Shown here: one piece after another, positions 1 through 44,119 of the stretch
Layout: each line of letters begins with the position of its first letter
How positions within the stretch are numbered: the first letter of the stretch is position 1
Source: a virus
UHGV virus genome: UHGV-0175781
DNA: 44,119 nucleotides
Direction: 5' to 3' (one strand)
Made by a program: the position numbers and the translations under genes
The notes under the pieces: model-generated
Database searches by the model: none
Told to the model about the DNA's origin: nothing
What the model saw: the letters and a program-made list of their open reading frames with translations, nothing else

Positions 1-160
1 TCAGCAGCGGCAGCATATCCATGTTCAGATCTTCGCGGACGTGCGCCTTGTGCCACTTCGCCCAAAAGGTGGATTTAGTTTTTATCCCAGGCACCAGGTC
101 GGCACGCGCATCGCTTGAACCGTTAATAACGCCATCCAAATCGCAAATCAGTAATTTCAT
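1..160 (-). CDS. HAD-superfamily phosphatase-like protein, N-terminal part; ORF runs off the window start and is in frame with 43809..44117 if the window is circular
   Basis: ATG at 160..158 preceded by GGAGG; N-terminus MKLLICDLDGVI matches HAD motif I (DxDxV); my hand translation shows frame still open at position 1. Confidence 0.5.
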   Translation of the reverse strand, partial: MKLLICDLDGVINGSSDARADLVPGIKTKSTFWAKWHKAHVREDLNMDMLPLL

Positions 161-390
161 TTCAACTCCTCGATCAGATTCATACGAACAACACGGGCAG
201 AAAAAGCGTCACACACAAGATGACAACGGGCGGTCATTACAAGCCAGCCGGTAAGGTCCATGCCGAGCAATTGCTCCGGGCGACTGACCCGCCGCACTTT
301 GTTCTCCCTCGGGTTAATTTGGTAGCGTTTAACAATTTCGTCCACGACGCGCATACTGCGGTCAACGACTAAGATATTCATGTAGCTCAC
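157..390 (-). CDS. hypothetical protein (probable true start at ATG 381, about 75 aa)
   Basis: ORF track (GTG at 390, ATG at 381); stop overlaps the downstream ATG at 160 in an ATGA arrangement. Confidence 0.4.
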   Translation of the reverse strand: MSYMNILVVDRSMRVVDEIVKRYQINPRENKVRRVSRPEQLLGMDLTGWLVMTARCHLVCDAFSARVVRMNLIEELK

Positions 391-847
391 TCTCGCTCAT
401 TATTTCAATTTGTGCGCTGCCGCGGGGCGGCGCTTCGTCAAAGATTACCAATTGCTGGCACTTGTTATTGCTCGGCCCGACTTCACCGGTTACAGCGTGT
501 ATAAATCTGATACGCCAGTCCAGAAGAATTATCAGGTTTGCGGTCTTCCTGGCCAGCTTCGCCCACTTCGTCGACGTGTCCTGATTCAGTAGCATGACAG
601 TACGGCGTCCATGCGCCGCACACTCGACCCACGGCAGCGGATCGGAATACGGCGGGTTGCACCACTTCCACCCTTTCAACTCTGACCAGTCCACATCGAG
701 CGCGCTGTGCTCCGCCGTGAAGTAACGCGGTAACAGGTGGTTGGCATCGCTCGCCGCCATGTCATAACGGAATCTGTACTTCCGGCGCAGCGGTTTAAAT
801 AAAGCTGGCGGCGTGCGCCAGCTATCTTTTTGCTCACTCTTCTGCAT
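362..847 (-). CDS. DNA N6-adenine methyltransferase, phage Dam family
   Basis: 161 aa; N-terminal WRTPPALF and catalytic NPPY motif (WCNPPYS) typical of phage Dam-type MTases. Confidence 0.85.
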   Translation of the reverse strand: MQKSEQKDSWRTPPALFKPLRRKYRFRYDMAASDANHLLPRYFTAEHSALDVDWSELKGWKWCNPPYSDPLPWVECAAHGRRTVMLLNQDTSTKWAKLARKTANLIILLDWRIRFIHAVTGEVGPSNNKCQQLVIFDEAPPRGSAQIEIMSESELHEYLSR

Positions 848-1298
848 GGTCGGTGTCTATCGCATACAGGGCGATTTTATTGCCGGTCTTGAGAATGCGT
901 TGCACGCGCTTTGTCTCCTCGGCACTAAGCGGGCGAGCGTCCGGGTAGAAGCTGCCGTTTGTAGGGTTGCGCCACGCCATAAGCACCAAGTCTTTACGGT
1001 CGATCTCAGACGTGCGACCCTTCGGTCGCACGTACTCCTCCGCACGTTTGCAGTGCTCACGCAGCCCGTCGGCAGTGATGCGGTTTAGCGCAACGCTGGT
1101 TGTGTATCCGGTGCGCTGCATAATCCCCATCAGTTCGAAGAGAAGTACGAAGCGTTCCGCTAATTCCTCGCGCACTTTCTTCTCGCCTTCATAGAGAGCC
1201 TGGTTGGTGTCGGCCAACGCGTTCGCACGTTCGGCCTGTTCGCGGGCTTCGAGGCATTGCGCGGCCCAGTAATCTTTTTCTTCTTGTAAAATTTTCAT
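834..1298 (-). CDS. hypothetical protein
   Basis: 154-aa ORF in the co-directional minus-strand operon; no recognisable motif. Confidence 0.55.
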   Translation of the reverse strand: MKILQEEKDYWAAQCLEAREQAERANALADTNQALYEGEKKVREELAERFVLLFELMGIMQRTGYTTSVALNRITADGLREHCKRAEEYVRPKGRTSEIDRKDLVLMAWRNPTNGSFYPDARPLSAEETKRVQRILKTGNKIALYAIDTDHAEE

Positions 1299-1550
1299 CT
1301 ATTTAGTCTCCGTAGTGCGGATTTCATCGCGGGGGATAAATTTGCCGTCCATCTCTAACCAGCAGACACCATAGCGCCATTGGGTGTTGCGACCTGTTTG
1401 CTCTGCGTACACAGTCCGGCATTCGTAGCGTTCCGAGTAGTAGGCACCCGCGACACCAGCGGCAGGTACGCAAACACAAACGGCAATCATGAGGGTGAGG
1501 AGCACCCAAAATCGAAGGTCGCCGTCGTAGTCGAAAAATAATGATTTCAT
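1299..1550 (-). CDS. small membrane protein
   Basis: 83 aa with one hydrophobic helix (WVLLTLMIAVCVCVPAAGVAGAY); GGAGA SD upstream of ATG 1550. Confidence 0.55.
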   Translation of the reverse strand: MKSLFFDYDGDLRFWVLLTLMIAVCVCVPAAGVAGAYYSERYECRTVYAEQTGRNTQWRYGVCWLEMDGKFIPRDEIRTTETK

Positions 1551-1597
1551 ATCACTGTCTCCGGGTATTAAAAAGGGCGTCCAAACCGGACACCCTC

Positions 1598-1626
1598 AAT
1601 ATAATGCAACCAATACGGTTATGCAA
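1598..1626 (-). promoter_or_regulatory. putative sigma70-like promoter (-35 TTGCAT, 17-bp spacer, -10 TATATT) upstream of gene 1299..1550
   Basis: read on minus strand; -35 lies inside an ATTGGTTGCAT motif, a second motif copy is in the spacer. Confidence 0.35.
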
Positions 1627-1631
1627 CCAAT

Positions 1632-1955
1632 TTACGAATAAAAATTTGGGTCGCGCGCAACGTCTACCAGATACAGGTTACTAATGCGGTTGCCATAGTG
1701 CCCTGGCGTGCGCTGGCGACACACAACGGCGTAGCCTGGAGGGATTGTATTGCCTGTCGCGATAATCCACGCCACGCGCGCTCCAGACAGCGTCTTGCCG
1801 TTGCACTCGATGCGCGTGCCACCATCGGCAGTGTTAAGGTTGCCGATCTTGCAGCCTGTGGATTTCAGGCGAATGACGCCGGTCTTGCTGTCGTAGGAAA
1901 AAAGCTGATTGGTCATTGCCACGGAAAAGTCGATGGCTTCGAATGTAGTATTCAT
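1632..1955 (-). CDS. HNH_3-like homing endonuclease-like protein, possibly degenerate
   Basis: 107 aa; pattern GK..ARVAW..TG...P.GY.VV....P...GNRISNLYLV resembles HNH_3 endonucleases but the usual His-Asp positions are replaced by CRQ. Confidence 0.4.
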   Translation of the reverse strand: MNTTFEAIDFSVAMTNQLFSYDSKTGVIRLKSTGCKIGNLNTADGGTRIECNGKTLSGARVAWIIATGNTIPPGYAVVCRQRTPGHYGNRISNLYLVDVARDPNFYS

Positions 1956-2647
1956 TTTAAATTTTCCTCATTGACCGCTATCGCGAAGCCGCGCGGGGTG
2001 AGCGACCTGATTAATTTGGTGCGGGCAGATTTGCCCCCGAGGCGACTATACTGCTTCGAGTACCCTTTTTCAACGAAAACAGGTTTCTTCTCTGGCATAC
2101 GGAAGCCGTTGCCGGTCCATAAGCAGGTCAGCTTCGGATATGAATCGCGGGCGTTGATGTATTCAGGGAATAACGGGTGTACGTCATCCTCTGGCAAATA
2201 GCCACCATACTCCCACGGGTCAAACGAGTGGTCCGGCTTACGCCATTGAGTGGATAGCACGCTGCGCGGATTCTCAATCATATATGGCACCTCAAAGAAA
2301 TCACCCAGGTAAGCGGCAATCTTCGCGGTGCGCACCGCCTTAAGCTGAAAGGCAGGGTCTTTAGCCCGCTTGCGCGGAAAAGCGGGCGCACCGCTAACTG
2401 CCAGATCCGTACACGGAGGGAACGCATATATGATATCCGGCGTACCGAAATCACCATTCATCGCGCGGTCCACGAAGTCCAGGTCTATAAACTCATTACG
2501 ATAGCGGATCCCGCGCCCATAAATCCGGTAGTCCAGGTACGATCCGTGGTCGGCTTCGGAGTAGTTGAAGCAAAAACACTTATGACCCATCTCGGCAGCA
2601 CGCTCAATCATCAAGCCGCTGCCGTCAAATAATGACCAGATAATCAT
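1952..2647 (-). CDS. short DNA (cytosine-5)-methyltransferase-like protein
   Basis: 231 aa; motif I FDGSG (FxGxG), motif IV FPPC..LAVSGA (cf. GPPCQ.FS.AG), motif VI ENP (cf. ENV); too short for a canonical target-recognition domain. Confidence 0.5.
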   Translation of the reverse strand: MIIWSLFDGSGLMIERAAEMGHKCFCFNYSEADHGSYLDYRIYGRGIRYRNEFIDLDFVDRAMNGDFGTPDIIYAFPPCTDLAVSGAPAFPRKRAKDPAFQLKAVRTAKIAAYLGDFFEVPYMIENPRSVLSTQWRKPDHSFDPWEYGGYLPEDDVHPLFPEYINARDSYPKLTCLWTGNGFRMPEKKPVFVEKGYSKQYSRLGGKSARTKLIRSLTPRGFAIAVNEENLK

Positions 2648-4068
2648 TTGCGCGCCTTTTTAGCTTTCATGTATTCCATCAAGTCGTCCTGAATATCTCG
2701 CTTACTGTCGCGACGCTCGGCGACCAGTTCGTCCAGTGTCCCGCGCGCCTGGATAATATAGACGAATACTGGACGGGGGTGTCCGGCTTGCATCTGGCGA
2801 ACCGGCCCTATACGCTCCACGATCTGCGAAAAGTGCTCAAAGTTCCAGGTATCGGAGAAGATAGCAAGGTGGTGCCCGCCATCCTGCAGGTTGAGGCCGT
2901 GACCCGCCGAGGCAGGGTGCGCAAACATGATGGGGATCTCGCCCCTATTCCACGCTTCCATATCCTTATTGCCCTGCTTGCCCTTGCCCAACGCAACGCC
3001 GTGCGGGAATTTCTTCTTGAGACGCGCCAGATCATGCTTGTATTGGTACGCGACGAGCAACGGTGCGCCGTTCAACTCCTCCGCGATACTTTCCAGCGCG
3101 TCCAGTTTAGCGTCGTGAATTTTCACCCATTCGTCGGTCCGTTCGCCGTCTTCGTCGACCTTATACACGGCCCCGGAAGCAAGCTGAAGGCACTTAATGG
3201 TCTTCGAAGCAGCGTTCGCCGCCTCCACCGTTCCGCTTTCCAGTTCGGCAAATAGCTCGCTTTCAAACTGGTCGTAGATCTTGCGGGCTTTCTTCGGCAG
3301 GTCCACAACAACCGGCGTATAGATTGGCTTGTCACATCCGAAGTATTCAGCCGCATCAACGGTGAGCGATACGTCAGACAGGCGTTGTTGTATTTCTTTC
3401 TCGGAGTTCTTAAGCGGGGCGTGCTGCATAGTAAAGCTGCCAGGCTTAACAGGCTTGCTAATAAACCAGCGATCAGTGAATGCCTTATAACTACTGCCGA
3501 GGCGTTCGCCGCCGTCGACAAACCACGTCTGACCCCACAGGTCTTTCAGTCCGTTTGGTGCGGGTGTGCCGGTCAGGTTAATCCAGCGCTTGACGTGCTT
3601 ATGTGCGATCGCTGCCAGCGCACGGGCACGCTTACTTCCCTGCTTGCTTCGATAACCTTTCAGCTTAGTGGATTCATCGGCAACAACGACCGTAAAGGGC
3701 CACGCATCGCCGTAATAGTCAACCAGCCACTCAACTACATCATAGTTAACACAAACTACGTTAGCGCCGCTCTCAAGCGCGGCTATACGGTCTTTTTCAG
3801 ACCCGGTGCCGTCTACTACCAGCAAGGCGGGGAATCGCCATTTTTCCTGTTCCGGGGGCCATGTGCCAGATGCAACGCGCAGCGGGGCCAGCACCAGTAC
3901 GCGGTCCTCCTGGTTGGACAGGATACCGGTCTGGAACATTTTATTCAGCGCCCACATGGTCGCGCCGGTTTTACCCGACCCCATTGTCGCCCATATATTG
4001 CATCGCTTATGCTTGAGGATGAACGCGGTTATCAACTTCTGATATTCGCGACGTCGGAAACGTGCCAT
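2644..4068 (-). CDS. SNF2/DEAD-like superfamily 2 ATP-dependent helicase (ORF extends to GTG at 4158; ATG at 4068 preferred)
   Basis: Walker A GSGKTGAT, DExx box VVADESTKLK, C-terminal SNF2-like helicase region (PASAGHGLNLQDGG...); start at 4068 avoids overlap with the well-supported gene 4073..4297. Confidence 0.8.
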   Translation of the reverse strand: MARFRRREYQKLITAFILKHKRCNIWATMGSGKTGATMWALNKMFQTGILSNQEDRVLVLAPLRVASGTWPPEQEKWRFPALLVVDGTGSEKDRIAALESGANVVCVNYDVVEWLVDYYGDAWPFTVVVADESTKLKGYRSKQGSKRARALAAIAHKHVKRWINLTGTPAPNGLKDLWGQTWFVDGGERLGSSYKAFTDRWFISKPVKPGSFTMQHAPLKNSEKEIQQRLSDVSLTVDAAEYFGCDKPIYTPVVVDLPKKARKIYDQFESELFAELESGTVEAANAASKTIKCLQLASGAVYKVDEDGERTDEWVKIHDAKLDALESIAEELNGAPLLVAYQYKHDLARLKKKFPHGVALGKGKQGNKDMEAWNRGEIPIMFAHPASAGHGLNLQDGGHHLAIFSDTWNFEHFSQIVERIGPVRQMQAGHPRPVFVYIIQARGTLDELVAERRDSKRDIQDDLMEYMKAKKARK

Positions 4069-4072
4069 ATCT

Positions 4073-4297
4073 TTATTCCGCCTTTTTCCAGACTTCGGTT
4101 TCACTGTTCCAGTTCCTTTTTGTGGCGTCATAGTTGGTGCTGTGCCCGATGTGTACACCCGTCGCCCGGAAGCTATTAAATTTTTGCCAGCACACCGTTA
4201 ACGGCAGCGGGTTATTCATGCCCGCGATAAACCATACGCGATCGCCTGGTTTGCATTCGCCCAGTGTGGTGAGTCGATAATGTTCTTTCATCGTCAT
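4073..4297 (-). CDS. hypothetical protein
   Basis: 74-aa ORF with GGAGA SD directly upstream of ATG 4297. Confidence 0.6.
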   Translation of the reverse strand: MTMKEHYRLTTLGECKPGDRVWFIAGMNNPLPLTVCWQKFNSFRATGVHIGHSTNYDATKRNWNSETEVWKKAE

Positions 4298-4303
4298 GTC
4301 TCC

Positions 4304-4327
4304 AAAAAATGGCGGGACAAGCCCGCC
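4304..4327 (-). terminator. hairpin (GGCGGG-loop-CCCGCC) plus T6 on minus strand; intra-operon attenuator-like
   Basis: seen in sequence between genes 4335..4508 and 4073..4297; contains one GGCGGGACAA iteron-like unit. Confidence 0.35.
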
Positions 4328-4334
4328 GTATTAA

Positions 4335-4508
4335 TTATTTTTGCTCTGCTCGGTAGCGGCGCTGCCGTTCGCGCTCTTTTTTATTGCGGCACGATTTGCA
4401 CTCTGCCCGATACCCGTCCGGGCTTCGCGCAGTCTTACCGGTGTATTTATGGAACTGGGACAGCGGTTTAACGCAGCCGCAATTACTGCAACGTTTTTCT
4501 TCAACCAT
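4335..4508 (-). CDS. small zinc-ribbon-like protein with basic C-terminus (probable start at internal ATG; ORF extends to 4580)
   Basis: CSNCGC...C..C cysteine pattern followed by KKERERQRRYR; GAGGA SD before the internal ATG. Confidence 0.45.
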   Translation of the reverse strand: MVEEKRCSNCGCVKPLSQFHKYTGKTARSPDGYRAECKSCRNKKERERQRRYRAEQK

Positions 4509-4548
4509 TTCTAAAATCCTCGATAGTGCTAACCGGCCCACTATACCG

Positions 4549-4827
4549 CTACGCGACCAACTCAGCAACCAATAAATCACAGTCTGCTATGTTGTCGATA
4601 ACGCGAACGTCCGCACCGCGGCGGGCCATTCGCTCATGTTCTCGTATCTGGTGCGGCTTCGGTTTTCCTCCGGGGCGCTTCACTTCGACGAACACTATTT
4701 TGCCGTTGATGATGATAATCAGATCGGGCGCACCCGCGCGCCCCTCCCATGCCACTTTACGGCAGAATCCGCCTACGGCTTTAACCAACTTCATAAGGTG
4801 ACTTTGGATCTTGCCTTCTGGTGTCAT
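4549..4827 (-). CDS. VRR-NUC domain nuclease (PD-(D/E)xK fold)
   Basis: 92 aa; GAPDLIII...GKIVFVEVKRPGG matches the VRR-NUC D...E.K core. Confidence 0.7.
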   Translation of the reverse strand: MTPEGKIQSHLMKLVKAVGGFCRKVAWEGRAGAPDLIIIINGKIVFVEVKRPGGKPKPHQIREHERMARRGADVRVIDNIADCDLLVAELVA

Positions 4828-5015
4828 TTGGTTTGCAATTCCACGTTACGCAGGCGGAGGTCTACCGACACATCAGATCGACCGGTCAGCGCCAGCGCCA
4901 GGTTTTCAGGAGTAACAAGTGCCGTAATGGTCTTGCCACGTTCCAGTCTAATGACGATTCGAATCTCGTCATTGTCCGTCGCGCCCGCGCGCATTATGCT
5001 CATTTCTGCTTTCAT
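4824..5015 (-). CDS. hypothetical protein (start at internal ATG; ORF extends to 5060 but would overlap polymerase stop)
   Basis: ORF track; internal Met 16 placed just downstream of the polymerase stop at 5020. Confidence 0.45.
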   Translation of the reverse strand: MKAEMSIMRAGATDNDEIRIVIRLERGKTITALVTPENLALALTGRSDVSVDLRLRNVELQTK

Positions 5016-5019
5016 AATA

Positions 5020-7311
5020 TTATTTCCTGTACCTGTACATAATGTCGCCTTCGGCGGCAAGTGGGAAGCCTTTCGCCCAAATAGGCAGGTCGCACATCAG
5101 CGCGCATAGCTCCTCGGTCGTGTAGTCGTCAGTATCCGGAACTTCGGTGATCAATTCATCGTGCACTGACAGGACGATCTCGTATCCCGCGGATTCAACG
5201 CCAGGCATGGACCATGCGAGGATATCGCGACACAGCGCCTGCACGATGTTTTCCGTCAGTTTGCCGCCGTAGGTATACTGGAAGCCCCACTGGCGCGTCG
5301 TCTGATTCTCGCCCTGGTATTTAATGCGGGTGCTGGTGCGTTTCTTGCCAGTATCTTCGTCGATCTCGGTAGTGACAGACAGCGCGATGCCCGGATAACT
5401 CATGATGCGCCCTGACGGCAACTCAATTTTAAGCCACCACCCCGCCGCGTTCGGGTCGTCGCGCTCCTCGTCGAAGGTTGGGTCATGCTTCGCCTTCGTG
5501 CGAACAATCTTAAGCGCTTTCCTGCCATCCGGGCGAACGTTCGCGCCAGCCCAGTACGCTTTGCCTGGATTGCGGATTGCACACAACACCGCGTCTTCCA
5601 GTTCGGCCCAAAAGGCTACCGTCTTCGGGTGGGCCTCACGCCACATACGTTTGATCGCGTCACACGTCAACCACACGTTTTTCGGCAGTATATAAGTTGG
5701 GCGCTCGTCCTTCTTGCCAGGCTTCGGCGGGCGCTTCGCTTCGTTGATTCGGGCGTACTCATAACCACGTTTCGCCGCCGCCCATATGTGGTCTGGGAAT
5801 GTGCCCTTCATCACGTCAGCCATCGCGTAAAGGTCGAGGCCCAGGTTTTTAGCGAACTGCAAGAACGCCGCAACGCCGCCGCCATAGCCTAGTCCCAATT
5901 CGCACGCCTTACCGATCTGGCGTAAGTCTTTGCGGTTGGCTTTAATGTATTCCGGGTCGAGGCCAAACATCTTACCGGCAGTTTCACAATAAATATCGCG
6001 ACCCGCCCTAAACACCATTAGCGCGGTTTTCTCGCCAGCGATCCAGGCGAGGCCACGCCCTTCCACGTTAGAATAGTCCGCTACGACAAACTTCTTTCCC
6101 TTAGCCGGAATAATGCACCCGCGAACGGTCGAGGCTGTTAACTTCGATATGTCATACGCCCAGTGTGCGGTCCCGCGTAACAGGGAGTTGATGCCGTTGG
6201 TAAGCATGTGCGACCGCACCCAAAACGCGACGTCGCTCTCGCCTTCACGGCGCTTAATCTTCCCTTCGTGGTCGTCGCTATACTCGCCGCGTGCCAGGTT
6301 TTGCGGCTGGAAGCCCTTACCGGCCCAGCGTAGCGTGCGCTTTGCCCCACCATACTGAAGACAACCACGGCGGCGACCATCGGCAGACAGCCCATTTACG
6401 AGCGGATTGTACTTAGTCGACGCCGTTGATGATGCCCCGAGGCGCATCTCGATAAGCACTTTGCCCTCGTCAGGGAAGTCTGGATCTTCAAGCAGGTCGT
6501 TAAGCGTGGATTTCTGCGCGTTGTGGATCGTGAACGCAGGCGCGAGGTCGCGCAGCGCGGGCAAGAAGTCATTGCCGGTCAGCTTACCGCCGAAGCGCTC
6601 CCAGGCTTCTTCCTTCAATTCTTCCTTATGCGCCTGCACCGCTTTGATCGCGGCGTTCGCCAGGTCAACGTCCACATAGAAGCCGCGGTCATTGATCAAC
6701 TGGTCAATAAGCAGGATTTCGTCTTCCTTCGGCGTGTTGCCCCAGTCCGGTATGCGCCAATAGACTTCCCTCATAGCGATGATATCCAACGCGGCATAGC
6801 GCAGGAATTTAGCCCACTCCTCGGGGTGCGTCTCGCGCGTGTAGCGGCGGATTTTGTAGGTCTTAGGGGTTGGCTTACAGAATCGTTTGATCAGCGCCTT
6901 GCCCGCCTTATCCTTCGCGTGCTCTGCGTCAACGCCCAACACCTGGCACTGCATATCGAGGCCACCCGGCAGCGCGTGTCGAAAGGCCATAATCATGGTG
7001 TCTTCGATCTGGCACACTGGCAGGTCAATGCCCCACTTCTCGCGAATGACCAGGCGGTCAAACAGGAGGCCGTTAGCCATCACTATTTTTGCTTTCTTGC
7101 GGGATACCCTGCGGAGCGCCTTGCGCAGTTCACGCGGCATTGTTGGGGACTCTGTGCAATCCCATGTCTGCACGCGGCCCTCGTCGATGGCGTAGGTGCA
7201 AATCATAATCTCGGTTGTTGGGTGCTCTGCGTAGGCGTATGCGCCCACTTTCTTCAGGTCCACCCCGCTAAATGTCTCGGTATCGAGAAAAAGGCGTTCG
7301 AAGTCTTTCAT
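5020..7311 (-). CDS. family A DNA polymerase (Pol I-like) with N-terminal 3'-5' exonuclease domain
   Basis: 763 aa; Exo I motif LFLDTETF; motif B K....GLGYGGG; motif C VLSVHDELITEV. Confidence 0.9.
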   Translation of the reverse strand: MKDFERLFLDTETFSGVDLKKVGAYAYAEHPTTEIMICTYAIDEGRVQTWDCTESPTMPRELRKALRRVSRKKAKIVMANGLLFDRLVIREKWGIDLPVCQIEDTMIMAFRHALPGGLDMQCQVLGVDAEHAKDKAGKALIKRFCKPTPKTYKIRRYTRETHPEEWAKFLRYAALDIIAMREVYWRIPDWGNTPKEDEILLIDQLINDRGFYVDVDLANAAIKAVQAHKEELKEEAWERFGGKLTGNDFLPALRDLAPAFTIHNAQKSTLNDLLEDPDFPDEGKVLIEMRLGASSTASTKYNPLVNGLSADGRRRGCLQYGGAKRTLRWAGKGFQPQNLARGEYSDDHEGKIKRREGESDVAFWVRSHMLTNGINSLLRGTAHWAYDISKLTASTVRGCIIPAKGKKFVVADYSNVEGRGLAWIAGEKTALMVFRAGRDIYCETAGKMFGLDPEYIKANRKDLRQIGKACELGLGYGGGVAAFLQFAKNLGLDLYAMADVMKGTFPDHIWAAAKRGYEYARINEAKRPPKPGKKDERPTYILPKNVWLTCDAIKRMWREAHPKTVAFWAELEDAVLCAIRNPGKAYWAGANVRPDGRKALKIVRTKAKHDPTFDEERDDPNAAGWWLKIELPSGRIMSYPGIALSVTTEIDEDTGKKRTSTRIKYQGENQTTRQWGFQYTYGGKLTENIVQALCRDILAWSMPGVESAGYEIVLSVHDELITEVPDTDDYTTEELCALMCDLPIWAKGFPLAAEGDIMYRYRK

Positions 7312-7478
7312 TGCTTAATCCTCACTACGGCGTCAGCGCTGCCGAACATGGAGAAGATACCGTCGGAAAGGGTTATCTCCTCGCCGTTGTTGCGAATCTC
7401 GGCAACGGTGAAATACTCGCCCAGCAATTTAGACCATACCTGCATTCCGACTTTTACTTCGCTGGCTTTAATGCGCAT
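7308..7478 (-). CDS. small hypothetical protein translationally coupled to the DNA polymerase (stop overlaps pol ATG)
   Basis: 56-aa ORF found by hand translation (below the ORF-track size cut-off); ATGA overlap with the polymerase start; AGGA SD. Confidence 0.4.
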   Translation of the reverse strand: MRIKASEVKVGMQVWSKLLGEYFTVAEIRNNGEEITLSDGIFSMFGSADAVVRIKQ

Positions 7479-7493
7479 TTTTCATTGTCCTAT

Positions 7494-7518
7494 TAAAAAG
7501 CCCGCATTAAGCGGGCTT
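7494..7518 (-). terminator. rho-independent terminator (AAGCCCGC-loop-GCGGGCTT plus T-run on minus strand)
   Basis: seen in sequence just downstream of the SSB-like gene stop at 7537. Confidence 0.55.
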
Positions 7519-7536
7519 GAATAGTGGGCTTTGCCC

Positions 7537-8259
7537 TTAACGGCGGCGACGTTTACGTGGCGCTTCGTCTTCGTCGTCGTCATCATCTTCGTCATCGCGT
7601 GGCTTACGACGTTTACGAGGTTTTTCATCTTCGTCATCGTCATCACGACGTTTTGACTTTTTGGACTTGCGTGGCACTTCATCTTCGTCGTCGTCGCCCA
7701 GGTCTTCGTCGGAGCAAGAAGATCCGCCACCGCCGAAGGCTTCGCCGTCATCGCGGAAGCGCAGACCCAAAAGACCGGCACCGAGTCCCTTGCCGTTGGT
7801 ATTGTTCCACGCCCAAATATCCAGGGACACGTTGCAATAACAACCGGAGTAGATCTCCTGGCCTTCGATCTCGTCGCCTTCTACGGTCAGACCTTGTTCA
7901 GTCTGCTTCTCGCCGAGTGACGTTTGAATGTTTGGCTGTTTGAACGATTTAGCGTTGATGTACAACATGCCTTCGAATTCTTCGGTTACTTCGTCGCGCT
8001 CGTCACCGTCGCGGACTGCGCATTCCTTAGAATCCTGGGCGTAGTGGCGGTCCATCCACTTATCAGCATTCTTCTCGGATTTCAGCTTGTCGGTGAGCAC
8101 TGCGCGCGCTGCCGCTTCCACTTTGTCCACCTGCGGATCTTCTTTATCAAGAAGAATCACTGCACGGTATGCCGGTTTTTGTCCATCCTGTTTAGGGGTA
8201 TCACGTTCCCAAATTTTAAGGAAACATACGCGCACATTTTTCAGGTTGACTTTAGCCAT
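7537..8259 (-). CDS. ssDNA-binding protein, DUF2815-like, with alternating acidic/basic C-terminal tail (ORF extends to 8280)
   Basis: core IYSGCYCNVSLDIWAWNNTNGKGLGAGLLGLRFRDDGEAFGG matches the DUF2815 phage SSB pattern; C-terminal 60 aa are blocks of DDDDEDE and PRKRRK. Confidence 0.6.
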   Translation of the reverse strand: MAKVNLKNVRVCFLKIWERDTPKQDGQKPAYRAVILLDKEDPQVDKVEAAARAVLTDKLKSEKNADKWMDRHYAQDSKECAVRDGDERDEVTEEFEGMLYINAKSFKQPNIQTSLGEKQTEQGLTVEGDEIEGQEIYSGCYCNVSLDIWAWNNTNGKGLGAGLLGLRFRDDGEAFGGGGSSCSDEDLGDDDEDEVPRKSKKSKRRDDDDEDEKPRKRRKPRDDEDDDDDEDEAPRKRRRR

Positions 8260-8349
8260 TTTCCAATTCCTCATTCTCACATGTATCGGGGTTATTATGA
8301 GCCACCCCGTTCGGCTTGGTTGCTAATCTACTTGGTTGCGCCTAAGCGG

Positions 8350-8592
8350 TCAAGCATTTTCATTAAAAAGATTTCGGGTCACGTAGTTGGTGGCGTTCTC
8401 GATCCAGCTTAGCGGCGGGCGTTCGATGTTATTTTCCACCCAATCGACGGCAACTTCGCTATAGCCGTCATCCAGCCCGCGGGTCGGATGGCGAATCATC
8501 CACGCCACCATTAACACGCCTTGCACGCAATGCAGGATAAAGCCCAGCGCGCCGAGCAAAAACATCAATAAGATTGCGAATACTTTATTCAT
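8350..8592 (-). CDS. small membrane protein
   Basis: 80 aa with N-terminal hydrophobic helix (FAILLMFLLGALGFILHCVQGVLMVAWMI). Confidence 0.5.
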   Translation of the reverse strand: MNKVFAILLMFLLGALGFILHCVQGVLMVAWMIRHPTRGLDDGYSEVAVDWVENNIERPPLSWIENATNYVTRNLFNENA

Positions 8593-10015
8593 TGCTTAAG
8601 TCCTCGTCAGTAGCTTCCGACCACGCAGGGCGAGGGTCGTCGATTGGTGCTAACACCGGTTTGGCTGGTGCGCGTGTGATTTTATCACACAGCTTCGCCC
8701 ACACTTTCGGTTTTTCGTCCTTCAGTACCTTCTCGGCATCCGTAGGGCTGAGCAATGTTTCTTTGTACATCACATCGCGCTTGATCCGGGCCTTCGTGAA
8801 GATTTCAATCACTTCGCTCTCGTCCGCCCACTTACGGATCCCTTCCCTACCGGCAACCATCTTAAGGCCCAACGATTCGCCATCGCCAGCCATGACCGCT
8901 TTGAATACCGCGGACTCGATAGCTTTGATGTGCTGGCGCATTGCGTCAAGTCCTTCATAAGCCTTGCGCAGTTCCGCCGCGCTCATAGCGCCGGGGGTGG
9001 ATTCCTTCTTGCCCCGTTTAGCACGTCTGGCAGCCTTCGGGGCTTCGCGGGCCATATTGCGGTCGTGGTTGGCGCACTCTTCCTCGGTTGCCACGCTCAC
9101 GTCGTCGCCCAGGTCTTCGTCGGTTGCCGTTGGTGGCGTCATCGTGTCGATTGCGGCCTTCGCCCGGACGCGGCACTGGTCCGCGAATCTGCACCACTGG
9201 CACGCATCAATGCTCGGTCGGAAGTCAGCGCGGGTTAGTCCCTTTTTGCCGCGTGCGTACGCATCGAGCGCGGCGATAGCGCGCTTGGACGCAAACTTCG
9301 CGAATATCTCCAGCGCTTCTACCGAAATATCCCACTCCGACGCCCCGCCGCAATACGGCTGGAAGATAACCAGGCGAACGGTCGTAATGTCGTACATAGT
9401 TTGCAGCTTGCGCAGCAGTCCGAGCGCGTACAACATAAGCTGTTTGTTCTCTTTCGCCTCGACCTTATGCCGCCCGGTCTTCAGGTCGCCAACAATCAGC
9501 ATGTACGTCCCATCGGTCTTTTTCATGACCATGACCATATCGGCAGTACCGAACGTTTTAATCCTGTTGCCGTCGATCTCGTAGCCTGAGTGAAGGACGC
9601 GGGTCAGATCGGCGCGCATCTCAAGCTGGACAAACTCCGCCACTTCGAGGAGCGGTCGCCAGTGGTCGATGTACGCGTCGCACTGTTTCACCATGTCGTC
9701 GTTGACCAGTACGCCGCCTTTCGGTGCTTTAGGGTGTGCCTTTACTGGCCCCTTGCCTTCGTTCTCGACGTAGCACCCTTTATACGTCTTCGCGGTTATC
9801 AGCTTCTCACCGGCGATAATGCGGTTTAGCACCACCTCAGATACGGTGTGCATACTCGTACCGTTAATCGCGGCTTGCCCGGATTCGTTCGGGATATCTT
9901 TTTCCACCACCAGGGCGGCAGGGCAACCCATCCATTTTTTAGCACCGGATGGGCCAAGTAATGAGTGTTCCGTATTGCTACCGGATTGCGTTTTACGTTT
10001 TGGTTTAATCGCCAT
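8585..10015 (-). CDS. PD-(D/E)xK Cas4/RecB-like exonuclease (DUF2800-like)
   Basis: 476 aa; N-terminal LLGPSGAKKWMGCP, VGDLKTG motif, C-terminal cysteine cluster CQWCRFADQC typical of Cas4/AddB-type nucleases. Confidence 0.7.
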   Translation of the reverse strand: MAIKPKRKTQSGSNTEHSLLGPSGAKKWMGCPAALVVEKDIPNESGQAAINGTSMHTVSEVVLNRIIAGEKLITAKTYKGCYVENEGKGPVKAHPKAPKGGVLVNDDMVKQCDAYIDHWRPLLEVAEFVQLEMRADLTRVLHSGYEIDGNRIKTFGTADMVMVMKKTDGTYMLIVGDLKTGRHKVEAKENKQLMLYALGLLRKLQTMYDITTVRLVIFQPYCGGASEWDISVEALEIFAKFASKRAIAALDAYARGKKGLTRADFRPSIDACQWCRFADQCRVRAKAAIDTMTPPTATDEDLGDDVSVATEEECANHDRNMAREAPKAARRAKRGKKESTPGAMSAAELRKAYEGLDAMRQHIKAIESAVFKAVMAGDGESLGLKMVAGREGIRKWADESEVIEIFTKARIKRDVMYKETLLSPTDAEKVLKDEKPKVWAKLCDKITRAPAKPVLAPIDDPRPAWSEATDEDLSNE

Positions 10016-10203
10016 TATTCCACCCTTGAAAACTGAGCAATGTAATATTCATGTTTAACCCCAGCCCGCTTCGCGGCTTCGTTCATGGTAGCCGCCAGTC
10101 CTCTGGCTTGAGTCCAGCAGCAATTCCAGTTCTGATTCATAACGATTTCCGGTTGCTCGTCGCCGGTAATACGGCAACGAAATAAAACAAAGAATATAGC
10201 CAT
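10015..10203 (-). CDS. hypothetical protein
   Basis: 62-aa ORF with GGGAGA SD; stop overlaps downstream ATG (TAATG). Confidence 0.5.
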   Translation of the reverse strand: MAIFFVLFRCRITGDEQPEIVMNQNWNCCWTQARGLAATMNEAAKRAGVKHEYYIAQFSRVE

Positions 10204-10455
10204 TTATTTTGTCTCCCAGCGGTCAATTGTTTTTGCTTCGGATGCAACTGCAAAGCGAACATATTCCAGATTGGAGTCCGCCCAAATAAAAAAGTCGGGG
10301 TTAGTAAAGGTGGTGCGCTTAATTTGCGCGGGGGTGTTACGGCGTTTATCTATTACGGCAACGCGTGACTGAAAGCTGCCGATGCGTTCGAATAGCCAAT
10401 AGTACGGGCGCTGGTCGCGGGAATCCACCGCCTCGATTAGCGTGAAGCGTGCCAT
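10204..10455 (-). CDS. hypothetical protein
   Basis: 83-aa ORF with AGAGGA SD. Confidence 0.55.
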   Translation of the reverse strand: MARFTLIEAVDSRDQRPYYWLFERIGSFQSRVAVIDKRRNTPAQIKRTTFTNPDFFIWADSNLEYVRFAVASEAKTIDRWETK

Positions 10456-10467
10456 TGTCTCGTCCTC

Positions 10468-10495
10468 TAAAAATAGGCCCGCAGATTAGCGGGCC
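10468..10495 (-). terminator. hairpin (GGCCCGC-AGATTA-GCGGGCC) plus T-rich run on minus strand, after the first early gene
   Basis: seen in sequence between 10504 and 10455. Confidence 0.4.
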
Positions 10496-10503
10496 GGATA
10501 ATA

Positions 10504-11043
10504 TTAGTCTTCCAGTTCGAAATAGGTTTCGACGATTTCTTTCAGGTCTTTGTGGAAGTCTTCTACGTCGTCATCTTCCAGTTTAGCGATTGATTTGATC
10601 TCGAACGCTTCCAGCAGGTCGTCGAATTCGTCGTTCGCATCGTCGTCATCGCCACCGGCAATAATCGCGGCATACTGTTTGATTTCGTCGCGCATCTCTG
10701 CCAGCGGGTCGGCATCTTTCTTACCTTTGCCTTTCGCTGGTGCTTTTTTACCCTTCGCCGGTTTTTCGTCTTCGTCATCCTCGTCGTCATCCTCTACGAC
10801 TTCTTTTTTAGCCTTACCTTTAGACTTGGTTTCTTTTGCCGCGCCTTTTTTCGTTTTAGGCGTATCTTCGACTTCGTCCTGATCGTAGTCGTCTTCGACT
10901 TCAGTCTCCGGCTTGGCCTTGCCCTTCTTAGCAGTGCCGTTTGCTTTTGGGTCTACGGCAGCGCCAACAGTTTCATAATGTTTAGCGATGGTTTCCAGTG
11001 CTACTACGCCGCGAGTAATCAGGTTTATGAATTGTTCCAACAT
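10504..11043 (-). CDS. highly charged, low-complexity early protein (acidic blocks alternating with lysine-rich blocks)
   Basis: 179 aa; first gene downstream of the near-consensus leftward promoter; GGAGA SD. Confidence 0.6.
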   Translation of the reverse strand: MLEQFINLITRGVVALETIAKHYETVGAAVDPKANGTAKKGKAKPETEVEDDYDQDEVEDTPKTKKGAAKETKSKGKAKKEVVEDDDEDDEDEKPAKGKKAPAKGKGKKDADPLAEMRDEIKQYAAIIAGGDDDDANDEFDDLLEAFEIKSIAKLEDDDVEDFHKDLKEIVETYFELED

Positions 11044-11103
11044 GGTATATCTCCGATTGGTTAAGTTTGGGTGTCCGGGCGGTGTGCCCTGTCGACGAGG
11101 TGA

Positions 11104-11132
11104 ATATTAGATTGGTTGCAGAAGGGAGTCAA
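11104..11132 (-). promoter_or_regulatory. leftward early promoter, near-consensus sigma70 type (-35 TTGACT, 17-bp spacer, -10 TAATAT)
   Basis: read on minus strand; spacer contains TGCAACCAAT motif; about 55 bp upstream of gene 10504..11043. Confidence 0.5.
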
Positions 11133-11142
11133 CAACTAATTT

Positions 11143-11177
11143 AAAAAAAAAAGCGCCGAAGCAAAATGCGACGGCGC
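11143..11177 (-). terminator. strong terminator-like element on minus strand (GCGCCG-13 nt loop-CGGCGC followed by T10)
   Basis: seen in sequence; lies upstream of the leftward promoter, so its role is unclear. Confidence 0.4.
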
Positions 11178-11248
11178 TAACCAATAAGAGACAATGAGAC
11201 GGGAATTATTATTACACGCGTGCGCGCCCGTTTCAATATCCAAAGGAT

Positions 11249-11277
11249 TTGACACCTTGCGGTTTTAGGTGTAGTTT
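11249..11277 (+). promoter_or_regulatory. putative rightward promoter (-35 TTGACA, 17-bp spacer, weak -10 TAGTTT)
   Basis: seen in sequence upstream of gene 11309..11638. Confidence 0.3.
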
Positions 11278-11308
11278 CGTTGGTCATCAACCAACCGGAG
11301 ACAGAATA

Positions 11309-11638
11309 ATGAATATCAACGACGCAATCGAAATGTTAACGAAGACTGTTTGCAGTGAGACAAGCCGGTCATGGGCGTATACCGATGCCGTGGGTGCGGT
11401 GCTATTTGAAATCGAACGTCTGCGACTTACCGAAAAAGAATTGCGCGCCAGGCTGGAATTGCTCAACGGTACGGCGGCGAGCAAGCTGCAGAAGCACAAT
11501 GAAGAAATGGAAGAATACAAAAAACAGGTTATCCGTTTGCGCGCCGAGGGCAAATCTTGGGCGATGATTGCCGAGTTGACCGGAATTAATCAGAGCACAG
11601 TGCGCTCCTGGGTACGCAATAATAAAACTTCCAAATAA
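11309..11638 (+). CDS. HTH DNA-binding protein (candidate regulator or replication helper; ORF extends to 11249)
   Basis: C-terminal helix-turn-helix GKSWAMIAELTGINQSTVRSWV; GGAGA SD before ATG 11309. Confidence 0.6.
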   Translation: MNINDAIEMLTKTVCSETSRSWAYTDAVGAVLFEIERLRLTEKELRARLELLNGTAASKLQKHNEEMEEYKKQVIRLRAEGKSWAMIAELTGINQSTVRSWVRNNKTSK

Positions 11639-11642
11639 GGCT

Positions 11643-13913
11643 ATGACCATGAGTTTAATTAAATTCGCCGTAACAAGACCCGCTAAAAAAGGCGAAAAAG
11701 CCAGGGCGGAAAACTTCCAGATGACTACCGAAGAGTTTTTCGAATTTATCAATGATGCGAAAGAAATCTCCTCGGTGCATATCAACAAGACGGAAGATAA
11801 AGCCGAGTATGCGCGCCGCAAGCGTAAGGCCGACGGCATCGTGGCGTATACCAGTGACGGATTGCGTCGTAAGACCAGTGCGGTGGACCGCTCGATCCTG
11901 TTCTTCGATATTGACCGCACCGACACCCGCACCCTACGCCGCTGCCGTAAGGCGTTCATTGACGCGGGTCTTGAACACGTATTTCACACCACAACCGGCG
12001 ACCGTCACCCACTGAAAGGTGGAACACGTTGCGCTCGCTTCCTGGTGTTGACGGACAAGCCTGTACCGGCTGAAGACCTGGGACGCGCCCAGTATGCCCT
12101 GTTAGCCCAACTGGGTCTGTCAGATGTGGACTTCGACGATTGCACGAAAGACACAAACCGCCTGATGTACCTGCCACACCAGCAGTCTGTAATAAAGTGT
12201 CATTACGGCAAACGTGCCCGCGTCCGTCGTCTGCTTCGCCTGGCGGATAAGCTGGGGGTGGATAAAGAGGAAGTACGCCGCGAACTAACCAAGGGAGACG
12301 ACGAAGTGGCGGACGGCATTCTGGACTGGTGCTTCCAGGCAGGATTCGAACCACTGTCGTCCGGGCGTGGTTATGAGGTGCCGTGCCCGAACGAACATCT
12401 GCACAGCGGCGAAGGGTCCACCGCCATAATGGTTAAGGATGGCGAGATCCGTTTCAAGTGTATGCACACCGGAAACGAGTGTTGCTCGGAACTGAACAGA
12501 CACCAGCACCTGGCGCTACGTCTTATCGGGATCCCGGACCACCTGAACGTCGAGCCACACAATATGTCCCGTAAGCAAATCGCCGCCATCCTTCCGGGGC
12601 TGGACGACGAGGAAGTGGAGTCGTGCTATGAACATATTGTTGATGCGGTTGGCGACGGCGAAGAATACGGCGTGTGCACCGATGCGGATCTGGATAACGA
12701 GCCGGTTGCGCTGTTCAGTAAGCACGACCCGATCATCGAGGGGTTGATTAACTTTAAATCGACCTGGTACATGGCTGGCGAGTCGAATATCGGTAAGTCT
12801 TTCTATGTGCTTGGGCAGATGGGCGCGGTTGCCGCCGGTATTCCGTTTGGCGGTGCGAAGGTCGTCCAGTCTCATTGCTTCTATTTCGACGCGGAAGGTG
12901 GCGAAGCCTCCAACCAGCGCAAAGAAGCATTGCAGATTAAATACGAGCACGACCTGGACAAGCTGCACATTATCGACCTGCAATCACGCGGCTGGGATAT
13001 CACAAGCAAGTCCGGCTTGCGTGAAGTTATCAGCTTCATCAATCGCACCGCTAACGGTGAACCTGTTGGCCTGGTGGCGTTCGACTCACTCAACCAGACT
13101 GTTGCGCTGCGGTCCGCCGATGCTAAACCGTTTGACGAGAACAACGCCAGCGATATGGGTGAAGTGGTCAAAGCGCTGAAAGCCATTGCGGAAAATACAG
13201 GTGGCAGTGCGGGCGTCATCCACCACCCGGCGAAGGGTGCAAACGGCAGCAGAACCCCACGCGGGTCCGGCGCGCTGCATGGTGCTGTCGATTCAGCGTT
13301 CTTCCTGGAACAGCCGGACGACAACCAGCCCGGGCAATTGAACCTGTATCATGAGAAGTCACGTAACGGCATCAAGCAAGCGCCGCGCGGCTTCGTCCTG
13401 CTCAAGTGCAAGGTGAAGGTAGATCTCCGCAAGTCAGAAGCGTTCGAGGCGCACCAGTCCACCAGCACTGGGCCAGACTTCGGCGACGTGGTTGCCGGAT
13501 GGGACGTCAAGCCGATTGCCTCCACGCCTCGCGACGAGACTCTCTACCTCGTACCGGTTGCCCTGGCACCGTTCGCTATAGAACAGGCGAAGGCAGCAGG
13601 CAAGGCCGCGGTTAAGGAAGAGAACACCGCCGGACCGCGCAACGAAAAAGAGAAAGTGCTTTATGCGGCCCTGGAAAAACTGATGGAAGATAACCCGGAC
13701 CATACTGGATTCAGTAAATCGGCAATTGTCCGCCAGGCCGGACTCGCGAAAGGTGGCACATCGACGAAGGCAATCGACGATATGGTCGAGCGCGGCGTAC
13801 TCGGTTTTTATACAGATCCGCACACTGGGGCCATCTATGGGTCGTCGAATATCGTCATCAAAACGAATATACCCATCACGCTTTCGGCGACCGATGACGA
13901 CCTGAAAGATTAA
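11643..13913 (+). CDS. DNA primase/helicase (AEP-type primase-like N-terminus, zinc-binding region, C-terminal RecA-fold ATPase)
   Basis: 756 aa; LFFDIDR acidic motif; Cys/His cluster CPNEHLHSGEGST...CMHTGNECC; Walker A GESNIGKS; Walker B LVAFDSL. Confidence 0.75.
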   Translation: MTMSLIKFAVTRPAKKGEKARAENFQMTTEEFFEFINDAKEISSVHINKTEDKAEYARRKRKADGIVAYTSDGLRRKTSAVDRSILFFDIDRTDTRTLRRCRKAFIDAGLEHVFHTTTGDRHPLKGGTRCARFLVLTDKPVPAEDLGRAQYALLAQLGLSDVDFDDCTKDTNRLMYLPHQQSVIKCHYGKRARVRRLLRLADKLGVDKEEVRRELTKGDDEVADGILDWCFQAGFEPLSSGRGYEVPCPNEHLHSGEGSTAIMVKDGEIRFKCMHTGNECCSELNRHQHLALRLIGIPDHLNVEPHNMSRKQIAAILPGLDDEEVESCYEHIVDAVGDGEEYGVCTDADLDNEPVALFSKHDPIIEGLINFKSTWYMAGESNIGKSFYVLGQMGAVAAGIPFGGAKVVQSHCFYFDAEGGEASNQRKEALQIKYEHDLDKLHIIDLQSRGWDITSKSGLREVISFINRTANGEPVGLVAFDSLNQTVALRSADAKPFDENNASDMGEVVKALKAIAENTGGSAGVIHHPAKGANGSRTPRGSGALHGAVDSAFFLEQPDDNQPGQLNLYHEKSRNGIKQAPRGFVLLKCKVKVDLRKSEAFEAHQSTSTGPDFGDVVAGWDVKPIASTPRDETLYLVPVALAPFAIEQAKAAGKAAVKEENTAGPRNEKEKVLYAALEKLMEDNPDHTGFSKSAIVRQAGLAKGGTSTKAIDDMVERGVLGFYTDPHTGAIYGSSNIVIKTNIPITLSATDDDLKD

Positions 13914-13988
13914 TTTTTGCGCGCATTGGTTGCCGGTATGGGAATTCCCATATCGCTAAGAGATTAATTTTTGCGCGCATTGGTTGCC
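13907..13988. repeat. two 28-bp direct repeats (AGATTAATTTTTGCGCGCATTGGTTGCC) flanking a 14-bp perfect palindrome ATGGGAATTCCCAT
   Basis: seen in sequence; first repeat overlaps the primase/helicase stop codon; a third partial copy (CGCATTGGTTGCC) at about 14011. Confidence 0.7.
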
Positions 13989-14071
13989 ATTTTGAGTGTT
14001 TTTAGCTGGTCGCATTGGTTGCCGTGTGATGTAAATATAATGCATAGTTATGCAATAAAACTGCATAAACC

Positions 14072-14231
14072 AAACGGGACAAAAAGCGGGACAAACAGGA
14101 GGCGGGACAAAGCGGGACAGCACCCCTGTCCCGCCAGTGCTGCCGCGGCTTCCAGAGGAGCGGGACAGCGGGACAGCACCCCAGTCTTTCAGACTAGACG
14201 GGGGGTCTGGCACCCCCCTCGTCTGAGACTG
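14072..14231. repeat. iteron array copy 1: at least 7 GCGGGACA(R) units (one inverted pair) followed by a ~50-bp bulged hairpin
   Basis: seen in sequence; about 85% identical to 30330..30491; flanked by CTGCATAAA boxes and an AT-rich tract. Confidence 0.8.
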
Positions 14232-14390
14232 CATAAAATCCAGGATTGCAAAATACACGGCAGCATGTTGTGGATTGCGGTCGTCACTGAACTAGGCAAC
14301 CAATACGAGTTGCAGAATGGTGGGTGAGAAATGCCGTTTGCAGTCACAACTGATAGCGATCAACTTTTTCATGCGCGTGATTAATATTGG

Positions 14391-14419
14391 TTGCATTCGC
14401 GCCAGCACCCTGCTAGATT
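14391..14419 (+). promoter_or_regulatory. putative promoter (-35 TTGCAT within ATTGGTTGCAT, 17-bp spacer, -10 TAGATT)
   Basis: seen in sequence about 30 bp upstream of gene 14448. Confidence 0.4.
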
Positions 14420-14447
14420 GGTTGCACACCAACAAGAGGACTGAACA

Positions 14448-14714
14448 ATGGCACACAAAGACCTGGTAGACGAATTGATTGAACTGCTCGAGGCTGAGGA
14501 CAATGAGGACCTTCAAGAGAGCGCGGAACACGAAGACCTGGCAGACGTATTGCTTGAACTGATCGAGGCTGAGAAAAATGCGGACCTTAAAGCGCGTGCG
14601 GCGCACATACTCGGCAACTTCAAGAAAGAGCACCGTTACGAAGCTATGCGCGTCTCGGCGCAAGAAGCGCTGATTAATTTCCTGAATAGCGTAACCATCA
14701 CGAAGAAGGACTGA
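14448..14714 (+). CDS. small acidic protein with internal tandem duplication
   Basis: 88 aa; strong SD AAGAGGA; two ~23-aa repeat units (DLVDELIELLEAEDNEDL / DLADVLLELIEAEKNADL). Confidence 0.6.
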   Translation: MAHKDLVDELIELLEAEDNEDLQESAEHEDLADVLLELIEAEKNADLKARAAHILGNFKKEHRYEAMRVSAQEALINFLNSVTITKKD

Positions 14715-14717
14715 ACG

Positions 14718-15011
14718 ATGAAAAAATTAATCTGGAATTACGCGATGGCGATGGCGAAGTTGGCAGAAGCGCGCCACCACGACGGCAACATACCAGAAGC
14801 CCAGCATGAGGCCGTCATGGCCTGGCATGCGATCACGAACGCGAGTGAGGGCCAGAGGGACCCCAGAGCGCTGCGCATGGCTATCCAGGCCTACGCGCTT
14901 GCATTCTCTCGCGAGCGCCTGGCGTATCGCTTCAGGATTGGCGAGACGGCAGTGACAAACGTCGCCCGGATTGCAGCACAACGCGAGCTAGTCGCCCAGC
15001 TTGCGAAATAA
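14718..15011 (+). CDS. hypothetical protein
   Basis: 97-aa ORF with GAAGGA SD. Confidence 0.55.
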   Translation: MKKLIWNYAMAMAKLAEARHHDGNIPEAQHEAVMAWHAITNASEGQRDPRALRMAIQAYALAFSRERLAYRFRIGETAVTNVARIAAQRELVAQLAK

Positions 15012-15020
15012 GGGGCCAAA

Positions 15021-15290
15021 ATGGACCGTAGGCGAGCTAAACAGCTTTCGTGGTACATTCCCCTCCACTGCATACGAATATGGGCTGAGAATGCGATTGA
15101 GGGCGATTCTGTGTTCTGGAGCTACCGCGATGATGTGAAGCCATTAACGCAGACCCGCTACTTGCGCCAGTTCGCCAGGGAGCATGGGTTATCCATAAAA
15201 ACGTCCTTGCAACCAATTGGCATTCGTATTACATTACGCCGGAAGCCCGCCGTTGAGCGGGTAGGCAAACACTGGAGACTGAGAAAATGA
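15021..15290 (+). CDS. hypothetical protein
   Basis: 89-aa ORF with AAGGGG SD. Confidence 0.5.
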   Translation: MDRRRAKQLSWYIPLHCIRIWAENAIEGDSVFWSYRDDVKPLTQTRYLRQFAREHGLSIKTSLQPIGIRITLRRKPAVERVGKHWRLRK

Positions 15291-15505
15291 CACCAGCACT
15301 AATGGCGGGATTCTCGCAGAAGTTTATTTCTGTTGATGCCCGCATAGCAGATTATGAGATGAACGGCATCGCCACTGTGTGCGATGGCGACACGAAAACT
15401 GTCGAAGAACTAGAAGACTGCGAGCATGACTTCGGGGAGTTTGCCGATGACCCGAACTATGATGATTACCTGGTGTGCCGCAAATGCGGCTGTGTTAAAC
15501 TTTAA
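15287..15505 (+). CDS. small cysteine-containing acidic protein
   Basis: 72-aa ORF with GGAGA SD; C-terminal CRKCGC. Confidence 0.5.
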   Translation: MTPALMAGFSQKFISVDARIADYEMNGIATVCDGDTKTVEELEDCEHDFGEFADDPNYDDYLVCRKCGCVKL

Positions 15506-15561
15506 AGGTGCCGTGGCGGCAGCATGAAAGCCATTTTCGATTAATTATGCAAGCGTGATAT

Positions 15562-15596
15562 AGTCCCAGTGAGCTAAAACTTACTGGGACTTTTTT
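15562..15596 (+). terminator. hairpin (AGTCCCAGT-12 nt loop-ACTGGGACT) plus T6, abutting the holin start codon
   Basis: seen in sequence. Confidence 0.45.
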
Positions 15597-15887
15597 ATGG
15601 ATAAGCTAAACGAGTGGCTATTCGCCCTGGCATGTCTGGCGGGGGGCTTCGTAGGCGCACGCATTCATGATGAGGCTACGAAGGGGCCGCTAAACTTCGT
15701 TTTGTATGTTGTAGTTGGCTTCCTGTGTGCCATATTTGGCGCACCGGCTATCGCTGAGTGGGCTGGTTTGTCGGGGGAGCGCACTGTCGCCGGTTTGGGC
15801 TTCGTAACTGCCATCTTCTGGATGCCAATAGCTGACCGGATCCGGGAGACAATTGCGACGCTACACCTTCCGGGGGGCGCAAAATGA
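15597..15887 (+). CDS. holin-like membrane protein (about 3 transmembrane segments)
   Basis: 96 aa; three hydrophobic stretches and a charged C-terminus; directly upstream of the endolysin. Confidence 0.6.
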   Translation: MDKLNEWLFALACLAGGFVGARIHDEATKGPLNFVLYVVVGFLCAIFGAPAIAEWAGLSGERTVAGLGFVTAIFWMPIADRIRETIATLHLPGGAK

Positions 15888-16129
15888 TTATCTCCGTCCT
15901 GTTGTTTGTTATCATCGGGGCTTCGTCCCTGTTTAACGTGTATGCGCCGTCCGTCCAGGATGGCATCTTAGGCCGGGTGCTGTATCTGTTAACGGCAATG
16001 ATCTGTCTTATTGGACTGTTGCAAACAGGAGACGTATCGGATACCACCTGGACCGCGTTAATCTGGCTGTTTGCATTGCGCACCCTGCGTAATGCTGTTT
16101 TAAATGGGGTAAAACATGCGATTCAGTGA
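15884..16129 (+). CDS. second holin/antiholin-like membrane protein
   Basis: 81 aa, mostly hydrophobic; overlaps holin stop and endolysin start. Confidence 0.5.
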   Translation: MIISVLLFVIIGASSLFNVYAPSVQDGILGRVLYLLTAMICLIGLLQTGDVSDTTWTALIWLFALRTLRNAVLNGVKHAIQ

Positions 16130-16607
16130 TAACGGTCTACGATTTACGGCAGCATGGGAGGCTTTCAGCCCGGTGCCGTATTTCGCGACCAAGAAAGAGC
16201 AGGCCCGCGGCCTGTACACCTGGGGTTATGGTCATACTGGCACTAATCCGCCACGAAGCATTACCCGCGAGGAAGCGCTGGCATTGCTCAAGCGCGATGT
16301 GGCGTATGCCGAGGGCTGGGTGAACAAATACGCACATCCGAGCATTAACCAGGCGCAATTTGACGCGCTGGTGGACCTGGTAATCAACGCCGGTCCGGGT
16401 CCGATCGTACCGGATGGCGTCGCGAATGATTTCGATGACGCGGTGCGGTTGGGCGACTGGGCGAAGGTACGTGCTACGCTGCCGCTGTTCCGCAAGCAAG
16501 GCGGGGAAGTGCTTAAGGGTCTGGTGCGCCGTGCAATCGGCAGACAGGCGTTGTTTGATGGTAAGCAGTGGGACGTTGCCGAGAAAATCGGGCGTAACGC
16601 CGCATAA
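16116..16607 (+). CDS. endolysin, GH24 lysozyme (T4 / lambda R type)
   Basis: 163 aa; WEAF...GLYTWGYGHTG matches the GH24 catalytic region; no N-terminal signal-anchor. Confidence 0.85.
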   Translation: MRFSDNGLRFTAAWEAFSPVPYFATKKEQARGLYTWGYGHTGTNPPRSITREEALALLKRDVAYAEGWVNKYAHPSINQAQFDALVDLVINAGPGPIVPDGVANDFDDAVRLGDWAKVRATLPLFRKQGGEVLKGLVRRAIGRQALFDGKQWDVAEKIGRNAA

Positions 16608-16622
16608 TACGAGGTAACACAG

Positions 16623-16785
16623 TATGTTAAAAAGCATTCTTGATCATAACGCTGACGCGCTCGCCGCGCTGGCTAAAACCGAAGATCCGGGCGCTCGCGC
16701 TATCATCGCGGACACTATCAGCCACGCTGGGGTCTTCGATGCGAAGCTGCCAAGCCCACCACCGTCCGCAGAGCCAGAAGAGTAA
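16623..16785 (+). CDS. small hypothetical protein (54 aa)
   Basis: hand-found ORF with GAGG SD, followed by a terminator. Confidence 0.3.
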
Positions 16786-16791
16786 ACAATC

Positions 16792-16818
16792 AAGCCCGGT
16801 ATTATCCGGGCTTTTTAT
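16792..16818 (+). terminator. rho-independent terminator (AAGCCCGG-TATTAT-CCGGGCTT plus T5)
   Basis: seen in sequence after the lysis cassette. Confidence 0.6.
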
Positions 16819-16881
16819 TGCCCGCCTCAATAAGTCCCATGATATATTGTCCCCAGTACACTAATCAGGAATTAATTAAAT

Positions 16882-18024
16882 ATGCACCCGCAAACTAAAA
16901 TTACCGATGAGCAATTGATCGCAGAAATTCAGGCAGGGACTACGGTTAAAGAGATTGCGAAGAAATACGGTATTGCCCTCCGAAACGTCTACATGCGGAA
17001 AGCCCGCCTGTCGAAAAAAGGCATTGGACACGGCAATGATACCGTAATCCGCAAGCGCGTTGCTGATGGCTTCGGTGTTAAGCGCGTATCTGCCTTGGTG
17101 CGCGGCAATGGCGAAGAGGTCATGTCGTGGGTCATCACTGAGCAGGACAAGGAGCGCCAACTCGAAGCCATGCGCGCTGTTGTCGAGGGTATGAACAGCG
17201 AAATCACACCGGCAGCGCCAGTAAAATCCCCTCCAGTACCGATCCAGGCGCTTGACTTGCTCAACCTGTACACCGTGTCAGACTTCCACCTGGGCATGTT
17301 GGCATGGGGCGAGGAGACTGGCGAAGACTGGGATATGGCGATCGCCGAAGACCTGTTCTACCGCTGGTTTGTCGAAGCCTTCGCACGCGCACCAGACGCA
17401 GGCACTGCCGTGATCAATATCCTCGGCGATATGGCGCACTTTGATAGCCTTGATGCCGTCACACCGGCAAGCGGTCACGTACTTGACGCTGACACCAGAT
17501 ACCAGAAGTTGGTCCGCTACATGATTCGCATGGTGCGCAACGTGGTAGACCTGGCGCTGCAAAAACACCACAAAGTCAAACTGCTAATCGTCCAGGGTAA
17601 TCATGACGAGTCGGGCATGATTTGGCTTGCTGAGATGTTCAACACGCTGTACGAGAACGAGCCGCGCGTCGATGTGGATACGTCCCCGGACGTCTACAAA
17701 ATGGTGCAGCACGGTAAGACCACGCTATTTTTCCACCACGGGCACAAAGCGCGATTCGATGCTATCGAGCAGGTTATGATCGCTAAATTCAGACAGGCGT
17801 TCGGGTCAAGCGAATACAGCTACGCGCACGTAGGTCATTTGCACCACCAGAAGATTGTCGAGTCTCGCAACATGATTGTTGAACAGCACCGGACGCTCGC
17901 AGCGAAAGACGCCTACGCCAGTCGTGGCGGTTGGATGTCCGGTCGCAGCGCAAACGTCATCACCTATAGCGCCAACTACGGCGAAGTAGCGCGCTTAACC
18001 ATTAGCCCGGAAATGTTGAAGTAA
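16882..18024 (+). CDS. HTH domain fused to calcineurin-like metallophosphoesterase
   Basis: 380 aa; N-terminal HTH TVKEIAKKYGIALRNVYMRKARL; phosphoesterase motifs DFHLG, GDMAHFD, GNHDE, HHGH, GHLHH. Confidence 0.7.
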   Translation: MHPQTKITDEQLIAEIQAGTTVKEIAKKYGIALRNVYMRKARLSKKGIGHGNDTVIRKRVADGFGVKRVSALVRGNGEEVMSWVITEQDKERQLEAMRAVVEGMNSEITPAAPVKSPPVPIQALDLLNLYTVSDFHLGMLAWGEETGEDWDMAIAEDLFYRWFVEAFARAPDAGTAVINILGDMAHFDSLDAVTPASGHVLDADTRYQKLVRYMIRMVRNVVDLALQKHHKVKLLIVQGNHDESGMIWLAEMFNTLYENEPRVDVDTSPDVYKMVQHGKTTLFFHHGHKARFDAIEQVMIAKFRQAFGSSEYSYAHVGHLHHQKIVESRNMIVEQHRTLAAKDAYASRGGWMSGRSANVITYSANYGEVARLTISPEMLK

Positions 18025-18154
18025 CGGCAACCCGTAAGCCTCCCAGCCTGCCGATTTGGTGGGCTTTTTTGTGCCTGTTATAATCCCAATTAGATGGCAG
18101 GGCCGTCTCCTATGTTGCCGATGGTCGGCGCATATGAACAAAAGGGCATATACC

Positions 18155-18706
18155 ATGGCAGAAATCAAAGTTAAGGGCCGACGCGCCAAACTGGACGGAC
18201 GAGTGGCTGTAACCCCGCGCCGTAAACCAGGCGAGCAAACCGAGCATACCAATCTCGGACCTGAGATCGAGTACGGCAAGCGCCGTAAAGGCGGCAAATG
18301 TGGACGCCCTACGGACTACCGATCCGTTTACTGCGACCAGCTTCGCCGCTATTTTGCCGACGCCGACGCCTGGCAGGTCAACTACTCCGATAAAGGCGCT
18401 GCGCAAGTAATCCCCCGCAACAAAATGCCAACCTTCGGTCGATTTGCCGCGGAAATCGGTGTGGGCGTAGCTTGCCTGTATCGCTGGGCGCGCGCACATG
18501 AGGAGTTCGCCGAGGCGATGGCTGACGCGATGGAGTTGCAGAAAACTTTCCTGATGGAAGCTGGCGGCGTGACCATCGCGGCGGGCTTCGCCACGTTCCT
18601 GCTTAAAGCCAACCACGGCGTACGCGACGATATCCCACTGGATGACGACGAAGATGATAACGGCGACGTCGTTGTCGAACCTACCGGCAAAGGCCAGGGC
18701 GAATAA
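18155..18706 (+). CDS. terminase small subunit (ORF extends to 18056)
   Basis: KMPTFGRFAAEIGVGVACLYRWARAHEEFAEAM...FLLKANHG resembles the Terminase_2 type TerS; stop overlaps TerL ATG. Confidence 0.7.
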   Translation: MAEIKVKGRRAKLDGRVAVTPRRKPGEQTEHTNLGPEIEYGKRRKGGKCGRPTDYRSVYCDQLRRYFADADAWQVNYSDKGAAQVIPRNKMPTFGRFAAEIGVGVACLYRWARAHEEFAEAMADAMELQKTFLMEAGGVTIAAGFATFLLKANHGVRDDIPLDDDEDDNGDVVVEPTGKGQGE

Positions 18707-20091
18707 TGCGTAACTATGCGGCGGAACACCGCGCACTGGAGCGCACGATCGCAAAGCGCAACCGACCACCACGCCCAACACGCGTTGCGCAGGCGGTGCG
18801 GCTTTACCAGCCTGATTGCCTTCCGCACCAGGTCGAACTACTGCGGGACACTAAGACTAAAATCCTCGGCCTGTGTTCTGGCTTCGGTGGCGGAAAGTCG
18901 TGGGTCGCTGCGCGTAAGGTCATCCAGCTTTTAACCCTGAACCCCGGTCATGATGGCATTGTTACGGAGCCGACTATTCCCCTCCTGGTTAAAATCATGT
19001 ATCCGGAACTGGAGAAGGCTTTCGACGAGGCTGGCTTCCGGTGGAAGTTCAACAAGCAGGACAAGATCTATAGCGTTCTGGTGAAAGGCAAATGGACCCG
19101 CGTGATCTGTGAATCAATGGAGAACTATACCCGCCTGATCGGGGTCAACGCCGCGTGGATTGTTGCCGACGAGTTCGACACCACGAAACAAGACGTCGCG
19201 CTGGCGGCATATCACAAATTGCTAGGTCGTCTGCGTGCGGGCTTCGTCCGCCAGTTCGTCATAGTATCCACGCCTGAAGGCTACCGGGCGATGTATCAAA
19301 TTTTCGAGGTGGAGAAGGATAGCCAAAAGCGCCTGATCCGGGCGAAGACCACCGACAACCACCATTTACCGGCAGACTTTATCGACACGCTGCGCAGTCA
19401 GTACCCGGCGAACCTGATTGATGCGTACCTGAACGGTCTGTTTGTTAACCTTACGTCGGGCGCGGTGTACAAGATGTTCAACCGCGATGAGAACGCCAGC
19501 ACCGAAGAAGTACAACCGGACGATACGCTGATTATCGGTATAGACTTTAACGTCACGAAAATGGCGGCGGTCGTGTATGTAAGACGGCAGCGTACCACCG
19601 AGAACAAGGAGTTCCGCGACGAGATTCACGCGGTGGATGAATTTGTGGACCTGTTTGACACCCCGGCTATGATTGAGGCGATCGAGGAGCGCTACCCGGA
19701 ACATTGTGCCGCCGGTAGGGTCGTCGTGTATCCGGATAGCAGCGGAAAATCCCGCAAAACGGTCAACGCGTCGTCGTCCGATATCGCGCAACTGGAAGAT
19801 GCGGGCTTCGAGGTGGAGTACGACAGCGTTAACCCACCTGTGAAAGACCGATTGATCGCGATGAATACGATGATGTGCAACTCGAAGGGTGTACGCCAGT
19901 ATTTTGTCAACCTGGATAAATGCCCTACACTAGCGAAATGTCTGGAACAGCAGGTTTACGACCTGAAGAAAGGCGAGCCGGATAAAACGGCCGGGGTGGA
20001 CCACATGAATGACGCAGCGGGCTATCCTATTGCGCACTTGTTCCCAGTGATTCGCCCAATCGCCGTTGTTCCAACTGTAGACTTCTACTAA
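18706..20091 (+). CDS. terminase large subunit
   Basis: 461 aa; Walker A-like GFGGGKSWVAA, Walker B WIVADEFD; position before portal. Confidence 0.85.
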   Translation: MRNYAAEHRALERTIAKRNRPPRPTRVAQAVRLYQPDCLPHQVELLRDTKTKILGLCSGFGGGKSWVAARKVIQLLTLNPGHDGIVTEPTIPLLVKIMYPELEKAFDEAGFRWKFNKQDKIYSVLVKGKWTRVICESMENYTRLIGVNAAWIVADEFDTTKQDVALAAYHKLLGRLRAGFVRQFVIVSTPEGYRAMYQIFEVEKDSQKRLIRAKTTDNHHLPADFIDTLRSQYPANLIDAYLNGLFVNLTSGAVYKMFNRDENASTEEVQPDDTLIIGIDFNVTKMAAVVYVRRQRTTENKEFRDEIHAVDEFVDLFDTPAMIEAIEERYPEHCAAGRVVVYPDSSGKSRKTVNASSSDIAQLEDAGFEVEYDSVNPPVKDRLIAMNTMMCNSKGVRQYFVNLDKCPTLAKCLEQQVYDLKKGEPDKTAGVDHMNDAAGYPIAHLFPVIRPIAVVPTVDFY

Positions 20092-20102
20092 GGAAACCGA
20101 CC

Positions 20103-21623
20103 ATGACCGTTAACGTTGACAACCAGCACCCGCGCTATGCACGCATCGCGCCAGAGTGGAAAATGATCCGTGACTGCGTAGCAGGGGAGCGCGCCGTAAA
20201 GGCGTGCGGGCCATTGTACCTGCCACACCCAGCCAGCGGCGACACCACCGACCCGAAATCGCGTGCGCGCTATAAGGCATATAAGCAACGTGCTGTCTTC
20301 CTGAATGCCACCGCCCGCACACTGAATGCCCTGTTAGGCGTCGCCTTCGCCAAACCGGTGAGTATTGACCTTTCCGGGGCAATGGCTGACCTGATTGATG
20401 ACGTAGACGGCAGCGGGATGCCGCTGGCGCAACTCCTGCGCGGAGCTATGTCGGAAGTGCTGCAATCGGGCCGCGCTGGCTTTATGGCGGACTACGACCG
20501 CCAGGCGCATTTTGACGAACTGGGTAACGTAGTGCCGCAGACAGCCGCTGAAATGGCGGCACACCGCCCGCTTATCCGCCTGTATACGGCGGAACAGATC
20601 ATTAACTGGCGACAGACCCACGGGGTCGACACGCTAATCGTGCTGAAGGAGACGGACGAAATCAGCACCGTAGACCCGGACGACTTCGCAAACCACGAAG
20701 TAACGATCTGGACTGAGCTTCGCATGATTGCGGGTAAGGCACACGCCCGCCGCTGGTTTTACAATGCGGACACGTCCGAGGTGCAAATGGACTTGCCGCG
20801 GGGATTCACCCGCACCGACCTTGTGCCACTGGTGGATGCCGCCGGTAACGCGCTTACGCAACTGCCTTTCTGTTGGTGTGGCGCGGTGGATAACAATGCA
20901 ACACCAGATGCCGCACCGCTGGCGGATATCGCGTCAATCAACATTAAGCACTACAACGCCGAAGCAGACGTCGCCGAGATTGCGCACATTGTGGGCCAAC
21001 CTACACTCATTGCGACCGGTCTGACCCAATCATGGGCGGATAAAAACCTGAAGGGCGGCATCGCGCTAGGGGCCACTAAAGGCGTCATCCTTGGTCAGAA
21101 CATGGACGCTAAACTGCTTCAGGCGGAGGAGCGAAACCTGTCAGTTGCGCTGTGTGAGCGACGCGAATTGCAAATGGCTAAACTGGGCGCGGCCCTGGTC
21201 GAGAAGGGGACCGCACCTAAGACGGCAACCGAGGCGGCCTATGATGCACAGACGGATAACAGTATCCTGTCACTGATCGCCGGTAACGTTGAGAAGGCTT
21301 TCAACCGTGCGCTGCAAATCGTCAAGCTGTTCACTGGCGACACCGCAGATCAACGCGTAACGCTGAATAAGTTCTACACCGAGATCACGGTGGACGCACA
21401 GCTTATGACCGCAATGATGGCGGGGGTGCAGACCGGTACGGTCCGTCTGGCGGACTTTATCAAGTGGATGATGGCCCAGGGCGTAATTGATGACTCGCAA
21501 ACCGTCGAGCAGGTGGAAGACGAACTGCGAAATCAGAATCCATTGCCTCAAATGTCCCCGGATGCGGTAGAATCTACCGAAGAAGACCCGGACAAGGTTG
21601 CGGACAATGGCGAAGACAATTAA
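20103..21623 (+). CDS. portal protein
   Basis: 506 aa, immediately after TerL, acidic C-terminus; call by position and size. Confidence 0.75.
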   Translation: MTVNVDNQHPRYARIAPEWKMIRDCVAGERAVKACGPLYLPHPASGDTTDPKSRARYKAYKQRAVFLNATARTLNALLGVAFAKPVSIDLSGAMADLIDDVDGSGMPLAQLLRGAMSEVLQSGRAGFMADYDRQAHFDELGNVVPQTAAEMAAHRPLIRLYTAEQIINWRQTHGVDTLIVLKETDEISTVDPDDFANHEVTIWTELRMIAGKAHARRWFYNADTSEVQMDLPRGFTRTDLVPLVDAAGNALTQLPFCWCGAVDNNATPDAAPLADIASINIKHYNAEADVAEIAHIVGQPTLIATGLTQSWADKNLKGGIALGATKGVILGQNMDAKLLQAEERNLSVALCERRELQMAKLGAALVEKGTAPKTATEAAYDAQTDNSILSLIAGNVEKAFNRALQIVKLFTGDTADQRVTLNKFYTEITVDAQLMTAMMAGVQTGTVRLADFIKWMMAQGVIDDSQTVEQVEDELRNQNPLPQMSPDAVESTEEDPDKVADNGEDN

Positions 21624-22710
21624 TCAATATATGGCGGATCGAATGATCCGCCGACACATCTTCACCCAGCGCCTGAGCAATGACCAGGCGCGAAGGGTGC
21701 TGGCTATGTGGGAGAAGTTCCGGCCTACGTTACTGGGAAAGCTGACTGAGTTGCTTGATGGCAAATCGTCAATGAACAACAAGGCACTTTCAACCCTGCT
21801 AACGCAAATCGACAAGACCGTAAAAACGGAACTGCGCGCCGAGTTTAAGGCGTTGGCTGAAAGCCTTCAGGAGTTTGCCGACACGGAGGCTGATTATCTC
21901 GCCGACACATTAACGGCAGCGATCCAGCCGGTGGTCGCCGTACCTGCAGTCGAGGTGGTTGGCGTAGTGACCGGTGCGCAGATCGCAGCGACTGCAATTA
22001 AAAACCCGTTCCAGGGTAATACGATGATGCAATGGCCTGACTCACTTTCTGAGTGGACCAGGACGCAGATCGGCAATCAGGTGCGCGCCGGATTCATCCA
22101 GGGCAAGCCGACTATGGAAATTATTGCGGACGTGAGGCGCGCGCTCGGCGGTCGTAGTGCGCAAGCTATCTCAAGCGTTGTTAAGTCCGCAGTCAACCAC
22201 TATGCGGCGACAGCCCGCGAACTAATGGTAAAAGCAAATGACGATATTCTCGAAGGTCGCCAATGGTTATCTACATTGGACACGCATACTTCTCCCATGT
22301 GCCAGCTACGCGATCGCCTGTTTTATCCGGTTGATGTTACTCCCGACACCAAAGGAAAGCGCGGCGGGAAAGTGGTGGCTGGATCACAATATGGCGCTGG
22401 TCCAGGCAAGCTACATTATTGCTGCCGTTCGACGGAGACGTGGAAAGTCAAAGGTATGGAAGATTGGCCCAGTGGTAAGCGTCCGGCGCTGAAGGCTGAC
22501 GCTGGCAGATTGCTGAGTGAGCAGGTCGACGCGCAGACTGATTTCTTCTCATGGGTGCAGCGCCAGCCGCGCCATATCCTGGAGGAATTATACGGGGTGC
22601 AACGCGCCGACCAGATTATGCGCGGCGTGAAAGTCCCGAAGATGTTCACCGATTCCGGCGAACTAATGACTATCGCACAGCTTAAAAACCGGGGGTTATG
22701 GCGTGATTAA
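21598..22710 (+). CDS. head morphogenesis protein (Mu F / SPP1 gp7-like minor head protein)
   Basis: 370 aa directly downstream of portal; call mainly by position. Confidence 0.55.
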   Translation: MRTMAKTINQYMADRMIRRHIFTQRLSNDQARRVLAMWEKFRPTLLGKLTELLDGKSSMNNKALSTLLTQIDKTVKTELRAEFKALAESLQEFADTEADYLADTLTAAIQPVVAVPAVEVVGVVTGAQIAATAIKNPFQGNTMMQWPDSLSEWTRTQIGNQVRAGFIQGKPTMEIIADVRRALGGRSAQAISSVVKSAVNHYAATARELMVKANDDILEGRQWLSTLDTHTSPMCQLRDRLFYPVDVTPDTKGKRGGKVVAGSQYGAGPGKLHYCCRSTETWKVKGMEDWPSGKRPALKADAGRLLSEQVDAQTDFFSWVQRQPRHILEELYGVQRADQIMRGVKVPKMFTDSGELMTIAQLKNRGLWRD

Positions 22711-23032
22711 ATATGCGGCTATTGGACTGGTTATGGGTCTGGCGGTAGGATTCTGGCTAGGTGACTCCTACCGCGCTGGCGTAGTGGCGAAGGCGGCGCA
22801 AGAAGCGCAATCCCAAGCCCAACGGCAGCAAACTAAAGTAATTGAGCGCTCCGTGCAGGCAGAACAAGCCCGCGACGTGGAATACCGGACTATCACAAAA
22901 GAGGTTGTTAAATATGTTACGCGCCCTAACCGCCCTGATTGTAGTTTTGACGCTGAGCGCGTGCGGATCAAGCAGCGTGCCGTTGATGCCGCTAACGGAA
23001 TCGGCACTGCGACCGCCGTGCAAGTTCGATAA
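22703..23032 (+). CDS. i-spanin (Rz-like)
   Basis: 109 aa; N-terminal transmembrane helix then charged periplasmic region rich in A/Q/E/R. Confidence 0.6.
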   Translation: MIKYAAIGLVMGLAVGFWLGDSYRAGVVAKAAQEAQSQAQRQQTKVIERSVQAEQARDVEYRTITKEVVKYVTRPNRPDCSFDAERVRIKQRAVDAANGIGTATAVQVR

Positions 23033-23144
23033 CCCGTCTGCGGACCCCGACGAAGATTTGATGATTGACGTGAAAAATATGGAATGCGGGGCGAAGCTAA
23101 GGGCGCAGGTGCTGGAGTTGCAGCAAATAATTAAGGGGCCATAA
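22914..23144 (+). CDS. o-spanin (Rz1-like outer-membrane lipoprotein), overlapping the i-spanin in another frame (ORF extends to 22842)
   Basis: MLRALTALIVVLTLSAC lipoprotein signal with lipobox LSAC; AAAGAGG SD; proline-rich mature part. Confidence 0.6.
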   Translation: MLRALTALIVVLTLSACGSSSVPLMPLTESALRPPCKFDNPSADPDEDLMIDVKNMECGAKLRAQVLELQQIIKGP

Positions 23145-23157
23145 TGGCCCCTTTTTC
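23134..23157 (+). terminator. rho-independent terminator (AGGGGCC-ATAAT-GGCCCCT plus T5)
   Basis: seen in sequence; o-spanin stop codon lies in the loop. Confidence 0.6.
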
Positions 23158-23158
23158 G

Positions 23159-23923
23159 TTAGCGAGGAATGCCGCAAATCTCGTTGAGTGTTTTCACATC
23201 CAGCGCCACCGCCGTGGATTTTGGCTTGTCCGGGTATGGGATGAATTGCTCAACTTCAGGCCATGCTTTAATCAGCTTCTTGTCAGTATTGTGCAGGTCC
23301 AGTACACCGGTAACGGTGAGTTTGAACGCGTCATACTTCGCACGCAACTCGCGACGTGCCTTGTCGTTGCGGTCCAGGCGCTTACAGAAGTCATGGTCCG
23401 CCGGGTAGTCTGCGCGACCGCGTGGGAGATATATCGGCAGCGCTTTCCCTTCCTCGTCCACTTCGCACACTGACGCGAGCATAACTGTCTCGAACCCCGG
23501 AACGATATCGCCGAGATCAGGCGAGAGCTTATTCATATATTTCTCTTCCCAGTATCCGCGATGTACGCGGTATTGGCGACCGTCACCGCTCAAGGACAAG
23601 GTGCGAACATTTCCGCCTGCGTTGATTTCAAAGGTGGCGTCGTAAACGCTGCCGATACCCTTCGGGCGGTCGGTGTTATAACTATACGTCGCCTTGTTGG
23701 CGTATACGCTGACGCCGTACATCTGCGACTGGTCATCGCGGATTGCCTTGATATGCTCGCGTAGCGCGGCGAATGTGCGAATGCCGTCCGGCATACAGTC
23801 CAGCGTGATTGCGTACGCCAGGTCGCGAGAGTCCATCATGATTGTTTTGGCTTCGGTAGCGATTTCGTGGTCGCGCAGGATGTTAGCTAGGATCTGATTT
23901 TTAATGTCTTTCGTCAGTCTCAT
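23159..23923 (-). CDS. hypothetical protein, opposite-strand insertion in the morphogenesis block (ORF extends to 23968)
   Basis: about 254 aa; GAGGA SD before internal ATG; own predicted promoter and flanking terminators; no recognisable motif. Confidence 0.6.
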   Translation of the reverse strand: MRLTKDIKNQILANILRDHEIATEAKTIMMDSRDLAYAITLDCMPDGIRTFAALREHIKAIRDDQSQMYGVSVYANKATYSYNTDRPKGIGSVYDATFEINAGGNVRTLSLSGDGRQYRVHRGYWEEKYMNKLSPDLGDIVPGFETVMLASVCEVDEEGKALPIYLPRGRADYPADHDFCKRLDRNDKARRELRAKYDAFKLTVTGVLDLHNTDKKLIKAWPEVEQFIPYPDKPKSTAVALDVKTLNEICGIPR

Positions 23924-23989
23924 TTTTATGTCCTCATTGTTGGTGTGCAACCAATATAGCGCAACCAATTCCCGCAGTGCAAGCGAATT

Positions 23990-24017
23990 TTGCGATTATT
24001 TTTATCGCTGATAATAT
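23990..24017 (+). promoter_or_regulatory. putative promoter for scaffold/capsid genes (-35 TTGCGA, 16-bp spacer, -10 TAATAT)
   Basis: seen in sequence upstream of 24072. Confidence 0.4.
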
Positions 24018-24071
24018 TAAGGCGTGAAGTCAAGCGGGTGGCCCGCTTTGCCACAATCCCAGGGGGATAGC

Positions 24072-24773
24072 ATGAAACTTACTAAAGCAGGATATGACGC
24101 GTTGCCAGAAGGCATGAAGGCGTTATTTGTTGCCGATGGCGATGGGTATAAATCCACGTTCATGACCGCCGAAGAAGTACAGGCGGAGATCAAGGGTCTG
24201 AAAGACAACAACGCGAAGCTGGTTAGCGAGAAGAAAGCAGAAGCCGAACGCCGCGCCGAAGCCGAGCGCCTTGCGAAAGAGAAAGAGGAAGCCGCCGCGC
24301 GCAAAAATGGCGACCTCGAAGCGATCGATAAGTCCTGGAAAGATAAGTTCGCAAAACATGAAGCAGACACAGCGGGAAAAATCGAAGCCTACCGCAAGCA
24401 GATCCACGATCTAACCATCGGCAGCGCTGCCAAAGATTTGGCCTCGAAGCTGTTCGGTAAGAATGCTGGAATCATGCAACGCCACGTAATGGACCGCCTG
24501 ACGCTGGAAGACGGCGAAGACGGCAGCTTGAAGGTGCGTGTCTTGCAGGATGGTAAACCGTCCGCGCTGACTATGGAAGAGCTTGAAAAAGAGTTCCGTA
24601 ATAACGCCGATTTTGCATCCGTCCTGGCTGGCACGCCAGCCGGTGGTGCGCCGAGCAAACCGACGCATGTTGTCGAAGATGTGAAGTCGAAAATCTCTAT
24701 GGGCCACAGCTTCGGCATCACCGATCTGACGAAACAGGCTGGTGAAATCATCGCTAAAATGGGCGACGAGTAA
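24072..24773 (+). CDS. putative head scaffolding protein (ORF extends to 24024)
   Basis: charged, Ala/Glu/Lys-rich sequence suggesting coiled coil; immediately upstream of major capsid gene; GGGGGA SD. Confidence 0.5.
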   Translation: MKLTKAGYDALPEGMKALFVADGDGYKSTFMTAEEVQAEIKGLKDNNAKLVSEKKAEAERRAEAERLAKEKEEAAARKNGDLEAIDKSWKDKFAKHEADTAGKIEAYRKQIHDLTIGSAAKDLASKLFGKNAGIMQRHVMDRLTLEDGEDGSLKVRVLQDGKPSALTMEELEKEFRNNADFASVLAGTPAGGAPSKPTHVVEDVKSKISMGHSFGITDLTKQAGEIIAKMGDE

Positions 24774-24778
24774 GCAAA

Positions 24779-24803
24779 TTGCCCGCGAAAGCGGGCAATT
24801 TTG
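24779..24803 (+). terminator. rho-independent terminator (TTGCCCGC-GAAA-GCGGGCAA plus T-run)
   Basis: seen in sequence. Confidence 0.55.
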
Positions 24804-24870
24804 CGAGCGCGTAAATCTAAGGTAACATTAACGGTACTGGGCGAATGCTCACAACTCAAAGGATTTCGAT

Positions 24871-25965
24871 ATGTCTTTAACAGTGTTCCAGCGTAAACTC
24901 GTCACCGCGGTTACGCAAATGATTCCCGATAACCTGAACGTGTTCAACGCTGCCGCTAACGGTGCTGTTGTTCTCGGCACGGGTGAAGTGCTGAAGGACG
25001 TTGTAGAAAAAATGTCCGTAGGCTTGATCGCCAACCTAGTTACCGACCGTAACGCCTATGCCCCTGTAGGTACTCCGGCGACCGCAAAAGTGCTGGCGCG
25101 TATGCTGACCAACTCCGTCAACCTGTCCGCGAAAGTGGGTCCGGTGGCAATCACTAAGGCTATGATGGCTAAGATCGAAACCAACGTTAACAGCGTTGCG
25201 GCTGAGATTGCGGCGCAGGCCACTCAAGCGATTTTGTTGCACTACCTGAAAGCGGGTATCGGTGCGGGTAAAGCGGCGATCGAGAGCAACGAAGCGGCAA
25301 AATACACCCAACCGGCGCGCGTTGACGGCGTTGGCGGTCGTACATTCCCGACCCTGGCAGACTTCCCGCTGGCGGCTTCTAAGTTCGGCGATCAGGCGTC
25401 TTTGATTAAATCCTGGTTTATGGACGGCGTTACCTGGGCAAACTTCATTGCTTACCAGGCGCTCCCTTCCGCTGAGCAGGTATTCGCGATCGGCGATCTG
25501 CAAGTGATGGGTGACGGCCTGGGCCGCCGTTTCATTATCTCCGATGCCGCTGCCGATGCTATGGGTGCTGGCAAAATGCTGGGCCTGGTCCCTGGCGCGG
25601 TTGCAGTTACCACCAACGGCCTCGATATGCTGGCGCAGGAAAAAGGCGGTAACGAGAACATTGAGCGCTGGTGGCAGGGCGAGTTCGACTTCAACGTGGC
25701 TGTTAAGGGCTATCGTCTGACGGCGTCCGCTCGTACTCCGATCGAAGGCGTTCGCTCGTTCAAACTGGACGACATCACCACTTCCGCTAACTGGGAACTG
25801 GACCAGGGCCAGGTAGACAACGCACCGGCAACCGTTCAGGATGTTGGTGGTGATAGCGATACTAAAGGCCGTCGTAAGACCCAGGCCGCGCAGGCAGTGC
25901 CTACCCGTAACATCAAGGAAACGGCGGGCGTACTGGTTACGCTGACTGCGACCACAGCGTCCTAA
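24871..25965 (+). CDS. major capsid protein
   Basis: 364 aa; AAAGGA SD; follows scaffold-like gene and is followed by a strong terminator. Confidence 0.75.
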   Translation: MSLTVFQRKLVTAVTQMIPDNLNVFNAAANGAVVLGTGEVLKDVVEKMSVGLIANLVTDRNAYAPVGTPATAKVLARMLTNSVNLSAKVGPVAITKAMMAKIETNVNSVAAEIAAQATQAILLHYLKAGIGAGKAAIESNEAAKYTQPARVDGVGGRTFPTLADFPLAASKFGDQASLIKSWFMDGVTWANFIAYQALPSAEQVFAIGDLQVMGDGLGRRFIISDAAADAMGAGKMLGLVPGAVAVTTNGLDMLAQEKGGNENIERWWQGEFDFNVAVKGYRLTASARTPIEGVRSFKLDDITTSANWELDQGQVDNAPATVQDVGGDSDTKGRRKTQAAQAVPTRNIKETAGVLVTLTATTAS

Positions 25966-25983
25966 CAGGCGCACATCCCAAAG

Positions 25984-26009
25984 GGGCGGGCTTATGCCCG
26001 CCTTTTTTA
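25984..26009 (+). terminator. strong rho-independent terminator (GGCGGGC-TTAT-GCCCGCC plus T6)
   Basis: seen in sequence directly after the capsid gene. Confidence 0.7.
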
Positions 26010-26023
26010 TAGGAGTGAATGAA

Positions 26024-26524
26024 ATGTATGGCGACCCACAAACCTTTATTGATTATGCCGCCGCGCGAGGCGTTGAAGTCACGCTGATCGATGCAACGCG
26101 CCACCTTACCGTCGTTAATGACTTCCTTAACGGCATCAACTGGATCGGCGAACCCGCAGACCAGACAGGCATCGACGCATGGCCTCGCATCAATTACCCC
26201 TCTGACGGTAAGCCGGTGCGCGACACGCTCACTGAAGTTTTGGCAGTAGTGCCTGCAGGGCAAATAGTAGACTTCGCATCAATCCCCGTAGCCGTTGAGC
26301 AAGCCGTTTACAGGTTGGCGATGTTGGTGGCTGACGAGGTTGATATTTCTCCTGTGGGCAGCGGTAAGGAGACTATCCGCGAAACTGTTGGCCCGATCAC
26401 GATGGAATATGACCCTGCGACGATTGGTAGCGGTGTCTCGTTCCCGTGGTGGGATGGCTTGCTGGGCCACTGGATTGACTCAGACGGCAACGCAGCGGGT
26501 AATTTTGATGTATTCCGGGGGTAA
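26024..26524 (+). CDS. head-tail connector / head completion protein (ORF extends to 25994)
   Basis: AGGAG SD before internal ATG; position after capsid gene. Confidence 0.45.
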   Translation: MYGDPQTFIDYAAARGVEVTLIDATRHLTVVNDFLNGINWIGEPADQTGIDAWPRINYPSDGKPVRDTLTEVLAVVPAGQIVDFASIPVAVEQAVYRLAMLVADEVDISPVGSGKETIRETVGPITMEYDPATIGSGVSFPWWDGLLGHWIDSDGNAAGNFDVFRG

Positions 26525-26525
26525 T

Positions 26526-26643
26526 ATGAATCCTGCATTACTGGCGGCTATTATCGCCGCAAATACTAAACGCCAACAAGAACCGGAACCAGCGCCAGAA
26601 CCGGAACCACCGGTACAGGGGGATGATAATGGCGGGCTTTAAT
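26526..26643 (+). CDS. very small proline/glutamate-rich protein (39 aa)
   Basis: hand-found ORF with GGGGG SD. Confidence 0.25.
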
Positions 26644-26982
26644 TACGCGGGGTTAAAGCGGAAAGTCAATCCGCTGATTAAAAAGTTCGGCATGACGGCT
26701 ACGGTGACGCGTCCAGGCACCGTAGACCGCGTAGACGGCGACGAAGTGGTCATCCCTGCGACCTCGTTTGACGTCATCGGTCTTCGCGAGGAGTACAAGC
26801 CTAGCGAGATCGACGGAACGCGTATCGTTGCCGGTGATGTGAAGTTTTTGTGCCAGGCCGTCAAGCCGGTGAAGGTAGGGGATTTGGTTAGCCTGAACAA
26901 TACAGACTACAGGGTCATCAATCCAAACCCCCTGCAACCGGCAGGCACAACCATGCTGTTTCAACTACAGCTAAGGGGCTAA
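26629..26982 (+). CDS. head-tail joining protein
   Basis: about 117 aa; call by position. Confidence 0.45.
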   Translation: MAGFNYAGLKRKVNPLIKKFGMTATVTRPGTVDRVDGDEVVIPATSFDVIGLREEYKPSEIDGTRIVAGDVKFLCQAVKPVKVGDLVSLNNTDYRVINPNPLQPAGTTMLFQLQLRG

Positions 26983-26983
26983 C

Positions 26984-27577
26984 GTGGCTGAAGTCTACTC
27001 GTTCGCCGCCACGATTGCTACGTGGGTAGATAAGACGAAGGAGAACAACGACAAGGCTGTGCGGGCGTATGGGATGCAAATACTCGGACGCCTTATTGAG
27101 ATCTCCCCGGTGGGCGACCCTCGCCGGTGGAAGATTAACAAGGCTTATGCAATGGCCCGCCAGCACGCGAACAAGGTGAACGCCGCACAACGTCGCAAGA
27201 ATGGTGGCAAACTGAAGCGCGGTCAGAAGAAGCACGCCAGTGTGCTCGTTTCATTCAAGACTAAAAACGGCAATGTAACATTCCGGCAGCGTGGCTGGGC
27301 CGCGAAGAATTACACCGGCGGGCGCTTCCGTGGTAACTGGCAGGTGACGTTTGATCGCCCGGCTGTCGGCGCTATTGATCGCGTTGACAAGGCCGGAACG
27401 GCAACATTAGCCGCGGGGCGTGAAGTGCTGGCGCATTACGATTCGAGTGAATACGGGTCGATCTGGTTTACTAACAATGTGCCATACGCGCAGCGACTTG
27501 AGTATGGCTGGAGTAAACAAGCGCCCGCGGGGATTGTTCGCGTCGTAGCGGCAGAAATTAATTCGAAGGTGAAATAA
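26984..27577 (+). CDS. HK97 gp10-family tail component
   Basis: 197 aa; C-terminal NNVPYAQRLEYGW matches the conserved end of the HK97 gp10 family. Confidence 0.55.
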   Translation: MAEVYSFAATIATWVDKTKENNDKAVRAYGMQILGRLIEISPVGDPRRWKINKAYAMARQHANKVNAAQRRKNGGKLKRGQKKHASVLVSFKTKNGNVTFRQRGWAAKNYTGGRFRGNWQVTFDRPAVGAIDRVDKAGTATLAAGREVLAHYDSSEYGSIWFTNNVPYAQRLEYGWSKQAPAGIVRVVAAEINSKVK

Positions 27578-27999
27578 TGAGCAATACCGCAATCCGCAAA
27601 GCGCTTAACAGCGTGGTAGAAGAGTTATCGGCGCGCCTGAGCACAAGCCAGCGTCCGATCCGGGTTAACTGGGAGAACGTGCAAGGGGACCACGCAATCG
27701 GGAGTGGTGTCTACCTGGAGCCGTACCTGCTACCGGCCCCGACCCAGTTTGTGGGCCTCCAGCAAAAGGGGAGAATATATGCAGGCGTTTATCAGGTTGC
27801 CGTTGTGTTCCCCGCGGGTACTGGCACACAGTACGCGAGCGAACTGGCGGACGCCATCGCTACGTCGGATAAGTGGCTGGCGGTAAAGATTTCCGGCGCT
27901 GCATTCCAGCTTCAGGACTCGCCTTATACCAGTTCAGTGATTGAGGACGTTGATCGTGCCCGAATCGTGGTTACAGTCCCCTACACCTGTTGCGCCTAA
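27577..27999 (+). CDS. tail terminator / tail completion protein
   Basis: 140 aa; position just upstream of major tail protein. Confidence 0.45.
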   Translation: MSNTAIRKALNSVVEELSARLSTSQRPIRVNWENVQGDHAIGSGVYLEPYLLPAPTQFVGLQQKGRIYAGVYQVAVVFPAGTGTQYASELADAIATSDKWLAVKISGAAFQLQDSPYTSSVIEDVDRARIVVTVPYTCCA

Positions 28000-28589
28000 A
28001 TTAGCTCGAAGCGGTGGAACATCTCGCCGCTTTTTTTCCATTTCTTGCGCACTGTGTCGTAATTAACACCCGCGGCATCGCAAGCTGATTTTAAGTTGTA
28101 CACCCTGCCATTAAAGCGAACGTGTATTATGCGCCTTGTGTTATCAGTCTGAGTATCTTGCGACGCCCAACGGCAATTACTTGGTTCGTAGTTGCCGTTA
28201 CTGTCGATCCTGTCGAGGGTTGTACCTGCGGGACGCGGCCCCATATCTTCCAGGAAGTTCTTGAATACCCGCCAGCGGTCGCACACCGTAATCCCTCGAC
28301 CGCCATATATTTCGTATTTAGCCGCATTAGGGTTGTGGCAACGCTGAATCATACCCTCCCATGAAAACATTGTTGGCGTTCCCGTCATTCCGTGTCGCGA
28401 TCTCTTACCAAAACAAGTACATACCCAGCGCAGCGTGTCGCCTCTCATGAATTCCAATAGCGCGCCGTTAGTGCGAAGTGTCTCGCTGCCGCATACGGGG
28501 CAGGAGCAGAACCACTTAAGCCCGGGGCCTTTGCGCAACAAAGTAACGCCTCTAAATGTCATGCCTTCGAAAAGAATGCCTTTACGCAT
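27996..28589 (-). CDS. HNH homing endonuclease with N-terminal zinc-finger-like cysteines
   Basis: W..MIQRCHNPN...YEIYGGRGITVCDRW...F..DMGPRP.G.TLDRIDSNGNYEPSNCRW is the pattern of free-standing phage HNH endonucleases; opposite strand. Confidence 0.7.
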   Translation of the reverse strand: MRKGILFEGMTFRGVTLLRKGPGLKWFCSCPVCGSETLRTNGALLEFMRGDTLRWVCTCFGKRSRHGMTGTPTMFSWEGMIQRCHNPNAAKYEIYGGRGITVCDRWRVFKNFLEDMGPRPAGTTLDRIDSNGNYEPSNCRWASQDTQTDNTRRIIHVRFNGRVYNLKSACDAAGVNYDTVRKKWKKSGEMFHRFELI

Positions 28590-28704
28590 AGCCGCTCCGG
28601 TTGGTTATCAATTTTGGTGAATAGTACCGTTGGCGGTATGATTAGTCAAGACCTGAAATGTCTCAGGTTGCATATATTGTAATCCGTTGATTTAGGAGGT
28701 TATT

Positions 28705-29430
28705 TTGGGATACCAGTTACCAAATGGATCCAGCGTCCAGATTGGGTCCGTATTAGGCCACGGCATCGCTGTTACGGCAGCTACCAACGCCGCCGCGTCT
28801 ATCTCTGACCTTACGAAAGGTTGCGTTATCACCTGCGCGGCTTCTCATGGCCTGAAAGTCGGCGACGTGGTAATGTTCACTAAAACTCCGTGGGTCCGTG
28901 CGCTGAACCGAGCGTTCATCGTGGGTAAAGTGGCTACCAACGACGTTACGCTGGCGCGCTTCGATACTCAAGACGCCACCAAATACCCGACCGGTGCTTT
29001 CAGCGTAGGCACACCAGGCGAGGTGGTGAAGGTGTCGAGCTTTATCGACTTCCCGTTTATCACTAACGTCGCCGTGTCTGGTGGCGACCAGCAGACTACT
29101 ACCTTCCAGCCGTTGCAGGTGAATACTGCGATCAGTCTGAATACCACGAAAAACCCGTTGGTCCAGACCTACACTTTCACCCACGACGAAGAAGACCCGA
29201 TCCGCCCGATTCTGGAAGACCTGGACGACACACAGAAAACCACTGTGATTAAGTTCACCAACCCGGCAGCGGCAAGCGGCAAAGGTGAAATTCGTATTTA
29301 CCCGGCTAAGGTGTCTTTCCAGAAGATTCCGTCCGCTGAAGTAAACAACGTGGAGACGGTGGAGTCTACTCTGACCATGCAATCCGATATGGTTATTTAC
29401 CGTAAGGACCTGGTTGAAGCGCTGTCGTAA
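28705..29430 (+). CDS. major tail protein (TTG start)
   Basis: 241 aa; perfect AGGAGG SD 6 nt before the TTG; followed by a terminator; precedes G/GT and tape measure. Confidence 0.65.
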   Translation: MGYQLPNGSSVQIGSVLGHGIAVTAATNAAASISDLTKGCVITCAASHGLKVGDVVMFTKTPWVRALNRAFIVGKVATNDVTLARFDTQDATKYPTGAFSVGTPGEVVKVSSFIDFPFITNVAVSGGDQQTTTFQPLQVNTAISLNTTKNPLVQTYTFTHDEEDPIRPILEDLDDTQKTTVIKFTNPAAASGKGEIRIYPAKVSFQKIPSAEVNNVETVESTLTMQSDMVIYRKDLVEALS

Positions 29431-29460
29431 TTTGGTCGCTTAAATAGCGGGTGTTAATAT

Positions 29461-29483
29461 GGGGCCTGTATGGCCCCTTTTTA
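29461..29483 (+). terminator. rho-independent terminator (GGGGCC-TGTAT-GGCCCC plus T5)
   Basis: seen in sequence. Confidence 0.6.
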
Positions 29484-29498
29484 TTGGAGAATACTACA

Positions 29499-29861
29499 AT
29501 GGCTAAAGCACCACTCTTTACACTAGACCCTAAACCGACCTTTAAGCTGCCGATTGAGATCCCGCGCCCTGGCGAGAACGAACCGGGCAAAATGACGTTT
29601 ACCGTGCGCCACCGCCCTATCGACGAATTTTCGCAGACCATGCAGGACACTGAGCGCAAATTGTCGGAGTATGACGACAATGACCCGGAAGGCTTTAACG
29701 TTATGGTCGAGGCCATCATGCACGTCGCAGAGGGTTGGAATCTTCCAGACGAATTTAACGCGGAGAACGTCCGCCGCCTGGTAGTTAACTATCCTCGCGC
29801 GTTCGGCGTGTTCCATACGTCGTACTATCTTGAACTGATGGGATTGCGTGAAAAAAACTAA
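29499..29861 (+). CDS. tail assembly chaperone G (ORF extends to 29451)
   Basis: GGAGA SD; ends at a slippery heptamer next to the stop codon; immediately upstream of the tape measure region. Confidence 0.7.
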   Translation: MAKAPLFTLDPKPTFKLPIEIPRPGENEPGKMTFTVRHRPIDEFSQTMQDTERKLSEYDDNDPEGFNVMVEAIMHVAEGWNLPDEFNAENVRRLVVNYPRAFGVFHTSYYLELMGLREKN

Positions 29862-30175
29862 TTGAGGCGGCGCGACGCTTTTATGGCCCGCCGCCACCCT
29901 CCGAAGATTTAGCCGCGAGTTTATGGGGCGCGGCCCCTGAAGATGTTTGCCCACCAGTTGCGCTATGGCCCGACAACGCGAAGGTAGTCGCAGTCTTCAC
30001 AGATTGCTCCACGCAATGGCGCACCGGATTCGGTGGCGCATACGGCATCGACTACGGCGTACTGGAATGGCTGTTTAAGATGCATGGCGTCGAAAACGCG
30101 CAGCGTGCGTTTAAAGATATTAAGCTAATGGAACGCGTTGCGCTGGATGAAATGGCGCGGCAGAACCCCGCATAA
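29499..30175 (+). CDS. tail assembly chaperone GT fusion made by programmed -1 ribosomal frameshift
   Basis: slippery A AAA AAC at about 29852..29858; the -1 frame stays open for about 105 codons to TAA at 30173..30175 (hand translation ends ...LMERVALDEMARQNPA). Confidence 0.6.
29852..29858 (+). other. slippery heptanucleotide A_AAA_AAC for -1 frameshifting
   Basis: seen in sequence: XXXYYYZ heptamer in correct register with the G frame, directly before the G stop codon. Confidence 0.6.
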
Positions 30176-30177
30176 CG

Positions 30178-30491
30178 GAGCGGGACAGGCGGGACGTCCC
30201 GTTTTGTCCCGCCACCATTAAACAGCATATATACTCACTTTCATTGCATAAATTAAAAGCGGGACAGGGGTGCTGTCCCGATCTGTCCCGCCTCCAAAAT
30301 GTGAATATCTATTCAGTTTTCGTGCATAAAACAAACGGGACAAAAAGCGGGACAGAATGGGGCGGGACAAGGCGGGACAGCACCCCTGTCCCCGCCAGTG
30401 CTGCCGCGGGTTTTAGCCGATCGGGACAGGCGGGACAAAGCCCAGTCTTTCAGACTAGACGGGGGTCATTGGCCCCCCTCGTCTGAGACTG
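30178..30491. repeat. iteron array copy 2: about 14 GCGGGACA(R) units in both orientations, palindrome CGGGACGTCCCG, then a conserved bulged hairpin
   Basis: seen in sequence; 30330..30491 is about 85% identical to 14072..14231. Confidence 0.8.
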
Positions 30492-30559
30492 AATAAGGTT
30501 TGTTTTAAATTCGCTGATACAATGACCGACGGCAACTGCATAAAAAGGGGGACTGCATA

Positions 30560-33202
30560 ATGGCAGATCAGGCAGCGGGCATCACGCTCAAGGCGGACGT
30601 CGCGCAAATTAAAACGGCGAATACTGTGCTGGACACATTTGCGCAGAAATCCGAGAACACAGAACAGAAAGTCAAAAAATTAAACGACACCCTCGGTAAG
30701 TCGAAAAAGGTTACTGGCGACGCCGCGGGCGGAATGGAAAAGTTAGCGACTGAATCGCAGCGCGCCGCCGACGGCATGACGAAACAGGAGCGACTAGCCA
30801 GCCGATTAGGCATGTCGACCAAAAACCTGGGATTCGCATCGCGGAATGCCGCATTCCAGTTACAGGATATCGCGGTTACGCTTGAGATGGGTATGCCGGT
30901 GCACCGCGTTATGCTTCAGCAGCTACCGCAGCTTACTGGGGCGTTTGGCGGACTGGGAAACACGCTGCGTTATGTCGTCGGCACACTCGGCCCGTTAGGG
31001 ATCGGCATCGCTGCATTAACGGCGACGTTAGGCGTGGGCGTGGCAATCGCGTCACGGGCAGAGAACCAGGTCGCCGCGCTTAATAAGACGCTGGCGCTGT
31101 CCGGTAATATTTCAGGCCTCACCGCTAACCAGATCCTGGTGCTGTCCGAGAACGCCGAGCGCATGGGCGGGTCATTTCGCAAGACGCGTGACACAATCCA
31201 GGCGCTGGCGGCGGCGGGTGTGAAAGCGGGCGGTGACTTCGGCGCATTGGCTAAGGTAGTTAATGACTTTGCGAAGGTGTCCAGCCAGCCGATCGAGGAT
31301 GTGGTAGCGGCTGTGGCGAAGCTGTCAACCGACCCCGTTGGTGGACTGCGTGCGCTGGCGGATAAGTATCACGTCGTAAACGAAGCGCAGATCCAGCAGG
31401 TACAGTCGCTCGTTGATGCGGGTCGTGAGACAGACGCAGTTGCGTTGGCTAACAAAACAGCCGCTGCGTCGTTCACCAGCATGACCAATGAAATCAAGTC
31501 CAACATGGGTACGCTTGAGCGGTCGATGAACGTCGTCACATCGGCAGCTAAATCTATGTGGGATGCAATCCTGGATGTGGGCCGCGCGCAGTCCTCGAAT
31601 GAGTCCGAGATGAAAGCGCGTGAGTCCTTGCAGCGCATGACCACGGCTTATTATGCCGAGATGAAAGCGGTAAACGCTGCCGGTGGGGTAATGACTGAAG
31701 CGCAGAAAGCACGTATTAACATGCTTTACAGCGAACTGGTAGCCCAGGAAAAAGTGGTGGCGTCGCTCACCCTGCGTAACCGTGCGGAGCGAGACAACGC
31801 CCGCGCCGCAGACGAATCCGCAAAGGCGAACGAGGAGGCCAACCGCACTGCCCGTGACCGCGCCGCGTTCGAGAAGGAATACGCCACCAACGCTAAGAAG
31901 CGCGCCGACGAGATCGCCCGCCTCAATTTGCTGAATAAGCGCGGCGTTATCGACGAGAAAGAGCTTGCTGAGGCGGTGAAGCAGGTAAACGAGCGTTACA
32001 AAGACCCCGCCCCGAAGAAGGCCGCGGCTGTTCGCGTGGATGCCGGTATGAAAATGCTGGAAGTTGCACGGAGCGAACTGGTCCAGCTTCGAGAATCCGG
32101 CAAGCAGATCGAAGCCAACGCATCGACGCAGACCCGCACGCAACGCGCTCAAGCGGCCTTAAACAAGCTGATCGCGGATAATGAGCAGTTAATTGCCGCA
32201 AGCAAAGAAAGGGCGCTAACGGCAGCGGAAAAGCAGCAAATGGCAGAATTCGGACGCGTGAAGGAAGTGCGCGAGCAGATCGTCGAAGAAGCCAAATTGC
32301 TGGACGCGAAAGAGAAGCAGGTCAAGGCGCACGCGCAGATCGATGCCTTCGTTAAGAACCAGAACGCCGAACTAAAAGCCACCGCGGCGGGCTATGCGCT
32401 TTCCACTCGCGAAGCGGCAAACCTGCGTGAAGAATTGCAGCTAATTGACCGCCTGAAGCGGGTTGGCGCTAACGATACCGATATTGACAAGGCGGTGTCT
32501 AAGCTGCGCGAAGTGCAGGAAGCACAGACCGGCGCTAACGCCTCGCTATGGGATGGCTTCAGCCGCGGGCTTAAGGATAGCGTGGATGATATGGGTAACG
32601 GATATACGCAGATGGCGTCACTCACAAAATTCACGTTCGGCGCTATGCAAGACACGATGAACGAGTTTTTCGAGACTGGCAAGCTGAACGCAAAGGATAT
32701 GGTTAAGTCCATCCTGAGCGAATTAATCAAGCTGGCTACATCGCAGGCATTCAAGTCCATTGTTAGCGCTTTCGGTGGCGATGGCGGCAAAAACGGATTG
32801 TTCGGCGCTATCTTCTCTGGCCTAACTAAGAATGCGGACGGAGGAGCGTACGCAGGAGGCAATCTCGCGGCCTATTCGGGGAAAGTGGTAAGCCAGCCTA
32901 CCTTTTTCAGTTATGGCGTTCAGGCGTTCGCTAAGGGCGCGGGATTGATGGGTGAGGCTGGGCCAGAGGCCATCATGCCACTGAAGCGCGGGCCGGACGG
33001 TAAACTTGGCGTTGCCGCGTCGGGAGCAGGCGGTGGTATGGTCGTGACGACCAACGTTTACACGGGGACTGGTAAAACGGATACCAGTGTCAGCGGGCCG
33101 GACCCCCGTACCGCGCAGGCGTTCGGCAAGCAAATCACCGAGGCGGTGAAGGCCGAGATCGTGAAGGCGACGAAACCGGGTGGTGTACTTTATAAACGAT
33201 GA
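30560..33202 (+). CDS. tail tape measure protein
   Basis: 880 aa, long Ala/Glu/Lys-rich helical sequence, glycine-rich C-terminus; SD AAAGGGGGA. Confidence 0.85.
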   Translation: MADQAAGITLKADVAQIKTANTVLDTFAQKSENTEQKVKKLNDTLGKSKKVTGDAAGGMEKLATESQRAADGMTKQERLASRLGMSTKNLGFASRNAAFQLQDIAVTLEMGMPVHRVMLQQLPQLTGAFGGLGNTLRYVVGTLGPLGIGIAALTATLGVGVAIASRAENQVAALNKTLALSGNISGLTANQILVLSENAERMGGSFRKTRDTIQALAAAGVKAGGDFGALAKVVNDFAKVSSQPIEDVVAAVAKLSTDPVGGLRALADKYHVVNEAQIQQVQSLVDAGRETDAVALANKTAAASFTSMTNEIKSNMGTLERSMNVVTSAAKSMWDAILDVGRAQSSNESEMKARESLQRMTTAYYAEMKAVNAAGGVMTEAQKARINMLYSELVAQEKVVASLTLRNRAERDNARAADESAKANEEANRTARDRAAFEKEYATNAKKRADEIARLNLLNKRGVIDEKELAEAVKQVNERYKDPAPKKAAAVRVDAGMKMLEVARSELVQLRESGKQIEANASTQTRTQRAQAALNKLIADNEQLIAASKERALTAAEKQQMAEFGRVKEVREQIVEEAKLLDAKEKQVKAHAQIDAFVKNQNAELKATAAGYALSTREAANLREELQLIDRLKRVGANDTDIDKAVSKLREVQEAQTGANASLWDGFSRGLKDSVDDMGNGYTQMASLTKFTFGAMQDTMNEFFETGKLNAKDMVKSILSELIKLATSQAFKSIVSAFGGDGGKNGLFGAIFSGLTKNADGGAYAGGNLAAYSGKVVSQPTFFSYGVQAFAKGAGLMGEAGPEAIMPLKRGPDGKLGVAASGAGGGMVVTTNVYTGTGKTDTSVSGPDPRTAQAFGKQITEAVKAEIVKATKPGGVLYKR

Positions 33203-33236
33203 TAAAATGGCCCTCACTACAACGTGGGGGCTTTTT

Positions 33237-33836
33237 ATGTCACAAGGTACAATCACACTAACGAAAGGAAGTAAGACCGTCACGGGCGCGGGAACGGCGT
33301 TCCTTAGCGAGATCGGGAAGGTACTCGTATTCGCCCGCATCGACGGCAACGACTACACCGGCAAAATTGCGGCATTCAACTCGAACACGGTCATTACTCT
33401 GAAAGATAACTGGGCTGGGCCAACGAAATCCGGTGCGGCATATGAGCTAATCGAAGCACACGACCCGCGATCAAACGAATGGCCCTATTACTGGCACATG
33501 CAATTGCAAGGCGGCGGAGACGTGCAGTTGTCTTTCCGGTCCGAGGAATTGCAATTTGGTAACGGTTACGGTCAGAACATCGCAGACGGCCCGAACGCCG
33601 AGACGAAACAGTTCCCCATGCAATTCATCGGACTGACTACTGACAAGTGGTGCGACCCCAAACTGGTTTACAACTTCCTTCGCGGTCACTTCGTAAAACC
33701 GTTTGTCGTCACCGCGCCGGATGGCGAAACAGGTTTATTCGTGGTCGAGCGTTCGAGCTTGTCGTACACGGACAACGGGCACTACACGGCAACGGTATCC
33801 GCCACCCTTAAGACTGCTATTGGATTCGTAAGATGA
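33237..33836 (+). CDS. minor tail protein in the gpM position (ORF extends to 33180)
   Basis: position directly after tape measure in a conserved M-L-K-I-J order. Confidence 0.6.
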   Translation: MSQGTITLTKGSKTVTGAGTAFLSEIGKVLVFARIDGNDYTGKIAAFNSNTVITLKDNWAGPTKSGAAYELIEAHDPRSNEWPYYWHMQLQGGGDVQLSFRSEELQFGNGYGQNIADGPNAETKQFPMQFIGLTTDKWCDPKLVYNFLRGHFVKPFVVTAPDGETGLFVVERSSLSYTDNGHYTATVSATLKTAIGFVR

Positions 33837-34621
33837 ATAAACTCTATCGTGAAGCGACGCGCTTTGACCCATCAGGACGCGTTCGCCTTATTCACATTGA
33901 CGCTCAGGACGTGGAACCAGGCGACGGCGCGATCGGAGCGGGGCATCACTATTTTCACTACTGCTTTATTCCGCACACTGCCGAGGATATTGCTGCCGCC
34001 GGTGGTGACGAGGATAAGCTAAAACCTAAATCAATCTTCTTCGGCGGGCAGGAGTTCGAATTTTGGCCCTTCGATTTGTCCGGCCTTAACTTCTCCACAT
34101 CGACGGCAGCAGAACCGCAACTAACAATCGTCGATATTGGCGGCATAATAACCCGGCTGTCGCTGAACCACGACCAGCTACTTGGCGCGAAGGTTGAGAT
34201 CATTGATACGTTCGCGAAGTTCCTGGATAACGGGACAGATCCAGATCCGACGCAGAAACGAGTTCAGGAGTATTACATCGACTCCCAGGTGGGCCGAAAT
34301 CCGGGCAAGCAAATTACCTTCGCACTATCCTCGCCTGCGGATATGGAAGGGCAGGTCGTTCCACGTCGCCAAATCATGAATATGTGCGAGTGGGCGCTCA
34401 ACGGGAAGTACGCCAGCGGGGACGGGTGCACCTGGAACCTTGCGAAGCCTGGTATAAAGTATTATGACGAGCGAGGTAATGAAGTCATCGCGATGAACAT
34501 GGACCGATGCGGCGGCTGTTTGTCAGACTGTTATCTTCGATTTGGGCAAGGGCTTGCGGACCCTAAAGCGGCTGTGCTGGACTTCGGCGGCTTTCCGGGG
34601 TCCAGATTAATTAAGGGGTAG
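33833..34621 (+). CDS. minor tail protein L-like
   Basis: 262 aa; C-terminal cysteine cluster (CEW...C..C...C) as in lambda gpL. Confidence 0.65.
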   Translation: MNKLYREATRFDPSGRVRLIHIDAQDVEPGDGAIGAGHHYFHYCFIPHTAEDIAAAGGDEDKLKPKSIFFGGQEFEFWPFDLSGLNFSTSTAAEPQLTIVDIGGIITRLSLNHDQLLGAKVEIIDTFAKFLDNGTDPDPTQKRVQEYYIDSQVGRNPGKQITFALSSPADMEGQVVPRRQIMNMCEWALNGKYASGDGCTWNLAKPGIKYYDERGNEVIAMNMDRCGGCLSDCYLRFGQGLADPKAAVLDFGGFPGSRLIKG

Positions 34622-34623
34622 TT

Positions 34624-35364
34624 ATGTTAACGAAAAAGGTTAAAAGCGATATCGCCGCACACGTCGCGGCGTGTCTGCCGGAAGAAGCCTGTGGCCTGGT
34701 TGTCATGGTGGGTCGTAAGCAAGTGTTCGTCCCATGTCTGAACGTATTCGAAGACCCGACCGGCGTGCGCTCCCGCAAAGACGCTTTTACGATTAGTGAT
34801 ATGGCCTGGATGGATGCCGAGGATATGGGCGACGTCGTGCGCGTAGTCCACTCACACCCGGGTCAGCGCGAGTTAACCCCCTCACTGGGCGACGTTAACG
34901 GATGCAACGGCAGCGGCGTAGTGTGGACCATCACTAACGAATATGGCGACTTTATTGAGATTGACCCGGAAGACCCGCCGCTGGTAGGTCGCCGATTTGT
35001 CCTCGGAATTACGGATTGCTATGGCCTCGTAATGGCATGGCACAAAAAGCAGGGTGTAAACCTGCCAGACTTCCGCGTGCCGTATAATTGGTGGGAGACA
35101 GGCGAAAATCTGTATATGGATAACTGGTACGGCGCTGGCTTCAGGGAATGCGAGGAGAATACGCCGGGGGCGATGGTCATCATGCAGATTAGCGCGCCAG
35201 TGCCTAACCACGCCGGGATATTCCTTCCTGGCAACCAACTCCTACACCATATCTACGGCAGTCTGTCGAGCGTGGTCCCCTTCCGGGCAGGATTTTTCCG
35301 CGACAATGTGGTTAAATGGGTCCGTCATAAAGACCTACCGGGGAATATCACAGAATGGCAATGA
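34624..35364 (+). CDS. tail assembly protein K-like (JAB/MPN plus NlpC/P60 domains)
   Basis: VVHSHPGQ JAMM-type motif; C-terminal Cys/His hydrolase region. Confidence 0.7.
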   Translation: MLTKKVKSDIAAHVAACLPEEACGLVVMVGRKQVFVPCLNVFEDPTGVRSRKDAFTISDMAWMDAEDMGDVVRVVHSHPGQRELTPSLGDVNGCNGSGVVWTITNEYGDFIEIDPEDPPLVGRRFVLGITDCYGLVMAWHKKQGVNLPDFRVPYNWWETGENLYMDNWYGAGFRECEENTPGAMVIMQISAPVPNHAGIFLPGNQLLHHIYGSLSSVVPFRAGFFRDNVVKWVRHKDLPGNITEWQ

Positions 35365-35972
35365 CAACGTTTAAATTGTACGGCGTCTTAGGGCGTCGAT
35401 TCGGTAAAGTGCATAAGCTGGACTGCTTCACACCGGGCGAAGGAATCACCGGCTTGTGTGTGAAGTTGCCAGGGTTACAAGACTTTTTAATGTCCGCCCA
35501 CCTGGACAACATGATGTTCAAGGTGCGCAAGGGTAATCACACAATGACCGGTTATGATGAGCTTGGCGAGTTCCACGGCAACCGCGTCGTTACCATCGCG
35601 CCGGTTATGACTGGCGCAAAAAGAGGATTGGGTCAATTGCTGGCGGGTGTCGCGATCGTAGTGGCGTCGTTCTATACTGGCGGGCTTGCTACTGCCGCTT
35701 TCGGGGCTTCGGCGGCGACCGCTGCCGCTATCGGGACGGCGACGTTTTCGTTCGGGATGTCGATGGCGCTGGGTGGCGTTATGCAATTGCTATCGCCGCA
35801 ACCGAAAGGATTGCAGACAAGGCAGGACGTGGATAACAAAGCGTCGTACGCGTTCGGCGGGCCTGTAAACACGACCGCGCAAGGCACGGCGCTTGGTGTA
35901 TTATGGGGCGAGCGTGAGATCGGCGGCGCTATTATTTCAGCCGGAATCGTAACCGAGGACTTGAACGAATGA
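35355..35972 (+). CDS. tail assembly protein I-like
   Basis: 205 aa; Ala/Gly-rich C-terminal half; position between K-like and J-like genes. Confidence 0.6.
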   Translation: MAMTTFKLYGVLGRRFGKVHKLDCFTPGEGITGLCVKLPGLQDFLMSAHLDNMMFKVRKGNHTMTGYDELGEFHGNRVVTIAPVMTGAKRGLGQLLAGVAIVVASFYTGGLATAAFGASAATAAAIGTATFSFGMSMALGGVMQLLSPQPKGLQTRQDVDNKASYAFGGPVNTTAQGTALGVLWGEREIGGAIISAGIVTEDLNE

Positions 35973-38900
35973 CGATTATCTACGACGTCACAGGGCATAA
36001 AGGCGGAGGCGGCAAACAGCACACCCCACAGGAGACGCCCGATAGCCTGCATTCGCTGGCTAAAATCCGCATCTTGCTTGCACTGGGCGAGGGTGAATTC
36101 GAAAGTATTACCAGCGCCAGCGAATTGCGGCAGCGTGTATATCTGGATGGAACGCCGATCCAGAATGCTGACCTGTCCGAAAACTTCCCTGGAGCGCGGG
36201 TGGAGTTCCGCCCCGGCACACAGCACCAGGATGTGATCCACGGATTTTCGGCGGTGGAAAGTGAGCAATCTGTCGGCGTAAAACTGGAAAACGGCACGCC
36301 GTGGGTGCGCCAGATTAACGATACCAGTCTGGACGCTGTTCGCATTCGCATCGGTATTCCAGCCCTGTACACTAACGAAGATAATGGCGACCTGGTGGGC
36401 GGGCGCATCGACTATAAGATAGTTGTGTATACGGATAACGCCGACCCGCGTGAGTTCAGATTCGCCGCCGTTGGTAAAACAATGTCGCTATATGAGCGCG
36501 ACCACCGCATCGAATTACCTCCGAACGTTAACACCGGCTGGCGCGTGGAGGTGCACCGCATAACGGCAGACCCCACATCGGCGAAAGTGGTTAATGATAT
36601 CCGGGTGCAGTCCATCACTGAGATTATTGACGCCCGCCTGCGTTACCCGCTAACCGCGCTGTTGTTTGTGGAGTTCGACGCCAAAGCGTTCCAGAACATC
36701 CCGCGCGTGTCCATCAAGTGCAAAGGCCGCAAAGTTCTAATACCTAACAACTACGACCCGATCAATCATACCTATTCCGGGGACTGGGACGGCACGTTTA
36801 AACGCGCATGGACTGATAACCCTGCGTGGCACTGGTACGATATTTGTATTACTGAGCGCTTCGGCCTCGGTCGGCGTATCAAACCGCAAATGCTAAACCG
36901 ATACGCGCTCTACCAGATTGCGCAGCGCTGCGATCAGTTGGTCAGCGACGGCAACGGTGGTCGAGAAATCCGCTTTAAGAATGATATGTACATTCAGTCA
37001 CAGACGGATGCCTGGACCGTGCTTAAGGATTTAGCCGCCATCTTCGCTGGAATGACCTGGTGGGGCAACCAGATGTTGAATATTGTCAGTGACCAACCGG
37101 TCGCAGCAGTGTCGCACACTATCACCAACGCCTCGGTAATTGATGGTCGATTCGACTACGCATCTGGCAGCCAGAAAACTCGCTATTCCACATTTGCGGT
37201 AGCATACGGCAACCCGAAGAACCACTATGAAGATGCCATCGCAACGGGGCAGCGCGTCGAACTTGTACGCCGCCATAAGATTAACCGTCTTGATATTACG
37301 GCGATCGGCTGTACGCGTGAATCTGAAGCGCAACGCCGCGGGCACTGGGCGCTAATTTCCAACCAGCTTGACCAGCAAGTTAGCTTTAAGGTTGGCATGG
37401 AAGGGTTATTCTTTATTCCGGGTAGCGTAGTCGCGATCGCCGATACAAACATTTCTGGCGGTTTTGAGACGCGCGGCGGTCGACTGTTGTCAGACCCGGG
37501 CACGCGTACCGTGCTGAACACGGATAGCGAAATCACGTTCCGTCCTGGCGATAAGTTCCTTGTACGCACCGATAGCGGAAATGTTGAGACTCGCGAGATC
37601 GCCAGCGTCAACGGCAACAAGGTAACGTTAAAAACCGCACTGGACGCCAACCCTATTCCTGACCAGCCGTTTTGCGTTGATGGTGACGATATCCAGTTGC
37701 AGAAATTCCGCATCACCGACCTTGAGTATGACGACTCTACCAGCACTTTCTCGGTGCGCGGGATTGAATACAACGATAGCAAATATGATGCCGTTGATAA
37801 TGGCGCGCGCCTTGATCCGGGCATCTTTACTCAAGTGCCTGACGGCGTAATGAAGGGGCCGGAATCAGTGACCATAACCCCGTCGCAGATTTCATCGCAA
37901 GGCCAGCTAATCACCAACGTGGATATTGTTTTCCCTCCGGTGAAGGACGCCGTGGTGTATGAAATACAGTGGCGGCGCACCAGCTTACAGAATATGGAAA
38001 TCCAGTGGGGTAACGACTGGGTGAATATCCCGCGCACGGCGTCGAATGGCGCGCACATTCCTAACGTGTTCTCCGGTAACTACCAGGCACGCGTCCGTGC
38101 GATCGGTATGGGCGAGATTTCATCTCCGTGGGTATCATCCGCGATCACGCCGATAGAAGGTCGTCTCGGCGGGCTTAACGCGCCTATCATCACCAACGCG
38201 ATTTCGGGCCTCCACCAAATTTTGTGGAAGTGGAACCACAACAACGCCGCGACGGATATTTCGTACACCGAGCTTGAAGTGCGCAAGACCGGTGAAACGG
38301 AATGGAAGTTTCTTACCAACGTCCCTTATCCGGGGGCGGAGTATGCGCAAACGTCACTGGAGTTCGGGATCTATCAGCAGTTGCGCGCCCGTGTAGCGGA
38401 TAAAATCGGCAACCTGTCGGACTGGTCGGCCCCGTTTGAAGGGCAGGTGAGTGACAAAGTTGACGAATACATGAAGGGGCTTGATAACGATTTCTTGACC
38501 TCCGAGGACGGTAAACGCTTCCAGGAAGCGATCGACACCATGCCGCAAGGTATCTATGAGTCTATGCTTACGGACGCCCAGCAGCTATTCAATGCCCGCG
38601 CAGAATATAAAGGGATTTATGCAGAGATCTCGGTCGCGTATAACGTGGCGGCGGACGCGCATAAAGCCGTAGCGCAACTGGAAACGTTGATCGGCACTCG
38701 TCTGGACGATGCTGAAGCGTCAATCCACACGTTGCAGACTGCGCAAAGCACGCATGAACAAGCGTTCGCCAAGTACCAGCAAACTGTTGCCGCTAAGTTT
38801 TCGGAACAGGAAGCAGCCATCCAGCAGGTACAAACGGCAACGGCGGACGTGGCGGGCGCGCTGGCAGAGTATAAGACCAAGGTCGCGGCGCAGTTCGGAC

Positions 38901-39388
38901 AGCAGTCCGCAGCTATCGAGCAGAAGATGACGTCTTCGTTTAACCATGCTGGTGGCAGCGCCACGTACAGTCTTAAGGCTGGCGTGACGTATAACGGGAC
39001 TTACTATGACGCCGGTATGCAGCTTTCAGTTGTGAAGTCTGGCAACGCAGTTAAATCGCGTATTGCGTTCAAAGCCGACCAGTTCTATATCATGCACCCA
39101 TCTAACGGGTCGCTTTCGTCCGCGTTTATCGTAGACGGCGGACAGGTGTATATCGACACGGCCCGAATCAAGGACGCGACTATTAACTTCGCGCAGATCA
39201 CGGACACGCTGCAATCGAATAACTATGACGGCAACACGCGTGGTTGGCGCTTAGGGAAAGATGGAACGTTTATCAACCTGGGAACCGGTAACGGCGGCGG
39301 GATGAAACAGACAAATACGCAAATCAGCGTTAGGGACGGAAACGGCGTTCTCCGCGTGCAGATTGGTGAAATCACTGGTAGTTGGTAG
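35969..39388 (+). CDS. tail tip / host specificity protein J-like (central fiber)
   Basis: 1139 aa; position after the I-like gene; size typical of J-type proteins. Confidence 0.8.
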   Translation: MTIIYDVTGHKGGGGKQHTPQETPDSLHSLAKIRILLALGEGEFESITSASELRQRVYLDGTPIQNADLSENFPGARVEFRPGTQHQDVIHGFSAVESEQSVGVKLENGTPWVRQINDTSLDAVRIRIGIPALYTNEDNGDLVGGRIDYKIVVYTDNADPREFRFAAVGKTMSLYERDHRIELPPNVNTGWRVEVHRITADPTSAKVVNDIRVQSITEIIDARLRYPLTALLFVEFDAKAFQNIPRVSIKCKGRKVLIPNNYDPINHTYSGDWDGTFKRAWTDNPAWHWYDICITERFGLGRRIKPQMLNRYALYQIAQRCDQLVSDGNGGREIRFKNDMYIQSQTDAWTVLKDLAAIFAGMTWWGNQMLNIVSDQPVAAVSHTITNASVIDGRFDYASGSQKTRYSTFAVAYGNPKNHYEDAIATGQRVELVRRHKINRLDITAIGCTRESEAQRRGHWALISNQLDQQVSFKVGMEGLFFIPGSVVAIADTNISGGFETRGGRLLSDPGTRTVLNTDSEITFRPGDKFLVRTDSGNVETREIASVNGNKVTLKTALDANPIPDQPFCVDGDDIQLQKFRITDLEYDDSTSTFSVRGIEYNDSKYDAVDNGARLDPGIFTQVPDGVMKGPESVTITPSQISSQGQLITNVDIVFPPVKDAVVYEIQWRRTSLQNMEIQWGNDWVNIPRTASNGAHIPNVFSGNYQARVRAIGMGEISSPWVSSAITPIEGRLGGLNAPIITNAISGLHQILWKWNHNNAATDISYTELEVRKTGETEWKFLTNVPYPGAEYAQTSLEFGIYQQLRARVADKIGNLSDWSAPFEGQVSDKVDEYMKGLDNDFLTSEDGKRFQEAIDTMPQGIYESMLTDAQQLFNARAEYKGIYAEISVAYNVAADAHKAVAQLETLIGTRLDDAEASIHTLQTAQSTHEQAFAKYQQTVAAKFSEQEAAIQQVQTATADVAGALAEYKTKVAAQFGQQSAAIEQKMTSSFNHAGGSATYSLKAGVTYNGTYYDAGMQLSVVKSGNAVKSRIAFKADQFYIMHPSNGSLSSAFIVDGGQVYIDTARIKDATINFAQITDTLQSNNYDGNTRGWRLGKDGTFINLGTGNGGGMKQTNTQISVRDGNGVLRVQIGEITGSW

Positions 39389-39391
39389 CAT

Positions 39392-39414
39392 AGGGGCTTC
39401 GGCCCCTTTCTTTT
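39392..39414 (+). terminator. rho-independent terminator (AGGGGC-TTCG-GCCCCT plus T-run)
   Basis: seen in sequence after the J-like gene. Confidence 0.55.
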
Positions 39415-39425
39415 GGAGGTATAAC

Positions 39426-39728
39426 ATGGCTTTCGGTGTCGCAACATGGGACGCGCAAGGGCGGCCAAACAACTACGGGATCAAGCCCGTTTCGGTTGTC
39501 GGAATTATTAAACTGACTCAAGGTCAAACATGGGGGGCGTGGTCGTTCGATATCCCGTCCAGTATGAAAGTAGGTTTTGTGGTCACGCTGGACGTAGGCG
39601 GCACTACGGTCGGCCGGGCGATCCGCGCCAGCGGGAACACGATAACAGTATCCGCGGCAAACAGCGCAGGTATTGGAAATTACCCGGCATCAGAATGTGA
39701 GGTAGTAGTTTTTGTGGAGAAAGCGTAA
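39426..39728 (+). CDS. hypothetical tail-associated protein (ORF extends to 39363)
   Basis: about 100 aa; GGAGG SD. Confidence 0.5.
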   Translation: MAFGVATWDAQGRPNNYGIKPVSVVGIIKLTQGQTWGAWSFDIPSSMKVGFVVTLDVGGTTVGRAIRASGNTITVSAANSAGIGNYPASECEVVVFVEKA

Positions 39729-39730
39729 AA

Positions 39731-40402
39731 ATGGCAAACTTCGGCGCGTTAATAGATAACAACAACGGCAACCCATTCATTACGCCAAACTCAACGCCGT
39801 TCGTCCTCTACGCTAAAGTGTCGGCAAATTCAGTGGACGCCGGTGCTGATTATAAAACAGCAAGCGGGGGTGTGGATATCCCATCGAACTATCCGGCGAT
39901 GGTGTTTATGCGGTCAAATAACCGCTGCGTCCTGGCGGCGTCACGATCCGGTAACCGGATTATATTTAGCGGAAGCATTCAGGGGCAGAATAACCCACAT
40001 TTTACCGTCACGGCGTACATATTCGCGAGATTCCCGCAACCGCTGCCGAGATGGGGTTTTGCTATTTGGGACGCCAGCGGGACTTGCATACTAACCAACG
40101 AAAGCAAGGTACTCACCGATTTAGTCACAGTTGGCAGCTTCGGCAATAACGGAGGAATTAACATAGACCAGACGCTGCCGGGTAAGTACGCGGTATCACC
40201 CATGTTAATGGGCGCTACTTTGATCCAAATCTTTGTACAGGGGCAACCGCAGATTATCCAGATCTCGGCGGGGACAGGGGCTTACGACAACGGAAGCGGC
40301 ACTCGTATTAACGCAGTCGCTACGCAGGCTGGGTCTGGTAGCATCGCCGGGTATCAAAACACCGGCGTTGCGCTGACCGCGATTAACGTGGACGGGATAT
40401 GA
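39731..40402 (+). CDS. hypothetical tail-associated protein
   Basis: 223-aa Gly/Asn/Ser-rich ORF between J-like gene and tail fiber. Confidence 0.5.
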   Translation: MANFGALIDNNNGNPFITPNSTPFVLYAKVSANSVDAGADYKTASGGVDIPSNYPAMVFMRSNNRCVLAASRSGNRIIFSGSIQGQNNPHFTVTAYIFARFPQPLPRWGFAIWDASGTCILTNESKVLTDLVTVGSFGNNGGINIDQTLPGKYAVSPMLMGATLIQIFVQGQPQIIQISAGTGAYDNGSGTRINAVATQAGSGSIAGYQNTGVALTAINVDGI

Positions 40403-40403
40403 A

Positions 40404-40425
40404 AAGCCCCGGAAGGGGCTTATTT
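40404..40425. terminator. bidirectional hairpin terminator (AAGCCCC-GGAA-GGGGCTT) between convergent genes
   Basis: seen in sequence; T-rich on both sides. Confidence 0.45.
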
Positions 40426-40638
40426 GCAAGTGGTGCTTTTGAAGTGGTCTACAGAAACATACTGGAAGTTGAAAGGGTAGCCCGCCCGCAACATTTTATG
40501 CCCGCTAAAGTCGGCAACCCCAAACACCGGGACCGAGTATTCCATGCCGCTATTAACATATGTCGCGTCGCAGACTTTAGTCGGCATGTTGGCACAACCC
40601 GACAGAAGAACCGCACAAATCATAATTAAAGTTTTCAT
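40420..40638 (-). CDS. small outer-membrane lipoprotein, candidate superinfection-exclusion protein (Cor/Llp-like)
   Basis: 72 aa; signal peptide MKTLIMICAVLLSGC with lipobox LSGC; opposite strand next to receptor-binding genes; AGGGGGA SD. Confidence 0.55.
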   Translation of the reverse strand: MKTLIMICAVLLSGCANMPTKVCDATYVNSGMEYSVPVFGVADFSGHKMLRAGYPFNFQYVSVDHFKSTTCK

Positions 40639-40670
40639 GGTATCATCCCCCTATATTTGGTTGAGTTTTA

Positions 40671-40698
40671 GTATTACACCGCTCAATCACGAATGCAA
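40671..40698 (-). promoter_or_regulatory. putative promoter for the lipoprotein gene (-35 TTGCAT in ATTGGTTGCAT, 16-bp spacer, -10 TAATAC)
   Basis: read on minus strand. Confidence 0.4.
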
Positions 40699-40721
40699 CC
40701 AATTTATACGAGGATTTAGCT

Positions 40722-42545
40722 ATGGCAGCGGGTACTCTATCCGTAACGAATAACAGCAAGGCGGTTGTCGGCGTCGGCACAACGTTTACCGCGTTCAAGG
40801 CTGGCGACTTCTTAACGCTGGTGGTAGGACAAGTGCCATACACTGTTGCGATCGCGTCCGTCGAAAGCGACACCGCGCTTACGCTGGTGCTGCCGTTCGA
40901 CGGCCCCACGGCAACGGGACTCGCGTGGGATGGTGTTAAGCGCGATACCATGTCGCTGGCGACGATGGGCGTAACCGTCCAGGCACAGAAAGCGTTGCGC
41001 TTGATGATCGCGGACGAAAACAACTGGCGTGCGATCTTCGGAGACGAAGAAGAAATAACGGTAACGCTGCCGAACGGGCAAGTTATGCAGGGTATGTCCT
41101 GGGGCTACCTGTCGCAATTGCTGAAGGAAGTTGACCCCGTTGAAATGCGCAACCTGCAACAACAAGCCGCGGCATCTGAAGCAGCAGCGCAAGGATTTCG
41201 CAATGAGGCCGAAGGCTTCAAGACGGAGACGGCTGGCATTCGCGATGCCACCAACCAGATTAAGGCAGATACGGCAGGCATTCGCGATGCCACTAATACC
41301 ATCAAAACGCAGACTGATCAGATTAAGGCTGATACGCAGGCGATCAAAGACCAGACTAACCAGATCAAGACTGACACCGGCGCTATTCGCGACGAGGCCA
41401 ACGCCGCGAAGGCTGAAGCGCAAGCCGCCAGCACTGCCGCGCAGGGATTTCGCGATCAGGCCGAAGAATGGGCGCAAAGCGTAAACCCCGACAATCTGCT
41501 AACCAAATCCGGCAACCTCGCCGGGCTTGCGGACAAAAGTGCGTCGTGGGCTAACCTTATGCCGTCAGGACCGCTTCGCGTAGGCGCGGACCCAGTCGAC
41601 CCTCTTGACTCTGCGACTAAAGGGTGGGTGTGGCGCGGTCTTGATGACGTGGGGATTTGGGGTTTACGCAATAATTACGCTTCAGATCCGGCGAATGGCG
41701 CAGAAGTATACGGCGGTAGATTCGACTCATCTGTGACCGTTGCTGGGGCCGAAAAATACAGAACGTCGATTCAGCTTCAGGGGCGTAATAACGTAGACGC
41801 CTGGACCCGTTTGGCGACCGTTAACGTCCTCGACCCGGTGAACTCGCCGTCGTGGGACTTTAAATATGATGGTAGGCTTATTTTTTATAAAGCATTGAGG
41901 CCATCGGCCATTTCTGCGTCGCCTGTTAATACCTACGCGACCCTTCCTAATACCTGGATGGACAGCCAGTACGCGGGCCACGTAGGTTTTATTGGTGGTG
42001 GCGCGGGCACGGCGGGTGGTGGGTGGCGTAACTTCATTTCGTTCGGGGCGTTGATTCACCCCGTTGCGGAGTCATCACACCCTCACGCTATGATTTCGCA
42101 GGTCTTTGACTATGATCTGGCGACTGGACTGCAGCCTAACGCCGATATAGTTCGGAATACTACCTTTAACGCCGAGTCATACGATATTACCTTCGGCAAC
42201 AACGCTGGGTCGGTTGGATATATTTTCGCAAAATCCCCGGTATCCGACAGGGCGCTGAAGCATGATATCGCCAGGATCGACACTCAAGTTGCGTTCGATA
42301 ACGTTATGGCAATGGAATACTCTTCCTTTGTCTATAATTACGACAAAAAGGAGACAGTCAGACGTGGTTTTATCGCGCAGCAGTTGGAAGAGATCGACCC
42401 GCAGTATGTTCGCAAGTACGCCGACGCAACTGGTAAAGAGTTTCTGGCATTAGATGAAAACGTCCTGTTACTTGACCTTGTCGCGACTGTTCAGCATTTG
42501 GCGGCGAAGGTTGAGGCTTTGGAAAGTAAGTTGGCGGAGAAATAA
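40722..42545 (+). CDS. tail fiber with C-terminal intramolecular chaperone (peptidase S74-type) domain
   Basis: 607 aa; heptad-like repeats (IRDATNQIKADT...) in the shaft; C-terminal SDRALKHDIARID...LAAKVEALESKLAEK matches the S74 autoproteolytic chaperone motif. Confidence 0.8.
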   Translation: MAAGTLSVTNNSKAVVGVGTTFTAFKAGDFLTLVVGQVPYTVAIASVESDTALTLVLPFDGPTATGLAWDGVKRDTMSLATMGVTVQAQKALRLMIADENNWRAIFGDEEEITVTLPNGQVMQGMSWGYLSQLLKEVDPVEMRNLQQQAAASEAAAQGFRNEAEGFKTETAGIRDATNQIKADTAGIRDATNTIKTQTDQIKADTQAIKDQTNQIKTDTGAIRDEANAAKAEAQAASTAAQGFRDQAEEWAQSVNPDNLLTKSGNLAGLADKSASWANLMPSGPLRVGADPVDPLDSATKGWVWRGLDDVGIWGLRNNYASDPANGAEVYGGRFDSSVTVAGAEKYRTSIQLQGRNNVDAWTRLATVNVLDPVNSPSWDFKYDGRLIFYKALRPSAISASPVNTYATLPNTWMDSQYAGHVGFIGGGAGTAGGGWRNFISFGALIHPVAESSHPHAMISQVFDYDLATGLQPNADIVRNTTFNAESYDITFGNNAGSVGYIFAKSPVSDRALKHDIARIDTQVAFDNVMAMEYSSFVYNYDKKETVRRGFIAQQLEEIDPQYVRKYADATGKEFLALDENVLLLDLVATVQHLAAKVEALESKLAEK

Positions 42546-42550
42546 GGATA

Positions 42551-42575
42551 AGGGGCCATGTGGCCCCTGTTTTTA
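42551..42575. terminator. terminator where the plus-strand late block and the minus-strand genes converge (AGGGGCC-ATGT-GGCCCCT plus T5)
   Basis: seen in sequence. Confidence 0.55.
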
Positions 42576-43148
42576 GTTTGAGTTTTCCCAGTCCATTTTG
42601 CGCCGCACAAGCGGGCTTTCGTAATATTCCTTTCCATCCACTTCCACCAGGGGCCAGTCGTTCACTATCACGTATGGCTCCGCAATATCCTCAATAACGC
42701 CGCTGGCACTATGTTGCCCGAACGATACGCCCACCAGGATAACCCCTGCAACGCGACGGGTAAGGTATTCTCGAGCGCAACGTGCCTCCACCAGTCCTCG
42801 ACGTATGCCGCTGGTGGCCTTAACCTCGTAGGTCCAGACGGCATCGATCACATGTTCGCGGAAGTCGGGACCGGATTTTACCTTGCGCTTGCCGACCATG
42901 ATAATATCGCCGCGGTCAATGGTGTTGGCGCTAAACAGGCCTGTACGCATCAGTAAGCCTTGCGGGATACAACTACGCCCACCCGCCTGACCCTCAAGGT
43001 ACATGCCTGCAAACATTTCGCCAAGCACACCGACGAGTCTGCTTTGCTTGCACGCGTCAGACTTGTATCGCCTCTGGTCAAACTCGATGCTTGCTATCAT
43101 TGCCGCCATGTGGAATTGTTTACCAGATATTTCGTATTCGCCGTACAT
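42573..43148 (-). CDS. hypothetical protein (possible PD-(D/E)xK-like nuclease fold, weak)
   Basis: 191 aa; GAGGA SD; D...EVK arrangement (GDIIMVGK...TYEVKA) is only suggestive. Confidence 0.5.
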   Translation of the reverse strand: MYGEYEISGKQFHMAAMIASIEFDQRRYKSDACKQSRLVGVLGEMFAGMYLEGQAGGRSCIPQGLLMRTGLFSANTIDRGDIIMVGKRKVKSGPDFREHVIDAVWTYEVKATSGIRRGLVEARCAREYLTRRVAGVILVGVSFGQHSASGVIEDIAEPYVIVNDWPLVEVDGKEYYESPLVRRKMDWENSN

Positions 43149-43190
43149 CGTGTGGTCCTCATTGATGCGGGCCGAAGCCCGCGATTAGAA

Positions 43191-43745
43191 TTATTTAAGT
43201 GCACCAGTCACCAGTGTTTTTTCCATGTTGCGGAAATCTTCCTGCGTCATGCAGATTTTCGACCCGTCTTCGCCGGTGAGCACGACCATAGGCTGGACGT
43301 CCTGGGCTACGACCCCAAAATCGCGTGCCTTAACAGTCTTGCCGAACGAGGCCACCGTATCTTCTGCAACGCGAATTGCGCTGTTATACGCATTAATCTC
43401 GCCGTCAAGACGCACGGACAGCCCTTTGAGGCTTTCAAATTGCGCTGCCGTTGTATCGATCTGAATTTCGTCATGCACGGTCATGTAAGATTCGCCCAGC
43501 AGGGCGGCATACGCCACCAGGTCCACGATATTATCTTCTTGGTGCTTACGGTGCTGGCGCACCAGCTTCAGGCAGATCAGGAAGGTCCAGGCTTCTTGCT
43601 CGGTAAGGTCGCGACCGGTAAGCGCGTTAAATACGGCAGCGATTTGTTTCGCGCTGCGTTCTTCTTTTGCGTTGTCATAGCCGTTTTCTTTCCCGCGCTG
43701 TTCCATAGTGGTGGCGGCATTTTTGCAGTATTCGTATGCTTTCAC
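43191..43745 (-). CDS. hypothetical protein
   Basis: 184-aa ORF in the minus-strand operon; no confident motif. Confidence 0.5.
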   Translation of the reverse strand: MKAYEYCKNAATTMEQRGKENGYDNAKEERSAKQIAAVFNALTGRDLTEQEAWTFLICLKLVRQHRKHQEDNIVDLVAYAALLGESYMTVHDEIQIDTTAAQFESLKGLSVRLDGEINAYNSAIRVAEDTVASFGKTVKARDFGVVAQDVQPMVVLTGEDGSKICMTQEDFRNMEKTLVTGALK

Positions 43746-43808
43746 AGTATTACCCTTTTTAGCGAGGGGCGATATTGCCCCCGACGTGATTAAGATACTG
43801 CAACCAAC

Positions 43809-44119
43809 CTATTGGTTGCAAGTGAATTTTGCAACGTTTATTGCGTAAATTTTCGGGACCAAATCGCCACACGCCCGACGAATTGCCGCGATGTTCTTCT
43901 CGCAATCTTCAATGATGACCAGTTCCGACACGTCCGCATAGCAGACCATTTTGAACACGGCGCACGCCTTAAACTCTGGCGGCGGGGTATCGTCCAGCAT
44001 GTGGCGCATAAACAACCGGCCTGTCGGGAATACTTCCAGTTGTTCGGCGGTGGTTTCCCAGCATTCCCGCTGCCGGTTGGTCAGATACGCGATTTCGAAG
44101 CCTTGCTCTTTGTACATGG
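43809..44119 (-). CDS. HAD-superfamily phosphatase-like protein, C-terminal part (probably continuous with 160..1 across the window junction)
   Basis: contains HAD motif II-like AYLTNR, a lysine region and motif IV-like VIIEDCEKN; frame is continuous with the ORF at 160..1 if ends are joined. Confidence 0.5.
   Translation of the reverse strand, partial: MYKEQGFEIAYLTNRQRECWETTAEQLEVFPTGRLFMRHMLDDTPPPEFKACAVFKMVCYADVSELVIIEDCEKNIAAIRRACGDLVPKIYAINVAKFTCNQ

Follow-up and report, generated by a model that had tools for sequence, protein, structure and literature searches.

The 231-residue protein encoded on the minus strand at 1952-2647 of a 44,119-base phage sequence (the whole stretch of DNA analysed, hereafter the window) is very probably a small orphan SAM-dependent DNA cytosine-C5 methyltransferase (C5-MTase) of a phage-specific family, with the mechanism and role proposed below. 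The gene is already known, and is an ordinary member of a very common family of small phage DNA C5-MTases. A first-pass annotation made from the DNA letters had presented it as an unannotated oddity, but deposited Dhillonvirus genomes routinely annotate a cytosine methyltransferase, the common label in these records being 'putative DNA cytosine methyltransferase'.

Genome and gene order

A search of the first 8 kb of the window against a phage collection gave matches in 164 phage records. In 145 of these at least 80% of the query was covered, at approximately 90-93% identity, and nearly all were Dhillonvirus phages of Escherichia or Shigella; relatives of the window in this genus include SSL-2009a and StarDew. 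The window represents the genome of a Dhillonvirus coliphage, its length matching the whole-genome size in that genus. The record 'Acinetobacter phage NJ01' (OQ221563.1) has 92% identity over 98% of the same 8 kb, and its host label looks doubtful.

The methyltransferase gene lies within an uninterrupted minus-strand block in the order helicase, cytosine methyltransferase, HNH endonuclease, two small ORFs and Dam. The features of the block are:

2644..4158, minus strand: SNF2/DEAD-type DNA helicase (Pfam SNF2-rel_dom, 7.8e-11; PHROG 62, 3e-156), directly upstream of the methyltransferase gene
1952..2647, minus strand: short C5-cytosine DNA methyltransferase, 231 aa (PHROG 757; 'Dcm-like')
1632..1955, minus strand: HNH endonuclease, 107 aa (PHROG 99, 2e-16; Pfam HNH_3 only at 0.07), directly downstream of the methyltransferase gene
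1299..1550, minus strand: small ORF between the HNH and Dam genes
834..1298, minus strand: 154-aa ORF (PHROG 10530 'DNA ligase', 3.7e-95)
362..847, minus strand: Dam-family N6-adenine methyltransferase, 161 aa (Pfam PF05869; PHROG 111)

The two methyltransferase genes had been assigned to the same operon in the first-pass annotation. They do belong to one minus-strand block with 4-bp overlaps, the helicase stop codon overlapping the methyltransferase start (ATGA, 2644-2647) and the methyltransferase stop overlapping the HNH start (1952-1955). Between 4158 and 362 the minus strand has a single terminator-like site, at 823-803 within the 5' coding end of the Dam gene, and this site is weak. Co-transcription along the block is plausible from this arrangement. 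The best sigma-70-like match of the first 9 kb (TTGAAA-17-TATAGT, 10/12) lies inside the methyltransferase gene at 2073-2045 on the minus strand, ∼90 nt ahead of the HNH start; the number of sigma-70-like sites in the first 9 kb was not above shuffle expectation.

The Dam-type N6-adenine methyltransferase proposed for 362..847 was recovered with a score far above the family cut-off. Its product matched PF05869 'Dam' with an E value of 3.7e-36 and a score of 124.8 bits, the cut-off being 28.1, and has an NPPY motif at residues 64-67 (N64-P-P-Y67). It also matched PHROG 111 (8.4e-56) and the PADLOC orphan methyltransferase model (6.2e-11), and scored 86.9 bits against the NCBIfam equivalog TIGR01712, below the cut-off of 97.05. 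PADLOC has no model covering the cytosine enzyme. The proposal that the phage would methylate its DNA in two ways is well supported by homology, to the Dam family on the one hand and to cytosine methyltransferases on the other. A search of the literature found no methylation data for any Dhillonvirus, nor methylome data for Drexlerviridae DNA. In the BASEL study the presence of methyltransferase genes in the related Drexlerviridae did not correspond in any simple way to resistance against restriction (PMC8594841).

A real gene of a short C5-MTase family

The ORF at 1952..2647 begins with ATG and encodes 231 residues, and its translation was checked. Compared with the StarDew orthologue it has 43 nucleotide and 3 amino-acid differences (dN/dS 0.024), and compared with that of SSL-2009a 49 nucleotide and 6 amino-acid differences (dN/dS 0.049), with dS at ∼0.31-0.33 for the two comparisons. 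A tblastn search with the window protein gave hits in 1,512 phage records, including 146 with at least 95% identity, and 2,882 clusters of a large protein collection matched at E values up to 0.001. These low dN/dS ratios, together with the wide distribution of homologues, establish 1952..2647 as a real gene under strong purifying selection. Several 'Campylobacter phage' records (MG0656xx), with genomes of 47-143 kb, contain copies of the enzyme that are 43-53% identical; their host labels look doubtful.

The three C5-MTase motifs that had been read from the sequence are all present, with motif I (FDGSG) at residues 7-11, motif IV (FPPC) at residues 76-79, followed by Thr80, and motif VI (ENP) at residues 125-127. 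The protein matches PHROG 757 'DNA methyltransferase' over residues 1-229 (4.3e-82). No Pfam family, PF00145 included, was matched by the window protein at E values up to 1, and NCBIfam likewise gave no match. When relatives were searched individually, however, 18 of 28 did match PF00145, with a best E value of 1.3e-6. For annotation this means that Pfam and NCBIfam miss the window protein although its family is among the commonest methyltransferases of enterobacterial phages.

A profile built from the 28 relatives was searched against 1.84 billion cluster representatives and retrieved 1,942 proteins at E values up to 0.001, 178 of them at values up to 1e-30. The best 150 of the 1,942 cluster representatives were mostly 210-260 residues long, and 66 aligned family members, 33-55% identical to the window protein, had a median length of 237 residues (range 210-260). 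As shortness is common to the whole family, it is a family trait rather than the result of truncation. A few longer members of 400-450 residues have an N-terminal extension of 175-200 residues, and a scan for fused domains in ten longer members (292-453 residues) gave a Pfam match in none of the ten.

Cys79, Glu125 and Pro127 are invariant in the 66 members, and Phe76, Pro77, Thr80, Asn126 and Lys172 are conserved in at least 90%. The Thr in place of Gln after the PC dipeptide, to which the first-pass annotation had drawn attention, is therefore a family variant and neither a local mutation nor a sign of inactivation; the 66 members surveyed are diverse.

As a reference we used an alignment of nine canonical C5-MTases of 287-472 residues, namely E. 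coli Dcm and eight phage enzymes. With hhalign the 66-member family aligned to these nine with a probability of 93.4% (E 2.6e-7, 118 columns), pairing FDGSG with FAGIGG, FPPCT with FPCQ, and ENP with ENV, which are the canonical motifs I, IV and VI. Significant alignment was limited to the N-terminal half, motifs I-VI. The kinship with E. coli Dcm itself is not close. BLASTP between the window protein and Dcm gave a non-significant E value of 0.41, and the family profile against Dcm alone gave an hhalign probability of 0.8%; 'Dcm-like' is therefore a label. Among phage records named 'Escherichia', a tblastn search with Dcm found 10 and a search with the window protein found 576. When the PDB was searched by sequence, neither the single protein nor the two family profiles returned a significant match. 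The insignificant ones included M.HaeIII, at E 0.7-0.8 over motifs I-IV, with FDGSG aligned to FSGAGG and the FPPC region to PCQ. A ToxD kinase match from the PDB, also insignificant, was judged to be due to chance.

An AlphaFold2 model calculated on the family alignment had a pLDDT of 89.4 and a pTM of 0.89. In a Foldseek search of the PDB with this model, the methyltransferase domains of DNMT3A and DNMT3B ranked first (E ∼1e-6), and the nearest viral models in BFVD are named as DNA-cytosine methylases. The structural scores of the model were 13.6 against DNMT3B, 12.6 against the phage carboxymethyltransferase CmoX, 12.2 against an enzyme of prophage CP-933R, 12.1 against DNMT3A, 11.0 and 10.9 against two entries for DNMT1, 11.0 against M.HhaI, 10.9 against M.HaeIII and 10.7 against EhMeth. 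The window protein is thus predicted to have the three-dimensional fold of a C5-MTase. An unrelated SAM-dependent enzyme had been named as the outcome that would overturn the first reading; by Foldseek and by structural score the model was assigned to the C5-MTases. The catalytic domains of DNMT3A and DNMT3B are 12-17% identical in sequence to the window protein, and the DNMT3 enzymes act as oligomers with DNMT3L and have chromatin-reading domains.

A DNMT2-like enzyme, methylating cytosine-C5 in RNA (tRNA) instead of DNA, is an alternative that we regard as barely credible. DNA enzymes gave the higher structural scores (DNMT3B, DNMT3A and M.HhaI, as listed above), the gene is placed among DNA replication genes and beside that of a DNA adenine methyltransferase, and the related enzyme of phage K42, described below, acts on msDNA.

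The C-terminal half and the recognition region

Canonical C5-MTases (PF00145, among them M.HhaI, M.HaeIII and E. coli Dcm) have Gln after the PC dipeptide and an ENV motif VI, whereas the window protein has Thr and ENP; and the nine compared span 287-472 residues including a motif X, whereas the window protein has 231 residues and no GN(S/A)V. In the nine canonical enzymes 120-200 residues separate ENV from motif IX (RRLTPRE), and a further 51-73 residues follow that contain motif X, GN[S/A]V. Members of the short family have a conserved IRSLTPR block ∼87 residues beyond ENP and end ∼21 residues past the start of that block. In the window protein this motif-IX-like block occupies residues 213-219, with the C-terminus 12 residues beyond it. 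The suggestion that the protein is too short to hold a normal target-recognition domain agrees with the ENP-to-motif IX spacing.

The equivalence of the blocks themselves is a weak match. When sub-alignments were compared with hhalign, RTKLIRSLTPR paired with the canonical RRLTPR block over 11 columns (E 0.049), and the C-terminal half aligned to canonical motifs VIII-X gave nothing beyond this, the global mode being meaningless. GN(S/A)V is absent after IRSLTPR in the window protein, and a GN[SAG][VI] string occurs in 2 of the 66 family members; the last helix of the model, a conceivable structural substitute, spans residues 219-229. Judged by sequence, canonical motif X is also missing in the short family. 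For motif VIII (QxRxR) there was no significant alignment past motif VI, and D168-x-Y170-x-K172-x-T174 is a candidate. It lies in a highly conserved segment, residues 143-185, in which Pro144, Tyr170, Trp177 and Pro185 are invariant and Asp168, Lys172 and Thr174 are conserved in at least 90% of the 66 members. This conservation suggests one DNA-recognition mode common to the family.

Such a compressed C-terminal half would also be expected of a remnant with little or no catalytic activity, one that lacks a full target-recognition domain and motif X and has been retained to bind DNA or to regulate. The shortened spacing (∼87 residues from ENP to motif IX, against 120-200), the short tail (∼21 residues against 51-73), the absence of canonical motif X and the absence of a Pfam match for the window protein all point in this direction. 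Yet all 66 diverse members retain the catalytic Cys and Glu, dN/dS is very low, and the equally short K42 protein (236 residues) is active in vivo in a manner that depends on its catalytic residues. The best structural matches, DNMT3A and DNMT3B, are active enzymes. DNMT3A and DNMT3B have a small target-recognition domain. We therefore consider a remnant very unlikely, and prefer an active C5-MTase. How a C5-MTase of some 230 residues achieves recognition and SAM binding in the absence of canonical motif X is moderately interesting both to the engineering of enzymes and to the study of phage anti-restriction.

Activity, target sequence and proposed role

Evidence on activity comes from a relative of the window protein. 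Phage KarlJaspers (Bas06, BASEL; MZ501090) has a 711-bp gene, bas06_0055, annotated 'Dcm-like C5 cytosine methyltransferase', whose 236-residue product is 54% identical to the 231-residue window protein from end to end (E 1e-86). The genome of phage K42 is 95.4% identical to that of KarlJaspers and its dcm gene is likewise 711 bp (bioRxiv 10.1101/2023.08.16.553469). In the K42 study all mutants escaping retron Ec86 were in dcm, expression of dcm was toxic solely in the presence of the Ec86 retron, and LC-MS showed that wild-type K42 dcm gave high 5mC on Ec86 msDNA; both the msDNA 5mC and the retron toxicity were lost in a C82A/E128A/K175A/K176A mutant, in which K175 and K176 had been modelled as substrate-binding (10.1101/2023.08.16.553469). 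Among Ec86-sensitive phages, 34 of 35 encoded such a Dcm (10.1101/2023.08.16.553469). Later work cites the study in its journal form (Wang et al., Cell Rep 2024, 43:114857) for a phage cytosine methyltransferase that activates Eco1.

The K42/KarlJaspers enzyme belongs to the same family as the window protein and has the same architecture. K42 residues C82, E128, K175 and K176 correspond to C79, E125, K172 and L173 in the window protein, so that three of the four are identical, namely the catalytic Cys, the Glu of ENP and the first of the two Lys, whereas K176 is replaced by Leu at a position that varies within the family. KarlJaspers also encodes a Dam-like enzyme, giving the same pairing of Dam and short Dcm as in the window. 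The phages themselves differ, KarlJaspers and K42 being Drexlerviridae of the genus Hanrivervirus and the window a Dhillonvirus. Since K42 dcm yields 5mC on msDNA, the chemistry of the family is taken to be ordinary C5 methylation of DNA, and by analogy with K42, a relative of the 54%-identical protein, we infer that the window protein has this activity.

A non-canonical substrate or chemistry had been offered as an alternative in the first-pass annotation, and gained no support, the K42 relative giving 5mC and the fold being that of C5-MTases. In its most specific form this alternative would have the C5-MTase fold used for another transfer, either carboxymethylation from carboxy-SAM, as by CmoX, or the first step of a hypermodification. 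The structural closeness of CmoX prompted this reading, as did its choice of cofactor, CmoX selecting carboxy-SAM through an Arg that replaces the motif-X Asn (PMC12783734). Carboxy-SAM could moreover be supplied by E. coli's own CmoA. CmoX (PMC12783734; PDB 8yf3) has 333 residues in the PDB chain, an SPPC signature, Arg350 in motif X and linked genes for CmoA and CmoY. In the window protein Arg219 is a candidate for the position of CmoX Arg350 and M.HhaI Asn304. The window protein has FPPC, with Phe76 conserved in at least 90% of the family, and no gene of CmoA or CmoY type is annotated in a complete Dhillonvirus genome; nor does that one genome have an annotated amide ligase, TET or glycosyltransferase. 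The true methyltransferase DNMT3B outscores CmoX structurally (13.6 against 12.6), and the LC-MS product of the K42 relative is 5mC. We judge transfer of another group to be extremely unlikely, and retain ordinary cytosine-C5 methylation.

The identity of the target sequence is less secure. For K42 Dcm the target CCWGG was taken from knowledge of the host Dcm, the site itself not being mapped, and a change of CCTGG in the msDNA stem-loop abolished Ec86 defence (10.1101/2023.08.16.553469). Host Dcm is not discussed in that preprint (10.1101/2023.08.16.553469). Three features of the K42 work bear on the assignment. E. coli MG1655 is dcm-plus. In the K42 assays, all carried out in MG1655, Ec86 was not self-triggered, msDNA contained little 5mC unless the phage enzyme was present, and over-expressing the K42 enzyme was toxic in itself (10.1101/2023.08.16.553469). 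There are two ways to read this: msDNA may be poorly accessible to host Dcm, or the phage and host enzymes may differ in target or efficiency. We tentatively raise the possibility that the short family represents a naturally minimal C5-MTase with a highly conserved, compressed recognition region and no canonical motif X, whose true target is not CCWGG but a shorter or different sequence. Such a target would fit the reports from MG1655 of absent Ec86 self-triggering, low msDNA 5mC and toxicity of the phage enzyme, although on present evidence we think it rather less probable than not.

Site frequencies in the window were also examined. CCWGG occurs 141 times (observed/expected 0.92) and GATC 169 times (0.88), so neither is avoided. 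GGCC, with 148 sites observed against 241 expected (0.61), is depleted, as are CTGCAG and CCCGGG (both 0.46); GGWCC and GANTC are also under-represented (0.72 and 0.76), and CCGG and GCGC are near expectation. The pattern is one of avoided restriction sites, from which the sequences that the phage's own methyltransferases presumably target are exempt. That CCWGG and GATC are not avoided fits self-protection and is compatible with a CCWGG specificity, without proving it. Many further words that contain cytosine likewise occur at close to their expected frequency, so that word statistics do not identify the target.

The mechanism we propose is that of C5-MTases in general. The target cytosine would be flipped out of the helix, as in all C5-MTases; Cys79 of the PC motif would attack cytosine C6, and N3 would be protonated by Glu125 in the ENV-type motif (ENP); SAM, held by the FDGSG loop, would give its methyl group to C5; and the enzyme would be freed by beta-elimination. 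The gene is probably expressed together with those for replication (helicase, polymerase) and for the Dam-family adenine methyltransferase, so that replicating phage DNA would gain both 5mC and m6A. These two modifications most likely guard phage DNA against host restriction enzymes. The same activity may also be a liability, as methylation of the Ec86/Eco1 msDNA stem-loop by a close family member leads to abortive infection. A phage carrying the gene would be expected to have 5mC in its virion DNA and to be sensitive to retron Ec86/Eco1.

Some smaller observations concern the neighbouring ORFs. The 154-residue protein at 834-1298 on the minus strand goes by the name of DNA ligase in SSL-2009a. 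As a Pfam domain is lacking and the protein is far below the size of a ligase, the label looks like a propagated annotation error. Upstream of the helicase gene, a G+C-rich hairpin (GGCGGGCTTGTCCCGCC) followed by T-runs on each strand forms a bidirectional terminator-like site at 4309-4329 on both strands. It sits between a 74-aa ORF (4073..4297) and an 81-aa ORF (4335..4580), within the minus-strand replication block. The 81-aa ORF, at 4335-4580 on the minus strand, encodes CxxC...CxxC cysteine pairs and has no Pfam match. SSL-2009a has a CDS annotated as 'Lar-like restriction alleviation protein' in roughly this position, between the genes for helicase and polymerase, which was matched to this ORF by position only; if the 81-aa ORF really is Lar-like, it would provide a third anti-restriction function in the phage, besides the two methyltransferases.

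Follow-up and report, generated by a model that had tools for sequence, protein, structure and literature searches.

[quoted passage not shown]

5020-7311, minus strand: PolA, a family A DNA polymerase (open reading frame and domain match)
7495..7518, minus strand: terminator-like hairpin, AAGCCCGC-UUAAU-GCGGGCUU plus a U run, starting about 20 nt past the SSB stop
7537..8259, minus strand: SSB coding sequence (T7 gp2.5-like / Enc34-type), 240 amino acids, ATG at 8259, stop at 7537-7539
7735..8259, minus strand: OB-fold ssDNA-binding core of the SSB, residues 1-175 (AlphaFold2 pLDDT 95-98)
8585-10015, minus strand: DUF2800/PDDEXK exonuclease (open reading frame and domain match)
10504..11043, minus strand: PHROG 3127 charge-block protein, with a helix at the N-terminus, then a disordered linker, and a three-helix domain at the C-terminus

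The order of the DUF2800 nuclease, SSB and PolA genes, all on the minus strand, is that of the duf2800-gp2.5-polA module reported previously (PMC8093625). The open reading frame extends to a GTG at 8280 (7537..8280), but this start was dropped in favor of the ATG at 8259, given the GAGGA Shine-Dalgarno sequence located 9 nt upstream of the latter and the fact that all orthologues begin with MAKVNLK. The initial annotation proposed a DUF2815-like ssDNA-binding core, and this assignment is borne out, the sequence matches to PDB entries being in agreement with the comparisons that follow. The protein matches the Pfam family PF10991 (Enc34_ssDNA-bd, formerly DUF2815) over model positions 2-173 of 176 with 110 bits where the cut-off is 26 (E 1.3e-31); it falls into PHROG 112, 'Gp2.5-like ssDNA binding and annealing protein' (E 1e-57); and a Foldseek search of the PDB with the AlphaFold2 core retrieves 4klk (1.6e-12), 5odl (3.2e-12) and 1je5 (9.5e-07) with a probability of 1.0, the Enc34 ORF6 structure 5odj also being matched at this probability. 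Judged by sequence and model, then, this is a replication and recombination SSB, a monomer-sized protein with an OB fold of the Enc34 ORF6 / T7 gp2.5 kind, with predicted ssDNA binding. ORF6 of the Enterobacter/Hafnia phage Enc34 (5odj, 5odk, 5odl) and the structural-genomics homologues 4klk and 4jg2 belong to the same PF10991 family and share the fold. Enc34 ORF6 also resembles the present protein in its DUF2800/SSB/PolA neighbourhood and, it seems, in the stacking tryptophan: in a single pairwise HMMER alignment, the counterpart of Enc34 Trp150 is the W of a DIW segment, whereas the position of Tyr156 is occupied by Asn and a second Trp lies two residues past the DIW Trp.

What sets this protein apart is the segment that follows the core:

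7723..7734, minus strand: GGGG hinge at the core/tail boundary, residues 176-179 (sequence and pLDDT drop)
7699..7713, minus strand: proximal tail motif S-D-E-D-L, residues 183-187, following the Gly hinge (motif scan)
7645..7695, minus strand: charge-block unit 1, DDDEDE-VP-RKSKKSKRR, residues 189-205
7597..7644, minus strand: charge-block unit 2, DDDDEDE-KP-RKRRKPR, residues 206-221
7540..7596, minus strand: charge-block unit 3, DDEDDDDDEDE-AP-RKRRRR, residues 222-240, the basic C-terminus

The tail of about 60 residues with alternating acidic and basic character that was described initially is real: the last 61 residues (180-240; 7540-7720, minus strand) consist of SSCSDEDLG followed by three units. 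In each unit, about 7-11 acidic residues are joined through x-Pro to about 6-9 basic ones, which makes three acidic and three basic blocks in all. The protein ends with APRKRRRR and lacks a purely acidic, hydrophobic-ended tip. With 27 acidic and 20 basic residues, the charged fraction of the tail is 0.77 and its net charge is -7. The segregation of the charges is extreme, with a delta of 0.459 compared to 0.091 +/- 0.039 among 2000 shuffles of the same residues, none of which equals the observed value (maximum 0.24); the Das-Pappu kappa is approximately 0.58. The disorder prediction suggested at the outset points to a disordered tail, in that the AlphaFold2 pLDDT drops from 97-98 through 73 to 53-64 from about the GGGG hinge onward, and the sole predicted secondary structure element in the tail is a four-residue helix at 184-187. 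The coding repeats said to be visible in the DNA are there as well, in the form of a degenerate 54-60-nt tandem repeat in which a 39-nt segment occurs three times at spacings of 60 and 54 nt, two of the copies being 85% and 69% identical to the reference one. This unit structure is apparent in the protein and in a DNA repeat search but not with Tandem Repeats Finder, which reports weak signals of period 3/6/12 alone.

Comparison of related loci leaves little doubt that the tail is a genuine part of the protein. The frame is kept in all 15 complete related loci, which encode tails of 2-4 units each, and dN/dS is 0.145 in the tail and 0.065 in the core, so that the frame artefact considered initially is not what is seen. 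The tail is translated, predicted to be disordered, net-acidic and under purifying selection. The APRKRRRR end is unchanged in 14 of the 15 complete Dhillonvirus loci, the remaining one ending with KPRSRRNRR. Unit number changes readily: it ranges from 2 to 4 among phages that are 90-98% identical; in relatives, unit 1 is tandemly duplicated as 54-nt copies with 83-85% identity, and one locus has a 2-unit tail that lacks unit 2. Synonymous divergence is 0.33 in the tail and 0.31 in the core; a DNA-level function of the repeats, for instance as iterons, was rejected given that synonymous divergence is not reduced compared to the core. Two database proteins, P0005 and P0010, read an alternative frame. 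The former is the product of a 2-nt insertion that frameshifts the public record MZ234008, in which the intact tail frame and its stop continue downstream, and both alternative frames are errors or very recent mutations in those other records.

How widespread are such tails? A first homologue search, in which candidates were chosen by shared words, favoured similar tails and hence was not used for frequencies, which were obtained instead from a core-only HMMER search, using the best 150 of 1976 family matches. In this sample, purely acidic tails are found in 130 of the 145 nearest clusters (about 90%), so the alternating tail is not a feature of the entire family. These canonical tails are short and purely acidic with a hydrophobic end, a hydrophobic residue being present among the last three in 98% of them compared to 32% of the alternating tails. 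The initial view of the tail as unusual stands as far as its rarity in the family is concerned but not in the sense of a peculiarity of this phage, because a large lineage has it in common. Alternating tails are common to Dhillon-, Jersey-, Kaguna- and Scappvirus (for the latter three genera, judging from checked examples) and to many metagenomic relatives; the phage collection holds 155 records of the Dhillonvirus type at a core identity of at least 90%. The tails of Jersey- and Kagunaviruses consist of a single unit. Across 113 alternating tails, with core identity down to about 25-35%, the same grammar is kept, with 1-9 units per tail, acidic blocks of 8.9 +/- 3.6 and basic blocks of 8.5 +/- 2.5 residues, a negative net charge in 98% and a Pro at 94% of 291 acid-to-basic junctions. 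The identities of the individual K/R and D/E residues turn over while the size of the blocks, the Pro at the junction and the negative sign of the net charge persist. In the core tree, alternating tails belong to no fewer than two distinct groups, and in the second of these clades the repeats are lodged between the core and an acidic tip of the DDDIPF or DDDLPF type. The possibility that the units originated by duplication of a DD-[IL]-P-[FW] tip, in which x-Pro would be in register, was considered but is given little weight, since such an ending is found in just about 10 of 132 canonical tails. A protein search with the tail only (58 aa) for the same module on unrelated proteins yielded 747 candidates, none with E <= 1; the sole hint of convergence on another SSB family is PHROG 15004, 'single strand DNA binding protein', which the tail matches weakly (E 6e-4).

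Within the window, the SSB shares its charge pattern with one other protein. The PHROG 3127 protein and the SSB are the only open reading frames of at least 60 amino acids with four or more alternating charge blocks. The PHROG 3127 linker, at residues ~27-112 (the ~31-112 stretch corresponding to 10708-10953), consists of units of the form [D/E]n-(K/A/T)-P-(A)-K-x-K-K, and delta for this protein is 0.25 compared to 0.079 +/- 0.026 among 2000 shuffles, none of which equals it. The alternation of K-rich and D,E-rich segments noted initially for this product is accordingly supported, whereas its designation as the first early protein is a positional guess only. The homologues, most of them 115-179 aa long, carry 0-3 linker units. 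The C-terminal domain is strongly acidic and includes DDDDANDEFDDLLE; its model is a generic three-helix bundle, and a fold search against the PDB gave no match below E 0.7.

A further connection between proteins of this region comes from the short motif that opens the tail, (A)-[T/S]-D-[D/E]-D-L, which recurs three more times:

9110..9124, minus strand: T-D-E-D-L inside the DUF2800 PD-(D/E)XK exonuclease, residue 298 of 476
8597..8611, minus strand: T-D-E-D-L at the exonuclease C-terminus (...EATDEDLSNE*)
13890..13904, plus strand: T-D-D-D-L at the primase-helicase C-terminus (...SATDDDLKD*)

Four copies in three replication proteins compare with 0.014 expected, and none of 20000 shuffles gives four. 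All copies are kept across the related loci, one with 77% SSB identity among them: the SSB copy in 16 of 16 (ATDDDL in the most divergent), the residue-298 copy in every locus that has the exonuclease gene, the C-terminal exonuclease copy across the loci, and the primase-helicase copy in those that reach this gene. In the SSB, the motif occupies the site of a [DE][DE][FL]x[DE] motif in the canonical tails of the family, and the exonuclease homologues of Jersey-, Kaguna- and Scappvirus and of Pseudomonas phage UF_RH7 similarly end with acidic residues and Leu. Given that the exonuclease has two copies and the primase-helicase ends with another, this is probably a shared docking motif, and the element of the SSB tail that contacts partners is most likely the proximal motif rather than the repeats.

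The lack of the canonical tip is a deviation in a single tail feature and leaves the assignment to the PF10991 domain family untouched. Both Enc34 ORF6 and the SSB described here possess an unstructured C-terminal segment opening with an acidic-hydrophobic motif. However, the Enc34 tail is short, with 16 of the last 29 residues acidic, no basic block and the end ...WDEDEV (PMC5686142), whereas the present tail comprises 61 residues with three basic blocks and an RRRR end. Likewise, T7 gp2.5 (1je5) shares with this SSB the OB-fold type (Foldseek probability 1.0) and the role of replication SSB and annealing protein, which is a prediction in the present case. The acidic tail of T7 gp2.5 is a competitor of ssDNA and makes contact with the polymerase and the helicase (PMC5686142; bioRxiv 10.64898/2026.02.22.705581). 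That tail (residues 207-232) is purely acidic and depends on the terminal Phe232, unlike the tail described here, in which the sole hydrophobic anchor is the Leu at the tail start and the distal part is a block polyampholyte that terminates in basic residues. E. coli SSB, which differs from the present protein in OB subtype and oligomeric state, also has a long disordered segment past the OB core (predicted in our case), but its linker is Gly/Gln/Pro-rich and nearly uncharged, in contrast to the 77% of charged residues, arranged in blocks, that are found here. The layout of E. coli SSB, with a core, a linker and an acidic tip, is that of the second alternating-tail clade, whereas the Dhillonvirus SSB lacks the acidic tip. 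In terms of charge pattern, there are eukaryotic parallels, namely, the Ki-67 repeats, NPM1 and arginine-rich mixed-charge domains, which are disordered and highly charged with alternating blocks of about 6-11 residues, and in such regions blockiness drives phase separation (PMC9106583, PMC9324279). The phage tail is not homologous to any of these; it belongs to a viral/bacterial setting, is much shorter (3 units) and resides on an SSB.

Taking these comparisons together, we favor, with a probability of roughly 0.45, a scenario in which the proximal motif would dock onto a partner and the charge-block array would serve as a multivalent electrostatic module for self-association and cooperativity, an interpretation that leans on analogy as well as on sequence patterns. 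In T7, gp5 is the common target of the gp2.5 and gp4 acidic tails. By this analogy, we propose that the SSB, the exonuclease and the helicase reach one common site through the proximal motif, most likely on the polymerase, with the SSB cleft and a protein of the host as other candidates. The acidic blocks might imitate ssDNA and fold back onto the basic DNA-binding cleft, as is the case for T7 gp2.5. The interleaved basic blocks would then allow acidic blocks to be chained without a prohibitive net charge, pairing with DNA as well as with acidic blocks of their own tail or of one nearby. Along ssDNA, the outcome would be salt-sensitive tail-to-tail association and hence cooperativity, possibly with condensate-like clustering. 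Cooperativity and condensation of E. coli SSB are controlled by its linker, and the role envisaged here would be comparable, with the difference that the phage module is made of charge blocks. Unit number, altered by duplication or deletion of units, would tune the valency. Several observations on better studied proteins provide precedents: Enc34 ORF6 without its tail binds dsDNA besides ssDNA (PMC5686142); the T7 tail promotes cooperativity along with polymerase and helicase contact, the last Phe being needed for polymerase binding (bioRxiv 10.64898/2026.02.22.705581); and in Ki-67, blocks of alternating charge favor phase separation (PMC9106583).

Certain observations pull the other way. The variation between 2 and 4 units among near-identical phages, together with the sufficiency of one unit in Jersey- and Kagunaviruses, indicates that valency is not tightly constrained, and the approximately twofold higher dN/dS of the tail compared to the core also speaks against the mechanism. 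Furthermore, swapping the charged linker of a Plasmodium SSB into E. coli SSB reportedly lowered cooperativity, so highly charged linkers need not raise the cooperativity of an SSB.

Could the basic blocks have a more direct function? The PRKRRK-type blocks might bind ssDNA beside the OB cleft, or else a second strand or duplex, increasing affinity and assisting strand annealing as an SSAP together with the DUF2800 exonuclease, with the acidic blocks autoinhibiting the protein until DNA is bound. The classification of the family as SSB and annealing proteins, the adjacent exonuclease gene and the invariably basic terminal block in this lineage all fit this possibility, as does the unmasking of dsDNA binding upon removal of the Enc34 ORF6 acidic tail, which shows that tail charge controls DNA selectivity. 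Nevertheless, we consider it rather unlikely, because a tail that is net negative in 98% of the cases points to a dominant acidic function, and in the second clade, where a canonical acidic tip follows the repeats, their placement is linker-like. Alternatively, the polarity of contacts between SSB and partners might be reversed in part, with the basic blocks of the SSB capturing the acidic-Leu tips of the exonuclease and the primase-helicase, and perhaps also the PHROG 3127 protein through its acidic domain, such that SSB-coated ssDNA would recruit several partners per tail. The conservation of these tips, the strongly acidic character of the PHROG 3127 C-terminal domain and the basic end of the SSB in place of the usual tip are suggestive in this regard, but the SSB itself contains the same acidic-Leu motif, which better fits a receptor common to all three, and in phage UF_RH7, where the SSB tail is canonical, the exonuclease still ends with MDDDL, so the tip does not co-vary with the basic tail. 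We therefore regard such capture as quite improbable.

The opposite position would be that the pattern has no function, the tail being a harmless, disordered, roughly charge-balanced, low-complexity spacer that arose when a GAY/GAR-rich tract slipped or recombined unequally. The units are indeed DNA-level tandem repeats whose number varies from 2 to 4 at 90-98% phage identity and from 1 to 9 family-wide, and the evolutionary rate of the tail is about double that of the core. What makes this explanation unlikely is the dN/dS of 0.145, far under neutrality, and the retention of block sizes, Pro junction (94%) and negative charge (98%) at 25-35% core identity, along with the presence of alternating tails in two or more distinct groups of the core tree and of the same grammar in a second protein of the same operon. 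An even more radical explanation, that the tail is a mis-framed simple repeat or that the DNA itself is the functional element, such as intragenic origin iterons, has a precedent in the lambda ori, which lies inside gene O, and could appeal to the other open frames of the low-complexity stretch, the alternative frame of P0005 and P0010 and the 54-60-nt DNA repeats. We give it hardly any credence: the annotated frame runs straight on from the Pfam-matched core and is kept in 15 of 15 complete loci, synonymous changes predominate with no sign of an extra DNA constraint (0.33 vs 0.31), P0005 reflects a 2-nt insertion downstream of which the true frame is intact, and at larger distances the protein grammar is conserved but the DNA sequence is not. 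An interpretation of PRKRRK as a nuclear localisation signal was discarded as meaningless in a bacterial host.

The multivalent module that we favor can be taken one step further, to a doubtful proposition. In Dhillon-, Jersey- and Kagunaviruses, the SSB tail might have changed from one acidic docking tip to a bipolar electrostatic scaffold. The proximal motif copies of the SSB, the exonuclease and the helicase would compete for a single docking site, the repeats of different SSB molecules would interlock, and those of the PHROG 3127 protein would be part of the network, building a condensate-like replication and recombination compartment on ssDNA. If that were true, repeat number would tune the material properties of the compartment, and the tail would be a bacterial-virus counterpart of the eukaryotic charge-block condensates.

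To our knowledge, textbooks and structural papers treat the short, acidic, hydrophobic-ended tail as universal for bacterial and phage SSBs, and a large, well-sampled phage group departs from this rule. A literature search on alternating or basic SSB tails, DUF2815, Dhillonvirus and phage charge blocks found no paper analysing this tail and no experiment on a tail of the alternating type. The natural range of 1-9 units amounts to an allelic series for the effect of charge patterning on cooperativity, ssDNA/dsDNA discrimination and partner recruitment, and the system is simple and tractable, with Dhillonviruses of the BASEL collection, SECphi4 and SECphi18 already used in defence studies. The ATD(E/D)DL motif shared by the SSB, the exonuclease and the helicase, for its part, predicts the wiring of this widespread replication module.

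SSBs of this type are also sensed by a defence system, their tails having so far been omitted from structural figures. Orthologues from SECphi4, SECphi6 and SECphi18 trigger Retron-Eco8, as does T7 gp2.5, and expression of the SECphi4 orthologue activates the retron as T7 gp2.5 does. Escape mutations in these orthologues map to the core (T56P) or to the promoter and never to the tail, so the Eco8 data are uninformative with respect to tail function. Finally, the hairpin at 7495..7518 has a predicted RNA folding energy of -24.6 kcal/mol (z -3.9), which none of 200 shuffles attains, and Serratia phage Scapp has an annotated terminator at the same position.

The SSB encoded in the window (minus strand, 7537-8259) belongs by sequence, fold, gene context and its disordered, net-acidic tail to the DUF2815/Gp2.5-like family, and the sole feature in which it departs from the family habit is the lack of a purely acidic, hydrophobic-ended tip. 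The core identity proposed in the initial annotation is thus borne out, and it is ordinary and already known. PF10991 (Enc34_ssDNA-bd, formerly DUF2815) matches the core with 110 bits (cut-off 26), PHROG 112 ('Gp2.5-like ssDNA binding protein and ssDNA annealing protein') matches it as well, and the core sequence retrieves the solved structures 4klk, 4jg2 and Enc34 ORF6 (5odj). In agreement, an AlphaFold2 model built from 69 sequences (pLDDT 95-98 over residues 1-172) is paired by Foldseek with 4klk, 5odl, 5odj and T7 gp2.5 (1je5), each at probability 1.0. Two aromatic residues of Enc34 ORF6, Trp150 and Tyr156, stack on ssDNA; in one pairwise alignment, the equivalent of Trp150 is kept and the position of Tyr156 aligns to Asn.

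The source is a Dhillonvirus-like E. coli siphophage: 159 phage records match region 7300-8400, with vB_EcoS_Sponge, KarlBarth, JL1, EK99P-1 and SSL-2009a at 93-95% identity, and the breaking of many of these nucleotide matches into two pieces was the first hint of length variation. The start at GTG 8280 in the ORF listing was rejected in favour of ATG 8259, preceded at a distance of 9 nt by a GAGGA ribosome-binding site; this start gives a protein of 240 aa. All orthologues, the published ones of SECphi4 and SECphi18 among them, have the N-terminus MAKVNLK. The arrangement of DUF2800 nuclease, SSB and family A polymerase is the standard module for this SSB family (PMC8093625).

5020-7311, minus strand, family A polymerase, neighbour of the SSB gene
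7308-7478, minus strand, 56-aa ORF (PHROG 10102) between SSB and polymerase
7537-7539, minus strand, SSB stop codon
7540-7720, minus strand, SSB residues 180-240: SSCSDEDLG-DDDEDE-VPRKSKKSKRR-DDDDEDE-KPRKRRKPR-DDEDDDDDEDE-APRKRRRR
8585-10015, minus strand, DUF2800 PD-(D/E)XK nuclease, neighbour of the SSB gene
11643-13913, plus strand (opposite to SSB), primase-helicase

The tail had been described as some 60 residues of alternating DDDDEDE and PRKRRK blocks, and this description, which we regard as practically certain, holds: residues 180-240 contain three acidic and three basic blocks, that is, three units, each made of an acidic block, an x-Pro junction and a basic block. The 61 residues include 27 acidic and 20 basic ones (fraction of charged residues 0.77, net charge -7, kappa approximately 0.58). 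The charge segregation, delta, is 0.459 compared to 0.091 +/- 0.039 in 2000 shuffles (maximum 0.24), none of which reaches the observed value, so the segregation of opposite charges far exceeds the effect of composition. Nor is it a genome-wide compositional habit, given that among all window ORFs of at least 60 aa, just the SSB and the protein encoded at 10504..11043 have at least four alternating charge blocks. The repeats are visible in the DNA too, where a 39-nt segment occurs three times (spacing 60 and 54 nt, identity 85% and 69%); Tandem Repeats Finder by itself yields only weak signals of period 3, 6 and 12. The tail is predicted to be almost devoid of structure (AlphaFold2 pLDDT 53-64), with a four-residue helix at D-E-D-L as the only exception.

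Could this tail be a frame artefact? We have to reject this possibility because the frame is kept in 15 of 15 complete related loci from IMG/VR, with 2, 3 or 4 units each and the C-terminus APRKRRRR in 14 of them, and because the dN/dS of the tail, 0.145 (0.065 for the core; pooled pairwise Nei-Gojobori counts), indicates protein-level selection in the annotated frame, albeit somewhat relaxed. Synonymous divergence is equal in core (0.31) and tail (0.33), which argues against added constraint on the tail DNA. The loci differ by insertion or deletion of whole units, and four-unit tails contain a 54-nt tandem duplication with copies 83-85% identical. The artefact sits instead in two database proteins with an alternative-frame tail, P0005 (phage vB_EcoS-22664B1) and P0010: in GenBank MZ234008.1 (vB_EcoS-22664B1; locus L017, ~2050-2060), a 2-nt insertion (GACGCGATGAC vs GACGATGAC) frameshifts the annotated SSB tail, downstream of which the normal tail frame and stop codon are intact. 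The insertion probably stems from faulty sequencing or assembly. A sixteenth related contig is interrupted by sequencing adapter; at the contig end of L015 (IMGVR_UViG_3300045988_003101), the SSB frame continues as ...AVSYTHLRAHET, a translated leftover Nextera transposase adapter.

The spread of the tail types cannot be read from our first homologue search (104 proteins, nearly all with alternating tails), which is biased by the low-complexity tail since candidates are chosen by shared words; hence a core-only HMMER search with residues 1-179 against 1.84 billion cluster representatives, which gave 1976 matches at E <= 0.001. Among the best 150 of these 1976, a short tail devoid of basic blocks is found in 130 of the 145 usable sequences (90%), the other 15 (10%) having one or more, so the alternating tail is far from common to all members. 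Canonical tails (132, both searches pooled) have a mean length of 26 residues and, in 98%, a hydrophobic residue within the last three. When the cores are arranged in a rough neighbour-joining tree, the window belongs to a group of 68 members, 99% of them with alternating tails and most with a basic end; the 24 members of a second group have many units, followed mostly by an acidic hydrophobic-ended tip (DDDDIPF, DDDDLPF, DDDVA, DDDDY). Parsimony gives ~15 tail-state changes on this tree, which is too crude to be relied upon. The tail is thus lineage-specific, though the lineage is large.

Dhillonviruses: two to four units, basic end
Jerseyvirus S104: one unit, ...DDEDETPRRERRRNR
Kagunavirus fEg-Eco19: one unit, ...DEAPRRERRRR
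Kagunavirus St162: two units, acidic end
Serratia phage Scapp: three units, acidic end
Serratia phages Tsm2 and Otaku, Hafnia phage TS33: alternating, via their 90%-identity clusters
Xanthomonas phage Xoo-sp2, Pseudomonas phage UF_RH7: canonical acidic tail

Some distant DUF2815 relatives (among P0155, P0178 and P0240) carry long tails of Arg-Asp-like or Arg-Ser-like repeats (for instance DDDDDRGSRSRSR repeated, or RDRDRDADRGRDRRDD) that precede a canonical DDLV or DDLPF tip and resemble eukaryotic mixed-charge or RS-like domains. A weak match of the tail alone to PHROG 15004, 'single strand DNA binding protein' (E 6e-4, profile 301-361 of 421, tail residues 191-246 in GTG numbering), suggests that an unrelated phage SSB family may have a similar charge-block tail.

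Across 113 alternating tails, the number of units ranges from 1 to 9, block length is 8.9 +/- 3.6 residues for acidic and 8.5 +/- 2.5 for basic blocks, and 98% of the tails carry a net negative charge. Proline is present in 94% of the 291 acid-to-basic junctions, typically as DE-[K/A/R]-P-[R/K], and the usual basic-to-acid junction is (R)SR. K and R, as well as D and E, swap freely while the block pattern persists, as expected of selection on pattern rather than sequence. The same acid / x-Pro / base grammar, here built with lysine, recurs in the linker of the PHROG 3127 protein (10504..11043, minus strand), in line with the alternating K-rich / D,E-rich linker noted initially; to call it the 'first early protein' is only guesswork, based on where it lies, heading the leftward gene block. 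This linker, disordered (pLDDT about 40), comprises 0-3 units of [D/E]n-(K/A/T)-P-(A)-K-x-K-K and separates a conserved N-terminal helix from a strongly acidic three-helix C-terminal domain (pLDDT 85-94) that contains DDDDANDEFDDLLE. The number of units differs between near-identical phages, and it is because of such gain and loss that the homologues mostly span 115-179 aa. No Pfam match to the protein was found, nor any significant match of its model in a PDB fold search, and within the phage collection it is confined to Dhillonvirus-like genomes, with a probable homologue in the same place in Kagunavirus fEg-Eco19 (L019, 504-1004).

A further shared element is suggested by D-[D/E]-D-L: reading the window in all six frames gives only five occurrences, four of these as [S/T]-D-[D/E]-D-L within replication proteins.

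7699-7713, minus strand, S-D-E-D-L at the tail start of the SSB
8597-8611, minus strand, C-terminus of the DUF2800 exonuclease (...EATDEDLSNE*)
9110-9124, minus strand, [S/T]-D-[D/E]-D-L inside the DUF2800 exonuclease
13890-13904, plus strand, C-terminus of the primase-helicase (...SATDDDLKD*)

Shuffling of these three proteins gives a mean of 0.014 occurrences, and in 20000 shuffles the count never reached four. All four copies are kept in related loci wherever the genes are in range, and each reads ATD[D/E]DL in the locus that diverges most (SSB identity 77%). Acidic residues and Leu also end the exonuclease homologues of Jersey-, Kaguna- and Scappvirus and of a Pseudomonas phage, and canonical family tails open with an equivalent [DE][DE][F/L]x[DE] motif. 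An SSB tail is expected to have an acidic element with a hydrophobic anchor, and this tail does have one, at its start instead of its end. To judge by these patterns, (A)-[T/S]-D-[D/E]-D-L is probably a docking motif that proteins of the replication module have in common.

What the repeats themselves do is a matter of conjecture. The disordered linker of E. coli SSB controls cooperativity and condensation, and the layout of that protein (core, disordered linker, tip) is mirrored by the core, repeats and canonical tip of the second tree group. In T7 gp2.5, the tail favours cooperativity and makes contact with polymerase and helicase, the last Phe being required for polymerase binding (bioRxiv 10.64898/2026.02.22.705581); tailless Enc34 ORF6 binds dsDNA besides ssDNA (PMC5686142); Ki-67 phase separation is driven by alternating charge blocks (PMC9106583). 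By analogy, ATD(E/D)DL might dock SSB, exonuclease and helicase to one site, probably on the polymerase, and the repeats would constitute a multivalent electrostatic module. Acidic blocks would imitate ssDNA and be able to fill the basic cleft, whereas basic blocks would permit chaining of several acidic blocks at modest net charge, pairing with acidic blocks in their own or neighbouring tails or contacting DNA; on ssDNA, the repeats would lead to salt-sensitive SSB-to-SSB association. We put the probability of this mechanism at roughly 0.45. Alternatively, the repeats might be DNA-contact or annealing arms, or the hub might be inverted, with the basic blocks of the SSB capturing acidic-tipped partners, or else the repeats might be a harmless spacer, a reading that the persistence of the block pattern through residue turnover speaks against. 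Our literature search found no description or test of an alternating or basic-ended SSB tail. Such tails, present in hundreds of sequenced phages, contradict a stated generalisation on how SSBs end, and their naturally varying repeat number could be exploited in experiments.

Orthologues of this SSB in SECphi4, SECphi6 and SECphi18 have already been annotated as 'predicted SSB (Gp2.5 family)' in a defence-escape study, which gives the sequences in a supplementary table and leaves the 'flexible C-terminal residues' out of its figure. These SSBs trigger Retron-Eco8, as T7 gp2.5 does, and the escape mutations fall in the core (T56P) or the promoter. In work on Retron-Eco8 with T7 gp2.5, tail deletion was without effect on activation. 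The SSB gene is preceded by a sigma-70-like promoter (TTGACC, 17-nt spacer, TAGATT) at 8325-8353 (minus strand), and one SECphi4 escaper of Retron-Eco8, mutated in the intergenic region upstream of SSB, would fit a dedicated SSB promoter. Right after the SSB stop, ahead of the 56-aa ORF and polA, a strong terminator-like hairpin with a U run (7495-7518, minus strand; -24.6 kcal/mol, z -3.9; absent from the consensus scanner's list) suggests that read-through into the polymerase gene is attenuated. The SECphi4 and SECphi18 orthologues of the 56-aa ORF carry E21fs in defence-escaper phages, entries that adjoin DNA-polymerase escape mutations in Table S2 (bioRxiv 10.1101/2022.08.27.505566).

Follow-up and report, generated by a model that had tools for sequence, protein, structure and literature searches.

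What is the function of the gene that opens the leftward replication operon of this phage? The window, i.e., the whole 44,119-nucleotide stretch of DNA that was analyzed, comes from a Dhillonvirus, a siphovirus of Escherichia coli, and the gene encodes a protein of 179 residues (positions 10504..11043, minus strand). A preliminary description had called it the first early gene, with a highly charged, partly low-complexity product that might be an anti-restriction DNA mimic or a host-takeover factor. The gene is the first of the leftward replication operon, and the described character of its product was confirmed, a protein that is very acidic overall and comes from a strongly expressed gene. 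[quoted passage not shown] The partners proposed below were deduced from gene order and sequence composition.

The gene and its family

The open reading frame starts with ATG and has 106 homologue clusters. Its product matched the phrog_3127 HMM over its whole length (E = 1.2e-50; residues 1 to 179 on profile positions 1 to 178 of 178), and 38 of 38 diverse relatives matched the family too. phrog_3127 is a PHROGs family without functional annotation, and nothing was found on it in the literature searched. Pfam returned only noise for the protein (BUD22, DUF6669, and low-complexity families), and no significant match was obtained among solved structures (best PDB sequence, E = 0.25). No Rfam family was detected in the window or in phage Oekolampad at gathering or E-value thresholds.

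Dhillonviruses of BASEL that carry the gene include Oekolampad and TheodorHerzl. The family member of Salmonella phage MB78 was named "13.88 kDa late protein" by its depositors; nothing on this protein could be retrieved from the literature, in which no Dhillonvirus or Jerseyvirus transcriptome was found either. Ksap1, the Dhillonvirus trigger of KpAvs2, was considered as the same gene and rejected, as it is a different, 74-residue gene (PMC11564622). Enc34 ORF3 was likewise rejected as a direct family match, the profile comparison being not significant. It is joined to the family only via the intermediate P0156 (targeted E ~1e-5), and its membership is therefore tentative. For the distant members P0110 and P0142, tblastn and pattern scans gave no matches, and their genomic contexts come from exact look-up.

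Predicted tripartite architecture of the protein

The protein contains 28 Asp, 25 Glu, 28 Lys, and 2 Arg residues, for a net charge of -23 and a pI of 4.45, and its D/E runs are interspersed with K-rich segments exactly as noted initially. A charge and disorder profile and a structure prediction had both been recommended in the preliminary description. The former combined this net charge with a disordered linker made of segregated charge blocks, and the latter, obtained with AF2, yielded an acidic three-helix bundle in addition to an N-terminal helix and the disordered linker. The protein is thus predicted to be tripartite, with an N-terminal amphipathic helix, a blocky disordered linker, and an acidic three-helix bundle.

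The N-terminal amphipathic helix (residues 1 to 29, MLEQFINLITRGVVALETIAKHYETVGAAV; 10957..11043, minus strand) was modeled by AF2 as helical from residue 2 to 23, with a pLDDT of ~65. This segment is the best conserved of the family, L8, R11, V13, A15, E17, and A20 being nearly invariant among 38 diverse members, and six of its seven a/d positions are hydrophobic in one heptad register.

The block-polyampholyte linker (residues 30 to 110; 10714..10956, minus strand), about half of the protein, has pLDDT values below 50 and no secondary structure in the AF2 model, in which the disorder extends over residues 24 to 112 and includes 22 K/R. Lysine blocks alternate in the linker with D/E blocks, and the sequence DEDEKPAKGK is part of it. 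Charged residues make up 57% of positions 31 to 110, with a net charge per residue of -0.03 and a kappa of ~0.45; this segregation of charges corresponds to a z score of 7, and none of 2000 shuffles reached the observed kappa. Indels vary the length of the linker, such that family members range from 115 to 239 residues, and in distant members the K/R-rich linker is RGG-like. A search for a tandem-repeat origin found only one 12-nt, 1.9-copy repeat. By their sequence, the K/R-rich blocks look like elements that bind nucleic acids or acidic tails, not like mimicry.

The acidic C-terminal three-helix bundle (residues 111 to 179; 10507..10713, minus strand) has a net charge of -20, and this 69-residue domain might conceivably mimic nucleic acids. 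AF2 placed its helices at residues 113 to 130, 134 to 146, and 157 to 175, with pLDDT values of 78 to 90, and the confidently folded part of the protein is limited to residues 113 to 175, i.e., about 60 residues. The bundle is near-invariant within Dhillonvirus, and it is present twice in some family members (P0115 to P0117). We found neither an OB fold in the protein (no predicted beta structure, no PF10991 match) nor an annealase core of the Rad52/RecT/Erf fold, the N-terminal part being a single helix.

Transcription signals of the gene

At the head of the leftward operon, the gene has a near-consensus promoter of the sigma-70 type, a strong Shine-Dalgarno sequence, and a terminator of its own. 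The Shine-Dalgarno sequence GGAG (11051-11054, minus strand) is located 7 nt before the ATG and is kept in 17 loci, including those with a leader insertion. The promoter-like site P2 (TTGACT-17-TAATAT; 11132..11104, minus strand) shows little or no variation among 17 Dhillonvirus loci, and its spacer contains the GCAACCAAT motif (11111-11119), of which there are 14 exact copies in the window. P2 had been presented as the best promoter in the window; it is indeed present upstream of the gene but scored 9/12 in a consensus scan, whereas three sites scored 10/12. One of the latter, P1 (TTGAAA-17-AATAAT with an extended -10 TG), is located directly upstream, at 11236..11208.

P1 and a terminator at 11143-11177 define a conserved transcription unit for a terminated RNA of ~58 nt. 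The 5' end of this RNA is complementary to the Shine-Dalgarno sequence of the 179-residue gene and to the start of an 83-residue gene, because copies of the AACCAAT motif occur in both orientations. We rejected the RNA as a specific regulator, because its predicted duplexes, at -18.0 and -16.1 kcal/mol, do not stand out in the genome, where more than 15 other sites reach -18.8 kcal/mol or better.

The hairpin noted initially after the gene was confirmed by a scan and by folding. This intrinsic-terminator-like element (GGCCCGC-TAATCT-GCGGGCC followed by TATTTTT; 10466..10495, with the stem-loop at 10495..10476, minus strand) has seven G-C pairs, a 6-nt loop, and a U-tract, and it is located 8 nt past the stop codon, before the 83-residue gene. 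It is kept in 15 of the 17 Dhillonvirus loci, and the annotation of Jerseyvirus Ent1 has a terminator at the corresponding position. This intervening terminator should give the gene a higher dose than the downstream genes, although a dose above that of the nuclease would also suit a decoy or an inhibitor.

Conserved linkage to a nuclease, an SSB, and a polymerase

Two downstream genes encode the proposed partners of the protein. One is a PD-(D/E)XK nuclease of the DUF2800 family (8585..10015, minus strand; Pfam DUF2800, 1.5e-66), and the other is an SSB of the DUF2815 family, of the T7 gp2.5/Enc34 type (7540..8259, minus strand), identified from its translation and with PF10991 in all homologues. 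In both the window and Oekolampad, the 179-residue gene is followed by small ORFs and then by DUF2800, SSB, and PolA, with one small ORF before each of the last two. The same order was found in Jerseyvirus Ent1 and phiEap-2, in seven metagenomic relatives (21 to 35% identity), and in two loci that carry positional analogues.

The informative contexts comprise nine distant ones and three named lineages (Dhillonvirus, Jerseyvirus, and phiEap-2). In all of them, a family member or positional analogue is present directly upstream of DUF2800, with zero to two small ORFs between, and after DUF2800 come an SSB of the T7 gp2.5 type and/or, at the position of PolA, a large gene. In three relatives (L021, L023, and L025), no Enc34-type SSB was called beside the nuclease. 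Across genera, the gene belongs to the core of the replication/recombination operon and is not a variable accessory gene. The duf2800-gp2.5-polA set is a conserved module, of which gp2.5 is the annealase (PMC8093625; PMC5686142).

Proteomic data are available for a sister phage, EE09, whose CDS56 and CDS61 are orthologues of the 179-residue protein (73% identity) and of the SSB (89% identity), respectively. In cells infected with EE09, proteomics at 25 min identified just four phage proteins, including CDS56 and CDS61 (PMC10673088). CDS56 is missing from the list of proteins of the cell-free lysate (PMC10673088) and is therefore not a virion protein.

This position in the operon recalls phage inhibitors of host nucleases. 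Lambda gam adjoins bet and exo and is transcribed before both, and T7 gene 5.9 precedes the exonuclease gene 6. The gene described here is directly upstream of the exonuclease of the phage in every informative context, and the C-terminal domain is extremely acidic, with a net charge of -20 in 69 residues. Oligomerized by the N-terminal helix, this domain might mimic DNA and block RecBCD or another end-processing nuclease of the host, which would protect linear phage DNA and recombination intermediates. We consider such a role unlikely. No recognizable Gam-type gene was noticed in the scanned parts of the window, which included a minority of the small genes, and this is weakly in its favor. In contrast, the comparison with lambda Gam by hhalign gave an E value of 0.25 and a P of 0.2%, there was no Pfam match, and no PDB sequence matched better than E = 0.25, with no phage nuclease inhibitor among the matches listed. 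The conserved basic K/R-rich linker is also unexpected for a DNA mimic. Finally, a cell contains roughly ten copies of RecBCD, and the abundance of the protein, one of the four phage proteins detected in infected cells, exceeds what inhibition of so few targets would need. If it were nevertheless a nuclease inhibitor, the protein would represent a new structural class.

A charge pattern in common with the SSB tail

The C-terminal tail of the SSB (7540-7731) is also a block polyampholyte, ending in RKRRRR (kappa ~0.58, z = 9.7). Among the 285 ORFs of at least 50 residues in the window, only the 179-residue protein and the SSB have such extreme mixed-charge segments. The pattern [DE]3-x0-2-P-x0-1-[KR]-x0-1-[KR] is similarly restricted to these two among the window ORFs (DEDEKPAKGK and DEDEKPRKRR, respectively), and no other has their common DEDEKP[AR]K sequence. 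DEDE[VKA]PRK occurs three times in the SSB tail. Repeated acid-P-basic tails were found in nearly all of at least 120 SSB homologues, two of which are apparently frameshifted and devoid of acidic residues.

The comparison of lineages gave a mixed picture. L026 and Enc34 are the two lineages with a purely acidic SSB tail; in both, the linker of the family member or positional analogue is non-blocky, and the C-terminal domain is less acidic. L028 and L029 have acid-P-basic repeats in the SSB tail, yet their positional analogues are without the strict motif. Judged from the sequences of about eight lineages, the linker appears to co-vary with the type of SSB tail as a trend, but not a clean one. 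A recent DNA exchange with the SSB tail was rejected, as the nucleotide similarity consists only of GAY/GAR codon repeats. The likeness could stem from a common mutational or compositional drift of disordered regions, not from interaction. Charged disordered SSB tails are known to serve protein-protein contacts in replication and recombination (PMC5686142).

Weak similarity of the bundle to an annealase C-terminal domain

Alignment of the family profile with the C-terminal domain of the 80alpha Sak protein (PDB 8qe9) encompassed all three helices (pairwise hhalign P of 72%, E = 3.5e-5), and none of 20,000 composition-matched shuffles reached the score. The same structure was flagged independently by Foldseek (rank 12, E = 1.5) and by hmmsearch. 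The C-terminal bundle thus appears to resemble weakly that of an annealase. However, the similarity is not significant database-wide (PDB-wide E values of 0.45 and 1), and the family profile showed none to the C-terminal domain of lambda Red-beta. Sak needs its C-terminal domain, a flexible bundle of helices, to cooperate with the C-terminal tail of the SSB (PMC11846896).

A possible adaptor of the recombination-replication machinery

The explanation that we favor, albeit tentatively, is that the protein serves the recombination-replication machinery of the phage as a stoichiometric adaptor or mediator. It would be an abundant accessory of a recombination-dependent replication module composed of the DUF2800 exonuclease, the gp2.5-type SSB/annealase, and the family A DNA polymerase. 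The N-terminal helix may mediate oligomerization or anchor the protein to a conserved partner. The acidic C-terminal bundle would serve for docking, in the manner of the C-terminal domains of single-strand annealing proteins, and would bind basic surfaces, most plausibly the nuclease and/or the SSB tail with its arginine/lysine blocks and its tip. The linker may in turn attach through its lysine blocks to DNA or to acidic blocks in the SSB tail. Such multivalent electrostatic contacts would tether the nuclease and the SSB/annealase to each other and to DNA ends.

A bolder possibility, to which we give little credence at this stage, is that the protein and the polyampholyte SSB tail form a "sticker-and-spacer" system that promotes the electrostatic co-condensation of the nuclease, the SSB/annealase, and DNA. 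The acid-P-basic repeats and the acidic bundles, duplicated in some relatives, would be its units. If so, this small siphovirus would build a membrane-less replication/recombination compartment, with the 179-residue protein as its dedicated scaffold.

Few replication/recombination cassettes of tailed phages are as widespread as the duf2800-gp2.5-polA cassette. In a large set of siphoviruses of enterobacteria, comprising Dhillonvirus, Jerseyvirus, Kagunavirus, and other Guernseyvirinae, and tentatively also Enc34-like and many uncultured phages, its first and probably most abundant product belongs to this uncharacterized family. An adaptor would add a third component to the two-component recombinase made of an exonuclease and an annealase, and it would explain why the SSB tails of these phages are, unusually, built of repeats and tipped with arginines. 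Such an adaptor would also matter for recombineering tools and for defense systems that sense phage SSBs or recombinases.

The invariable adjacency to DUF2800 and the expected dose above that of the nuclease, owing to the intervening terminator, would also be consistent with a regulator or inhibitor of the phage's own nuclease. Barstar and the colicin immunity proteins are small, acidic, and helical, and the protein might similarly occupy the DNA-binding site of the nuclease until the right substrate or time. This is improbable, as it leaves the disordered basic blocks and the motif in common with the SSB unexplained, and we found no sequence or fold link to immunity proteins. It also overlaps with an adaptor function, from which sequence analysis cannot separate it.

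A host-takeover or transcription factor appears still less probable. In this case, the target of the acidic domain would be RNA polymerase or a nucleoid protein such as H-NS or HU, and its binding would redirect transcription or unsilence phage DNA, on the model of T7 Gp2 and gp5.5 or T4 AsiA and Arn. The high abundance of the protein would fit the titration of abundant nucleoid proteins, the promoters look host-type with no phage RNA polymerase among the genes examined, and the name of the MB78 family member, a late protein, is also compatible with such a role. However, no similarity was found to phage proteins known to bind RNA polymerase or H-NS, the matches to T4 gp33 and sigma regions being at noise level. 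The tight link of this conserved replication-operon gene to a nuclease, rather than to regulatory genes, and the motif in common with the SSB are not explained by host takeover, and this part of the initial proposal was not supported.

Ocr provides a general precedent for an acidic anti-restriction mimic. An Ocr/ArdA-type protein, made first to block type I or other restriction-modification systems or BREX, would agree with an acidic product encoded behind a strong promoter at the head of an operon read from sigma-70-type promoters, but it is highly improbable here, as the gene is core and syntenic in the replication operon across genera, always beside DUF2800, unlike a variable counter-defense gene, and the protein has neither a Pfam nor a structural match to Ocr or ArdA and lacks a rigid, wholly folded, uniformly acidic B-DNA-like surface, with only about 60 folded residues. 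Indirect evidence comes from the BASEL Dhillonviruses with the gene, which are reported to be sensitive, compared with Queuovirinae, to restriction-modification systems of types I and II (PMC8594841). More generally, neither sequence nor fold comparisons gave a match to Ocr, ArdA, Gam, gp5.9, or another mimic. The preliminary description had itself considered that the mixed charge made the function uncertain, and a pure DNA-mimic function is indeed doubtful.

Comparison with known systems

Like Ocr (T7 gp0.3) and ArdA, the 179-residue protein is very acidic and encoded first in an operon behind a host-type promoter. It differs from them by its lack of homology, its mixed charge, its short folded part, and its place as a core gene of a replication operon, and the phages that carry it are reported to be restriction sensitive (PMC8594841). 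T7 gp5.9 and lambda Gam are also small, acidic, and helical, encoded beside the phage exonuclease, and transcribed before it. Unlike them, the 179-residue protein has a long acidic/basic disordered linker and is among the most abundant phage proteins, and it shows no sequence or structure similarity to either.

The 80alpha Sak protein, a Rad52-like annealase of the DUF1071 family, also belongs to a phage recombination module and has a small flexible helical bundle at the end of a disordered connector. In the 179-residue protein, in contrast, the bundle is far more acidic and follows an N-terminal helix and a polyampholyte linker instead of an annealase core. With lambda Red-beta, the comparison is one of function only. 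As an adaptor, the protein would be a stand-alone counterpart of the role that the C-terminal domains of Red-beta and Sak play for annealases.

SSB tails, such as the acidic tails of T7 gp2.5 and Enc34 ORF6 or the linker and tip of E. coli SSB, are likewise disordered and highly charged. The charged segment of the 179-residue protein differs from them in that it is internal, between two folded or helical elements, and is not attached to an OB fold. Its acid-P-basic pattern is nevertheless the same as that of the SSB tail of its own phage.

Gene, transcription signals and expression

The open reading frame (ORF) at 10504 to 11043 on the minus strand encodes 179 residues, and a Shine-Dalgarno sequence, GGAG, lies 7 nt 5′ of its ATG. 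The promoter-like site TTGACT-17-TAATAT at 11132 to 11104 (minus strand) is present, but the preliminary description was mistaken in ranking it best in the window, because it scores 9/12 and three other sites, one of them directly upstream, score 10/12. The hairpin reported after the gene was also found; it comprises seven G-C pairs and a U-tract at 10495 to 10476 (minus strand), 8 nt past the stop codon. A search with 10300-11300 hit 155 phage records at 80 to 99% identity, nearly all Escherichia phages of the genus Dhillonvirus; SSL-2009a and JL1 are ~94 to 95% identical to it. ORF, Shine-Dalgarno sequence and promoter are kept in 17 Dhillonvirus loci, and the terminator in 15 of them. In the terminator hairpin (10476-10495), Dhillonviruses have one of two loop sequences, CTAATCTG or CAGATTAG, each the reverse complement of the other, which look like inversion of a palindromic hairpin. 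Two phages have an extra ORF in the terminator's place, starting a few bases past the stop codon (loci for these hairpin variations, L004, L006, L011, L015 and L016; L007 and L017).

[quoted passage not shown] Published proteomics of Escherichia coli infected with the Dhillonvirus vB_EcoS-EE09 (MOI 5, 25 min) detected just four phage proteins, namely CDS29, CDS40, CDS56 and CDS61 (PMC10673088). CDS56 (EE09_56, annotated in a long form) is the orthologue of our product at 73% identity, and its presence among the four supports this prediction; EE09_61 is, at 89% identity, the orthologue of the SSB. The 24 proteins of cell-free EE09 lysates included CDS61 but not CDS56 (PMC10673088), so the latter is no virion component.

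Intergenic region and leader

Dhillonviruses differ less from one another in the 265-bp intergenic region than in the gene's coding sequence. Within 11141-11236 on the minus strand, a second promoter-like site, TTGAAA-17-AATAAT with a TG, outscores the gene's own promoter (10/12), and a strong hairpin with a run of ten T follows ~24 nt past it. Site and hairpin make up a terminated transcription unit of ~58 nt directly 5′ of the gene's own promoter, nearly invariant across the 17 loci and annotated in some records as a 36-aa CDS (bas18_0049, EE09_55). This unit had no Rfam match, and its pairing with nearby start sites did not exceed chance; possible roles are those of a small RNA, of a primer or origin transcript, and of a regulatory decoy. 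With the divergent promoter-like site TTGACA-17-TAGTTT (11249-11280, plus strand), located 5′ of the genes for a helix-turn-helix (HTH) protein and the primase-helicase, the region has three promoter-like sites and one terminator.

The sequence GCAACCAAT is found in 14 exact copies in 44 kb, versus ~0.3 expected. One copy occupies the spacer of the gene's promoter (11111-11119, minus strand), and further sites are at 1606, 1623, 4565, 13925, 13979, 14014, 14296, 14386, 14417, 15209, 23947, 23961, 40695 and 43811. The copies are intergenic, often paired or palindromic, and mostly oriented towards downstream genes. The motif may serve as operator or belong to a phage-specific class of promoter element, and the divergent 109-aa HTH protein (11309-11638; Sigma70_r4_2 and HTH_23 matches) is a candidate reader.

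Twelve of the 17 Dhillonviruses (L001 and 11 other loci) carry an insertion of ~135 nt in the 5′ leader, between promoter and Shine-Dalgarno sequence, which the window lacks at ~11071-11088. As the insertion is open and in frame, it gives rise to annotated "long forms" of 231 to 239 residues (P0001, P0015, bas18_0048, EE09_56). Conservation of the Shine-Dalgarno sequence and the MFEQ start argues that it is probably leader RNA rather than coding sequence; it had no Rfam match.

Family and protein architecture

The product matches phrog_3127 over its full length (E 1.2e-50). This family is already catalogued, without annotation, and the literature searched yielded nothing on it. A Pfam scan of the product gave nothing above noise, and a sequence search of solved structures no match. 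A word-indexed search returned 106 clusters, essentially all from 44-45-kb Dhillonvirus contigs, and an exhaustive profile search 48 clusters at 50% identity, with one common architecture. By tblastn, P0118, one of the 48, retrieved 251 phage records (Salmonella, Escherichia, Kagunavirus, Serratia, Enterobacter and others), from Jerseyvirus, Kagunavirus and other Guernseyvirinae. Several records bear a name copied from Salmonella phage MB78, "13.88 kDa late protein." In targeted comparisons, the family member P0156 provided a link (hhalign P 93%) to the gene that comes first in each of two additional uncultured phages and, more tentatively, a link to Enc34 ORF3.

Alignments of 22, 100 and 38 relatives agree with an AlphaFold2 model on a three-part anatomy. 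The product is highly charged, as first described, and partly of low complexity (53 D/E, 30 K/R, net -23, pI 4.45). Residues 1 to 29, with a predicted helix at 2 to 23 (pLDDT ~65), are the best-conserved segment even among relatives of 21 to 35% overall identity; no fewer than 90% of members share L8, R11, V13, A15, E17 and A20, and six of seven a/d positions in one heptad register are hydrophobic. The linker (residues 30 to 110; pLDDT <50) is devoid of predicted secondary structure, and indels alter its length, so that family members span 115 to 239 residues. With 57% charged residues it is nearly neutral overall, and its charges are strongly segregated (kappa ~0.45, z = 7; observed value reached by 0 of 2000 shuffles); in distant members the basic blocks are arginine/glycine-rich. 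The C-terminal domain (residues 111 to 179) comprises three helices (pLDDT 78-90), has a net charge of -20 and is almost invariant within Dhillonvirus. In three relatives of 208 to 212 residues found by profile search (P0115, P0116, P0117), this domain is duplicated in tandem, consistent with a modular binding domain.

Linkage to the nuclease and the SSB

On the minus strand, the gene is followed by the terminator, an 83-aa gene, a 62-aa gene, the DUF2800 PD-(D/E)XK nuclease (Pfam 1.5e-66), an 80-aa gene, the SSB (DUF2815/gp2.5/Enc34 type), a 56-aa gene and PolA; the HTH protein and the primase-helicase are divergent from it. The annotations of the Jerseyvirus Ent1, including a terminator directly after the family gene, and of phiEap-2 have the same layout. 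In all seven metagenomic relatives with informative contexts (P0110, P0142, P0133, P0136, P0152, P0156 and the L020 duplicate), the family gene is immediately 5′ of a DUF2800 gene and separated from it by no more than a single small ORF. Next comes an Enc34-type SSB and/or a 670-750-aa gene at the PolA position, which Pfam recognizes as DNA_pol_A in only some contexts. Two phages found via their SSBs, as well as Enc34, have at the same position a first gene whose product likewise consists of this helix, a disordered basic region and a C-terminal domain of helices. Phages of Gram-positive as well as Gram-negative hosts carry duf2800-gp2.5-polA as a conserved module, and gp2.5/DUF2815 proteins are classed as annealases (PMC8093625; PMC5686142).

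The window SSB ends in DEDEVPRKSKKSKRR-DDDDEDEKPRKRRKPR-DDEDDDDDEDEAPRKRRRR, a polyampholyte tail blockier than the linker (kappa ~0.58, z = 9.7). Among 285 ORFs of at least 50 residues in six frames, only the SSB and our product contain extreme mixed-charge segments, and only these two contain [DE]3-x0-2-P-x0-1-[KR]-x0-1-[KR]. Repeated acid-P-basic units form the tails of nearly all of the 120 SSB homologues listed, most of which end in an arginine run (RKRRRR in the window; tail at 7540-7731, minus strand). The number of units varies even between close SSB relatives, and linker and tail both evolve through repeat-unit gain and loss. The distant SSB homologue P0268 ends in DDEIPF. In contrast to the acid-P-basic tails, that of Enc34 ORF6 is purely acidic, as is that of T7 gp2.5. 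In L026 and Enc34, whose SSB tails are purely acidic, the linker of the family member or analogue is not blocky and its C-terminal domain is milder; yet in L028 and L029 the tails have acid-P-basic repeats and the positional analogues lack the strict motif. The sequences suggest a trend towards covariation of tail type with linker and C-terminal domain, in few lineages and not clean.

The SSB tail opens with the short motif [ST]-x-[DE]-[DE]-D-L, as S-DEDLGDD or, in most homologues, as TDDDLGDD. The motif occurs again within the nuclease (8585-10015, minus strand) as TATDEDLGDD and at its extreme C terminus as ATDEDLSNE*, with VTEEDL* in Ent1 and VSDDDLSN* in phiEap-2. Both proteins could use it to dock to a common partner.

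Possible functions

The data show the product's architecture and conservation, the linkage of its gene, its abundance during infection and the motif in common with the SSB. The most economical reading, which we favor tentatively and at somewhat less than an even chance, is that it serves the recombination-replication module of the phage as a stoichiometric adaptor or mediator. The acidic bundle and charged linker would connect the SSB/annealase, the nuclease and DNA, and the N-terminal helix would provide oligomerization or a second anchor; we infer every one of these physical interactions.

Alternatively, the C-terminal domain may act by nucleic-acid mimicry directed at a nuclease. A Gam/gp5.9-like inhibitor of host nucleases is unlikely, and a regulator of the phage's own nuclease, the product of the neighboring DUF2800 gene, is rather improbable. 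We give a similarly small chance to electrostatic co-condensation of a replication compartment driven by the product and the blocky SSB tail. A takeover factor directed at RNA polymerase or the nucleoid, in line with the host-takeover role first suggested for this gene, is quite doubtful. The other initial proposal, Ocr-like anti-restriction by DNA mimicry, is very improbable despite the acidic composition. Neither sequence nor fold comparisons linked the product to Ocr, ArdA, Gam or any other mimic, and disordered linker with basic blocks makes up half of its length. The gene resembles a core component of the replication operon more than a variable counter-defense gene, and the BASEL Dhillonviruses that carry it are reported to be sensitive, unlike Queuovirinae, to restriction-modification systems of types I and II (PMC8594841).

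We know of no described stand-alone protein that combines a helix, a polyampholyte linker and an acidic bundle before an exonuclease-annealase pair. The family profile aligns across all three helices with residues 136 to 195 of the 80alpha Sak annealase (PDB 8qe9), its C-terminal domain. The match was not significant PDB-wide (E 0.45 for the full profile and E 1 for that of the C-terminal domain alone) but was significant pairwise (hhalign P 72%, E 3.5e-5), with a score reached by 0 of 20000 composition-matched shuffles; the hhalign controls lambda Red-beta and Gam were negative. Foldseek independently listed 8qe9 at rank 12 (E 1.5). This likeness is a lead, not proof of homology, to a domain that in Sak is a flexible helical bundle, where efficient annealing needs both the bundle and the C-terminal tail of the SSB (PMC11846896).

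Follow-up and report, generated by a model that had tools for sequence, protein, structure and literature searches.

The primase/helicase gene of UHGV-0175781, a Dhillonvirus (an HK578/SO-1-like E. coli phage), has at its 3′ end a pair of long direct repeats that enclose a palindrome, which raises the question of what these repeats are and what the region around them does. The window analysed here is the whole 44,119-nucleotide stretch, with a genome average of ~54% GC, and its features are collected in Table 1. The initial annotation had described 28-bp direct repeats about 54 bp apart, the first overlapping the primase/helicase stop codon, a third partial copy after them, a perfect 14-bp palindrome between the two full copies, a genome-wide motif at the end of each repeat and an adjacent iteron array, all within a composite non-coding control region of ~500 bp, and each of these elements was found in place. 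The non-coding status of positions 13914-14447 is supported by the 1-bp, 54-bp and 112-bp indels by which relatives differ there, and by small-ORF calls that disagree between annotators, so that the evidence supports a conserved non-coding control region.

Table 1. Position, strand and character of the features discussed (all promoters are sequence predictions)
Feature	Position	Strand	Remark
Gene for 109-aa helix-turn-helix (HTH) protein	11309..11638	+	First gene of the primase/helicase operon
Primase/helicase ORF	11649..13913	+	TAA stop at 13911-13913, inside repeat copy 1
Repeat copy 1, AGATTAATTTTTGCGCGCATTGGTTGCC	13907..13934	+	GATTAATTTTTGCGCGC plus box ATTGGTTGCC; part of the 54-bp indel
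22-bp dyad CGGTATGGGAATTCCCATATCG	13934-13955		One mismatched pair; spacer within the 54-bp indel
Perfect 14-bp palindrome ATGGGAATTCCCAT	13938-13951		Core of the 22-bp dyad
Repeat copy 2, AGATTAATTTTTGCGCGCATTGGTTGCC	13961..13988	+	Exact; starts 54 bp from the start of copy 1
Third, short partial copy, TCGCATTGGTTGCC	14010..14023	+	
AT-rich patch, candidate DNA-unwinding element	14028..14074		20% GC over 14030-14059
CGGGACA iteron array	14075..14175	+	Six direct copies, one inverted; includes hairpin GGCGGGACA...TGTCCCGCC
Conserved long stem-loop, CAGTCT..CAGAC..GGGGGG-loop-CCCCCC..GTCTG..AGACTG	14182..14231		
Inverted box, CGY-ATTGGTTGC-C subtype	14296..14304	-	Right of the iteron module; kept in all aligned relatives
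Predicted box-controlled promoter of the downstream operon	14386..14425	+	Next gene starts at 14448
Promoter-overlapping boxes	1606/1623, 4565, 8315/8331, 11111, 14386/14417, 23947/23961, 40695, 43800/43811		
Predicted promoter TTGCAT-17-TATATT	Box 1623	-	
Predicted promoter TTGCTG-17-TATAGT	Box 4565	-	
Predicted promoter TTGACC-17-TAGATT	8315/8331		Two reversed boxes
Predicted promoter TTGACT-17-TAATAT	11111		Reversed box in spacer
Predicted promoter TTGCAA-17-TAGGTT	Boxes 43800/43811		
Region A	30165..30500	+	Second CGGGACA iteron and hairpin module, without the ATTGGTTGC box

An exact repeat of 28 bp cannot be a product of chance, and with the two full copies in register the similarity reaches 33 nt (13902-13934 vs 13956-13988, 94%). 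Each copy ends in a 9-bp box, ATTGGTTGC; together with that of the third copy, the boxes lie at 13925, 13979 and 14014, all on the plus strand, 116, 62 and 27 bp upstream of a GAATAGTTATGCA element. Copy 2 is kept by all aligned main-clade relatives except EP23, which has a single box, and copy 3 is the sole copy kept across all of them, at a position that is fixed across 25 distinct loci. All 12 aligned genomes share TYGGTTGCCGTG without change (in the window it reads ATTGGTTGCCGTG, 14014-14026), and within the TCGC prefix only the base just before it varies, between C and T. SO-1 has one mutated box. Phages of the L153/L218/L220 clade have boxes here too, in inverted orientation and with a spacing of 16 bp, and a further box lies within the coding end of their primase gene; what is conserved is therefore a cluster of binding sites beside the core, and not the direction or spacing of its members. 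Judging by these alignments, it is the box alone that is universally conserved, above all in the third short copy.

The box is the commonest 9-mer of the genome, with 15 copies in the window against 0.56 expected (none of 100 shuffles reached 15), and it is also the top 9-mer in the divergent L218 and L220. Among the 19 TTGGTTGC sites, 16 are intergenic, and a -10-like hexamer lies 16-18 bp after TTGCNN at eight, against a background of 5%. At eight places other than the repeats, the box overlaps the -35, the spacer or the -10 of predicted sigma-70-type promoters in either orientation, mostly as pairs with a spacing of 11-17 bp or, at one promoter, 31 bp. HK578, SO-1 and LM40P1 have their box sites at matching positions. 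One of these promoters precedes the operon downstream of the repeats: its -35, TTGCAT (14391-14396), lies within box 14386-14394, a 17-bp spacer follows, and its -10, TAGATT (14414-14419), overlaps box 14417-14425; relatives have TATATT as this -10, and the whole promoter block is nearly invariant. As far as sequence can tell, paired boxes over promoter cores are operator geometry. The origin-proximal boxes are consistently distinct from the promoter-type boxes: they have a CGY prefix, and their position 10 is C where the promoter type has A, a difference that could reflect another affinity or even another binder.

Copy 1 and the palindrome make up a 54-bp indel, which is carried by 84 of the 149 matching records (~55%). 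HK578, SO-1 and UHP65 lack exactly 54 bp, that is, one repeat and the spacer; EP23 also lacks the unit, and LM40P1 has a 32-bp version with half the palindrome. Presence and absence are scattered among nearest neighbours and do not follow phylogeny, and this polymorphism, together with breakpoints exactly at the repeat boundaries, points to tandem duplication or repeat-mediated indel formation. On this comparative evidence, the 54-bp unit appears to be dispensable and the palindrome a non-essential spacer between the repeats. The earlier proposal that the repeat pair and the palindrome form one functional unit, a nicking or protein-binding site, thus did not withstand the comparison with relatives.

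That the palindrome and its flanking repeats are nevertheless a functional site, whether for binding of a dimeric protein, for nicking or cruciform formation, or as a terminator of the primase operon, seems to us extremely improbable. The element is a perfect 22-bp palindrome in CS16, SECphi18 and L141, unlikely by chance for its length, and therefore probably began as a real dyad rather than as noise; CEC_Kaz_2018 carries a symmetric double change (GGGGATCCCC in place of GGGAATTCCC), and a hairpin forms in computed folds, with a stem of nine pairs, five of them G-C or G-T, followed by CGCTAAGAGATT. Against this, ~45% of relatives lack the unit, with the scatter described above, and the type phages HK578 and SO-1 are among them; most carriers of the palindrome (among them Kente, SM_S22, Pubbukkers, mckay, L142 and L145) show one-sided substitutions, which led us to reject a pairing-constrained hairpin. 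As DNA, the dyad folds at just -5.8 kcal/mol (z = -2.0). A perfect 14-bp palindrome is by itself unremarkable: the window has two, and random sequence of matching composition would give ~3.5. Dyads of 22 bp with one mismatch or none are seen in 35% of random genomes. A recurring half-site was discarded because the half-site is not above chance elsewhere in the genome, as was an intrinsic terminator, there being neither a T-run after the stem nor a terminator call; the one terminator-like site in a scan of 13700-14700 lies inside a gene. It is also very unlikely, in our view, that the repeats are tandem weak promoters (-35 TTGCCN) firing rightward into the AT-rich patch and the iterons, so that transcription would activate or prime an origin, as it does at the T7 primary origin, lambda ori and T4 oriF/oriG. 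Such a role would fit the TTGC of promoter-type boxes, which serves as a -35, the conserved TATAAT/TATAGT (14036-14041) after copy 3, and the layout of the T7 origin, in which repeats are likewise followed by an AT-rich stretch. However, copies 1 and 2 have no acceptable -10 at 16-18 bp downstream, copy 3 has just a weak CATAGT at 18-bp spacing, and the TATAAT, only 11 bp after the TTGCCG of copy 3, is missing in LM40P1 and the L153 clade. A T7-type origin was rejected for want of a usable -10 and because the boxes of L153/L218/L220 point the opposite way, into the primase gene. A sigma-70 promoter scan of 13700-14700 found none, at a threshold that also misses good box promoters, and -10 hexamers were scored relative to TTGCNN instead. 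Read in this way, the three boxes at the repeats are operator-family sequence outside a promoter context.

Beyond the third copy, the AT-rich patch contains GCATAGTTATGCA (14042-14054) and TGCATAAA and adjoins the iterons. The genome has 23 CGGGACA sites, seven in 14075-14175 and 11 in region A, and the remaining five are about the random expectation of 5.8; CGGGACA, annotated from the start as an iteron, behaves like one and is confined to regions A and B, B being the module beside the primase gene. The stem-loop at 14182..14231 folds as DNA at -15.1 kcal/mol (z = -4.3), a value equalled by none of 200 shuffles, and equally well as RNA; among 25 distinct copies its stems are invariant and its loop variable. 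This arrangement extends to distant relatives: GAATAGTTATGCA, lineage-specific iterons, the hairpin and CACGGCAGCA are kept 3′ of primase genes whose products are only 43-45% identical. In Pantoea phage AH01 and Salmonella phage SaI_NFG_5577 (primases 43-44% identical), GTGAATAGTTATGC lies 3′ of the primase gene and the CACGGCA block is kept; AH01 also keeps the hairpin, as an equivalent stem-loop with a different stem sequence. The repeats differ by lineage, being CGGACAA in AH01 and G-rich in SaI_NFG_5577. A scan of viral contigs for GTGAATAGTTATGC gave at least six relevant loci and, among the matches listed, mostly chance ones.

The proposed initiator, the primase/helicase, has a RepA-like AAA_25 core at aa 357-531 and carries a C-terminal winged-helix domain of the DNA-binding type at about aa 666-737 (nt ~13644-13859). 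Its C-terminal fragment alone as query returned a single partial protein, and a full-length search was used. Taken together, the module 3′ of the primase/helicase gene looks like a replication origin. GC/AT skew was of no use for locating one, as its turns at 10.9 kb and 42.6 kb are switches of transcription direction, and GAATAGTTATGCA was set aside as a DnaA box or IHF site (by eye at most 7/9 of the DnaA consensus, the match not being conserved in AH01). Region A is flanked by tail chaperone genes on one side and by the tape-measure gene on the other, and an iteron module amid tail genes is unusual for an origin.

The box is likely bound by the 109-aa HTH protein encoded by the first gene of the primase/helicase operon. 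This protein matches Pfam HTH_23, HTH_28 and Sigma70_r4_2 above cut-offs; in the alignment of its family, the first 45 residues are hypervariable whereas 47-106 hardly vary, and its AF2 model (pLDDT 82) has a long helix at 26-79 followed by an HTH at 84-107, for which Foldseek returned LuxR/GerE, resolvase and IstA HTH units with weak E-values. A PDB sequence search with the primase and HTH proteins gave nothing useful. Homologues of the HTH protein were confined to 24 clusters in a protein search over ~5.8 billion 90%-identity clusters. The protein and the box co-occur in all seven genomes or contigs checked, a co-occurrence confounded by phylogeny, and SaI_NFG_5577 has a non-homologous regulator at that position and a genome in which the box is not enriched. 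A box also precedes the 109-aa gene itself, in the divergent promoter region there. Covariation was considered as a way of pairing protein and site and set aside, box and iterons both being invariant wherever the HTH protein is present.

Two other readings concern the binder and the module. The boxes may instead be origin-recognition sites of the primase/helicase winged helix, which would also repress promoters in a DnaA-like manner and leave CGGGACA to another use. This is rather unlikely, even though the enzyme has such a domain, boxes cluster in every clade at the 3′ end of the primase gene with the AT-rich patch adjoining, and the three plus-strand boxes flank the iteron module together with the minus-strand box at 14296. 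The majority of boxes sit over promoter cores well away from AT-rich or iteron sequence, the origin-like core of AH01 is without boxes in the sequenced stretch, and the phage encodes a dedicated HTH protein whose DNA-binding half is invariant. Moreover, initiator iterons typically change with the initiator lineage, and it is the CGGGACA arrays, present only in the two repeat regions, that change with the primase lineage (CGGACAA in AH01). We give very little weight to the second reading, in which the region is not an origin and instead serves packaging (as a pac site), acts in a partition-like way or controls late transcription, as DNA or as RNA, with A and B as its two duplicates. The module does occur in two copies, one amid the late tail operon, no skew signal marks an origin, and the conserved hairpin folds equally well as RNA. 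Nevertheless, its place directly 3′ of an initiator-type primase/helicase is kept across genera with lineage-specific iterons, the AT-rich patch adjoins those iterons, and a scan of the whole window for Rfam families gave no match. The pac sites of headful phages are usually in or near the small terminase gene, which lies at ~18.2 kb here.

Several known systems resemble parts of this arrangement. In the GenBank record of SO-1 (GQ502199), the homologous locus, between the helicase/primase gene (gp48) and gp49, is annotated as a repeat region, 'region B', with direct, inverted and palindromic repeats, and a similar repeat region, A, is annotated upstream of the tape-measure gene; that annotation is descriptive only, and the SO-1 locus differs from ours in lacking the 54-bp unit with its palindrome and in having one mutated box. 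The genome-wide box and its promoter overlap are absent from the SO-1 annotation and from searchable papers. Among searchable publications, none reported experiments on DNA binding, transcription or replication in a Dhillonvirus, and none described the box, the iterons or the promoters of this group.

Replication of bacteriophage P4 uses two separate repeat-bearing cis regions, ori and crr. Its alpha protein combines primase, helicase and a C-terminal winged helix that binds origin repeats in one polypeptide (summarized in PMC4234260). The phage studied here likewise has a primase/helicase with a C-terminal winged helix, whose binding is predicted, and two iteron regions, A and B, but it has no detectable sequence homology to P4 alpha, its helicase core is RepA/AAA_25-like, and P4 is not known to have a comparable regulon of promoter boxes. 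In the plasmid pRN1, a gene for a small DNA-binding repressor (orf56) is followed by a primase-helicase gene (orf904) with a winged helix, and the non-coding sequence right after the orf904 stop holds a structured element essential to the origin (PMC4234260). The layout here matches this order, with the HTH gene, the primase/helicase gene and then a conserved hairpin-containing region. pRN1 differs in its archaeal host, in its use of a prim-pol and an SF3 helicase, in having a 100-nt stem-loop without iterons as its origin, and in a repressor that acts on its own promoter only, whereas here the box is found at about eight promoters and beside an origin-like core. Operators of phage and plasmid repressors overlap sigma-70 promoters, and DnaA boxes serve both initiation and transcription. 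Like these, the box is a short asymmetric site that is often paired, lies over the -35, spacer or -10 in either orientation, and is clustered beside an AT-rich, iteron-bearing region; unlike them, it and its candidate protein are specific to Dhillonvirus-like phages.

The explanation we favour, to which we assign a probability of roughly 55% as a whole, is that the repeats are regulator boxes duplicated beside a candidate origin, with the 109-aa HTH protein as their binder. The 9-bp box would be the recognition site of this phage-encoded, sequence-specific DNA-binding protein, and since it overlaps sigma-70-type promoter cores, the protein would most likely repress early and accessory genes or switch the timing of their expression. 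The phage is reported to be virulent, so the regulator would not be an immunity repressor. Downstream of the primase/helicase ORF, between one and three boxes would stand at fixed distances from the AT-rich element, the iterons and the hairpin, the primase/helicase being targeted to this origin by its C-terminal winged-helix domain. The 28-bp repeats would be tandem copies of the origin-proximal version of the box (CGC-ATTGGTTGC-C), and the 54-bp unit would have been made by tandem duplication and be easily lost through recombination between them. The cluster would tie the regulator to the origin, most likely as a protein block or insulator between read-through from the primase operon and the origin, or as an accessory factor in the assembly of the initiation complex. 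A more ambitious version, in which a single small HTH protein globally switches some eight promoters of early and accessory genes and also licenses or insulates a bipartite origin formed by A and B, is quite unlikely. Such an origin would resemble P4 ori and crr, its two parts being region B, next to the primase gene, and region A, in the tail operon at a distance of 16 kb.

Dhillonviruses are common coliphages among therapy candidates, in the BASEL collection and in studies of defence systems. For their transcription programme and replication origin, the present analysis offers a testable map, comprising a 9-bp box at about eight promoters, a candidate regulator and, 3′ of the primase/helicase gene, a candidate origin made up of iterons, an unwinding patch and a hairpin. 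It also suggests that the 28-bp repeats around the palindrome are the least constrained part of the region, so that the 54-bp part with one repeat and the palindrome may be deletable or usable as an engineering site, while the third short copy and the core downstream of it should be left intact. If the single-protein version were true, it would amount to a DnaA-like coupling of the transcription programme to replication initiation in a virulent siphovirus that relies on the host RNA polymerase only.

The 44.1-kb window comprises the genome, complete or nearly so, of a Dhillonvirus (an E. coli siphovirus of the HK578/SO-1 type), and approximately 150 phage records of this genus match its primase/helicase region with 90-94% nucleotide identity. 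Leftward genes run from about 11.0 kb and rightward genes from 11.3 kb (see the table of features). The 88-aa gene that follows the non-coding region consists mostly of two tandem 75-nt coding repeats (14450-14599, 83% identical), and its product has a weak HEAT-repeat match. Two further Dhillonvirus sequences, MG065648.1, labelled 'Campylobacter phage A144' (93.5% identical across the primase region), and the protein-search match P0025, a partial protein from a Photobacterium gaetbulicola assembly (95% identical), probably owe their source labels to contamination or mislabelled hosts.

Features of the primase/helicase locus, of the second iteron module and of the predicted box-associated promoters
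Position	Strand	Feature	Remark
1623	-	TTGCAT-17-TATATT predicted promoter	box TTGC starts the -35
4565	-	TTGCTG-17-TATAGT predicted promoter	box TTGC starts the -35
8315/8331		TTGACC-17-TAGATT predicted promoter	reversed boxes in spacer and at start site
11111		TTGACT-17-TAATAT predicted promoter	reversed box in spacer
11309-11638	+	109-aa helix-turn-helix (HTH) protein gene	first in rightward operon
11649-13913	+	754-aa primase/helicase gene	next after HTH protein gene
13907-13934		28-bp direct repeat, copy 1	
13938-13951		14-bp palindrome	
13961-13988		28-bp direct repeat, copy 2	
14010-14023		third partial copy	TCGCATTGGTTGCC
14030-14059		20%-GC patch	contains GCATAGTTATGCA and TGCATAAA; composition
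14075-14175		CGGGACA array	six direct, one inverted
14182-14231		conserved stem-loop	z = -4.3; stems invariant, loop variable
		conserved block ACACGGCAGCA	region B, between stem-loop and inverted box
14296-14304		inverted box	right of block ACACGGCAGCA
14386-14425	+	predicted box-controlled promoter of next operon	TTGCAT-17-TAGATT at 14386, upstream of gene starting 14448
14448-14714	+	88-aa gene	first downstream of region B
30165-30500 (approx.)		region A, second iteron/hairpin module	between tail chaperone genes and tape-measure gene
40695	-	TTGCAT-17-AATACT predicted promoter	upstream of 72-aa lipoprotein gene 40420-40638(-)
43800/43811		TTGCAA-17-TAGGTT predicted promoter	inverted box pair

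The initial annotation described direct repeats flanking a palindrome, and all of these elements were found: the two 28-bp copies, 54 bp apart and similar over up to 33 nt, the primase stop codon (TAA, 13911-13913) inside copy 1, the third partial copy and the 14-bp palindrome. The 9-bp box ATTGGTTGC is indeed a genome-wide motif, being the most frequent 9-mer of the genome (15 occurrences vs 0.56 expected). The palindrome is not statistically special within the window, which contains two perfect 14-bp palindromes vs about 3.5 expected. It is surrounded by a 22-bp dyad (13934-13955) that has a single mismatch and is of a kind seen in 35% of random genomes; since this dyad is perfect in some relatives, the palindrome was once a real dyad. 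Its fold is weak (DNA, -5.8 kcal/mol, z = -2.0), a sequence scan found no T-run next to it, and its half-site does not recur elsewhere in the genome.

Conservation was assessed using an alignment of 12 Dhillonviruses, further loci and a database count over 149 matching records. Comparison with relatives, proposed earlier as a check on these repeats, divided them: the third copy and copy 2 are kept, the latter absent only in EP23 among the relatives compared, whereas copy 1 and the palindrome are often missing. The third copy occurs in 12/12 aligned genomes with TYGGTTGCCGTG invariant, always 27 bp upstream of GAATAGTTATGCA, and copy 2 lies 62 bp upstream of the same sequence. Copy 1 and the palindrome form a clean 54-bp indel, carried by 84 of the 149 records and absent from HK578, SO-1, UHP65 and others; LM40P1 has a 32-bp version with half of the palindrome. 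According to a comparison of primase genes, nearest neighbours differ in the state of this unit; repeated losses or gains must therefore have occurred, which is what recombination between 28-bp direct repeats would produce. Copy 2 retains a copy of the final primase codons (AGAGATTAA vs AAAGATTAA), a hallmark of tandem duplication. In the genomes that carry the unit, changes in the palindrome are mostly one-sided and break the dyad (Kente, SM_S22, Pubbukkers, mckay and the loci L142 and L145), and a symmetric change was found only in CEC_Kaz_2018 (GGGGATCCCC). Given the indel, the one-sided decay, the weak fold, the missing T-run and the non-recurring half-site, we regard both the extra repeat and the palindrome as dispensable. 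The feature first singled out is the part of the region under the least constraint.

Every box site in the genome was read on the motif strand. The TTGC of the box often begins a -35 hexamer, with a good -10 located 17 bp further, and the box can also sit reversed within a predicted promoter of the opposite strand. Sixteen of the 19 TTGGTTGC sites are intergenic, and a -10-like hexamer lies at the correct distance in 8 of the 19, vs 5% of all TTGC sites. Box pairs are the usual arrangement, spaced 11 to 17 bp apart (31 bp for the pair 14386/14417). Box positions are identical in HK578, SO-1 and the divergent LM40P1, which shows the clearest pattern, ATTGGTTGCA-N7-ATTGGTTGCA-c-TATATT. This geometry points to operator sites of a DNA-binding regulator on predicted host-type promoters rather than to a promoter element; no transcript data for the genus were found in the searchable literature. 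An exact box also lies antisense within the coding region of gene 15021-15290(+), at 15209-15217(-), conserved in position in HK578, SO-1 and LM40P1 and without a promoter-like -10 after it. The Nmad5-family gene (nucleotide-modification-associated domain 5; 23159-23923(-)), leftward amid rightward head genes, has its own predicted box-controlled promoter (boxes 23947/23961), and its position is a moron-like slot because HK578 and SO-1 have other genes behind the same promoter.

The three boxes after the primase stop codon belong to a subtype with a CGY prefix and C instead of A following the box, shared by the inverted box at 14296-14304. No usable promoter was found at these three boxes: copies 1 and 2 lack a -10, and the only one at copy 3, CATAGT at 18 bp, is weak. 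A divergent clade (loci L153, L218 and L220), whose primase is about 65% identical to that of the window and in which ATTGGTTGC is also the top 9-mer, settles the promoter question. Its primase gene carries one forward box within the coding end, and two reversed boxes, 16 bp apart, stand immediately ahead of GAATAGTTATGCA, a rearrangement that opposes a role as rightward promoters or structured RNA. What is conserved across clades is a box cluster adjoining GAATAGTTATGCA, and not direction, spacing or repeat length, which favours protein-binding sites.

The best candidate for binding the box is the 109-aa HTH protein encoded by the first gene of the primase operon. It matches the Pfam families HTH_23, HTH_28 and Sigma70_r4_2, and its structure model consists of a long helix and a three-helix HTH resembling LuxR/GerE, resolvase and IstA units. 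A protein search retrieved only 24 homologous clusters, and the examined contigs encoding homologues are Dhillonvirus-like; in them the gene immediately precedes that for the primase/helicase. Residues 47-106 hardly vary, matching the invariance of the box in the same phages, and the N-terminal 45 residues are hypervariable. The divergent promoter region ahead of the gene holds boxes, and its leader contains a TTGGT-N5-ACCAA dyad. In Salmonella phage SaI_NFG_5577, an unrelated regulator occupies the position of the HTH protein and the box is not enriched in the genome. From these data we infer the pairing of HTH protein and box. Alternatively, the winged helix of the primase may bind the box; neither box nor iterons vary where the HTH protein is present, so covariation cannot separate the two proteins. 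Given the overall reading set out below, we consider it rather likely that the HTH protein, and not the primase, is the binder. The TTGGT-N5-ACCAA dyad itself lies right before the ribosome-binding site in the leaders of three predicted box-controlled transcripts (14418-14433, 23939-23954(-) and 11279-11293; TTGGTTGCACACCAAC twice, TTGGTCATCAACCAA once), with an equivalent, GCCAACAGAGGAG, in the same place in SaI_NFG_5577; possible readings of the dyad are a symmetric operator variant and a leader hairpin.

The iteron/hairpin stretch beyond the boxes (region B, the putative origin core) holds 7 of the 23 CGGGACA copies in the genome and region A holds 11, the other five being at background level. 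Region A, a second copy of the iteron and hairpin module of region B (14056-14235), lies in a non-coding gap of ~400 bp midway through the tail operon, immediately 5' of the tape-measure gene, and contains no ATTGGTTGC boxes. Both stretches are already annotated in the SO-1 GenBank record as similar repeat regions B and A, and two such modules with 16 kb between them are reminiscent of P4 ori and crr. In SM_S22, 112 bp of the iteron/hairpin part of region B are tandemly duplicated (L012 ~370-480; window equivalent 14075-14175), so the iteron array is copy-number polymorphic too. The same architecture lies 3' of the primase genes of Pantoea phage AH01 and SaI_NFG_5577 (primases 43-44% identical). 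Both phages have GTGAATAGTTATGC and the block CACGGCAACA, and AH01 additionally has a AGTCTTATCAGACT hairpin; the short repeats differ, being CGGACAA in AH01 and G-rich in SaI_NFG_5577. The octamer ACGGCAGC, found at 14257-14264 within the conserved block ACACGGCAGCA, has 23 sites in the window vs about 2.4 expected, most of them within genes and 13/16 on the + strand in the rightward-transcribed part. A related sequence, ACGGCAACA, is the top 9-mer of SaI_NFG_5577 (11 copies) and also occurs in its equivalent region. Possible explanations for the octamer are primase recognition, a Chi-like role or a codon effect.

The known layouts that come closest are P4 alpha with ori and crr, the pRN1 operon, where a repressor and a primase-helicase are encoded together and the origin lies downstream of the gene, and initiator or regulator boxes serving promoters and origins alike. 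That the locus is a repeat region is already known, having been flagged in SO-1 since 2009. In the searchable literature we found neither the box regulon nor its candidate regulator, nor any mention that the origin-like core is conserved across genera. In our overall reading, to which we give slightly better than even odds (about 0.55), a box protein would sit on promoter cores, switching early and accessory genes, and the same protein, bound to the one to three boxes that separate the primase stop codon from the origin core, would stand where the read-through primase operon meets the unwinding element. Its role there may be that of a block or insulator, or of an accessory factor in assembling the initiation complex. 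Box number would not be critical, so that the 54-bp unit, an extra box with a palindromic spacer, comes and goes. The finding is useful to those engineering or studying these phages, but in principle it is not surprising.

Follow-up and report, generated by a model that had tools for sequence, protein, structure and literature searches.

A probable iteron-type replication origin, present as two complete copies, in phages of the genus Dhillonvirus

What is the function of a dense array of short repeats, followed by a long imperfect palindrome, in a non-coding gap just past the helicase-primase gene of a phage? We addressed this question in the virus genome UHGV-0175781, of which a stretch of 44,119 nucleotides (here referred to as the window) was analyzed. 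An earlier note, made from the letters alone, had proposed that this element is an origin of replication of the iteron type. The window represents a Dhillonvirus of the HK578/SO-1 type and matches about 159 GenBank phage records at 80–95% identity, nearly all of which belong to the genus Dhillonvirus (HK578, SO-1, JL1, SSL-2009a and others). The GenBank record of Sodalis phage SO-1 (NC_013600) marks the same two loci as those described below, as an annotation note only: both gaps are entered as repeat_region, “region A” and “region B”, with “direct, inverted and palindromic repeat sequences” and a remark that the two regions are similar to each other. In the searchable literature (Dhillonvirus, HK578, SO-1, Guernseyvirinae) we found no published analysis of the unit, its binding protein or its distribution, and no mapped origin, marker-frequency, footprint or origin-cloning result for any Dhillonvirus. 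A literature search with the repeat sequence itself returned primer lists only.

The genome has a GC content of 54%. Genes at positions 1–11043 are directed leftward and include those for DNA polymerase, SSB, exonuclease and methylases, the polymerase being the phage's own enzyme of the PolA type. A divergent promoter region lies at about 11.1 kb, and from there the remaining genes run rightward: a small HTH protein (11249–11638), the 756-aa helicase-primase (11643–13913), a 534-bp non-coding gap, small genes, and then the lysis, terminase, head and tail genes. The first copy of the element (copy 1, in region B) is inside the 534-bp gap, and its array begins 160 bp past the helicase-primase stop. 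The second (copy 2, in region A) is inside a 384-bp gap (30176–30559) that has the tail chaperone genes on one side and the tape-measure gene on the other. Both modules are within the rightward transcription unit, 16 kb apart. Immediately upstream of region A, positions 29862–30175 are coding, being the T portion of the tail chaperone that is read after a frameshift. There is no evident reason for a phage to keep a complete second origin in its tail operon. The cumulative GC skew has its turning point in the divergent promoter region near 11 kb, at neither module; it follows gene orientation and is uninformative about the origin. A tRNA/tmRNA scan found none.

The clustered repeat array proved to be real. 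On the two strands of the window GCGGGACA is found 17 times without mismatch, whereas 100 dinucleotide-preserving shuffles gave 2.01 on average and never more than 7. Of these 17 sites, 13 fall in the two intergenic regions (six at 14086–14175 and seven at 30180–30437). The earlier note had counted at least seven units in copy 1, including an inverted pair, and this was borne out with the 7-mer core CGGGACA: six direct units start at 14075, 14087, 14103, 14113, 14161 and 14169 on the plus strand and one inverted unit at 14127 on the minus strand. All the positions hold the core, and only the identity of one unit needs correction, that at 14075 being ACGGGACA rather than GCGGGACA. Iterons 1–4 (14075..14119, plus strand) have start-to-start spacings of 12, 16 and 10. 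The inverted iteron (14127..14133, minus strand) forms with iteron 4 the palindrome GCGGGACAGCACCCCTGTCCCGC (14112–14134); in other copies this inverted half-unit is kept in variable form, for example GCGGGACGTCCCGC, and in the CS16 GenBank record its position is annotated as “terminator”. A variable GC-rich spacer of about 72% GC (14134..14160) separates it from iterons 5 and 6 (14161..14175, plus strand), which abut each other with the same core. The iteron spacing is irregular (8–16 bp) and lacks the helical phasing seen in the iterons of many plasmids.

The flanks of the array are equally structured. GC content is 30–35% at 14020–14079 and rises to 70–72% at 14100–14179. From this composition the AT-rich tract (14020..14074) is a candidate DNA-unwinding element; it contains the palindrome TGCATAGTTATGCA (14044–14057) and a TGCATAAA box (14062–14069) that is 99% conserved in 22 copies. 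The flanking ACTGCATAAA boxes that had been described together with the AT-rich tract are also present, at 14060 and 14228 (repeat family D7). Further upstream, three direct repeats ending in ATTGGTTGCC (13902..14023, plus strand; repeat families D1 and D3) provide a promoter-like motif. ATTGGTTGCC recurs at numerous intergenic positions in the phage genome, and ATTGGTTGC has 16 exact sites in the window, mostly upstream of genes. A candidate sigma-70-type promoter, TTGGTT-15 nt-TATAAT (14016..14039, plus strand), was read from the sequence and would point into the putative origin core; its TATAAT/TATAGT is kept in the region-B copies of other genomes. On the other side of the array we recovered the reported imperfect inverted repeat of about 50 bp with its 7-nt loop at 14182..14231, composed of a 24-nt arm CAGTCTTTCAGACTAGACGGGGGG (14182–14205), the loop (14206–14212) and a 19-nt arm CCCCCCTCGTCTGAGACTG (14213–14231), with an apex of a G-run and a C-run flanked by AGTCT/AGACT repeats. 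The right border (14229..14265, plus strand; family D7) has a CTGCATAAA box at 14229–14237 and a ACGGCAGCA box at 14257–14265. The unit of about 165 bp comprises an AT-rich tract, 6–7 CGGGACA units, a GC-rich spacer and an imperfect 50-bp palindrome. A reading of TTATGCAC as a DnaA box was rejected, as its key position varies among the copies.

The recurrence of this unit near 30330..30491 at about 85% identity, also part of the earlier note, was confirmed with slightly wider borders. A second complete module is located at 30323..30496 on the plus strand and is 87% identical to 14062–14236 (87.2% over 179 bp by BLAST; 87% mean column identity by MAFFT). It has the TGCATAAA box (30323), iterons at 30336, 30348, 30363, 30373, 30422 and 30431, an imperfect inverted unit at about 30386 and the hairpin at 30443–30491, and its AT-rich segment has 35% GC at 30300–30339. 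Region A holds more than had been listed, namely two further small clusters of direct and inverted iterons (30180–30212 and 30259–30291) in its left part (30176..30300), with an AT-rich stretch containing TGCATAA (30245) between them. These extra inverted clusters were not seen in region B. The left part is annotated as a “rho-independent terminator” in HK578 and falls inside “region A” of SO-1.

The presence of the unit in related genomes was likewise confirmed, since all 159 related GenBank records carry it and nearly all carry it twice (334 places); hence both modules are found in nearly all Dhillonviruses, and most Dhillonvirus contigs in IMG/VR have two loci per contig. Outside the genus the picture is different. 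Cornellvirus FSL SP-031 has an array, of GGGGAGA, only after its helicase-primase gene, and a sister contig of 69% identity (L134) has a single exact hairpin. Because relatives have a single module after the helicase-primase gene, we take region B to be ancestral and region A to be a duplicate specific to Dhillonvirus. Identity between A and B was 0.826 within genomes and 0.818 between genomes, with two region-A copies misclassified in the count; concerted evolution of the two copies was considered and set aside, as these values give no clear signal.

We then aligned 24 copies (A and B) from 12 Dhillonvirus genomes and one more distant contig, and scored conservation on 22 of them after dropping one truncated copy and one duplicate. 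Iterons 1–3 are invariant and iterons 4–5 are 96–97% conserved (column conservation of iterons 1–4: 1.0, 1.0, 1.0 and 0.96). Five of the six units score 0.96–1.0, the sixth being out of register by 1 nt in the alignment. The spacers are only 72–93% conserved (0.78 over 14120–14160) and have 1-nt indels, therefore a reading frame is excluded. In the hairpin, conservation is 96% and 98% in the two arms but drops to 75% in the loop, which is variable in length. This pattern is a footprint in which both the units and the palindrome are recognized in a sequence-specific manner. As the stems show no variation inside the genus, they are uninformative on base pairing there. By the same comparison, the region A duplicate appears to be kept under selection with all its parts.

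Which protein would read the units? The earlier note had expected a dedicated binding protein and suggested the HTH protein or the N-terminal domain of the primase/helicase. Comparative evidence favours a dedicated protein and points to a different part of it. A protein search gave about 190 homologues of the helicase-primase, and we fetched the DNA around six of them. All six relatives have a common layout of divergent promoters, small HTH gene, helicase-primase gene, a gap of 290–650 bp and late genes, and each gap has an array of short repeats followed by a hairpin with a G-run/C-run apex. The repeat itself differs between the lineages, as do the first residues of helix 3 in the C-terminal domain of the helicase-primase, described below. 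The window (100%) has CGGGACA with helix 3 starting TSTK; L134 (69%) has CGGGACA and the same hairpin as the window, with TNTT; L137 (46%) has AGGGACA with RRRP; L138 (43%) has AGGGATA with NRRP; Cornellvirus FSL SP-031 (L132, 44%) has seven GGGGAGA, one of them inverted, with DRYK; L136 (46%) has GGGATC-like inverted pairs with KRRP; and L133 (49%) has six ACTCGCA with NYKK. The arms of the hairpin change concordantly between lineages (for example, AGTCT/AGACT versus TCCTC/GAGGA) with the fold kept, and a G/C-apex hairpin with different arm sequences stands 3' of the array in five other lineages. ACGGCAGCA-like boxes are found downstream of the hairpin in L132, L133, L136, L137 and L138, and the TGAATAGTTATGCA box is also present in relatives of the Guernseyvirinae type.

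The small upstream HTH protein of Dhillonvirus and L134 belongs to the Pfam type HTH_23/Sigma70_r4, and the other relatives have one of the HTH_3 type in its place. Because its type differs under a kept architecture, the small HTH does not track the array, whereas the helicase-primase does, which argues against the HTH protein as the binder. Within the helicase-primase (11643..13913, plus strand), our candidate initiator, residues 1 to about 300 form an AEP/PrimPol primase with a Cys/His cluster. The model of this N-terminal domain is that of an AEP primase akin to RepB' of RSF1010, the matched PDB entry being a complex with initiator DNA, and with this primase fold the domain was not retained as the reader of the iterons. 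The middle of the protein (aa 359–533) is Pfam AAA_25, of the RepA helicase family. The last ~110 residues stand out as a separate domain in the helicase-primase alignment. An AlphaFold model of residues 645–756 has three helices and a beta-hairpin (H-H-H-beta-beta) with a core pLDDT of 85–90, and its top Foldseek matches in the PDB are all winged-helix DNA-binding domains (MarR family, LexA, histone H1), with probabilities of 0.98–1.0 and E-values of 0.02–0.1, which are modest because the domain is small. It is the putative recognition helix of this domain, helix 3, whose first residues differ by lineage in step with the repeat. The C-terminal winged helix (aa ~668–739, encoded at 13644..13859, plus strand) is thus the best candidate for the iteron binder and is the predicted iteron-reading head.

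In order to see whether the repeat occurs elsewhere, we scanned IMG/VR for two GCGGGACA within 12 nt, which gave at least 120 stretches. An array set was built from the scan matches listed, the Dhillonvirus loci and the window, with at least 5 CGGGACA in 300 bp as the threshold, and the neighbouring ORFs were clustered without prior assumption. As a result, we obtained at least 52 loci with dense CGGGACA arrays, at GC contents of 41–71%. Among the matches listed the array is at a replication gene in 39 of the 52 loci, some of which are duplicates of the same phage, so that the independent count is nearer 28 lineages. In 20 of the 52 listed it is at or just past the 3' end of a homologue of the AAA_25 helicase-primase; in 12 it lies within a gene for 230–330 aa that PHROGs designates as “replication initiation O-like” or “DnaD-like helicase loader”; in six it follows a gene for a Toprim/AAA “DNA primase” of 620–766 aa, 3–282 bp past its end; and in one it is beside another primase. 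The other 12 loci among the matches listed comprise three Dhillonvirus region A, one coding pentapeptide repeat and eight without assignment. By our own estimate, perhaps 5% of positions picked at random in a 40-kb phage would adjoin such a gene, and against this expectation the proportion of 39 in 52 ties the CGGGACA repeat to replication initiators and not to terminases or late operons. In a profile-profile comparison of the three initiator families associated with CGGGACA, the winged helices aligned with the same helix in register, but at an hhalign probability below 2%. An HMM of the O-like initiators matched only spurious translations of the repeats among the neighbouring ORFs.

Several other explanations have to be weighed against these data. 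The strongest rival is a transcriptional element, which may also coexist with an origin as a side-function. In such a case the array would hold activator or repressor sites of middle or late transcription, or form with the hairpin a terminator or antiterminator cassette; copy 1 would then mark the passage from early to late genes, and copy 2 the head of the tape-measure/tail-tip operon. Both copies are indeed at operon boundaries and in the orientation of transcription, promoter-like ATTGGTTGC motifs and the TTGGTT-N15-TATAAT candidate flank copy 1, iteron palindromes are annotated as terminators in GenBank records, and HK578 has no annotated late promoter. However, a sigma-70 promoter scan, which requires a spacer of 16–18 nt and so passes over the N15 candidate, was negative in both regions, and a terminator scan of copy 1 at 13800–14600 was negative as well. 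The large hairpin of copy 1 is followed by CATAAAATCC instead of a T-run; a GC-rich stem-loop with a T-run, as in an intrinsic terminator, was absent from copy 1 and occurred only as one terminator-like site on the minus strand of region A (30280–30260). Moreover, relatives with the same gene order do without the second copy, the identity of the repeat tracks the helicase-primase lineage and not the small HTH regulator, and the CGGGACA arrays of unrelated phages are in or beside replication genes, even inside the frames of initiators. We consider it unlikely that transcription control is the explanation. A cis-acting RNA structured on the plus strand (a put-like antiterminator, a GGGACA RNA acting as a protein sponge, or an mRNA stabiliser) could draw on the better folding of the 175-nt stretch compared with shuffles (z = −3.2 and −3.4), on its orientation, which is that of the flanking genes, and on the candidate promoter just upstream of copy 1. 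Yet the hairpins fold as well or better on the minus strand in seven of eight cases, with 0–2 G-U pairs and no strand signature. In addition, Rfam 15 gave no match at gathering scores over the whole window (the best sub-threshold hit, in region B at E ≤ 1, had 19 bits against a threshold of 65.3 bits), the stems, invariant within Dhillonvirus, lend no covariation support, the spacers between units vary freely, and the association with replication genes across phages would be left unexplained. As the opposite strand folds equally well or better and the stems are invariant in the genus, an RNA was dropped as the primary explanation, and we hold it to be very improbable. Neither of the two alternatives offered in the earlier note, a late-transcription enhancer or a structured RNA, gained positive support.

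The two modules as a DNA packaging signal, with repeats read by the terminase small subunit at a pac or cos site, is the most improbable explanation of all. Terminase recognition sites are often arrays of short repeats, and in several GenBank records of related phages an end of the record falls within or close to one of the two regions; but such record ends are more simply assembly breaks at repeats or annotation conventions, the terminase genes are 4 kb downstream of copy 1, and the association seen across phages is with replication genes and not with terminase genes. For Dhillonvirus EE09, PhageTerm gave a 10-nt 5' cos end, ATCTTAAGGG (PMC10673088). An exact copy of it is absent from the window, and its four matches with one mismatch all lie outside the modules, the nearest being at 29935–29944, about 240 bp upstream of region A. 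A further explanation concerns copy 2 only: copy 1 alone would be the origin, and copy 2 a regulatory decoy or partner, serving to titrate the initiator or to pair with copy 1, as in the handcuffing of P1 incA or in P4 crr. For sister lineages one module, placed after the helicase-primase gene, is enough, region A has the extra inverted iteron clusters that region B lacks, and P4 offers a precedent, as it reportedly needs its second iteron region, crr, in cis (Ziegelin and Lanka 1995, cited in PMC4234260). Against this, copy 2 has kept every part of the module, among them the AT-rich tract, the TGCATAAA box and the hairpin, all at the conservation of copy 1, and a pure titration site would need none of them. 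Copy 1 as the sole origin beside a decoy is in our view quite unlikely; copy 2 is probably either a second origin or a partner site like P4 crr or like those of plasmid handcuffing.

Taken together, the element is probably an iteron-type replication origin, of which the phage would have two complete copies. The conservation footprint, the association with replication genes and the lineage-specific arrays all support this reading, and the decisive evidence for the predicted origin is comparative. Also in favour is a study of HK578 in which mutations that allow escape from the OLD defence, linked by its authors to origin hairpins, fall in the helicase-primase and its promoter (bioRxiv 10.64898/2026.07.10.737580); an origin at this position would help to explain them. 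The hallmarks of iteron origins are found together here: clustered repeats, spacers that drift, an adjacent AT-rich segment, and location at an initiator gene with which the repeat co-varies. Among the points that count against the reading are the irregular spacing of the units, the odd location of a second origin in the tail operon, and the sharing of the CGGGACA motif by three initiator families for whose winged helices homology could not be shown.

Based on these features we propose how the origin may work. The 756-aa helicase-primase would bind the CGGGACA units through its C-terminal winged helix, and several protomers on the six direct units and the inverted unit would distort the DNA and open the AT-rich tract, the predicted unwinding element. 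On opening, the near-invariant imperfect palindrome could extrude as a single-stranded DNA hairpin serving for the entry of helicase or primase; the single strand so exposed would take up the RepA-like helicase ring, and the first primers for the PolA-type polymerase of the phage would come from the N-terminal AEP primase. That the hairpin is read as a specific structure, like ssiA/ssiB by RepB', is suggested by the near-invariance of both arms, bulges included; it is the least certain step, and we put it forward only tentatively. By analogy, the TTGGTT-N15-TATAAT candidate could give transcriptional activation as at lambda ori.

We compared the proposed origin with four known systems. In lambda the iterons are inverted repeats of about 19 bp, read by the N-terminal domain of O, and the host DnaB is recruited through P. 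Lambda ori resembles the modules in having, within the initiator gene or next to it, a cluster of short initiator-binding repeats with an AT-rich tract and a palindrome, and 12 loci of unrelated phages among the matches listed have the CGGGACA array inside a lambda-O-like gene, as ori is in O. In the Dhillonvirus modules, however, the units are 7–8 bp and mostly direct, the array comes after the gene rather than inside it, and the predicted initiator carries its own helicase and primase. RSF1010 oriV is comparable in its parts, with a RepA-type helicase and a RepB'-type AEP primase (predicted in our case), of which RepB' reads ssiA/ssiB. In RSF1010 the work is divided among three proteins, the iterons are 20 bp long and each of two ssi hairpins is on a different strand, whereas the window has no separate initiator gene, units of 7–8 bp, one near-palindromic hairpin per module and a winged helix fused to the helicase. 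The functions thus appear fused in one protein, and the helicase-primase would unite those of RepC (iteron binding), RepA (helicase) and RepB' (hairpin-specific primase).

P4 alpha also has primase, helicase and a C-terminal winged-helix origin-binding domain in one polypeptide (PMC2777425; PMC4234260). P4 shares with the window this single-polypeptide plan, short iterons of octamer size and two separated iteron regions per genome. But the alpha primase is of the Toprim/DnaG type and its helicase of superfamily 3, in contrast to the AEP fold and RepA/AAA_25 here, and because these families differ the two proteins are analogous and not homologous; furthermore, ori and crr of P4 are unlike each other, whereas the modules here are full paralogues of 87% identity. 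Another one-protein system is pRN1, whose ORF904 combines an AEP prim-pol, a helicase and a C-terminal winged helix, and whose origin is non-coding DNA just downstream of the gene with a stem-loop required for replication; its authors note similar arrangements in bacteriophages (PMC4234260). The one-protein plan and an origin with a stem-loop directly downstream of the gene are common to pRN1 and the window. However, pRN1 has no iterons, a stem-loop of 100 nt and an SF3 helicase (PMC2777425; PMC4234260). As far as the models and domain matches indicate, the window protein follows the plan of P4 alpha and pRN1 ORF904 with RSF1010-like parts.

A broader idea, which we regard as doubtful, is that a “GGGAC(A)” code may be common to unrelated phages by way of one small, shuffled winged-helix reading head, distributed among at least three initiator architectures (O-like loaders, AAA_25 helicase-primases and Toprim primases), and that in Dhillonviruses the two modules cooperate. 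Such cooperation may take the form of looping like that of P4 ori and crr, or of a coupling between fork passage and the expression of the tape-measure/tail-tip genes. If the modules do cooperate, the invariant origin hairpin would also be sensed by defences that detect hairpins, such as OLD or Lamassu.

The class of origin is familiar, its presence twice in one genome being unusual, and the finding fills a gap and overturns nothing; points of moderate interest are the full duplicate in the tail operon, the conserved hairpin and a 7-mer common to several initiator architectures. For annotation it offers a practical rule for locating origins in phage genomes, as one 7-mer marks replication modules across very different GC contents, and for engineering a compact and self-contained replicon design of one protein and a site of about 165 bp. 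Close relatives swap the repeat and the recognition helix together and so form a natural series for the change of DNA recognition. Dhillonviruses are common phages of E. coli, Shigella and Salmonella that are used in defence-system screens and considered for therapy, and a testable origin with a named binding domain would make replication dissectable in them and in related Guernseyvirinae.

The predicted origin module of the window occurs twice, as region B (copy 1, 3' of the helicase-primase gene) and region A (copy 2, between the tail chaperone and tape-measure genes); more modules were found in some related phages. In Escherichia virus TH11 (MT446389.1), region A is tandemly duplicated at 15109-16312; its two modules (15561 and 16076) bring the predicted origin modules of the genome to three. 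Three places were also seen in the records of Maverick, JL1, PNS1, StarDew and CHD5UKE2. When the module copies were aligned, the spacer of copy 1 in the window (14120-14150) read CCAGTGCTGCCGCGG, which is elsewhere typical of region-A copies, whereas other region-B copies carry CCCCGGATGACGCGG. This region-A-type spacer suggests that one module was locally converted by the other in the window's lineage.

Many linear GenBank records of related phages also have a limit in or near one of the two modules. The Kente record breaks within the region-A hairpin, those of SP1, BMA1, Zar3M and Pandora71 stop about 85 bp beyond the region-B core, and the first bases of welsh, Sponge and BEK2-2 lie near region A. 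Such limits probably reflect either shared conventions or places where assembly broke at the repeat, rather than physical ends. In several related-phage records the non-coding modules are overlaid by annotated "hypothetical proteins". Beside region A, a GAAAAAAA run lies immediately ahead of the stop of the tail-chaperone ORF (29451-29861), and an extension in frame up to 30175, which has no start codon, corresponds to SO-1 gp16 (DUF1799). The stretch left blank in the ORF list is therefore coding, and across 29850-30175 the tail-chaperone pair has the appearance of a classic G/GT programmed -1 frameshift.

Arrays of CGGGACA, the iteron unit, were also met in other settings. The densest one found (4560-4900 of an IMGVR_UViG contig with 65% GC) has about 20 CGGGAC(A) units within 300 bp, many arranged as abutting palindromes GTCCCGGGAC. 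Its neighbour, at a distance of about 1 kb, is an FtsK/SpoIIIE-like gene and not a primase-helicase; the array may represent another use of the motif, for example an actinomycete plasmid/phage transfer or replication locus. Another locus from the pattern scan (L046, 6660-6930) was rejected as a false positive, being a coding tandem repeat of CGCAGACCTGTCCCG with a 15-nt period that encodes a pentapeptide-repeat-like protein.

Besides the iterons, the window contains a second repeated motif, ATTGGTTGC(A/C), with exact matches at 16 sites: 1606-1631, 4565, 11111, 13925-14022, 14296, 14386-14425, 15209, 23947-23969, 40695 and 43811. Paired copies often immediately precede gene starts, and at several a -35-like TTGCAx, 15-17 nt and a -10-like hexamer can be read. 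At 14417 and 23955 the motif forms ATTGGTTGCACACCAACAA(G/T)GAGGA, each time abutting the 5' side of a ribosome-binding site. It is probably a promoter or operator signature belonging to the phage itself; equivalent places in relatives hold other motifs, namely GTTGGCAGC (L136) and GTTGGC (Cornellvirus FSL SP-031, L132).

Around the iteron-hairpin core, a (C)ACGGCAGCA box is placed about 25-60 bp 3' of the hairpin both in region B (14256-14265) and in every relative examined (L132, L133, L136, L137 and L138); it is absent from region A. The core is flanked by TGCATAA/TTATGCA boxes, the palindrome TGCATAGTTATGCA among them, at 14044-14069, 14230, 30245 and 30323, and two further boxes (30537 and 30554) lie immediately 5' of the tape-measure start codon. 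These boxes are conserved from Dhillonvirus to Guernseyvirinae-type relatives (12330-12370 in L132, 3830-3860 in L138) despite their differing iterons. Their reader must itself be conserved, and could be a host factor or else the Cys/His cluster of the primase.
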